Source: Methanolacinia paynteri (GTDB taxonomy: Archaea; Halobacteriota; Methanomicrobia; Methanomicrobiales; Methanomicrobiaceae). Taken from it: a stretch of DNA of 32,000 nt. Position numbers and translations under genes: made by a program. Below the pieces are notes generated by a model. That model had not been told where the DNA came from and ran no database searches. It was given only the letters and a program-made list of their open reading frames with translations. The stretch covers positions 190,836 to 222,835 of the forward strand of contig NZ_KN360931.1 in NCBI RefSeq assembly GCF_000784355.1, in the 5' to 3' direction. Below are positions 1 through 32,000 of this stretch, piece by piece; position 1 is the stretch's first letter; the number at the start of each line of letters is the position of its first letter.

Positions 1-1
1 T

Positions 2-328
2 CCCCAGTTTTCCGGGACTGCAAACTACGAGCCCAACAGTCTCGGAGGCGGGCTGCCAAAGGAAAGCGGTGCTCCAACTTACCCCGGAAAACCACTTCAG
101 GGTGTGATGGTTCGAAAGAGGATTGAAAAGACAAACGACTTCCGGCAGGCCGGGGAGAGGTACCGGTCCCTGTCAAAGATCGACCAGGATCATCTCGTCG
201 GAAATATTGCCGACTCCCTTATGCATGCCGACATGGAGATCCGGAAGAGAATGATCAGGAACCTGAAAAGTGCCGATGCCGAAATGGGAGAACGTGTTGA
301 ACACTCGATAAAGGAAATGAAAGCTTGA
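2..328 (+). CDS. Heme catalase, C-terminal fragment (gene begins upstream of window)
   Basis: Frame 2 is open from base 2. The translation ...GTANYEPNSLGG...KTNDFRQAGERYRSL..DQDHLVGNIADSL resembles the conserved C-terminal region of monofunctional heme catalases. Stop TGA at 326-328. Confidence 0.8.
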   Translation, partial: PQFSGTANYEPNSLGGGLPKESGAPTYPGKPLQGVMVRKRIEKTNDFRQAGERYRSLSKIDQDHLVGNIADSLMHADMEIRKRMIRNLKSADAEMGERVEHSIKEMKA

Positions 329-1386
329 ACGGAAAATACCCTCCGCCACGGCTGATTTCATGGAACGTAACGCTGCGATGCCCGCTGAAATGCGATCACT
401 GCTATGTCGACGCGGGGAAATCCGAGGCCGGAGACGTATTGTCGACAAAAGAGGCTGAAAAGGTAATTGATTCGATATCGGAATCAGGAAGTCCTCTGCT
501 GATCCTCAGCGGCGGAGAGCCTCTGATGCGTGACGATATCTGCGGGCTTGTCGCTTACGGGACGAAAAAAGGTCTCAGGATGGCGATGGGCACCTCAGGT
601 TTTACCCTCGACGAAAATATGGCCCGGAGGCTGAAGGATGCAGGGCTGAAAGCCGTTGCTATAAGCCTTGATTCGGTCGATCCGGCATTCCATGATAAGT
701 TCCGCGGAACTGCGGGTGCGTGGGAGAAGGCCGTATCTGCTATTGAGTATTGCAAAGATGCAGATATCGATGTCCAGATTAATATGACCATGGTCAGCCC
801 GGATATGAAAAATGTCGAATCGGTTATTGGAATGGGATCTTCGATGGGCGTTTCAGATTACCAGATCTTCTTTCCCGTTCATACGGGAAGGGGAGAGAAC
901 CTGGAAATCCAGGACCCGGATAATTATGAAACCATTATAAGGGAAATCCTTGAAAAATACAATGAGAGCGACCTGAATATCAGGCCGACGTGTGCGCCGC
1001 AGTTCAGGAGGATTGCGAAAGAATCGGGGATTGACAACAAGCGATGGGGACGCGGGTGCATTGCCGGAATATCCTACTGCAGGATATATGCCAACGGCGA
1101 AGTCACTCCCTGTCCTTATCTCCCGCTGAGTGCCGGGAATCTCCGTGAGAAATCTTTCGGTGATATCTGGCAGAACTCCGGGCTCTTTGCGGCTCTTCGC
1201 GATCCGGGCCTTCTTACAGGGAAGTGCGGCAGGTGCGGGTACACTGATATCTGCGGCGGATGCCGGGCACGTGCATATGCAGGATCGAAAACCGTTCCCG
1301 TCAGGTGGTGCGACGGGCTGATGGAACCGTATTACGGCACAGGCGAGGTCTGCGGAGAAGACCCGTGGTGCCCTTATGAACCGTAA
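325..1386 (+). CDS. ahbD: Radical SAM/SPASM enzyme of the NirJ/Ahb family (AhbD-like heme synthase, tentative)
   Basis: CxxxCxxC motif (RCPLKCDHCY), GGEPL motif, and a C-terminal Cys-rich SPASM-like region (CGRCGYTDICGGCRARAY). Lies next to two AsnC-like siroheme decarboxylase genes. The TTG start overlaps the catalase stop (cTTGAa). The AhbD versus AhbC assignment rests on gene order only. Confidence 0.7.
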   Translation: MNGKYPPPRLISWNVTLRCPLKCDHCYVDAGKSEAGDVLSTKEAEKVIDSISESGSPLLILSGGEPLMRDDICGLVAYGTKKGLRMAMGTSGFTLDENMARRLKDAGLKAVAISLDSVDPAFHDKFRGTAGAWEKAVSAIEYCKDADIDVQINMTMVSPDMKNVESVIGMGSSMGVSDYQIFFPVHTGRGENLEIQDPDNYETIIREILEKYNESDLNIRPTCAPQFRRIAKESGIDNKRWGRGCIAGISYCRIYANGEVTPCPYLPLSAGNLREKSFGDIWQNSGLFAALRDPGLLTGKCGRCGYTDICGGCRARAYAGSKTVPVRWCDGLMEPYYGTGEVCGEDPWCPYEP

Positions 1387-1388
1387 CC

Positions 1389-1952
1389 GTGAGAGGTGAT
1401 AGTATAGATACTGATTTTTTTCCTGACGAAACCGACATTATTCTCCTGAACAGGCTCCAGGAGGACTTCCCACTTGTCGCAGAACCGTGGGCCGTTATAG
1501 CTTTGGATGCCGGCATATCACAGGACGAACTTTTCGGACGGATCTCGAAGCTACGCGATTCGGGTATAATAAAGGGAATCACTCCTGTCCTGAATTCCCA
1601 AAAATTCGGGCTGAATTACGGGACTCTCGTGGCCGTTCATACCGGGAAGGAGATGGAGGATGAAGCTGCGATTATAATAAATGGTTACCCGGAGGTTTCG
1701 CATAATTTCATCCGGGATCATCATTACTCTGTCTGGTTCACTATCAAAGCCGAATCAAAAGAGAGAGCCGATCGAATTCTCACCGAAATAAAGGAGAGGC
1801 TCGGGATTTGTGATGAGGATATCCTTGACCTGCCGACGGTCTGCTATTACAAAACGGATGTCCGCTTCCGCTGCGAAGAATTCGGGGAGGAGAGCAGGGA
1901 GTTGTCCGATCTTGTTAATGAAATAAAGGAAGAGTCAGATGTACCGGGGTGA
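1389..1952 (+). CDS. ahbA: Siroheme decarboxylase subunit (AsnC/Lrp-like, AhbA/NirDL family)
   Basis: N-terminal pattern D..ILLNRLQEDFPLVAEPW..IA, typical of NirD/L/G/H and AhbA/B proteins. Paired with a paralog and flanked by NirJ-like radical SAM genes. The GTG start is uncertain. Confidence 0.7.
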   Translation: MRGDSIDTDFFPDETDIILLNRLQEDFPLVAEPWAVIALDAGISQDELFGRISKLRDSGIIKGITPVLNSQKFGLNYGTLVAVHTGKEMEDEAAIIINGYPEVSHNFIRDHHYSVWFTIKAESKERADRILTEIKERLGICDEDILDLPTVCYYKTDVRFRCEEFGEESRELSDLVNEIKEESDVPG

Positions 1953-1959
1953 ATGAGAG

Positions 1960-2442
1960 GTGGACGAAACAGACTATAAAATCCTGAACCTGCTTGAAGA
2001 GGGGATGCCTGTTGTAATTAGGCCGTTCGATCTGATAGGGGAAAGAGCGGGAATATCCGGCGAAGAGGTAATCGGGAGACTCCGCCGTCTTCATGACGAG
2101 GGTGCTATTAAGACGATAAAGGCCCGGATTAACCAGAGGAAGATCGGGATCTCTGCAAATGCCCTTGTTGCATGGAATGTCCCATCGGGCTGGAACGGAT
2201 ACGAAAGACTTGCCTCGTACCCTGGGGTTTCGCACTGTTATAAGCGAAGTCCGGTTCCGGGGAGATGGGATTATACGGTTTATACGGTTCACCACAGGCA
2301 CAGCAGGGAAGAGGTTTACGAAGAGGTGAAAGAGATCGCTGAGGATATGGCGGTAGATGATTATGTGGTGATTTTCAGCTCGAAGGAACTCAAACGGGTT
2401 CCCGCCGTCCGGATTTGCGAGAAAGGGGGATGCCCGGAATGA
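1960..2442 (+). CDS. ahbB: Siroheme decarboxylase subunit (AhbB/NirGH family)
   Basis: MDETDYKILNLLEEGMPVVIRPF...GAIKTIKARINQRKIG is paralogous to the preceding ORF. The GTG start gives an 8-nt intergenic gap. Confidence 0.7.
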   Translation: MDETDYKILNLLEEGMPVVIRPFDLIGERAGISGEEVIGRLRRLHDEGAIKTIKARINQRKIGISANALVAWNVPSGWNGYERLASYPGVSHCYKRSPVPGRWDYTVYTVHHRHSREEVYEEVKEIAEDMAVDDYVVIFSSKELKRVPAVRICEKGGCPE

Positions 2443-3632
2443 ACAGGATCACCCAGTGTCTTCATGGCAGCGGTACTGTCAGCGAGGTGTTAAAGCACGG
2501 CCATGGTACCGGAAAAAAAGTTCCGGGGAAGTATCTCGCATTTTCCGGGATGCTCCGGCCGGTTGTTTTCTGGAATCTCACGACCAGGTGCAATCTTTCA
2601 TGTGTGCATTGTTATAACAGTTCGGGCTCCCGGAGTTCTGGCGAACTCTCCACTGAAGAGGCTATTGCAGTCATCGACGATCTTTCCGGTATGGGCGTTC
2701 CGTTGATTCTGTTCTCCGGAGGCGAACCGCTCTTGCGCGAAGATATCTGGGATCTGGCTGCGTATACGAAGGACAAGGGGATAATCACGTCTCTTAGTTC
2801 CAACGGGACTCTTATAGATGCGGAGGTTGCGGGAAAGATAAAGGAGTCGGGAATCGGGTACGTGGGAATCTCTCTCGACGGGGCAAAACCCCGGACTCAC
2901 AACAGGTTCAGGGGCTCGTCCGACGCTTTTTCGAGGACTATCGACGCATTCGGTCACTGCAGGGATGCAGAGGTCCGGACCGGGGTTCGCGTGACTCTTA
3001 CAAAGGCTAATTTCCGGGAGCTGGACGATCTGATCGATCTTGCCCTTTTCCTTGGTGCTTCGCGTTTCTGCCTTTACTGGCTTGTTCCGAGCGGACGCGG
3101 GACCGGGGATTACGAAAGGCTCCAGCTGAACGGCGATGAGGTCACGGAAGCCCTCGGACTTTTATATGGCAGGGCAAAGGAGATCGATCCGTCTGTTATG
3201 GAGTTCCTGACCGTGGATGCACCCCAGGATGCGATCCATCTCCTTGCATCGATGAGGAAGGATGAATCGGAGGATCTTGAAGATGCCGAATCTCTTGTCG
3301 CATCGCTCAACGGCGGATGCAGTGCCGGAAGCAAAGTCGCAAATATCAGCCACCAGGGTTTTGTATACCCCTGCCAGTTTGCGCAGTCCGAAGAATTTTT
3401 TGTAGGGGACGTAAGAAAGACGCCGTTCAGCCGGATATGGAACGACGATTCGAATCCGGTTCTCTCTCTTTTCAGGAATAAAGGGATGAGGTTTACGGGA
3501 GGATGTGGAGAATGTATGCACCGGGAGCTTTGCGGTGGAGGATGCATGGTAAGGGCGTATTATACAGGGAAGGACTTTTCAGCGGAAGATCCTTTTTGTT
3601 TTCTTTTGAAGGGTGAGGGATCTTTGGATTGA
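2415..3632 (+). CDS. ahbC: Radical SAM/SPASM enzyme of the NirJ/Ahb family (AhbC-like, tentative)
   Basis: RCNLSCVHCYN cluster motif, SGGEPLLR, and C-terminal GGCGECMHRELCGGGCMVRAY. The true start may be a downstream ATG near 2430-2439. Confidence 0.7.
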   Translation: MRERGMPGMNRITQCLHGSGTVSEVLKHGHGTGKKVPGKYLAFSGMLRPVVFWNLTTRCNLSCVHCYNSSGSRSSGELSTEEAIAVIDDLSGMGVPLILFSGGEPLLREDIWDLAAYTKDKGIITSLSSNGTLIDAEVAGKIKESGIGYVGISLDGAKPRTHNRFRGSSDAFSRTIDAFGHCRDAEVRTGVRVTLTKANFRELDDLIDLALFLGASRFCLYWLVPSGRGTGDYERLQLNGDEVTEALGLLYGRAKEIDPSVMEFLTVDAPQDAIHLLASMRKDESEDLEDAESLVASLNGGCSAGSKVANISHQGFVYPCQFAQSEEFFVGDVRKTPFSRIWNDDSNPVLSLFRNKGMRFTGGCGECMHRELCGGGCMVRAYYTGKDFSAEDPFCFLLKGEGSLD

Positions 3633-3693
3633 TTTTTGGGATATGGTTATTGAGGAAAGGGGATGTCCTTTAGATGTGCAACATCCCGTGAGT

Positions 3694-3990
3694 TCATCCG
3701 AATATCACCACTTCGTCGTGGTGAATCGGATCAGAGAGATAGGGGCTGACCGATTTTTCCGTTATTAGATCCACAGGTCTTTGTAATGCCTCTTCGAGTT
3801 CGTCTTCGATTCGTACAAGCTGAAAGAGACTTTTTGGAGAGTCGAAACGAACAAGAATATCGATATCGCTGTTCTTTCTCTCCTCTCCTCTTGCATATGA
3901 ACCGAATATCGCAATTTTGGTGGCACCGTATCTTTTCAGTATAGAGAGGATTGTCTCCCTGACCGCCGGATCTATCTGTGTGTTTGTCAT
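3694..3990 (-). CDS. Minimal nucleotidyltransferase (MNT-type antitoxin family), no adjacent HEPN partner
   Basis: Pol-beta-type NTase motif IAIFGSYARGEERKNSDIDILV. 98 aa. Confidence 0.8.
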   Translation of the reverse strand: MTNTQIDPAVRETILSILKRYGATKIAIFGSYARGEERKNSDIDILVRFDSPKSLFQLVRIEDELEEALQRPVDLITEKSVSPYLSDPIHHDEVVIFG

Positions 3991-4272
3991 ATCCCACCTC
4001 TGCTTAATTTATCTTATATTGGTTCTCTGTCATCATTCTTTTGTATCTGAAAATTTATTGGCTTTTGGATGCAGAAAGTGCTTTTGGCCTTAGCAAACAG
4101 GATGTGATAGAAGGGACAGTAGAGGGTTCTGCCTTCCTGTGTGCGATGACCGGGATCGACATGTCTGTAATCGATAACCAGTGCTGCTTCGTCATCGGCA
4201 ACTATTTTTCAGGATTGTTTGTCAGGCATCCCATACGGGCTATGTCCCCGTTCTGTTCATGACAAAGGCGGA

Positions 4273-4911
4273 TCAGTTTTCATTGCCAGACGGCAAAGTT
4301 TGCATGAGGGCAAAGAAATGTTCAGGCTCACCGGTCCTAAAATATTCATACCAGGATTCCAGTGTGTCTGATTGAAAAACACCTAAATGCTCAATAATTT
4401 GTTTCGCCCACAACAAAGCTCCGGTGGAACTTGCAGTAATAAGGTTGTTATCCGCTACAGATGGCTTGTCTATGTAAAACCTTTGCCCTTTATAACCAGG
4501 AGAAAACATTTCAAGAAATCCCGGTCCGTTACTGGTATGCGGACGCTTATCCAATAGCCCAAAGTTGGCAAGCGCAACGGTAGCCCCGCAGATTGCACAC
4601 ACCGTAGCGCCTAAAGAGAGAAATTCGCTTGCTTTTTCGATAATAGCGCCATGTTTTGGGTCGTTCCACGTGTCCGCACCTGGTAATATCAACACGCTTG
4701 TTTCACTCACGACAATATCATCAATTAAGCAATCGGGTACTATTGTCATCCCGCCCATTGTATTGATTGGCTCTTTAGAAATACTAACCGTTTTGAGCGA
4801 TACACGTTCCTCGCCCTTTTTGAAAAACCGACCGGAATTCAGTTCCGAGATAACATGCCCCGGTTCCCAGTCGGCTAAAGTATCCAGAACGTAAACATAG
4901 ATTGTAAACAT
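4273..4911 (-). CDS. DJ-1/PfpI-family (class I glutamine amidotransferase-like) protein
   Basis: Length and layout fit the family: VYVLDTLADWE at the N-terminus, ILPGADTW, and the nucleophile-elbow-like AICGATVALA. Confidence 0.65.
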   Translation of the reverse strand: MFTIYVYVLDTLADWEPGHVISELNSGRFFKKGEERVSLKTVSISKEPINTMGGMTIVPDCLIDDIVVSETSVLILPGADTWNDPKHGAIIEKASEFLSLGATVCAICGATVALANFGLLDKRPHTSNGPGFLEMFSPGYKGQRFYIDKPSVADNNLITASSTGALLWAKQIIEHLGVFQSDTLESWYEYFRTGEPEHFFALMQTLPSGNEN

Positions 4912-5290
4912 AAATTTCCTCCATTTGATTTTACATGCAAATCACTTTGTGATTTACATGAATCAGTGCATGAAACCCTGTTTCATGAACGTTTTAATAA
5001 TACATCCGTTAATTTTCAATGCATTTATATTCTCGTCCCTGCAGGCGGCCTGACGATCTCCCCTGAAAACTGACCTGATTCATAGGTGACCGAAGGTCGC
5101 CCGGGAATCGATTGGGCGACAGCCCTCCGGTCGGCACAAAAAGTTTGGAGAATGACAATTGTCCTACATCTTTTCCCGACCTGAGACGATCAAAGATTCC
5201 GGTTGAGGGTATTTAACCGGGAGTGATACGGAGGGTGAAAGTGATTTTTTAGCAGATTATATATTATTTTATGACATAGATCCCTGTAAC

Positions 5291-5584
5291 ATGAACTCTT
5301 CCCTTTTTGCAAAATTAAAGGAACACGAAACTGAAATCAGACTAAGTTTCGGCGTTAAGAAGATCGGTATATTCGGATCTTTTGCAAGAGGAGAGGAGAA
5401 GCCGGATAGTGATATAGATATATTCGTGGAGTTTATGCCGGGTAAAAAAACATTTGACAATTATATGGGCCTGAAGAACTTTCTTGAATCCTTCTTTGAA
5501 AGGAAAGTCGATCTCGTAACATATGAGGGCCTGAATCCGCATATCCGCGACAATGTCATGAGCGGAGTAGTCTATGTCACGTGA
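5291..5584 (+). CDS. Minimal nucleotidyltransferase (MNT antitoxin of an MNT/HEPN pair)
   Basis: IGIFGSFARGEEKPDSDIDIFVEF. Overlaps the start of the downstream DUF86/HEPN reading frame by 11 nt. Confidence 0.85.
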   Translation: MNSSLFAKLKEHETEIRLSFGVKKIGIFGSFARGEEKPDSDIDIFVEFMPGKKTFDNYMGLKNFLESFFERKVDLVTYEGLNPHIRDNVMSGVVYVT

Positions 5585-5907
5585 TGCGGATCTATATCTT
5601 GATGATATAATTGATGCAACGGAAAATATTCTCAACTATACTTCAGGGATCGATTATGACGATTTCATCTCAAATAAGATGTGCATCGATGCGGTCATAA
5701 AGAATCTCCTTGTTATCGGGGGAGGCAGTCAAGAAGATACCTGAGGAAATTAAATTGGAACATCCCGCAATCGACTGGAAGAATATTGCAGGACTCCGTG
5801 ATGTTCTCATCCATGCCTATTTTAGAATTGATAATGATCTTCTTTGGGATATCATTCAGAATAAACTTGAAGATCTCAGAGATGAGGTTTTGAAAATCTC
5901 TGAATAA
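5574..5907 (+). pseudogene. HEPN/DUF86 toxin gene disrupted by a +1 frameshift in a G5 run
   Basis: The ATG at 5574 gives MSRDADLYLDDIIDATENILNYT...IDAVIKNLLVIG, which then runs into a stop at about 5739-5741. The rest of the domain (GEAVKKIPEEIK..HPAIDWKNIAGLRDVLIHAY) continues in the +1 frame to 5907. Deleting one G from GGGGG at 5718-5722 restores the typical ..VIGEAVKKIP.. sequence. Confidence 0.75.
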
Positions 5908-6234
5908 ACATTATCAATTTTTAAAAAATTTCTATAAAGAGTCACGGCACTCATCACGAGTACCAGATCGAAGTATATCACAGAAGAATCCTTCTCTCTT
6001 CAAAAAATGGGAGAATGAATCCGGCTATATTATTTAATTCAGTTTACGGTTCACTAATTAAAGGTTCAATTTTAGTATTTTACCCTGGCTTGTTATATAG
6101 TGCCTCAGGTATAGTTTTGGAGAGGAGCTTATGTAAAATGGCAAATATTCATTCCATTGAGGCTGTATTTGTCCCACAATAAGGACTGCATATGACAAAT
6201 CCCTTATTTCCGCTCAGCTACAATCTCTCTTAAC

Positions 6235-6852
6235 ATGGAAAACACTGAGATTGAGAGAATAATGTTCTTTGTTGAAACCTTCTTCAGAGAGTCAGGATCA
6301 CATGGACTTGATCACACTCTTCGTGTCACCCGCCTTTGTGCAGAGATCGGGAAAGCAGAAGGTGCAGATATGCAGATCCTCATTCCTGCCGCTCTCTTTC
6401 ACGATGTTGCCCGTCCGCTTGAGAAGAAAACCGGAATTCCACACGAAGAGGAAGGTGCACGGATCGCAGGGGAATATCTCAGGTCGAATGGCTGCGATGA
6501 GAGCCGAATCCGGGCGATTACTCATGCAGTAAGTTCCCACCGTTTCAGCAGGGGCACAAAACCTGAAACTCTGGAGGCAAAGGTTCTGTCTGACGCCGAC
6601 AAACTCGATGCCATGGGGGCGATCGGGATTGCACGGGCTTTTATGCAGGCCGGAGAACACGGCGATGGTATTGAAGATGCCATTGCTCATTTCCATGAAA
6701 AACTGCTAAATCTCAGGGATCTGATGTACACTGACACCGCGAAAGAGTTCGCTGAAGAAAGGCATGAACTGCTGCAAAAGTTTGCCGACGCACTGGAGGA
6801 TGAGACTTTAAGTGCCGGAGATGCTTCGCCTGGTTGGCTTTTGCATCTTTAA
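6235..6852 (+). CDS. HD-domain metal-dependent phosphohydrolase
   Basis: HGLDHTLRV...AALFHDVARP...SDADKLDAMGAIGIARAF follows the H..HD..D pattern of the HD superfamily. Confidence 0.75.
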   Translation: MENTEIERIMFFVETFFRESGSHGLDHTLRVTRLCAEIGKAEGADMQILIPAALFHDVARPLEKKTGIPHEEEGARIAGEYLRSNGCDESRIRAITHAVSSHRFSRGTKPETLEAKVLSDADKLDAMGAIGIARAFMQAGEHGDGIEDAIAHFHEKLLNLRDLMYTDTAKEFAEERHELLQKFADALEDETLSAGDASPGWLLHL

Positions 6853-6995
6853 ATCTCAATTATGTATGTCCTTTACACATTTTTACAACTTAATGTTGGA
6901 AGAGGTGTGGTTTTAACAGATGCCTGAACATCCAGCCTGCCTCTTCAGAAACATTCAAATTATTTATCTTACTAATAAGATTTGTAAGATACAAT

Positions 6996-7238
6996 ATGCC
7001 ATTACTTGATATAAAAACAGGAACCATTACAGAAAAAGGCCAGATTGTAATTCCAAAATCATTAAGGGAGAGATTTCCATCCGGAGAAAAAGTTGCAATA
7101 ATTTCTTATGATGACAGAATTGAGTTAAGGCCTATCAGTTCTGTAAACGAAGCGCTTTCATGTGCATATTCAGCGGAGAAGTCTCTTAAAAAAGACTGGG
7201 ATTCAAAAGAAGAAGATGAGGCATGGAAGAATTTGTAA
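6996..7238 (+). CDS. AbrB/SpoVT-fold antitoxin (MazE-like)
   Basis: GQIVIPKSLRERF is a swapped-hairpin motif. 80 aa. Overlaps the downstream MazF-like gene by 16 nt. Confidence 0.7.
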   Translation: MPLLDIKTGTITEKGQIVIPKSLRERFPSGEKVAIISYDDRIELRPISSVNEALSCAYSAEKSLKKDWDSKEEDEAWKNL

Positions 7239-7555
7239 AAGGTGATGTCTTAGTCGTTCCGTTCCCTTTTTCAGATCTATCAGGTTCAAAGAAGAGACCT
7301 GTTCTATTAATTGCAGTTTTGGGTGGGGAAGACATCATCCTATGTCAGATAACAAGCAGAAACAGAACCGACAGGTACTCTGTAAAAATTGCAGACTGTG
7401 ATTTTGAATCAGGAGGTCTGAAGATTGAAAGCTTCATCCGTCCTGACAGAATATTTACAGCTGATAAATCGCTCATATTATACAAAGCAGGCAGACTGAA
7501 GCCTGGAAAGATAACTAAAGTAGAGGATACACTTGTAGAAATTATTAGAAAATGA
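7223..7555 (+). CDS. MazF/PemK-family endoribonuclease toxin
   Basis: KGDVLVVPFPFSDLSGSKKRPVLLIA and RPDRIFTADKSLI are typical of PemK/MazF. Confidence 0.75.
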   Translation: MEEFVKGDVLVVPFPFSDLSGSKKRPVLLIAVLGGEDIILCQITSRNRTDRYSVKIADCDFESGGLKIESFIRPDRIFTADKSLILYKAGRLKPGKITKVEDTLVEIIRK

Positions 7556-7944
7556 TCCTGTTACCAGAAGAATATGGGAACACATGTAACACGCAAAAAG
7601 TCGAGATCTTAAAGAAGCCCCGAAGGGGATTATGCCCTAAAAGCCTTCACCCTTTCAAACCGCTTTTGCCGGTATAACCAGACCCAAAAGAAGCCCGATT
7701 TGAGCGTATTTTCATCAATTTATGGTGGTTTTGGAAGGCCAAATTATTGAAGCTTATTTTGCTCTTTTCAAAGAGATTAAAGCCCGGATTGTATGGATAT
7801 AACGGCCCGTCATCGTTCTCTTTTTTTCAGGCGATGTATCTATCGTCTGAGGTGGAGATCGTGGATTCTCGGGCTTCTGTGTGGATATTAAAAACCGCGA
7901 TTTCGCCGTATTTTTCACCTTATTTAAGTTTTACTTTACAATTT

Positions 7945-8013
7945 GCGATTCCCGGGATATCTTGTCGGCTAAAATAATCTTCCCTGAAAAAGATCAGGAT
8001 TACCTGTAATAGA
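7945..8013 (+). pseudogene. Strongly decayed remnant of a cas2 3' end upstream of the array 1 leader
   Basis: tcttccctgaaaaagatcaggattacctgtaatagaatctgcatcatgacattctctgcggtg aligns by eye with the cas2 end plus leader start at 22880-22946 (tcatttccccgaagaagagcaggattatcttgtaatctgatcttcatcacgacattttctgcggtg). Confidence 0.4.
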
Positions 8014-8034
8014 ATCTGCATCATGACATTCTCT

Positions 8035-8077
8035 GCGGTGATCTTTATAAAGGATCTTCGGTCGATCCGATCACCGC
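8035..8077. repeat. Leader palindrome A (GCGGTGATC-TTTATAAA-GGATC..GATCC-GATCACCGC), array 1
   Basis: The outer arms GCGGTGATC/GATCACCGC and inner arms GGATC/GATCC are exact reverse complements. A TATA-like TTTATAAA lies between the arms. Confidence 0.8.
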
Positions 8078-8135
8078 AAAAACGAAAAATCGAAGCCCGC
8101 TCCTGTCTTTTTTGGCCGGTTTCGGAGGGTCATTT

Positions 8136-8178
8136 GCGGTGATCTATATAAAGGGTTCACGACAGATCCGATCACCGC
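8136..8178. repeat. Leader palindrome B, array 1 (inner arm degraded, core CTATATAAA)
   Basis: gcggtgatctatataaagggttcacgacagatccgatcaccgc has intact outer arms. It ends 64 nt before the first repeat, as in the other two leaders. Confidence 0.75.
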
Positions 8179-8242
8179 AGAATTTGAAAAAACGGAGCAT
8201 GCAGGAGCCGACAGAAACTTTTTTCTCAAAGAAAAGCATACT

Positions 8243-8582
8243 GTTGCAATGTCACCCGCAATTAGAAGGGTATGGAAACTGTTTTCGGGATCGGCCAAAT
8301 GTGCCTGGCTCCATAGTTGCAATGTCACCCGCAATTAGAAGGGTATGGAAACAGAATGTCCAATGTTTCGCTTAGCCATCTTTCGTCGTATGACCTGAGA
8401 TGTTGCAATGTTACCCGCAATTAGAAGGGTATGGAAACGGAGCAATATGTGCCAAACGAACTTCGTTTGTTTTGTTGCAATGTCACCCGTAATTAGAAGG
8501 GTATGGAAACACCGGGCTTCGCTCCCGAAGTCATCTCCAACAGTAATGCAATGAACACCAGTTAGTAGAAAAACATGAGAAC
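8243..8582 (+). CRISPR. CRISPR array 1: 4 intact 37-nt repeats plus 1 degenerate terminal repeat
   Basis: Repeats GTTGCAATGTCACCCGCAATTAGAAGGGTATGGAAAC at 8243, 8316, 8402 (C>T variant) and 8474 (CCCGT variant). Degenerate copy at about 8543-8582. Spacers are 36, 49, 35 and about 32 nt. The leader lies on the 5' side, so the array is transcribed on the + strand. Confidence 0.95.
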
Positions 8583-8743
8583 AGCACCCCTGTAAACATC
8601 ATGGGATTCTTTAATTCCTTGGTGTATTCAGGCAATTAATCCTTAGAATCATTTTAAAGTAAACTATCGATAAAAATTAACTCATTCCTTTCTGACTAAT
8701 ATAATCTCATAGTCGTCAGGAAAAATCTGAATTTGGGCAGAAA

Positions 8744-10564
8744 TCAGCACATTGTCTTTTTAATCTCCAGGTCCGGTATAATGCCCTTTAAAGGTTCCTC
8801 TCCGAGACGGTTAAGCTCCTCCTCAAAATCATCGATTATGAAATCCGCCTTACTATCAGTAATTAAAAATTCAAATACTATCCTGTCTTTAGAGAGATGG
8901 AGCCGGATCGCGTCGATTGCACGCTGACCTTCCCAGTGATCTCTTGATTCTTGAGATAATTGATCAATTATTTTTGAATAAGGTACTCCATTATCGTTAT
9001 ACCTCGCACGATTCTTTGTCCTGTCGAGGGCATCTGCAATCCTGAGTAGTACACAAAGTTTTTTTCTGTCCGGGTATTTATCACCGGGAAGTTTGGAATG
9101 TTTTCGATGCCGATAGCACATATCTGAAACTAAATTCAACTCATCATCATTCAGAATGTTCTTAAAAATTCCTTCTCTCTTCCATTCCGTCAGGATCTGG
9201 ACCGTATATAATTCGTGTTTATCCCTCGCCTCCTTCCCGTCGTCGTTATCGGAGACAATAAGATCATACTTGTTCTTTAAAGACATCGCTCCGTTCCCCA
9301 GATCATGGAAAAGTGCAGCCCAGTTCAGTAATTCCTGTTCCTTTTCATCAAGACCGGAGATCATGCCGATTATACGTGCATTGTCATAGACCGTTTCCAC
9401 GTGATTCCACCCGTGCATGGTTAGGAAATATGGTGTCGGAATTTTGCTGAAGGTACCTGCTATGTAGTCTATTGCATCCTCTTTGTTGCCGGGAATTTTT
9501 TTCTCTTTTATTTCACGATCTATGTTAAGAACAGCTATTATATCATTCATGAGCGTTTTTGCTTCATCGATATCTTTGGAATTCACTGGAATTACGGATG
9601 CGGTATCATGACCAAATGCATTATATCCCGACAGTTTTAATCCTACAGGTAGTGCAGGTACCGGATTGTCCTTTTCAGGTCTGAGTCTTTTCCAGTAATT
9701 GATTACCTGGATTATATAATCGTCCGTATCTTTATCAGAATTAATTCCTATTCCAAAAGGTGTTTTTGTTTTAGCACATGCCACATCAAGTCCTTTAAAC
9801 CCTGAATTCGATTTTAAATCTTCTACAATTGTAACATTTCCGTTTATAGGATAAGAAGGGCATTTGGTTTTTTTGTTGATTTCTTCGGGTTTGATTACTT
9901 CTCTACGGTCTGTCTTTATTATGTCCAATAATTCCTGGAGATTTTTAGATTTTTTCCAGTCTACCCATTCAGCAAGCTGTTCCATCTTATCAAAGTGATC
10001 AAATTCATCCTTTCCTTCTACCGGAAGCATGGAGAGGTCCCTGTCACAAATTGCTCCAATTGTTCCCCAGAATTTTGAATATTCATCTGGATCACCGTAG
10101 TGACAGTACTGCTCTGCACCAAGCGAAAAGATAACTTCCGCACCGTTTTCAATTGCCCTCCCATAGTGCGTGATTACCCTTTTGTAGTGATCGATGAGAA
10201 TAACCTTTATTCCTTTTTGAGATAATTCACCGATCTTCAAAATGGACTCGTCAGCAGCGGAATAATTCAGGTTTACCTGTACAGGAAGAGGAATGTCGAC
10301 CACTACAACAATGTCTCCCTTTTTGAATCCTGAAAAATCATAATTTAAAAATGTTCTTCCCCAAAATAATTCGGCCACACCTGTGCCGCAGTCCTCGGGA
10401 AGGTCCTTTTTTCCAAGATTTTTCTCTCTCGGAAGATCCTGTACAAAATTGCAAACTCTTTCTTCAACATTATAACCTTCCTTTTCAAGGTTTTTCTCGG
10501 AAATAACAGTCATGGTGGCGCCATGACCGTTAGTCCCACCAAATAATACTGCTTTGGGACACAT
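8744..10564 (-). CDS. Type III-B-associated 606-aa protein: N-terminal DHH/DHHA1-like module (degenerate motif I) fused to a C-terminal HD phosphohydrolase/nuclease domain
   Basis: Last gene of the co-oriented cmr operon. HD pattern: HGWNHVE...AALFHDLGN...HELYT...CYRHRKH...LLRIADALDR. The N-terminal motifs follow DHH spacing: AVLFGGTNGHGATM, VVVVDIP, VILIDHY, AICDRD. SGYNAFGHDTASVI resembles the DHHA1 GGGH motif. The HD call is confident. The DHH call is pattern-based only. Confidence 0.6.
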   Translation of the reverse strand: MCPKAVLFGGTNGHGATMTVISEKNLEKEGYNVEERVCNFVQDLPREKNLGKKDLPEDCGTGVAELFWGRTFLNYDFSGFKKGDIVVVVDIPLPVQVNLNYSAADESILKIGELSQKGIKVILIDHYKRVITHYGRAIENGAEVIFSLGAEQYCHYGDPDEYSKFWGTIGAICDRDLSMLPVEGKDEFDHFDKMEQLAEWVDWKKSKNLQELLDIIKTDRREVIKPEEINKKTKCPSYPINGNVTIVEDLKSNSGFKGLDVACAKTKTPFGIGINSDKDTDDYIIQVINYWKRLRPEKDNPVPALPVGLKLSGYNAFGHDTASVIPVNSKDIDEAKTLMNDIIAVLNIDREIKEKKIPGNKEDAIDYIAGTFSKIPTPYFLTMHGWNHVETVYDNARIIGMISGLDEKEQELLNWAALFHDLGNGAMSLKNKYDLIVSDNDDGKEARDKHELYTVQILTEWKREGIFKNILNDDELNLVSDMCYRHRKHSKLPGDKYPDRKKLCVLLRIADALDRTKNRARYNDNGVPYSKIIDQLSQESRDHWEGQRAIDAIRLHLSKDRIVFEFLITDSKADFIIDDFEEELNRLGEEPLKGIIPDLEIKKTMC

Positions 10565-10605
10565 ACTCTTCCTCCTGAATCAGATTAGATTTTCCTTGAT
10601 CAGGT

Positions 10606-10929
10606 TTACCCTTCAAAAGGAACCAGATCGATTGACCTTACTTCCATCAGGCATGCACCTGCTCCCGTCATCTCTTCAGGAGACATTTCCTGTCCCCTCT
10701 GGCTGAATGCAATATCGGGTAAGACGAGAAGGATAAACCGGCTGCCTGTATCCAGAATTTTCTTTACCATCGGAATCGGCAGGACTCCGATGTAAATATA
10801 TCCTTTCCGGATATCCTGTTCTGCAATATGAGGCAAGGTATTACCGGTATATCCTTTTGACCTGAGCCACTCCACGGCACCGGGATGCCTTGTAACAATA
10901 ATTATCTGACTTTTTTCCATCGATTTCAC
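10606..10929 (-). CDS. csx16: Csx16-like small CRISPR-associated protein (VVA1548 family, tentative)
   Basis: 107 aa. IIIVTRHPGAVEWLRSKG...IGVLPIPMV...LVLP...RGQEMSPEEM..AGACLMEVRSI matches my recollection of the Csx16 consensus (vtRHpGA.eWl, G.LP, RG.E.s.ee). A 4-nt ATGA-type overlap joins it to the cmr6 stop. Confidence 0.55.
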   Translation of the reverse strand: MKSMEKSQIIIVTRHPGAVEWLRSKGYTGNTLPHIAEQDIRKGYIYIGVLPIPMVKKILDTGSRFILLVLPDIAFSQRGQEMSPEEMTGAGACLMEVRSIDLVPFEG

Positions 10930-12083
10930 CGGTACGGTTTTCTTTGCCTGTTCTCATCCGGGTTCCACGATCCCGGTACTGCAAAAGAATATTTTCCCGG
11001 CCCTCCTGAATTGTTAGATATCACAACCAGTTCATAACTTTTTTTAAGTTCAAGATCTTCGGGCAGAGTTCCTTCGTTCACAAAGCCGAACAGGTTATTG
11101 TAACCGTCTATCTTAAAATGAGGTTGAACATTTCTTTTTTTGCTTACATGGTCTTCAAAATAAGTGGCATATACTATATCCCCTCTTTTGGGGATGACCT
11201 GTTGTTGAACCGGTATCTGGGCAGCATTGGTTGCCCGTATTTCCCTGTATTGCGAATTATTTCCCTGACTTTCAAATGATTCGATCTTCACAAGTTTCCC
11301 GTATCCTGAAGATGTCTTCCCGCCGATTCCCCAATTTTCCAGTGCTTCCGATAGCAGCCTGAATACAAGCTTTGTCCATTTTTCTGTGTTTTCTCCGGAA
11401 ACATCACACGAGACTACGATATGAAACATTCCTCTGACAGATACGAATGATATAGGGACCGGTTTGTCGAAATCTGTTGGTGCACCCTTTTCTGAATAAT
11501 AATCCCCGTGATGTGGTGTCATTACGTCAGGCATGAGGCTTTTGTCTTTCAGGCTTTCCGGTGTGATCCAGGCGTCATGAAAGATGAAATGACCTGAATC
11601 GTCTGATGTACCGAATATTGCTTTGTAATATTCACCGTCTTTTTTGAATTTCTCATCACCTTTTCCCCAGACCTGATTACAATAGTGCGCAGCAAGACCT
11701 TTAAGGGCGGTTCCAGGGATATAGGGTGTCCCGTATGTATGATGAAGAGTAATTCCGGTCTCAAGCACATTTTCGTTTCCGAGACCGATTATCAACCGGT
11801 TTTTTGTGATGAACGTGGCATCCTGTTTTTCTCCAAGTGTGGAGATATAACGGTTATAGACATCTTCGTAGATCTTTATCGTTTTCTGATTCTGCTGCGA
11901 CATTTGCATTGTTTTAAACAATGCCCTGCGGCTTTCAGGATGTTTATTATCCGGGTCCCCTTTATTCACAGGATAAAGAAGATAACGATCACGTATAAGA
12001 GCGGCATTCGATGCACCCCGAATTTCCTGCTGATTATCAGACCATAAACCTGCGATAACATCCCTGCATGCTGATCCGGACAT
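10926..12083 (-). CDS. cmr6: Cmr6 (RAMP, type III-B) with a roughly 120-aa C-terminal extension
   Basis: GLGNENVLETGITLHHTYGTPYIPGTALKGLAAHY and the G-rich loop WGIGGKTSSGYGKL at residues 251-264. About 120 further residues follow the loop. Confidence 0.85.
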   Translation of the reverse strand: MSGSACRDVIAGLWSDNQQEIRGASNAALIRDRYLLYPVNKGDPDNKHPESRRALFKTMQMSQQNQKTIKIYEDVYNRYISTLGEKQDATFITKNRLIIGLGNENVLETGITLHHTYGTPYIPGTALKGLAAHYCNQVWGKGDEKFKKDGEYYKAIFGTSDDSGHFIFHDAWITPESLKDKSLMPDVMTPHHGDYYSEKGAPTDFDKPVPISFVSVRGMFHIVVSCDVSGENTEKWTKLVFRLLSEALENWGIGGKTSSGYGKLVKIESFESQGNNSQYREIRATNAAQIPVQQQVIPKRGDIVYATYFEDHVSKKRNVQPHFKIDGYNNLFGFVNEGTLPEDLELKKSYELVVISNNSGGPGKYSFAVPGSWNPDENRQRKPYR

Positions 12084-12085
12084 GA

Positions 12086-12442
12086 TCAGTCACTCCCGAA
12101 GATTGCCTCTGAGTAGCGTTTAAGCCATGTAGCGGCCTCGATTGCCTCTCTGCTGAGTTGCTGATATTCTATCAGGTCAGCAGTCCGGCTTCTCTCTTCC
12201 AGTCCCGGATCGCCGGTTAGTTGCATGGTCTTTGTAAGGTATCTGATATAAGCGGCACCTGGTTTACTTTCCTTTTCCTTGTCTTTTGCATTTACAAATG
12301 CAAGAGCCTGGACCAATCCGGAATTATGCACCAGAGCAGGAAAACTTTTTGTAAGTCTGGAAAATTCCTCTTTATCATTTGAATTATGCGATGAAACGCA
12401 GGAATATGCAATTTCCGCTCTTTTTTGCTGTCTGGTCTGCAT
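12086..12442 (-). CDS. cmr5: Cmr5 (small subunit, type III-B)
   Basis: 118 aa and helical. FPALVHNSGLVQALAF is typical of Cmr5. Positioned between cmr4 and cmr6. Confidence 0.8.
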   Translation of the reverse strand: MQTRQQKRAEIAYSCVSSHNSNDKEEFSRLTKSFPALVHNSGLVQALAFVNAKDKEKESKPGAAYIRYLTKTMQLTGDPGLEERSRTADLIEYQQLSREAIEAATWLKRYSEAIFGSD

Positions 12443-12448
12443 ATCGTC

Positions 12449-13348
12449 TCACCCCTGTGTAAAGGAACATTTTACTCTTCCTTTTCCTACAGTTGCTTTA
12501 CCCCCAATCTGAAGATCGAGTGTTTCTGTACAGAAGTCCCTGAATATTTCCTCTTTTGTCAGATTTTTGTTCTCAAAAACGCGATCGCACCAGGCCGCTC
12601 CTGCGAGAATCGCCTCGGCAGGCAGAGCCTCCTCATACCACAATGCCTTTCCTTTGGCAGTCTTTGTCTCATCATCAATTGTGATATGGGCTGCGACTTC
12701 AGTCCCTGTTTCGGACAGAAAAGTAAAACTGTCATCTGATAAAATTACGAAATGGCTTCTAAAGATCTCTTTCCAGTTATCATCATCTGGAAATATTATT
12801 TCGGAGATCTTATCGGCCCAGTTATCTGCAGTATTATTTACAAAGTCGAGATCTTCAAGGAATATTTTACCATTAGATACAATTGACGAATTTGTAGTGC
12901 ATAATGCAAATTCTGATCCACTTTGCTCGTTAAGCACAGGTACTTTGGGCACTTCCGGAAGACCTTCATATCCTGATGCTTCGAGATCCCGTTTGAGCCT
13001 TGCCAAAACAAGAGGACATGTAACATATGCAAAGGTTCCATAAAGGCTTCGCAGCGGCATACAAACAATATGAGCGTCGGTTAGTACGAGTGCACCTGCA
13101 AATGAATCGCCGTTTTCATCGTCTGGTTTCCCAAAGACTGCATTGATATCTTTTTTGTACTTTTCATTTTCTCCGAAGTGATCTCTCATCACTCCCTTTA
13201 CTGCCGAACCCGGGACAAGAGGCCAGTTTGTAACCTTTTCACGCATGATCGGCATATCAACGAAGCCGACCTCTTTTCCTGCTCCTACATGAAGCGGTGT
13301 GATTGTCTGTATCCAGTACATTTTTGTATTGTTTGACATTTTTATCAT
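12449..13348 (-). CDS. cmr4: Cmr4 (backbone RAMP, target-RNA cleaving subunit)
   Basis: ITPLHVGAGKEVGFVDMPIMREKVTNWPLVPGSAVKGVMRD includes the conserved Asp. C-terminal G-rich loop IGGKATVGKG. Confidence 0.9.
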   Translation of the reverse strand: MIKMSNNTKMYWIQTITPLHVGAGKEVGFVDMPIMREKVTNWPLVPGSAVKGVMRDHFGENEKYKKDINAVFGKPDDENGDSFAGALVLTDAHIVCMPLRSLYGTFAYVTCPLVLARLKRDLEASGYEGLPEVPKVPVLNEQSGSEFALCTTNSSIVSNGKIFLEDLDFVNNTADNWADKISEIIFPDDDNWKEIFRSHFVILSDDSFTFLSETGTEVAAHITIDDETKTAKGKALWYEEALPAEAILAGAAWCDRVFENKNLTKEEIFRDFCTETLDLQIGGKATVGKGRVKCSFTQG

Positions 13349-13363
13349 CTCAGTTTCATTTCA

Positions 13364-14569
13364 TCATTTCATTTTGTCGTCAGCATTCCATACTCCCCAA
13401 AGGGCAAGACCGAAGCCGTCTGTGCTGTAATTTTGATCGTCTATGGTGTCGCTCACCGGACGGAGCCAAAGTTTCTCTGCAATATCTTTTGGATCTCCGG
13501 TTGTTACTTCAAAGAAGTACACGGAGCCTGCCGGGACAAGACGCCGTATTGGTTTTGGTCCTTTCTTTTGAAGATCCCAGCCTGAAAGCGGTTTCCAGCG
13601 GCCTACACATGCCGATTTCAGTGTTAAAGTGAATTTTTGCTCAATATTTTCAGGTAGTCCCGGTGGTGTACCGCAGAGTGTTTCTTTGTCCAGCCAGCCC
13701 GGCAGCCATCCGTTTGAAAAGACCGCAGGTGTTGCAAGGATCATCCTGGCATATTTTTTACCTTCAAGAGCACCGGTGATCTCACCCGGACACTCCCATC
13801 CCGGATCTCTTCCGGATTCCCAAAAGGCAAGGCGTCGTTCACCTCCGATGGGGTGGAACGAATTCTTCCAGATAAAATCTTTTGTATCTACTCTTGCAGC
13901 AATCCTGACATCTCCCGCACCGAAATCCAGGCCAATTGTTTCAAAAAGCCTCCCTTCATCTGAGGTTCCTGTATCGGGTTTAATCTGAACATGGATTCTT
14001 GATTCTTTCTCCGGTAAATCGATGTATCCTGAATCCGGATCTACCTTTTTTCCGCCTTTTTTAGTTTTCAGGGGAACTTTAAACGAGTCGGGGGAATCAT
14101 GTGCAAGCCATTCCGCCATCTTTTTTAAGGACCAGAACTGAGCGATCTCCGCCGGTTTGAAATCATCGCCAACGCTTTCCGGGATCATTGCCGGCAAGAG
14201 TTTTTCATCCGGAAGGTTGCACCATTCGTTGTCCCCGGTTTTTGAAGGACGGATCGGATAAACGGCAGGTTCATTCTTATCAGTATCGTTAACAACTATG
14301 TCGAGGGGTGCCGGAAGATACAGACTTTCAATATTATTCTTATTGTATAGCGGCAGCGGTCCGGAAACCGAGACTTTTTTGAGTTTGGCAACTGTAACAG
14401 GATCAAAGCCATTTCCGTTCATTTTACCCAGCATTGTTCTTACGGAGCCGGCCAGAACGGACGGGTACGGCCAGTCAAGAGATTTCATGCGAATGCCTAA
14501 CCCGAAAGGACGGGCATCCCGTGCAATGATTGGATCATGGGGATCGATAGATAGATGGATTTCACTCAT
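13364..14569 (-). CDS. cmr3: Cmr3
   Basis: IDPHDPIIARDARPFG at the N-terminus and IGGERRLAF are typical of Cmr3. Overlaps cas10 by 4 nt. Confidence 0.85.
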   Translation of the reverse strand: MSEIHLSIDPHDPIIARDARPFGLGIRMKSLDWPYPSVLAGSVRTMLGKMNGNGFDPVTVAKLKKVSVSGPLPLYNKNNIESLYLPAPLDIVVNDTDKNEPAVYPIRPSKTGDNEWCNLPDEKLLPAMIPESVGDDFKPAEIAQFWSLKKMAEWLAHDSPDSFKVPLKTKKGGKKVDPDSGYIDLPEKESRIHVQIKPDTGTSDEGRLFETIGLDFGAGDVRIAARVDTKDFIWKNSFHPIGGERRLAFWESGRDPGWECPGEITGALEGKKYARMILATPAVFSNGWLPGWLDKETLCGTPPGLPENIEQKFTLTLKSACVGRWKPLSGWDLQKKGPKPIRRLVPAGSVYFFEVTTGDPKDIAEKLWLRPVSDTIDDQNYSTDGFGLALWGVWNADDKMK

Positions 14570-16389
14570 AAATTGTCACCACCTGTCGCCGCAGAAGCAA
14601 TACGGCTCGCAATGATGATTTCTTTTGCCCTCCGGTGAAGAGTTTCTGCAGAGTCTACTCCTTCCATGATCTTCCGGATATTTTCACCCGAGATCTCTGT
14701 TGTTCCGTGGCCTGCGGATTTGCGTTTGAGGAGCCTCGACAGATCTTTTTCAAGCAGTTCTGCGGGTGGCGGGCTGCCCCACTCTTTGTATTCCCTGGTC
14801 ATTTGCAGCATTTCATGCCCGGCTTTGTCGGGGATCTCGTCTTTTTTATGCATACCGGTCCATTCGTCAAGGCGTTCATCCATACTGTTATTCCCGGGTT
14901 CTTTCCATTGTTCCCTGATCTTTAACGGTTCTCCGCCGCTTCTTGTATGCAGGTGAAGTGCCAGACCGTTTCTGTCCGGTTTTTTTGCCGCTTTTTCAGC
15001 TTGGCGGCCGTAATCGAGAAGGTCTTCAAGAGGATCGTTTTTGTGTCCTATGGCAATCCCGACAGAAAATGTAAGTCCTTCGACTGTCTTTCCAAATTCG
15101 TCATGAAGTGCCCGTGCCGCCTTCAGGCATGTATCTACAGGGAGAAAGGCGATCACATCGTCTCCGCCGGAATAGACCATGACTCCATGATAATCCTTTT
15201 CAACGATTTCTCTGGCTTTTCCGGCGAACGCTGACAATTTTTCAGAGAATTTATAATGTTCGTTCGAGGATTCAATATTGGCAATTGCCCTTCCCATATG
15301 ATCCCCGTCGGCAATCAGGATTGCAAAATAAGGATTTGGTTCGCCGATTTTTCTCTTGCTTCCCTGAATTTCCAAATCTTTAAGTTTCCGGAGTTTTCCT
15401 TCAATTTTTAAAAGATTGCCGAGATCATCATTAAATTCGCTGGATTTTCTCTGGTCTTCGGGGATTTTGGTTAAATCTTTTTTAAATTCATTTAACCGGG
15501 GGAGATAGCAGACCTGTCCGTCGTACGGGAAATCGGAATAGTGCCTGTTTCCGGTACCTGATGAAAAACTGTTGTCGCCCCTGCACTGGCTGCCTATTTC
15601 ATCAAGTAATTCCCCTGCTTCTCCGCCTTCGGCTACAATTCTTCGTACCCACGGGTCAAGGGCAACCCTGGTAACTGACGGAAAAGCCATCTTTCTTCCG
15701 CCTGCAAGTCTTTTGGTAAGGCCGATTGCAGATAGCTGCTCGCCGTCACTGAGACGCATTCTTAATTCAAGAATTCCCAAATTTTTTCGTTTCTCTTTCA
15801 GTACGCTTTCGCGTGCACCGTCGAGGGAGCATTTAGGAATTCCGGGTACTCCTTTTACCTGTTCAAAATCCCGTATGGATTTTCTGCCTGCAAGGAGCCT
15901 GATCACTCTTTTTCTGGCTATGCGATAATCGTCTTCATTTTCCAGAGGGACCCATGCGGAGTTGAATTCTATAAGATCTTCTACCTGTTCTTTCCAGAGT
16001 ATGTCTCCTGTCGGATCATCTCTTATGACACCTTTTGCTTCTTTTTTGGCAGCTTCGGCATAATTCAGCCAGATATCTTTTGCTGCGGTTTCTGCTTTTT
16101 CATTAATTTCTTCAGGGTCTCCTCCTCTTTCAGGCAGTTTTGCAAGAATCACGTTTCCTATATTGAATGAATCCAATTCATGACCGCGATTTGTAGGTTC
16201 CAGTTCAGGATCACTTTTTTTTAATGCAGGAAAGATCAATTCTCCTCCAGAATCTGCTATGGCTTTTGCCGCCGCCCTGCTGATCTCTGAGAGAAGATAT
16301 GAGCCGAACCACAGATCGCGTGTCCGGCGGGCGGACGCGATGAAGTCCTGTACCGGTCCGACTGACAGGACATACAGGTATTTTGTCAT
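14566..16389 (-). CDS. cas10: Cas10/Cmr2 large subunit lacking an HD domain, with cyclase GGDD motif intact
   Basis: Begins directly with YLYVLSVGPVQDFIASARRTRDLWFGSYLLS, which is the post-HD region of Cmr2. ILIADGDHMG and VYSGGDDVIAFLP are Palm motifs. Only 607 aa. Confidence 0.9.
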   Translation of the reverse strand: MTKYLYVLSVGPVQDFIASARRTRDLWFGSYLLSEISRAAAKAIADSGGELIFPALKKSDPELEPTNRGHELDSFNIGNVILAKLPERGGDPEEINEKAETAAKDIWLNYAEAAKKEAKGVIRDDPTGDILWKEQVEDLIEFNSAWVPLENEDDYRIARKRVIRLLAGRKSIRDFEQVKGVPGIPKCSLDGARESVLKEKRKNLGILELRMRLSDGEQLSAIGLTKRLAGGRKMAFPSVTRVALDPWVRRIVAEGGEAGELLDEIGSQCRGDNSFSSGTGNRHYSDFPYDGQVCYLPRLNEFKKDLTKIPEDQRKSSEFNDDLGNLLKIEGKLRKLKDLEIQGSKRKIGEPNPYFAILIADGDHMGRAIANIESSNEHYKFSEKLSAFAGKAREIVEKDYHGVMVYSGGDDVIAFLPVDTCLKAARALHDEFGKTVEGLTFSVGIAIGHKNDPLEDLLDYGRQAEKAAKKPDRNGLALHLHTRSGGEPLKIREQWKEPGNNSMDERLDEWTGMHKKDEIPDKAGHEMLQMTREYKEWGSPPPAELLEKDLSRLLKRKSAGHGTTEISGENIRKIMEGVDSAETLHRRAKEIIIASRIASAATGGDNL

Positions 16390-17759
16390 TTCGGAACCTC
16401 CTGAAATCCGTTTTCTTCAGCATATGCGAGGAAAGCTTCGAGAGCAGAACCTGGATGCTTCCCCCCACGGGAAAATCTCATAGGAGAGTTTGGATAAGCG
16501 GCATTTGCTGTATTAACGATATCATTATAAGATAATGAGACACCTGTGGTTAGATCGTGCTTTCCCGGTTTTAGATAAGCTGAATCAAGCGGATTTGTTT
16601 TTAATCTCAGAATAAGCGATTTGCACCCGTTTTGGTATTTGATTGGTTTCAGAATTAATGGACTGGCCATCCTGTCATTTTTCTCATTCGGTTGCAGAGT
16701 TGGTTTAATGTTATCATCATCGGTATTATTTCCAATATACTCATCTTTAAGTTCAAAAATAATCGGCATCCCAAACTCTGCACGGGGAAATGATTTAACT
16801 GTTATACGGTTATCAGTCTTTTTCCTCCCCTTGGGACGTATTTTTAATCCATTCTGGTTTTGAATTGTTTCACGAATTGTTTCGGGCTCCGGCCAAAAAG
16901 ATTTACTATAAACATTTCTCCCAACTTTTCCCTGCCTGAAATCTTTCATTCCTCCTACAACGTCGGACCAGCATTTTAAAGGGTCAATCTGATTATTTGT
17001 ATTAATACGGAGTTTTTCTGGTAATGTAGGCCAGGATTTTGGAGTATTTTTATCGATCTGGTATTTTTTAAGGGAATCCGAGTACCATTTACCAATATCA
17101 TCATCCGGGGGAGCAAATTCCTTACAGTATAAAGCACCGCACCCTCTTCGTGTCCTTGCCCCGATCCCCCCAAAATTGACCCATGCCCAGAAAGCCGCTT
17201 CAATATCATTCTCGATTGGATCAATTCTCTCCGGCTTGTGTTCTTTTTTTTGCTGTATTAATTTTTCATTTTCAATTTTTCTTAGTTCATTGAGTCTTTT
17301 TTCTTTTAACCAGCTGATGATAACTGTAAAATTAAAATTTTCTTTTATTAACTCGGCCTCACCTGCCTTTGCAGAAAAGAGTGCATAAACCTCTGGTCCA
17401 TATCTGAAAAAACCGTAATCCGGAGGAGAACGGTATTGGATTTCCTTAGGCTGTACAACTTCAATGATCACCGGGCTGGGATTATCCGTCGTTCCCCAGA
17501 TCTCGCCTTCTCTCTGCCGCAGGTCCTGTTCATTATTGTAGTTCGCTCCTCTGGTAGCCCGCCACCAGAACCGGAGATGACCGCGAACACTTGACGCCCT
17601 TATCGGCATAGCCGGGTCAGCTATTCCTGCTTCAGCTCCCCCTCCGAACATCGGGGTTATTACTTCGATCTCGTATATTTTTGTCTCAATATCCGGATCA
17701 TCTTTTTTTTCAGGAATCACTTTTGGAAATTCAGGTAATTTTCTTGTAATTTGAATCAC
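16386..17759 (-). CDS. cmr1: Cmr1 (RAMP)
   Basis: EIEVITPMFGGGAE...PIRASSVRGHLRFWWRA is the Cmr1 signature. GTG start, exact start uncertain. Confidence 0.85.
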   Translation of the reverse strand: MIQITRKLPEFPKVIPEKKDDPDIETKIYEIEVITPMFGGGAEAGIADPAMPIRASSVRGHLRFWWRATRGANYNNEQDLRQREGEIWGTTDNPSPVIIEVVQPKEIQYRSPPDYGFFRYGPEVYALFSAKAGEAELIKENFNFTVIISWLKEKRLNELRKIENEKLIQQKKEHKPERIDPIENDIEAAFWAWVNFGGIGARTRRGCGALYCKEFAPPDDDIGKWYSDSLKKYQIDKNTPKSWPTLPEKLRINTNNQIDPLKCWSDVVGGMKDFRQGKVGRNVYSKSFWPEPETIRETIQNQNGLKIRPKGRKKTDNRITVKSFPRAEFGMPIIFELKDEYIGNNTDDDNIKPTLQPNEKNDRMASPLILKPIKYQNGCKSLILRLKTNPLDSAYLKPGKHDLTTGVSLSYNDIVNTANAAYPNSPMRFSRGGKHPGSALEAFLAYAEENGFQEVPK

Positions 17760-17839
17760 TCTCCTTAACTATCGAATTTAATCACTCCTTTGATTTCAAC
17801 TGAGAACTCTTTCCTGCAATCGAGGTTTCAAAAAATTTC

Positions 17840-18730
17840 TCATGCTTTTGCACTTGCGACATAAAAACCTCCGAAACCGTATGTCGTGTTCTTTCCGATC
17901 TGCAGATACTCCCCCGCTTTCAGGATCGTTCCAAGTCCGGGATCTACACCCGACGTATCATAAGTTATCGATCCGGTGATCCCGGTGAAGACGATGTTCT
18001 TCTTCTCCCTGTTTTTCCTGGAATGCACGAGGATCGAATTCGTCCTGATATCGAAATCCAGTATTTCCGGATAATTGTCAAATTCGAGATCTTCGACATG
18101 GAGAGGATAATTTCCAGGATCGTACTTCTTCGCGGTCCTGTTGAATGAGCGAAGCGAGGCAGTGACCAGTGCGGAAAAAGCGGGAAGCTGCATAAGCCTG
18201 CCTTTCTCAAAAAGAGCTGTCGGAGTTATGAAATTAACCGTGGTCGAGTCCCCGAGGTTATACTCCGGAATTTCATTCATCGTTCTTGCCTGGATACCGC
18301 CGATCTCGTATTTGCAGCCGTTGAAGTTGTAGACGCCCTCCTTTTCATAAAGAGAGGATAATACCGAAGGCACGTACTTCCTGCGATCGCCGTGGATCTT
18401 CAGAAAACCGGTAACGAGATCTTCGTTCTTAAACGAAAGGACTGCGTAGGGCTTGATATCGTTATCGGCTTTGTAAATACGGGAATATGCCGAATCTTCG
18501 GTATCAGGTTCGCAATAGTTGTCCTGGTTGAATTTCAATGCATGACCCAGAAATCCCCGGAAAATATCTCCGCAGAATTCGGGAGCGGCGTCGTTTCTTA
18601 AATTAATATCAACAGTAATTATCGAACTGTTGAAAGCCGGGTTTGTTCGCTGAACGTTTTTTTGTTTTATCTGTATGACATATACCCCCTGAAGAATATT
18701 TTTTCCTTTTAAGTGGATGTGCATAAACAT
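17840..18730 (-). CDS. cas6: Cas6 crRNA-processing endoribonuclease
   Basis: RAMP-type C-terminal G-rich loop IGKNTTYGFGGFYV. First gene of the cmr operon. The start could be one of the two ATGs in MFMHIH. Confidence 0.75.
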   Translation of the reverse strand: MFMHIHLKGKNILQGVYVIQIKQKNVQRTNPAFNSSIITVDINLRNDAAPEFCGDIFRGFLGHALKFNQDNYCEPDTEDSAYSRIYKADNDIKPYAVLSFKNEDLVTGFLKIHGDRRKYVPSVLSSLYEKEGVYNFNGCKYEIGGIQARTMNEIPEYNLGDSTTVNFITPTALFEKGRLMQLPAFSALVTASLRSFNRTAKKYDPGNYPLHVEDLEFDNYPEILDFDIRTNSILVHSRKNREKKNIVFTGITGSITYDTSGVDPGLGTILKAGEYLQIGKNTTYGFGGFYVASAKA

Positions 18731-18835
18731 TTCGATTTGAATCCGCGATCGTTTTAGTCCGCATAACTAACGCAGCCGGCACTCCGATCATGAGACCTGG
18801 GTGCATTATCATGTGATTTGCAATGAAAAAGAGAG

Positions 18836-19035
18836 ATGAACGAGATAATTTTCATCGTATGCGCATGAGTCGTCTGATAACGTGCGTTGCTGCAGGGCCG
18901 GAGATGCTTTCGTAAGCCGCATGAAGATCTCAAGATCGTCTTCTGATAATTCCGGTATGCAAAGCCTGTCATGAAAAAATCGTTTCAGTTAACGATCATT
19001 TCCCCGAAGAAGAGCAGGATTATCTTGTAATATGA
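18836..19035 (+). pseudogene. cas2 remnant (internally deleted and frameshifted) preceding leader 2
   Basis: 18921-19035 (atgaagatc[tcaa]gatcgtcttctgataattccggtatgcaaagcctgtcatgaaaaaatcgtttcagttaacgatcatttccccgaagaagagcaggattatcttgtaatatga) is near-identical to the cas2 3' end at 22813-22920, apart from a 4-nt insertion. Similarity upstream to 18836 is weaker (MNEIIFIV versus MDNYRLIV). Confidence 0.65.
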
Positions 19036-19055
19036 TCTTCATCACGACATTTTCT

Positions 19056-19098
19056 GCGGTGATCTTTATAAAGGATCATCGGATGATCCGATCACCGC
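19056..19098. repeat. Leader palindrome A, array 2
   Basis: gcggtgatctttataaaggatcatcggatgatccgatcaccgc. The inner arm is extended to 8 bp (GGATCATC/GATGATCC). Confidence 0.85.
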
Positions 19099-19157
19099 AA
19101 AAATGAAAAAACGGAGTCAGCTCCTGCCTTCTTTTGCCCTGTTTCGGAGGGTCACCT

Positions 19158-19200
19158 GCGGTGATCTTTATAAAGGATCTCCGACAGATCCGATCACCGC
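19158..19200. repeat. Leader palindrome B, array 2
   Basis: gcggtgatctttataaaggatctccgacagatccgatcaccgc. Starts 102 nt after palindrome A and ends 64 nt before the first repeat. Confidence 0.85.
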
Positions 19201-19264
19201 AAAGTTTGAAAAAACGGAGCATGCAGGAGCCGACAGAAATCTTTTTCTCAGAGAAAGGCATACT

Positions 19265-20048
19265 GTTGCAATGTCACCCGCAATTAGAAGGGTATGGAAA
19301 CAAGAATCATGCAGAGCAAGATTACAAGACGAAGCCTTAAGTTGCAATGTCACCCGCAATTAGAAGGGTATGGAAACTTCATCTATCTTCTTTAAGACAA
19401 TTATTGGCATCATGTTGCAATGTCACCCGCAATTAGAAGGGTATGGAAACAAAGGTATAGATCGGTAGGTTCCCCGTCCTTTTCAAAGTGTGTTGCAATG
19501 TCACCCGCAATTAGAAGGGTATGGAAACCTCAATCTCGCTGTTGGGAACAGCTACAGTTTTTCGTTGCAATGTCACCCGCAATTAGAAGGGTATGGAAAC
19601 AGTTGCAGAATCAATTTTCTCGCACTCCATTCTCAAAAGTTGCAATGTCACCCGCAATTAGAAGGGTATGGAAACTCTTGAATATCTTCCGACGTTGCGT
19701 GGGGAATTACTTCGTTGCAATGTCACCCGCAATTAGAAGGGTATGGAAACACCTGCGCAATGCGTTCCACATATACCTATTTTCATATTAGTTGCAATGT
19801 CACCCGCAATTAGAAGGGTATGGAAACTTTTAAAATACGTCTCTTCTATCTCTAAACTCATTCAATCGTTGCAATGTCACCCGCAATTAGGAGGGTATGG
19901 AAACAAAAGAAGTCGTGCAGCGTTATTGGCGAGGTTGATACGTTGCAATGTCACCCGCAATTAGAAGGGTATGGAAACTGTCAATGTTCTTTATAATTTC
20001 ACTACTCTTTTGTTGCAATGTCACCCGCAATTAGAAGGATTCCTTTTT
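19265..20048 (+). CRISPR. CRISPR array 2: 11 repeats (10 spacers); the last repeat is abruptly truncated after nt 27
   Basis: Repeat starts: 19265, 19341, 19414, 19492, 19564, 19639, 19714, 19791, 19868 (A>G variant), 19942, 20012. Spacers are 39, 36, 41, 35, 38, 38, 40, 40, 37 and 33 nt. Confidence 0.97.
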
Positions 20049-20059
20049 TACCAAAAAAG
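20043..20059 (+). terminator. T6 run within an A/T hairpin (CTTTTTT-ACC-AAAAAAG) right after the truncated last repeat; possible pre-crRNA terminator
   Basis: Oligo-T tracts act as archaeal terminators. The perfect 7-bp inverted repeat is seen directly in the sequence. Confidence 0.35.
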
Positions 20060-20133
20060 CAGGAAAAAAGTATTCACACAAGTCCGTGATTTTTCCCGAA
20101 ATGCTTTTTTAATAATTACGAAAATTAATTCTT

Positions 20134-21564
20134 ATGGCTGCTATTGTGTATCTGTCAAAGGAAGACCTGGATTCATTATGGGACATGATAAACTGGCAGA
20201 AAGTACGGAAAATCGTATCAAGAACCCAGATAAAAATTGCAAAGGCAGCTAATGAACACAATATAGGGAAAATTAATGAATTCCAGGATAAACTGGTTCA
20301 TTCATTTCCTGCAAAGCTGCTTGCAGTCAGAATTGTAACGGAAAATGAGGGCGGGGATAACGCGGGAGTTGACGGAATTATCTGGGATAAAGATGAAGAA
20401 TGCATGCATGCCGCATGCACCCTGGACACTGACAATTATAATGCAAAACCTCTTCTAAGAATAATGATTCCCAAACCCGGAAAGGATGAGATGAGGCCGA
20501 TATCACTTCCGGTTATGTATGACCGTGCAATACAGGCACTTTTCGCCCTTGCTCTTCAGCCGGTCTCAGAGACATGGGCCGATAAAAGATCTTTCGGATT
20601 CAGAAAGTATCGTTCGACAAAGGATGCTTCATCGTATATCAAATCTCTTTTGGACCACAAAAATTCGGCCGAATGGATACTTGAAGGGGATATAAAATCC
20701 TGCTTCGATAAAATATCGCACGACTGGCTTTTGGAAAATATACCGATGGATAAAAAAATACTTTCAGAATTTTTGAAGGCTGATTATATCTACCAGGACC
20801 AGAGATTCAGGACATCTGAAGGTGTCCCCCAGGGTGGAGTGATCTCCCCCTTTCTGGCAAATATGGCACTTGACGGTATGGAGGATTTTCTGGAGACAAA
20901 ATTTTCCGGAAGAAAAGTCCATCTTGTCAGATATGCCGATGATTTCATCGTCACTGCCGATACTTCTGATACGGCACTGGAAGTTAAGGACAAATTGGAG
21001 GAGTTTTTAAGCATAAGAGGATTGCACCTTTCCGAAACAAAAACCAGAGTTGCCGGTGTCAGTGACGGTTTTGATTTTCTTGGATGGTCTTTCAGAAAAA
21101 CCGACAACAGAGTTGTAATTACACCTTCTGAAAAATCCGTTCAGGGAATCATGGCCAGACTCTCGGAAGAGATCATGAATTCCAAATCCGGAAATCCCGA
21201 TCAATTAATCGGGAGATTAAATCCTGTCATTCGCGGTTGGGCGGAATATAATAATCATATCAACTCCAATGCTGCTTTTGAAGAACTGGATCGTTATTTG
21301 TTTGATGAATTGATGAAATGGGTTCAGAACGCCAGTACAAAGACAAACCGGGGGGATATAATGGATAAGTCCTTTGAATTTCTCTGTGAGGGTGAATGGA
21401 TCTTCTGCGGGGGAAATGAAAAACTTTTGAGATTTACGGATACTAAATTTTATTATCATCCTCCGCTGAAACTCGATGCAAATCCGTATCTTGAGAAAGG
21501 ATACTTTACAGAGAGAAAAAGATCTGATAAGTGTGAGCTGTATATTGATGATTATTATCAATAA
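20134..21564 (+). CDS. Group-II-intron-type reverse transcriptase with maturase/thumb (X) domain, CRISPR-associated, not fused to Cas1
   Basis: RT motifs: RPISLPVMYDRAIQALFALAL, GVPQGGVISPFLANMAL, and the catalytic VRYADDFIV. X-domain: LNPVIRGWAEYNNH. No En domain. Lies 85 nt after array 2 and 78 nt before cas1. Confidence 0.9.
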   Translation: MAAIVYLSKEDLDSLWDMINWQKVRKIVSRTQIKIAKAANEHNIGKINEFQDKLVHSFPAKLLAVRIVTENEGGDNAGVDGIIWDKDEECMHAACTLDTDNYNAKPLLRIMIPKPGKDEMRPISLPVMYDRAIQALFALALQPVSETWADKRSFGFRKYRSTKDASSYIKSLLDHKNSAEWILEGDIKSCFDKISHDWLLENIPMDKKILSEFLKADYIYQDQRFRTSEGVPQGGVISPFLANMALDGMEDFLETKFSGRKVHLVRYADDFIVTADTSDTALEVKDKLEEFLSIRGLHLSETKTRVAGVSDGFDFLGWSFRKTDNRVVITPSEKSVQGIMARLSEEIMNSKSGNPDQLIGRLNPVIRGWAEYNNHINSNAAFEELDRYLFDELMKWVQNASTKTNRGDIMDKSFEFLCEGEWIFCGGNEKLLRFTDTKFYYHPPLKLDANPYLEKGYFTERKRSDKCELYIDDYYQ

Positions 21565-21642
21565 CCGGCTCCTTTTGTCTTGTAAAACCCAAGTAAGAAT
21601 TCATAGAAAAAATTATGTTTTCATTTTTCAATTATCTTCATC

Positions 21643-22623
21643 ATGGAGACTGTTCTTGTTACCGGGAGGGGTGTAAAGATTGGAAGGCATAACAAAATGC
21701 TATACTTTTCCGAGCGAGATAAGAAAGAAAGATCAATATCTCCAATAGATCTGGATCTTATTATTTTAAGCGGAGAATTTTCAATATCTTCAGGTGCAAT
21801 AAGACTTTTGTCTTCGCATGATGCCGGAATTGTCGTTCTGGACAATTATGGGAGACCCATCGGTCATTTCTTACCTGCAAGAAAGAGCAAAGTAATCGAA
21901 AATTATGAAATGCAACGCTCTCTCCCCTCTAAAAAATCACTCGGGATTGCAAAAGAGATCTGTCGGACTTCCGGAAGAAACAAGATTGCCTTGCTAAGAT
22001 CGGTTGGCAGGAATAAAGGAATAGATTGCAAAGATATAATGTCATCTATTCAGTGTAAAATTGAATTGATAGATGAAATCACGAGTAAAAATGTTCTCCT
22101 TGGAATTGAGGGCATCACAGGAAGATTATATTATGAAGGATTAAAACTCCTGTTGCCGGAGGATGCCGGCTTCAGTCACAGGAACAGGCATCCCCCGTGT
22201 GATCCGGTAAATGCACTCCTCTCGTACGGATACGGGATACTATATTCTCATATCAGAAGAGCAGTGGTAACGGCGGGTTTATCACCTTATTATGGTATCC
22301 TGCATTCCTCGTATAAAAAACAGGAGGCCCTTGTCTATGATTTGATTGAAGAGTTCCGCCAGCCTGTTGTCGACCGGGTCGTCCTGACTCTCTTTAATAA
22401 AAATCAAGTGGGGATGAATGATTTTTCAATTGAATCGGGGAAATGCACAATAAATTCACAGGCGAAACGAATTTTTTCTTCCGAGATAATGAGCCGTTTA
22501 AATTCCGGTTACCTGTACAAATCCGTGCATTTAAAATTTAATGATATTATCAGAGAACAGGCAGTTTTAATGCAGAAGGCCATTGCCGGAGAATGTGATT
22601 ACTTTGCTTTCAGGTACAGGTAG
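21643..22623 (+). CDS. cas1: Cas1 integrase
   Basis: NALLSYGYGILYSHIRRAVVTAGLSPYYGILHS....ALVYDLIEEFRQPVVDRVV. Confidence 0.92.
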   Translation: METVLVTGRGVKIGRHNKMLYFSERDKKERSISPIDLDLIILSGEFSISSGAIRLLSSHDAGIVVLDNYGRPIGHFLPARKSKVIENYEMQRSLPSKKSLGIAKEICRTSGRNKIALLRSVGRNKGIDCKDIMSSIQCKIELIDEITSKNVLLGIEGITGRLYYEGLKLLLPEDAGFSHRNRHPPCDPVNALLSYGYGILYSHIRRAVVTAGLSPYYGILHSSYKKQEALVYDLIEEFRQPVVDRVVLTLFNKNQVGMNDFSIESGKCTINSQAKRIFSSEIMSRLNSGYLYKSVHLKFNDIIREQAVLMQKAIAGECDYFAFRYR

Positions 22624-22632
22624 GTTTTTGAA

Positions 22633-22920
22633 ATGGATAATTATCGACTGATCGTCAGTTACGATATAACCGATGACAAGAAGCGAAACGAAATGGTTGA
22701 GCATCTCCATTACATGGGATTATTTAGGATACAATATAGTGTCTTTGCAGGATTCGTGCCACGGAAAAGGTATGACTGCCTTGTTTCAGGCTGCATGGAG
22801 TGGTGCAGCACAGATGAAGATCGTCTTCTGATAATTCCGGTATGCAAAGCATGTCATGAAAGAATAGTTTCAGTTAACGATCATTTCCCCGAAGAAGAGC
22901 AGGATTATCTTGTAATCTGA
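22633..22920 (+). CDS. cas2: Cas2
   Basis: YRLIVSYDITDDKKRNEMVEHLHYMGLFRIQYSVFAG. 95 aa. Lies immediately upstream of leader 3. Confidence 0.9.
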   Translation: MDNYRLIVSYDITDDKKRNEMVEHLHYMGLFRIQYSVFAGFVPRKRYDCLVSGCMEWCSTDEDRLLIIPVCKACHERIVSVNDHFPEEEQDYLVI

Positions 22921-22940
22921 TCTTCATCACGACATTTTCT

Positions 22941-22983
22941 GCGGTGATCTTTATAAAGGATCTTTGAGAGATCCGATCACCGC
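22941..22983. repeat. Leader palindrome A, array 3
   Basis: gcggtgatctttataaaggatctttgagagatccgatcaccgc. Confidence 0.85.
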
Positions 22984-23042
22984 AAAAATGAAAAAACAAA
23001 GCCTGTTCCTGCCTTCTTTTGGCAGGTTTCGGAGGGTCACCT

Positions 23043-23085
23043 GCGGTGATCTTTATAAAGGACCTTTGAGAGATCCGATCACCGC
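23043..23085. repeat. Leader palindrome B, array 3
   Basis: gcggtgatctttataaaggacctttgagagatccgatcaccgc. Ends 64 nt before the first repeat. Confidence 0.85.
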
Positions 23086-23149
23086 AGAATTTGAAAAAAC
23101 GAAGCATGCAGGAGCCGACAGAAATCTTTTTCTCAGAGAAAGGCATACT

Positions 23150-24062
23150 GTTGCAATAACACCCGCAATTAGAAGGGTATGGAAACATTTCGTGCTCTAT
23201 CTCCATTCTCCCCCTTTCGCAAGAGTTGCAATAACACCCGCAATTAGAAGGGTATGGAAACAGATAGAGGATGGCTAGCAGACCATCTTTCCAGAATTGT
23301 TGCAATAACACCCGCAATTAGAAGGGTATGGAAACTTGAAGACATTGTTCTGAGGATCTCGTCTATACGCTGTTGCAATAACACCCGCAATTAGAAGGGT
23401 ATGGAAACTATTGCATCTTTCTTTCCTTTGTCCAGATTCTTATCGTTGCAATAACACCCGCAATTAGAAGGGTATGGAAACCGAATCCGCCACCATCCAT
23501 TATTTTGGTTCCGTCATGGTTGCAATGTCACCCGTAATTAGAAGGGTATGGAAACAATTATTACAATATTGTATATAGTATAACCTACAGTTGCAATGTC
23601 ACCCGTAATTAGAAGGGTATGGAAACTTCTCCGGGCGTTGAAGGCATCTATGTCTTCATGTTGCAATGACACCCGTAATTAGAAGGGTATGGAAACTTAT
23701 TCTCGGTCCCAAATAGTGACCTTGACATTTTCTTGCAATGACACCCGCAATTAGAAGGGTATGGAAACGTAAAACAACTTCAATGCCGAGCTCTTCTAAA
23801 ACCCTTGCAATGACACCCGCAATTAGAAGGGTATGGAAACAATTCTTGAGGGATGTTCATCCCATTCTTTCTTTACTTGCAATGACACCCGCAATTAGAA
23901 GGGTATGGAAACATAGATTATCTTCTTGACGATCTGGTACTTTATTTCAGTTGCAATGTCACCCGCAATTAGAAGGGTACGGAAATCCCGGTCATATAAA
24001 GAGCGTTAAGAACCTGGGATTGTTTGTTGCAATATCACCTGTTTTTATAAGTTCACGAGAAT
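23150..24062 (+). CRISPR. CRISPR array 3: 13 repeats (12 spacers) in blocks of repeat variants; the last repeat is degenerate
   Basis: Repeat starts: 23150, 23225, 23299, 23372, 23445 (GCAATAACACCCGC). 23519, 23590 (GCAATGTCACCCGT). 23660 (GCAATGACACCCGT). 23732, 23804, 23876 (CTTGCAATGACACCCGC). 23950 (..GGGTACGGAAAT). 24026 (degenerate). Spacers are 33-39 nt. Confidence 0.97.
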
Positions 24063-24285
24063 TTCAGGAGAGAATTCTGTTTTTGGAATCTTCCATGAGG
24101 GTGGGGAACATATCGATTTCGTGAATATATTTTAGTCCTGGGAATTTCAGAATGCCGTAGGCGAAATAATCAAAGAAATGAGAATAAAACAAAAAAAACC
24201 TGAACCTTATATAATAATGCTGTCAGTGAGTTCCACTATCATTGTCAGAATGCTAAAGGTGGAGAATCTCCACCAAAAGTAAAAA

Positions 24286-24399
24286 TGCTGTCGACGGGAT
24301 CCGAACCCGTGACCTCCAGATATCTCAGATATCAAGCGCCCCGAAATGTGCTACAAAACCCTATGAGTCTGGCGCCCTAACCGACTAGGCCACGACAGC
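24286..24399 (-). tRNA. tRNA with CAU anticodon (elongator Met or Ile2) carrying an intron of about 40 nt after position 37
   Basis: The reverse complement folds as acceptor GCTGTCG/CGACAGC, D arm GCCT-AGTCGGTTA-GGGC, and anticodon stem CCAGA/TCTGG with loop CTCATA. The intron lies at about 24322-24361. Variable region AGGTC, T arm ACGGG-TTCGGAT-CCCGT, discriminator A, then TTTTT. The mature length is 74 nt and no CCA is encoded. Confidence 0.85.
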
Positions 24400-24536
24400 A
24401 TGTGAATTTTTTTCGTCGGTTATTCGCACAACAAAGTGCATAATAAAAAGGACGGATACGCTATTAAACCTTATGATATGACTACCGGAGATAACATCAT
24501 GCAGTTTTTTCCCTTAAAAAAGCGAATATCAGATAC

Positions 24537-25718
24537 ATGAAATTTATGTTCTCGAGAAGGATTCAGAACACCCCGAAATCCTTCATACGCGAGATACTCA
24601 AGGTTACGGAAAACCCCGACGTTATCTCCTTCGCCGGCGGTCTTCCAAACCCTTCCTTAATCGACACCGAAGGGATCGGGAAGGCCGCATCGGATATCAT
24701 AAAAAGCGACGGCAGGTCCGCCCTCCAGTACTCAACCACCGAAGGATACGAACCCCTGAGACAATATATCGCCGACCGCTACGCGAAGAGATACAATCTC
24801 GACGTCAGCGCCGACGAGATCCTGATAACAAACGGCTCGCAGCAGTGCCTCGATCTTCTCGGGAAAGTATTCATCAACCAGGGAGACACCGTCCTGATGG
24901 AAAAACCCGGATACCTCGGTGCGATCCAGTCCTTCTCTCTCTACGAACCCGAATTCCATTCAGTCTCCCTCCATGACGACGGCCCCGACACCGTAGAGCT
25001 CTCGTCCGTATTATCCGAAGAACTTCCGGTCTTCTTCTACGGCATACCCAACTCCCAGAACCCAACCGGCATAACATACTCCGACGAAAAGAGAAAAGAA
25101 GTCGCAGAAATCCTCAACGAAGCCGAAGTTCCGTTCATCGAAGACGACGCCTACGGGGAGCTCCGCTTCGACGGAAAAGCCATAAAACCGGTCAAATATT
25201 ACATGCCCGAAGCAGGCATAATGACAGGCTCCTTCTCCAAGATATTCTCGCCAGGGATGAGGCTCGGCTGGGTCTGTGCAACTCCCGAAGTCCTCGACAA
25301 GGTCATAATCGCAAAGCAGGCATCCGACCTCCACTCGAACTATCTCAGCCAGAGAATCCTGTACAAGTATCTCGAAGAGAACAACATCGACAAACATATC
25401 GAAAAGATACAATCCGAATATAAGATGCGGGCTGACCTCATGGTCAAAACGATCCGCTCGGAATTCCCCCCCGAGATCACCTGCACTCAGCCCGAAGGCG
25501 GAATGTTCGTCTGGCTCCGCTTCCCCGACAACATGTCCTCTATGAAGATATTCGAAAAGGCCTCGGAGAAAAATGTCGTCATACTCCCGGGAATGCCGTT
25601 CTACGTCGACGGAAAAGGAGACAAAACGGCGAGGCTCAACTTCACGAATTCGGACGAAGAAGAGATCAAATACGGAATCGGGGTAGTGGCAGAGGTAATA
25701 AAAGAGTTGTATTACTGA
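24537..25718 (+). CDS. PLP-dependent aminotransferase, class I/II (AspC/LysN-like)
   Basis: SFIREILKV..ISFAGGLPNP, NPTG, and the PLP-lysine motif SFSKIFSPGMRLGW. Confidence 0.8.
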   Translation: MKFMFSRRIQNTPKSFIREILKVTENPDVISFAGGLPNPSLIDTEGIGKAASDIIKSDGRSALQYSTTEGYEPLRQYIADRYAKRYNLDVSADEILITNGSQQCLDLLGKVFINQGDTVLMEKPGYLGAIQSFSLYEPEFHSVSLHDDGPDTVELSSVLSEELPVFFYGIPNSQNPTGITYSDEKRKEVAEILNEAEVPFIEDDAYGELRFDGKAIKPVKYYMPEAGIMTGSFSKIFSPGMRLGWVCATPEVLDKVIIAKQASDLHSNYLSQRILYKYLEENNIDKHIEKIQSEYKMRADLMVKTIRSEFPPEITCTQPEGGMFVWLRFPDNMSSMKIFEKASEKNVVILPGMPFYVDGKGDKTARLNFTNSDEEEIKYGIGVVAEVIKELYY

Positions 25719-25719
25719 T

Positions 25720-26709
25720 TCAGAATGCCAGTGATGTAACCGTAAGAACAGCAATAAACAATATAATCAGGGCAATTGTCCTTTTCACAAATTTTTTTGC
25801 AACCCTTGCTTCCGATCCCGTTCTTGGCGCAACTCCTATAATCAACGTTCCGATAAGTGCGCCTGCGATAAGCCCGATCACGTTATCCAGTGTAAGAAGA
25901 AGTGCTCCGGTGATCGCGTCGGGGATCATGATAATTGAAATTCCTGCGACAACAGTCGGGGGAAGCAAGGCTGCTGCAACCGCAACTCCGGCGATGGACT
26001 CGGAAAAACCCTTTGAAACAGCTATCATCGAGGCAAGACCCAGCAGAACCGCCATGAGAATATATATCGGGCTCGTAGTCGTCCTGAGAAGGATCTCCTG
26101 TGTTATCTCAAGGGTATAAAGACCTGCCTGCATCGATACCTCCATCAGGTTCAGCGTGTAAGTCGCTACTACCGATACGAATAATATCGTGACAAGGTAG
26201 ATGAAAAGAGCAAAAACGCTCATTAAAGCATCCTTCGTTCTCCCCGTTGCGCCGTAGATCGCAAAAGAGTGGATCGGCCCGAGAATCGGTGCAAGGAGCA
26301 TCGCCCCGATAATAATCGCCACATTATTCAGGAAGAGGCCCGTAAGCGCAATAAGTCCGGCGATCGTTGTCAGGAGAAGAATCCAGTAATCGATCGAATT
26401 ATAATTCTTCGCCGAATTAAGCAGCAGCTCCACGGGAGTTTTTTCGTGCTTTGGGGCAGTCTTCTCCGCCCGTGAAAGAGTGGACGAGATGACAAAATCC
26501 GGGGTGGAAACTTCGATGAGGTTCTCTTTATACCTTAAATCAAGAGGCTCCCGGATTTTGTCAATTATATTGTTAACCTCGGAATCGGGTGCGAATATTT
26601 TGACCTGGACGAAATCCCCCACGTCCACATCTATATGGTAAAGATCCTCCAGCAATGGTTTAAGATTCTTGTAATCCTCATGCCTGGCATGAAGGAGTAT
26701 CTTCTTCAT
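25720..26709 (-). CDS. Integral membrane protein, DUF389/TIGR00341-like (tentative)
   Basis: A soluble N-terminus of about 90 aa is followed by several Gly/Ala-rich hydrophobic helices. The length of 329 aa fits that family. No motif-level proof. Confidence 0.4.
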   Translation of the reverse strand: MKKILLHARHEDYKNLKPLLEDLYHIDVDVGDFVQVKIFAPDSEVNNIIDKIREPLDLRYKENLIEVSTPDFVISSTLSRAEKTAPKHEKTPVELLLNSAKNYNSIDYWILLLTTIAGLIALTGLFLNNVAIIIGAMLLAPILGPIHSFAIYGATGRTKDALMSVFALFIYLVTILFVSVVATYTLNLMEVSMQAGLYTLEITQEILLRTTTSPIYILMAVLLGLASMIAVSKGFSESIAGVAVAAALLPPTVVAGISIIMIPDAITGALLLTLDNVIGLIAGALIGTLIIGVAPRTGSEARVAKKFVKRTIALIILFIAVLTVTSLAF

Positions 26710-26745
26710 AACTATCAGATAACTGTCATGCGATAAAAATAGTTC

Positions 26746-28224
26746 TTATTGTTCTTTTGCCTGCTGAATGTAGACATTTACAGCCGCAGAGATCGCAGCA
26801 GCCTCTTTGCCTCCCCGGAGGGATGCGGCAAGGTTCTGCATACGTGTCTGCTCCTCGCGGAGGTATCTCGAAAGGCTCTTCTGGATATGCTCCTCCTGCA
26901 GGAAATGGGTGTGAGTATCCCCGTTGATGAAGTGAGGGTTTCTCATTATCGCATGATGCAGCGGCAGTGTAGTCCTGACCCCGAGAATGACATACTCGTA
27001 GATCGCCCTTCTCATCCTGTCTATCGACTCCTGCCTGTCGCTTCCCCACGAGCAGAGCTTGGAGATCATCGAGTCGTACATCGGGGGGATCGCATATCCC
27101 ATGTGGATACCCGAATCCACCCTGATTCCCGGGCCTCCCGGAGACCTGTAGCGGACGATCTTTCCGGGATCGGCCGTGAAATTATTCAGCGGATCTTCGG
27201 CATTGATACGGCATTCGATCGCATGGCCGTTGAGCCTGATGTCCTCCTGGGAATGCTGGAGCTCCTCGCCCGCCGCGACCTTAATCTGCTGTTTCACGAT
27301 ATCCATGCCGGTTATCATCTCGGTTACCGTATGCTCGACCTGGAGACGGGTGTTCATCTCCATGAAATAGTAGTTCCCCTCGCTGTAGAGGAACTCGACG
27401 GTTCCTGCATTGTAGTAGCCCGAAGCCTCGGCCACCTTCAGTGCGGACTCCGACATCCTCTCGCGGAGTTCGTCGGTCATTATCGGGCACGGGGCCTCTT
27501 CGACCAGTTTCTGGTGGCGTCTCTGTATAGAGCACTCCCTGTCATAGAGATGCACCCTGTTGCCATGCTTGTCGCAGAGGACCTGGAACTCGATATGCCG
27601 CGGTTTCACGAGATACTTCTCGATGAAGACCGTCGAATCACCGAAAGCCGATTCGGCGATCCTCATACCCTTCTCGATCGCGTTTTCGAGCTCCTCTTCG
27701 TTCTCGACGATCTGCATCCCTATGCCGCCGCCGCCTGCGCTCGCCTTGACGATCACCGGATACCCGATGTCCTTTGCGACTCTCTTTGCCTCGGTGATAT
27801 CTTTGACGCCGTCATGGGTGTACGGGAGAACCGGAACGCCGGCCTTGTCCATCATGTGCTTGGAGCCGAGTTTAGACCCCATCGCCTCGATGGACTTCCA
27901 CGAAGGTCCGATGAACGTCAGCCCTTCTTCTTCGCAGTATTTGGCAAATTTTGAATTTTCAGCAAGAAATCCGTACCCCGGGTGGATCGCTTCAGCTCCG
28001 GAACTCTTTGCGATCTTTAAGATACGGTCCATATTGAGATAGCTCTCTTTCGGGGGTGCGGCCCCGAGAAGATAAGCCTCGTCCGCATATTTGACGTGGA
28101 GTGCGTTTCGGTCGGGTTCGGAGAAGACGGCGACCGTCTCTATTCCAAGCTCCCTGCAGCCACGCATTATCCTGATGGCGATCTCGCCCCTGTTGGCAAT
28201 TAAGATCTTGTTGAAATAACTCAT
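26746..28224 (-). CDS. pycA: Pyruvate carboxylase subunit A (biotin carboxylase)
   Basis: [33 protein letters not shown]-grasp motifs, and [15 protein letters not shown] 4-nt overlap joins it to the upstream carboxyltransferase/BCCP gene. Confidence 0.88.
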
Positions 28225-29957
28225 TCAATCACCAGCAAGACGTCACCGCTTTGCACGGTGTCGCCTGCATCGACAAAGATCTGGGTCACCTTCCCGGCCT
28301 TTATCGATTTAATCGGGTTCTCCATCTTCATGGCCTCGAGAACCACAAGAGTGTCTCCCACTTTCACCTCGGCCCCGACACATGTCTCGACCTTGAGCAC
28401 CATTCCCTGCATGTTGCTCTTGACTCCGCCCTTGATGTTCCTCGGGATCTTCTTCTCGCCGATGGATGCGGATGACGTGACCTCACTTCCCTCAACAGAG
28501 AGAATCCTGACAGCGAAGATCTCGCCGTCGACTTCGACCTCCATAAAGCTCGGAATGTTTCCTGAATCCTGCTTCCTGGACTGGGATAAGGTCGGGATCG
28601 TCTCGGCCTTTCTCTCTCCTTTGAGGAACGAAGGCGCTATTGCCGGGTAGAGGATGTATGTCAGGATGTCCTCGTCCTTCTTTACAAGGCCCTCCTCACC
28701 GGCCTCCTTTGCCATAGTCTCGTATACCGGTTCGAGGAGGTCCGCTGGTCTTCCTTCGAACGCCTTCTCACCGTCGATGATCTTCTCGCGGATCTCTTCA
28801 GGGATCGTTCCCGGGGGTTTGCCGTAGAGGCCCCTTACGTAGTCCTTGACCTCCTGCGTGACATTGGAGTATCTCTCCCCGCCCATGAGGACGTTCAGCA
28901 CAGCCTGTGTTCCTACGATCTGGCTCGTCGGGGTGACGAGCGGCGGATATCCCAGATCCTTTCTGACCTTCGGGATCTCGTTATGAACGGATTCGAGTTT
29001 GTCGAGCGCATCCTGCTCCTTGAGCTGCGAGACGAGATTCGAGATCATTCCGCCGGGGAGCTGGTATATCAGGACATCCGAATCGATCCTCTCTGATATC
29101 GGGTCGATAAGCGCCCCGTATTTCTCCCTGACTACAAGGCATTTGATCTTTGCATCCCGGAGGCGCATGAGATCGATGCCTGTATCCCTGTCCGTTCCCT
29201 TCAGGCTTGCAACCACGCTCTCGGTTGCGGGCTGCGAAGTTCCCATTGCAAACGGCGACATGGCCGTATCAAGGATATCTACTCCCGCCTCTATTGCCGC
29301 CTGGTAGCTCATCGGGGCTATTCCGCTTGTCGAATGCGAGTGGAGGTTTACAGGTATGTCGATCCTCTTTTTGATTCCGGCGACGAGATCCGCAGCATCT
29401 TTCGGCATTATTAACCCGGCCATATCCTTGATGCAAACCGAATCGCTGCCTTTAGAATAGAGATCTTCGGCAAGATCTATGAATCCGGCGACCGAGTGAA
29501 CAGGACTTGTCGTGTAGCTTATCGTTCCCTGGAGGTGTGCTCCTATATCCTTTACAACCTCCATGGATTTTTCCATGTTCCTGATGTCGTTTAATGCATC
29601 GAAGACCCTGAATATATCGACCCCGTTTCTTCCGGCGGCCTCGATGAATTTTTCGACTACATCATCGGGGTAATGCTTGTATCCTACCAGGTTCTGGCCG
29701 CGGAGAAGCATCTGGACCTTTGTGTTTTTCATCTCGGCCTTGATATCGCGGAGCCTCTGCCAGGGATCGTCGTTCAGGTACCGTATGCAACTGTCAAAAG
29801 TGGCGCCTCCCCAGGCCTCTACCGAAAAAAAACCTATTTTATCTAATTGTCTTGCAACAGGGATCAGATCCTCGGTCCTAAGGCGTGTAGCGATTAAGGA
29901 TTGATGTGCATCCCTGAGGGTAGTATCTGTTATTTTTACAGTATTGGCAACGCTCAT
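28221..29957 (-). CDS. pycB: Pyruvate carboxylase subunit B (carboxyltransferase + biotin carboxyl carrier domain)
   Basis: [13 protein letters not shown] (HMGL-like/oxaloacetate decarboxylase alpha-type TIM barrel) and a C-terminal biotinyl site EAMKMEN. Confidence 0.88.
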
Positions 29958-30022
29958 AAATTTCCTCCAAGGAGCCAGGATTGATTAACTATTATTCAGT
30001 CTCTAATAATTTTCTCACCGAA

Positions 30023-30664
30023 CTATAAATATCTCACTAAAGGGAGGAAAACAATAAATACTATCATTATTGAGAAAAATAAAGCCAGCCAGTCGTTTTT
30101 TTCAGTTACGAATTCGGGGCGGTGCGTCCCGCCGCGTATATACCCTCTTCCTGCGAGGATTTTTCCATGCTCCTCCGCCCGTTTCAGCGTGATTATCAGT
30201 ATATTCCCGAGAACAGGGATGTAGTCGCGAATCCTGATCTTCTTTCCCTTGAAATCCATGGCGATGCGGGCCATCCTGTAATCCTCAGGTATCCTTCTTA
30301 TCTCTGTCATGGCGATCTCCGCAGTCAGGCCGAGCTCGAAACCGGTTTTTTTTCCGAAAAGCCACACGAGCGTATCGAGAATTTCACCGGGCCTGATCGC
30401 CGAGTAGGCCCAGACCGCGATGACGATCAGCGCAGACATCCTGGTGAAGTATGATATTCCGCCGGACGTCTCACCTATCGAAAGGACCGCGATGACCGAG
30501 ATCATAACGAACAGTCCGAGGAAGGCGGGAAGCGAAGGGATTTTGAATTTCCTGTCCGAGAATACGATGACCCAGAGTACGGATGCAAGCGCGGCTTCCA
30601 TTCCTGCAAAGGCGGCGCATGAGAGCATTATCATCGAGGCCATTCTTATTCGCGGATCTTTCAT
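30023..30664 (-). CDS. ECF-transporter transmembrane (T) component, CbiQ/EcfT-like
   Basis: Hydrophobic 213-aa protein with an A..RG coupling-helix-like motif (ILAGRGYIRG). Lies downstream of two ABC ATPase genes. Confidence 0.6.
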   Translation of the reverse strand: MKDPRIRMASMIMLSCAAFAGMEAALASVLWVIVFSDRKFKIPSLPAFLGLFVMISVIAVLSIGETSGGISYFTRMSALIVIAVWAYSAIRPGEILDTLVWLFGKKTGFELGLTAEIAMTEIRRIPEDYRMARIAMDFKGKKIRIRDYIPVLGNILIITLKRAEEHGKILAGRGYIRGGTHRPEFVTEKNDWLALFFSIMIVFIVFLPLVRYL

Positions 30665-30683
30665 ACCTGATTTCTCCTGTCCG

Positions 30684-31253
30684 TCACTCTGTCTTCGAGA
30701 GGATTCCTTCCGACATGTTCCAGAGGTGGTCGTATTCGGGGAGGATCTTTGATTCGTGCGTGAATATGATCCTGACGCCGCTACTTATCTCATCAAGCAT
30801 ATCCCTGAAATTTCTCTTCCATATGCAGTCGAGCGAACTGAAGGGTTCGTCGAGGATCATGAGATCGTATTCTTTTTGGATCATACATGCAAGATGGAGT
30901 CTCTTCAGCTCCCCGCGGGAGAGTGTCATCGGATCCCTGTTCTCTTCGTAGCGGAGGCCGGCGGTGTTCATCACTGGTTCGAGATCAAGGTCCCATGATT
31001 CGATCTCGCCTCCGATGGTCATGTGGGTGAGATGGTATTCGGGAAACTGCATCGAAAATATCCTTGATCCGATCCCTTCGGTCGTGATTGTTCCTTTATC
31101 GGGTTTCTCAATACCTGCAAGAATCGCGGCGAGTGTCGATTTTCCGCTTCCGATCCTTCCTGTGACGATATGGAGCCCTTCGGAGAACCCGGCGTCAGCT
31201 CCGAGAGTGAACTCGTCCCTGGAGAATTCGATATTATTGCATGAGATATCCAT
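30684..31253 (-). CDS. ABC ATPase (ECF A component-like), compact, with atypical signature LSRGE
   Basis: Walker A GRIGSGKST, Q-loop SMQFPE, signature LSRGELKRL, Walker B LMILDEP, and an H-loop in IIFTHES. Confidence 0.75.
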   Translation of the reverse strand: MDISCNNIEFSRDEFTLGADAGFSEGLHIVTGRIGSGKSTLAAILAGIEKPDKGTITTEGIGSRIFSMQFPEYHLTHMTIGGEIESWDLDLEPVMNTAGLRYEENRDPMTLSRGELKRLHLACMIQKEYDLMILDEPFSSLDCIWKRNFRDMLDEISSGVRIIFTHESKILPEYDHLWNMSEGILSKTE

Positions 31254-31256
31254 TTG

Positions 31257-31961
31257 TCACCCCGTCCCGGCAGGAAGATGGTCGGGATAAAAACAGGTCC
31301 CTTTGAGTTCTTCAAACACCGATGCGGGTGTTCCAGATGCGGCGACTCTTCCGTCTTCCATGTACACCGCATAGCCGGCGATCTCCCCGGCTCTCTCCAT
31401 GTTCTGGGTGCAGAATACGACGTGCGTGATATCGAGACCGGTTATTATGTCGAATATCTCATCGGCCGTAACGGGGTCGAGGTGCGAATCGGGTTCGTCG
31501 AGGATCAGGAGATCCGGGTCGGCCACGATTGCTGTGGCGAGTTCGACGAGCACTTTCTCTCCGCCTGAAAGTTTCTTTACGTTTTTATCATACAAACGGG
31601 CTATCCCGAGTTTTTCGATAACCTCGTTTACGGTCTCTTCAATCTCTTCACAACCGGTATGCCTGAATTTGAGCGGGGATGCGATCTCGTCCGCAACCCT
31701 TTCGAACAGGATGTTCTTATCGGGAAATTCGGAGAGGTATCCGCTCTCGGTCTTCCGGGGAGCAGATCCGTCGATGAGAATCGATCCTTTCTCAGGCAGC
31801 TCCATTCCGGAAAGGAGTTTTAAGAAGGTGCTCTTCCCGGAGCCGTTCGGTCCGAAAACCGCACAGACACCTTCCGGTATTTTCAGCGCCGGAATTTCGA
31901 GATCCCTGAAAGAGACTTCATCAAATTCTATCATTGATCCTCTCTGCGATAAGGAATGCAA
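31257..31961 (-). CDS. ABC ATPase (ECF A component/CbiO-like)
   Basis: Walker A GPNGSGKST, signature LSGGEKVLV, Walker B LLILDEPDSHLD. Confidence 0.8.
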   Translation of the reverse strand: MHSLSQRGSMIEFDEVSFRDLEIPALKIPEGVCAVFGPNGSGKSTFLKLLSGMELPEKGSILIDGSAPRKTESGYLSEFPDKNILFERVADEIASPLKFRHTGCEEIEETVNEVIEKLGIARLYDKNVKKLSGGEKVLVELATAIVADPDLLILDEPDSHLDPVTADEIFDIITGLDITHVVFCTQNMERAGEIAGYAVYMEDGRVAASGTPASVFEELKGTCFYPDHLPAGTG

Positions 31962-32000
31962 CCGCTGATTTTACGCAGTCGCCCGGGATGAAGGGAGCCA

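Follow-up and report, generated by a model that had tools for sequence, protein, structure and literature searches.

The window (the whole stretch of 32,000 nucleotides that was analysed) carries a stand-alone reverse transcriptase (RT) gene directly before cas1-cas2 in a type III-B CRISPR island, and this RT is, as judged from sequence, a descendant of the CL1 (T.el4h-like, IIB1) group II intron RTs. We consider it probable that the gene encodes a domesticated CL1 RT, which has lost its ribozyme, has become a fixture of the adaptation module in a III-B island that moves horizontally and would deliver cDNA to Cas1-Cas2. Reverse transcriptases have been recruited several times by CRISPR systems. 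To our knowledge, the experimental study of CRISPR RTs is limited to fused bacterial RT-Cas1 proteins, and a single archaeal CRISPR-RT lineage is on record, an offshoot of class F in the Methanosarcinaceae. The window locus shows a separate capture, from another intron class (CL1) and in another methanogen order.

Organization of the CRISPR island

The host is archaeal, since the PycA protein of the window is 98% identical to that of Methanolacinia petrolearia. The window flanks are 90-96% identical to this species, and the island is missing from M. petrolearia DSM 11571. The following features were located:

7946..24274, no strand, entire CRISPR island, length about 16.3 kb, GC 40-47% (flanks 51-52%)
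8243..8510, plus strand, CRISPR array 3, 4 repeats and 3 spacers
8744-10564, minus strand, accessory gene for a 606-aa protein, HD domain at the C-terminus
10606-10929, minus strand, Csx16-like accessory gene
10926-12083, minus strand, cmr6
12086-12442, minus strand, cmr5
12449-13348, minus strand, cmr4
13364-14569, minus strand, cmr3
14566-16389, minus strand, cas10/cmr2, 607 aa, HD domain absent, GGDD retained
16386-17759, minus strand, cmr1
17840..18730, minus strand, cas6
18932..19264, plus strand, cas2 fossil (last 104 nt of cas2, 18932-19035) and second leader copy (19036-19264)
19265..20038, plus strand, CRISPR array 1, 10 full repeats and an 11th that stops after nt 27 (...AGAAGG at 20038)
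20039..20133, plus strand, AT-rich 95-nt segment from the truncated terminal repeat to the RT ATG, with the TATA-like TTTTTTAATAAT at 20098-20109
20134..21564, plus strand, stand-alone RT gene, 476 aa: RVT_N/RT0, RT1-7 fingers-palm, X/thumb (GIIM) and a diverged D-like C-terminus, En domain absent
21565..21642, plus strand, RT-cas1 spacer, 78 nt, DV-DVI remnant absent
21643-22623, plus strand, cas1, 326 aa (PF01867, E 4.5e-71; TIGR00287)
22633-22920, plus strand, cas2, 95 aa
22921..23149, plus strand, leader of array 2, a 45-nt palindrome present twice with TTTATAAA core
23150..24061, plus strand, CRISPR array 2, 12 repeats and a degenerate terminal repeat, with repeat variants that shift along the array
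24286-24399, minus strand, tRNA gene (Rfam), right boundary of the island

The effector operon is of type III-B: cmr1, cmr3, cmr4, cmr5 and cmr6 were each matched by an NCBIfam equivalog above its cut-off, and with cas10/cmr2 included the six models TIGR02577, TIGR01894, TIGR01888, TIGR02580, TIGR01881 and TIGR01898 all exceeded their cut-offs. The 37-nt repeat GTTGCAATGTCACCCGCAATTAGAAGGGTATGGAAAC is the unit of both arrays flanking RT-cas1-cas2, and the RT gene lies, as is usual for the stand-alone CRISPR-associated RTs (CART), in a cas locus, typically type III, beside cas1/cas2 and CRISPR arrays. The sequence-only reading of this DNA had described a 476-aa RT with a YADD motif and no endonuclease domain, 78 nt before cas1, on the strand opposite to cmr and with arrays on either side, and each of these elements was recovered exactly where it had been placed. 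That reading did not contain array 3, the cas2 3' fossil with its duplicated leader before array 1 (18932..19264 is about 93% identical to 22817-23149) or the truncation of the terminal repeat of array 1. The boundary tRNA contains an intron; it was found by Rfam and missed by ARAGORN.

RT protein and search for intron RNA

The Pfam domains of the window RT are RVT_N (aa 16-96), RVT_1 (aa 112-319, E 2e-41) and GIIM (aa 339-412), and no HNH/endonuclease domain was found by Pfam. The catalytic residues are intact, with the Asp of motif A at D186 and YADD at aa 267-270, and the PQGG and FDFLGW motifs are likewise kept; the RT motifs expected of a stand-alone CRISPR-associated RT (CART / RT-CRISPR) are thus present. 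The NCBIfam model TIGR04416 (group II intron RT/maturase) scored 304 bits for a cut-off of 300. The predicted structure (pLDDT 89.7) gave TM values of 0.83-0.89 to T.el4h (6ME0/8FLI), the model being weakly informative on the diverged C-terminus because its alignment consists mostly of mobile RTs. The window RT is a singleton, in a cluster with 1 member on 1 contig, and its identity to any other sequence reaches at most 49%.

No intron family of Rfam was detected at E<=10 across 18700-24600 in the search for group II intron RNA around the window RT, whereas the same search on four mobile relatives, used as a positive control, gave 16 matches. Both D1-D4 and DV-DVI were detected by Rfam around every nearest mobile relative tested, DV-DVI beginning 6-10 nt past the stop codon, and no counterpart follows the window RT at E<=10. 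Intron RNA was also not found by Rfam in six related CRISPR loci, and the RT-cas1 spacers of the window and of the CR loci (see below) showed no conservation when aligned. The window ORF does not lie, as that of a mobile intron does, within domain IV of a DI-DVI ribozyme; as in CART / RT-CRISPR there is no intron RNA around it, and the ORF is bordered by a CRISPR repeat 95 nt before it and by cas1 78 nt after it. The window RT is therefore, on the evidence of these flanks, best described as not a live intron. In the 95-nt segment, TTTTTTAATAAT sits about 30 nt 5' of the RT ATG, and this segment may be the RT's own promoter; the orthologous loci lack it, and their RT ATG falls within the repeat remnant.

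Ancestry of the RT

The window RT best fits the T.el4h maturase 6ME0 (384 bits, against 79 bits for Cas6-RT-Cas1, 7KFT), and the T. elongatus intron RT carries the label CL1 in the supplement of Toro et al. The sequences nearest to it belong to mobile CL1 introns in methanogens (P0003, P0015, P0042; 48-49% identity), it clusters with the CL1 intron RTs, and the CL1-type set was separated from class F plus clade 1 in 200/200 bootstraps. This clustering is ancestry and not present membership. Of the two signs of a mobile intron that the sequence-only reading had named together, kinship to bona fide mobile-intron RTs was thus found and flanking ribozyme structure was not (Rfam, E<=10).

Because the mobile relatives still circulate in related hosts at 48-49% identity, the parts kept and the parts discarded by a repurposed intron RT are visible. 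The identity to mobile RTs is 59% in the core, 35% in the X domain and 28% in the C-terminus, against 67%, 52% and 46%, respectively, among mobile RTs. The N-terminal basic residues and the D-domain motif, conserved at 95% or more among mobile RTs, are abandoned, and the D motif KRRHxNK..W..YW is gone from all CRISPR-linked lineages. Measured against the domain set of a mobile IEP, the window RT has RT and X, a T.el4h-like fold is predicted throughout and the D motif is lost. The mobile relatives occur as many copies on contigs of about 2 kb and as tandem or nested copies, and the window RT as 1 copy in the 32 kb of host genome covered. On repurposing of the intron RT, the polymerase core and the thumb were kept, and the ribozyme, the DNA-binding motif and the N-terminal basic residues were discarded.

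Related CRISPR loci and selection

Cas1 loci were gathered by an alignment-based scan of genome contigs, and were called CR when the RT is directly upstream of cas1 and CR2 when it is downstream of cas1-cas2. The nearest relatives of the window Cas1 are 49-54% identical to it, and its clade is linked to an RT in every member with upstream DNA present. The RT stands directly before cas1 in L007, L010, L090 and L091, which have the window's repeat family and are 46-47% (RT) and 51-53% (Cas1) identical to it, the RT having diverged about as far as Cas1. The full layout of array, RT-cas1-cas2 and array is present in L007, L090 and L091, the contig of L010 being cut inside cas1; L090 also carries orthologues of cas6, cmr1, cas10 and cmr3 and ends within cmr3. 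In three further loci (L025, L095, L097) an RT 38-40% identical to that of the window lies inside related III-B loci, and in L095 the Csx16-like gene and the 606-aa HD-domain protein are also beside the RT. The window and the CR loci have a common junction from truncated repeat to RT, and in the sister loci the RT ATG is the ATG of the 8-nt handle of the terminal repeat. The arrangement is kept across about 50% protein divergence and in hosts of 46% and 57% GC. The CR2 loci place the RT 2-6 kb away from cas1-cas2, between arrays and adjoining a ParE-like toxin-antitoxin pair, so that the conserved partner may be the CRISPR locus or its arrays and not Cas1 specifically. In all cases the RT is located on the array strand, directly 3' of an array.

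In neighbour-joining trees with gamma-corrected distances, where long-branch attraction is possible, the RTs of the window, CR and CR2 loci formed one clade in 200/200 bootstraps (full-length) and 196/200 (C-terminus removed), and the monophyly of all CRISPR-linked RTs was weak on the RT1-7 core (86/200, and 10/200 with distant outgroups). Only two clean shared-derived residues unite all of these RTs, so the case for their monophyly draws on the trees together with synteny, repeat family and junction. The RT and Cas1 neighbour-joining trees are congruent; the association is thus conserved across genomes and co-evolving with Cas1, as in CART, with a weak core-only bootstrap. The dN/dS ratio, measured in the sister clade only because the window RT is a singleton, was 0.25-0.32 overall and 0.18-0.21 in the core for the RT orthologues, and 0.14-0.18 for cas1. 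The RT orthologues are under purifying selection. The recurring synteny, the congruent trees and this selection, together with the lack of intron RNA, bear out the earlier view of a CRISPR-dedicated, ribozyme-less and motif-intact RT in a III-B adaptation module.

Proposed function and alternative explanations

In the mechanism that we propose, the RT would be expressed with cas1-cas2, or just upstream of them, and would make cDNA from transcripts of the invader or the host. Group II-type RTs are capable of de novo priming on RNA. Both CRISPR RTs and ordinary group II RTs start DNA synthesis on RNA in this way, and the resulting DNA is integrated by Cas1-Cas2 (PMC10415136). In the window, Cas1-Cas2 would insert such DNA at the repeats nearest the leader in the flanking arrays, and the spacers, taken from transcribed or RNA-only targets, would serve the RNA-guided, RNA-activated Cmr effector, whose HD-less Cas10 has a cyclase motif. 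By analogy with the studied systems, we infer that the window RT would support acquisition of RNA-derived spacers; the protein would presumably be active as an RT and act in trans, with no covalent link to Cas1. Protospacer searches gave no significant matches: none for any of the 23 spacers in a phage collection, none in IMG/VR for two spacers next to the leader, and only chance matches of 15-16 nt when the full spacer set was compared with the window and with 169 loci.

A more elaborate version, which joins a second archaeal CRISPR-RT origin to an array-welded RT gene, crRNA-linked expression and cDNA supply in trans, is put forward tentatively and is, taken as a whole, rather doubtful. The RT gene would have been welded to the end of a CRISPR array. 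Since the RT start in the sister loci is the ATG of the repeat handle, a transcript that begins at the array promoter and runs on past the array would, once cut by Cas6 (GGGT^AUG), yield a leaderless RT-cas1-cas2 mRNA, which would wire the expression of the adaptation genes to crRNA biogenesis, and the RT would pass self-primed cDNA in trans to Cas1-Cas2 with no fusion. The repeat-embedded start codon itself suggests a link between crRNA processing and adaptation-gene expression.

A functional CRISPR-linked RT could also have a role other than spacer capture. It might reverse-transcribe crRNA or array transcripts for the maintenance, duplication or homogenisation of arrays, work alongside the type III system as an RT for defence or abortive infection, or support cyclic-oligoadenylate-activated responses. 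We regard this as unlikely. The constant position of the RT, which directly follows an array and lies on its strand, is in agreement with such a role, as are the CR2 loci, where the RT is not beside cas1 and lies between arrays next to the toxin-antitoxin pair, and branch 11 of Methanosarcina, where the RT is beside cas6 and cas1 is absent from the locus (Silas et al.). However, in the five loci closest to the window the RT directly precedes cas1-cas2 in the same orientation, the RT tree agrees with that of Cas1, and the NCBIfam scores for DRT, Abi and retron models are far under the cut-offs. The 5'-truncated copy of the cas2 3' end and leader before array 1 resembles a possible retro-copied read-through transcript, but ordinary segmental duplication explains the leader copy, and the duplicated leaders of L090 exclude cas2.

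The kinship to mobile methanogen CL1 introns, the TIGR04416 score just past its cut-off, the singleton status of the window RT and the observation by Toro et al. that genuine introns or retrons now and then occur in CRISPR loci would also fit a stranded, decaying mobile intron remnant, functionless and beside cas1 by chance. This reading is largely refuted, and very improbable, given an intact 476-aa ORF with all catalytic motifs, the clean removal of both ribozyme halves, the persistence of the arrangement at about 50% protein divergence in hosts of 46% and 57% GC, the orthologue dN/dS of 0.18-0.32 and a loss of residues that is domain-specific and not random. T. elongatus intron RTs serve ORF-less introns in trans, and a free-standing maturase/RT could do the same for group II introns of this kind at other sites in the genome, its position in the CRISPR island being incidental. 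The retention of RVT_N, X/GIIM and the T.el4h-like fold is consistent with this, and introns may lie beyond the 32 kb of genome analysed. Nevertheless, we find it highly unlikely: the N-terminal basic residues and D motif that are at least 95% conserved in mobile RTs are abandoned, the X domain is less similar to mobile RTs (35% identity) than mobile RTs are to one another (52%), and the synteny with cas1-cas2 and arrays over at least 5-8 loci would be left unexplained. A domesticated RT that feeds cDNA to Cas1-Cas2 is the reading that we prefer.

Comparison with known systems

The known archaeal lineage, RT-CRISPR clade 1 of Toro et al. (2017/2018) or branch 11 of Silas et al. (2017), is found in Methanosarcinaceae, has a class F intron origin and is described as having its RT beside cas6 without cas1 (PMC5513706, PMC5541045). 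Like the window RT, its members are archaeal, unfused, group II intron-derived and free of a ribozyme, lie within type III (Cmr or Csm) loci and are regarded as a recent, independent recruitment. The sequence-only reading had equated the window RT with these unfused archaeal RTs "noted in Methanomicrobia", which is not supported. Membership of clade 1 was rejected at 31-34% identity, against 48-79% inside the clade, and with grouping in 0/200 bootstraps. The ancestries differ (sister to class F versus CL1), as do the host orders (Methanosarcinales versus Methanomicrobiales), the host of the window being Methanolacinia and not Methanosarcina or Methanomethylovorans, the genera to which clade 1 is confined. 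The Cas1 associated with clade 1 belongs to another lineage than the window Cas1 (30-34% identity), and the gene order of clade 1 differs from RT-cas1-cas2: genuine clade 1 RTs in L040, L064, L067 and L068 are encoded opposite to cas1 and at a distance of 1-3 kb from it, and those of the last three loci are 29-34% identical to the window RT. In the literature searched, no report of a CRISPR RT in Methanomicrobiales was found, though an earlier description is possible, nor was any test of an unfused CRISPR RT for spacer acquisition.

With the mobile CL1/IIB1 IEPs the window RT shares the order RT0, RT1-7, X and D-like and the lack of an En domain; unlike it, they have a DI-DVI ribozyme, the D motif and the N-terminal basic residues, whereas the window RT is a single copy in a cas operon and is inherited together with cas genes. 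Stand-alone CARTs form an established class (PMC10415136), and those of Toro clades 9 and 13 (the "CART" stand-alone class of Zabrady et al. 2023) also have an RT gene separate from and adjacent to cas1. These clades are bacterial and nearer to class C introns (Toro et al. 2018), and the RTs of two bacterial stand-alone examples (L134, L151) are 27-28% identical to that of the window. G2L4-type free-standing RTs are likewise intron-derived, without a ribozyme and domesticated for a host function; the G2L RTs are not CRISPR-linked and none is reported from archaea (PMC8632793), and G2L4 gave a Foldseek TM of 0.58-0.59 to the window RT model.

Our finding widens a known theme and overturns nothing. 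As an unfused RT near the structurally solved T.el4h, the window protein is tractable for asking whether coupling to Cas1 is needed or self-primed cDNA supplied in trans is enough. RT-Cas1 systems take up spacers from RNA (PMC5513706, PMC6821258), and the acquisition of RNA-derived spacers has been proven by experiment for one class alone, the bacterial RT-Cas1 and Cas6-RT-Cas1 fusions (Marinomonas mediterranea MMB-1, Vibrio vulnificus, Thiomicrospira 7KFT). They have in common with the window a group-II-like RT tied to type III adaptation; unlike them, the window RT is a separate polypeptide, is archaeal and has the full N-terminal RT0 and the thumb of a CL1 intron RT.

Organization of the CRISPR island

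Analyses of ORFs, Pfam and NCBIfam families and repeats bore out every detail of the arrangement described by the sequence-only reading, namely an RT with a YADD box and without endonuclease domain, located 78 nt from cas1, with arrays on both sides and the cmr genes on the opposite strand. The main features are the following:

8243-8510: array 3, at the far end of the cmr operon, 4 repeats and 3 spacers (one of 49 nt), same repeat as arrays 1 and 2
8744-10929, minus strand: Csx16-like gene and gene of a 606-aa protein with a C-terminal HD domain, at the end of the cmr operon
14566-16389, minus strand: short Cas10/Cmr2 of 607 aa, without HD domain, GGDD kept at aa 408
19265-20038: array 1, 37-nt repeat GTTGCAATGTCACCCGCAATTAGAAGGGTATGGAAAC, on one side of the RT-cas1-cas2 module
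20134-21564, plus strand: RT ORF, 476 aa, Pfam RVT_N, RVT_1 (E 2e-41) and GIIM
21643-22623, plus strand: cas1, starting exactly 78 nt past the RT stop codon
22633-22920, plus strand: cas2, next after cas1
23150-24061: array 2, 37-nt repeat GTTGCAATGTCACCCGCAATTAGAAGGGTATGGAAAC, on the other side of the module
24286-24399, minus strand: intron-containing tRNA gene at the right border of the island (Rfam, 58 bits)

No endonuclease domain was detected in the RT by the Pfam domain search, and the catalytic motifs, whose intactness had been raised as a question, are all kept (YADD at aa 267-270, D186 of motif A, PQGG and FDFLGW). The minus strand carries cas6, cmr1, cas10/cmr2, cmr3, cmr4, cmr5 and cmr6, every one above the cut-off of its NCBIfam equivalog. 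The 606-aa protein, for which no family match was found over the N-terminal part of about 380 aa, may be a signal-activated effector replacing the absent HD domain of Cas10. The Csx16-like gene and the 606-aa HD protein also adjoin the RT in L095, a locus described below. Array 3 was missed by Tandem Repeats Finder and by the earlier reading.

The window PycA shares 98% identity with its homologue in Methanolacinia petrolearia DSM 11571, and at the DNA level that genome matches the flanks 3663-6823 and 24275-32000 with 90-96% identity. Since the 16.3 kb island between them (about 7946-24274) is absent from M. petrolearia, where the same site holds about 3 kb of unrelated DNA with small ORFs, and since it has a lower GC content (40-47% versus 51-52%), a tRNA gene at its border, on which ARAGORN makes no call, and a whole type III-B system with three arrays and the RT-cas1-cas2 module, the RT belongs to an accessory CRISPR island of a Methanomicrobiales member that was probably acquired horizontally. 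The left flank of the island has the character of a small defence and toxin-antitoxin neighbourhood, with two minimal nucleotidyltransferase genes and a MazE/MazF-like pair (3694-3990, minus; 5291-5584, plus; 6996-7555, plus); the nucleotidyltransferase genes are of MNT/HEPN-type context, the HepT partner being present in M. petrolearia.

Conservation of the RT with its cas neighbours

The window Cas1, like the window RT, is a singleton (at most 54% identity to anything else). Cas1 was used for an alignment-based scan of collections of genomes and metagenomes, which yielded 160 loci. Wherever Cas1 identity reaches 51% or more and the DNA upstream is covered, an RT of 46-47% identity lies directly upstream of cas1; these CR loci are L007, L010 (Methanomicrobiales MAG), L090 and L091. 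Over the covered part of L090, whose contig ends in cmr3, the order is cmr3-cas10-cmr1-cas6 on the minus strand, then an array, RT-cas1-cas2 and a leader with its array, with a repeat family common to the window. The identities between L090 and the window are 61% for Cmr3, 60% for Cas10, 52% for Cas1, 46% for the RT, 44% for Cas6, 43% for Cmr1 and 42% for Cas2; since the RT value falls within the range of the Cas proteins, the RT has diverged at a pace like that of the cas genes around it. The hosts of the RT-bearing loci differ by 11 points in GC.

A second set, the CR2 loci (L025 of Methanoregula, L095 and L097), has a Cas1 of 43-44% identity to that of the window, together with related repeats and cmr genes. 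Their RT (38-40% identity to the window RT) lies 2-6 kb downstream of cas1-cas2, past a ParE-like pair and ahead of another array. In the neighbouring Cas1 clade of Methanospirillum, no RT was present within the 8 kb examined on each side.

L097:14425-14730: ParE-like toxin gene with small upstream ORF, immediately before the RT
L025:10503-10796: the same pair, immediately before the RT

Ancestry of the RT and absence of intron RNA

No group II intron family was found at 18700-24600 of the window (Rfam, E ≤ 10), the room around the RT being 95 nt from its ATG to the upstream CRISPR repeat and 78 nt from its stop codon to cas1, and no intron RNA was found in six CR/CR2 loci (E ≤ 1). The closest relatives of the window RT, obtained from a search of 5.8 billion proteins, show 46-49% identity. 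Three of them could be located (P0003 from a Methanoculleus MAG, P0015 and P0042); they lie away from cas genes, are often multicopy, and all have group-II-D1D4 upstream and Intron_gpII (DV-DVI) from 6-10 nt past the stop codon, a detection by Rfam that serves as positive control for the negative result in the window. The window RT is not a live intron. Mobile CL1-type relatives also occur as tandem or nested copies at L003:4586-12562 and L005:5491-9686, resembling the intron-in-intron arrangements reported for Methanosarcina, and one RT in L003 is disrupted into two ORFs.

The window RT (aa 13-464) aligns with the T.el4h maturase of Thermosynechococcus (6ME0/8FLI) at 384 bits, versus 110 for GsI-IIC, 103 for LtrA and only 79 for Cas6-RT-Cas1, and superposition of its AlphaFold model (pLDDT 89.7) onto T.el4h gives a TM of 0.83-0.89. 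The T. elongatus intron RT is of class CL1 in the supplement of Toro et al. RT trees were bootstrapped neighbour-joining (NJ) trees only, with 200 replicates. The phylogeny proposed by the sequence-only reading, against CRISPR RT clades and intron RTs, placed the CRISPR-linked RTs inside the archaeal mobile CL1 introns in the full-length tree, and the CL1-type set apart from clade 1, the known archaeal CRISPR RTs, in the RT0-7 tree. Of the two signs of a bona fide mobile intron put forward by that reading, clustering with mobile-intron RTs was therefore found, and flanking ribozyme structure was not (Rfam, E ≤ 10).

Monophyly of the window, CR and CR2 RTs was recovered in 200/200 replicates at full length, 196/200 for the N-terminal, RT and X regions with the C-terminus omitted, 86/200 for the RT1-7 core alone and 10/200 for RT0-7 with distant outgroups, the long CR2 branch shifting rootward in the weaker analyses. 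The window and CR RTs group together in 159/200 bootstraps of the full-length alignment, and only two residues, T55V and I309V, are clean shared-derived characters of the CRISPR-linked RTs. Independent lines of evidence give good support to a single origin of the window and CR loci: their synteny is identical, their repeats form an orthologous family, the Cas1 tree is congruent, and they share the rare junction between RT and truncated repeat. The CR2 loci are likely, with less certainty, to be part of the same capture event.

Selection and domain pattern

Among three CR-clade RT genes, dN/dS is 0.25-0.32 overall. RT1-7 alone gives 0.18-0.21, close to the 0.14-0.18 of cas1 in these loci, and the X and C-terminal parts give 0.30-0.45. 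The identities follow the same domains:

Amino acid identity by domain (window versus mobile RTs; mobile versus mobile; mobile versus T.el4h)
RT1-7 core: 59%; 67%; 57%
X/thumb: 35%; 52%; 46%
D-like C-terminus: 28%; 46%; 43%

Between CRISPR-linked lineages, the C-terminus shows only 14-21% identity. Thirty-two positions conserved at 95% or more in mobile RTs are lost in the CRISPR-linked RTs. The majority lie either within aa 3-55, the basic N-terminal stretch, or within the DNA-binding domain's KRRHxNK..W..YW motif. Such a pattern would be expected if the polymerase were kept and the intron-RNA and retrohoming functions released; it is not that of random decay.

Arrays, leaders and the repeat-RT junction

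The RT gene of L090/L007, L091 and L010 begins within a terminal repeat remnant, whose positions 30-32 supply its ATG start codon (...AGAAGGGT followed by ATG). The remnants are located as follows:

L010:62-93, L090:6446-6477, L091:294-325 and L007:3808-3839: repeat remnant with RT ATG
20012-20038: window counterpart

This position leaves no space for a separate promoter in the CR loci. The predicted 8-nt crRNA handle of the repeat is ATGGAAAC, and a Cas6 cut at this handle in the CR loci would release from the array transcript a leaderless RT-cas1-cas2 mRNA with the RT AUG at its 5' end. At the window junction, the terminal repeat ends five bases sooner (...AGAAGG, up to 20038) and is followed by a 95-nt AT-rich, TATA-like segment before the RT.

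The leader region of array 1 (18932-19264) is about 93% identical to that of array 2 (22817-23149) and runs 104 nt into a fossil cas2 3' end, stop codon included, versus 79-85% likeness and no cas2 piece for the leaders of L090. These differences point to a more recent duplication or conversion in the window or, conceivably, to a read-through transcript that was retro-copied with its 5' end truncated. Each leader holds two copies of a palindrome of about 45 nt (TGCGGTGATCTTTATAAAGGATC...GATCCGATCACCGCA, core TTTATAAA), a candidate promoter or protein-binding (integration host factor-like) site:

19048-19092, 19156-19200, 22933-22977 and 23041-23085: leader palindromes of the window

The repeat variants of array 2 are, in order, five leader-proximal GTTGCAATAACACCC, then GTCACCCGT, GACACCCGT, CTTGCAATGACACCC and a last one of array 1 type, a series pointing to repeats that evolved step by step or to recombination of one array with another. 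In array 1 of L090 (L090:6081-6222), one repeat-spacer unit is exactly duplicated in tandem (71 nt twice).

Putative role of the RT

Published work shows that RT-Cas1 systems take up spacers from RNA and that CRISPR RTs as well as ordinary group II intron RTs can start DNA synthesis de novo on RNA templates, the resulting DNA strand being integrated by Cas1-Cas2; it also recognises an architectural class of stand-alone CARTs (PMC5513706, PMC6821258, PMC10415136). On these grounds, the most likely role of the window RT would be the conversion of RNA into cDNA prespacers for Cas1-Cas2. The RT may well act in trans, without a stable complex with Cas1-Cas2, which would answer the question of its recruitment raised by the sequence-only reading. 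Since Cas10 has no HD nuclease but keeps the GGDD cyclase motif, the effector would depend on target RNA recognition, and we infer that a supply of cDNA prespacers fits such an effector. No protospacers were found for 23 spacers in a phage collection, for two in IMG/VR and for all in the window and 169 loci. No report of an unfused CRISPR RT being tested experimentally turned up in the literature covered.

The main alternative, an RT linked to CRISPR in a role other than adaptation, agrees with the position away from cas1 of the RTs in the CR2 loci and in branch 11 of Silas; we consider it rather improbable. With 32 kb of the host genome covered, a trans-acting maturase, at odds with the conservation and selection data, is very improbable, and a dead intron remnant, in conflict with the same data, is about as improbable.

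Comparison with known CRISPR-associated RTs

The kind of system is already known, a group-II-derived RT taken up by type III CRISPR adaptation. The sequence-only reading had linked the RT to the unfused archaeal versions of Methanomicrobia. Clade 1 (branch 11) is confined to Methanosarcina and Methanomethylovorans and has class F introns as its sister group (PMC5541045, PMC6013744, PMC5513706). Against the reference RT0-7 sequences of the supplement (four of clade 1, two of class F), the window RT shows 31-34% identity to clade 1 and 30% to class F, versus 48-79% within clade 1; the CL1-type set is apart from class F and clade 1 in 200/200 bootstraps, and the window RT groups with clade 1 in 0/200 (NJ, RT0-7). 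Genuine clade 1 RTs (58-86% identity to the M. siciliae RT) were present in Methanosarcina loci of the Cas1 scan, on the opposite strand and 1-3 kb off a Cas1 of 30-34% identity to that of the window; they share 29-34% identity with the window RT. The low identity, the NJ separation and the differing Cas1 and layout rule out membership of clade 1 and show that the lineage is not the one meant by the earlier reading.

In a 2021 review, clade 1 alone is archaeal among 15 CRISPR-RT clades, and no description of a CL1-derived Methanomicrobiales CRISPR-RT lineage was found in the searchable literature, outside which Toro et al. 2019 falls. The lineage represents an additional, independent CRISPR-RT origin in archaea. 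It also provides a domestication series in which mobile relatives are still living and a homologue has a solved structure, a natural unfused RT/Cas1-Cas2 system and, in the sister loci, an unexpected RT start codon embedded in a repeat. It differs from clade 1 in the class of origin (CL1), the host order (Methanomicrobiales), the Cas1 clade and the gene order.
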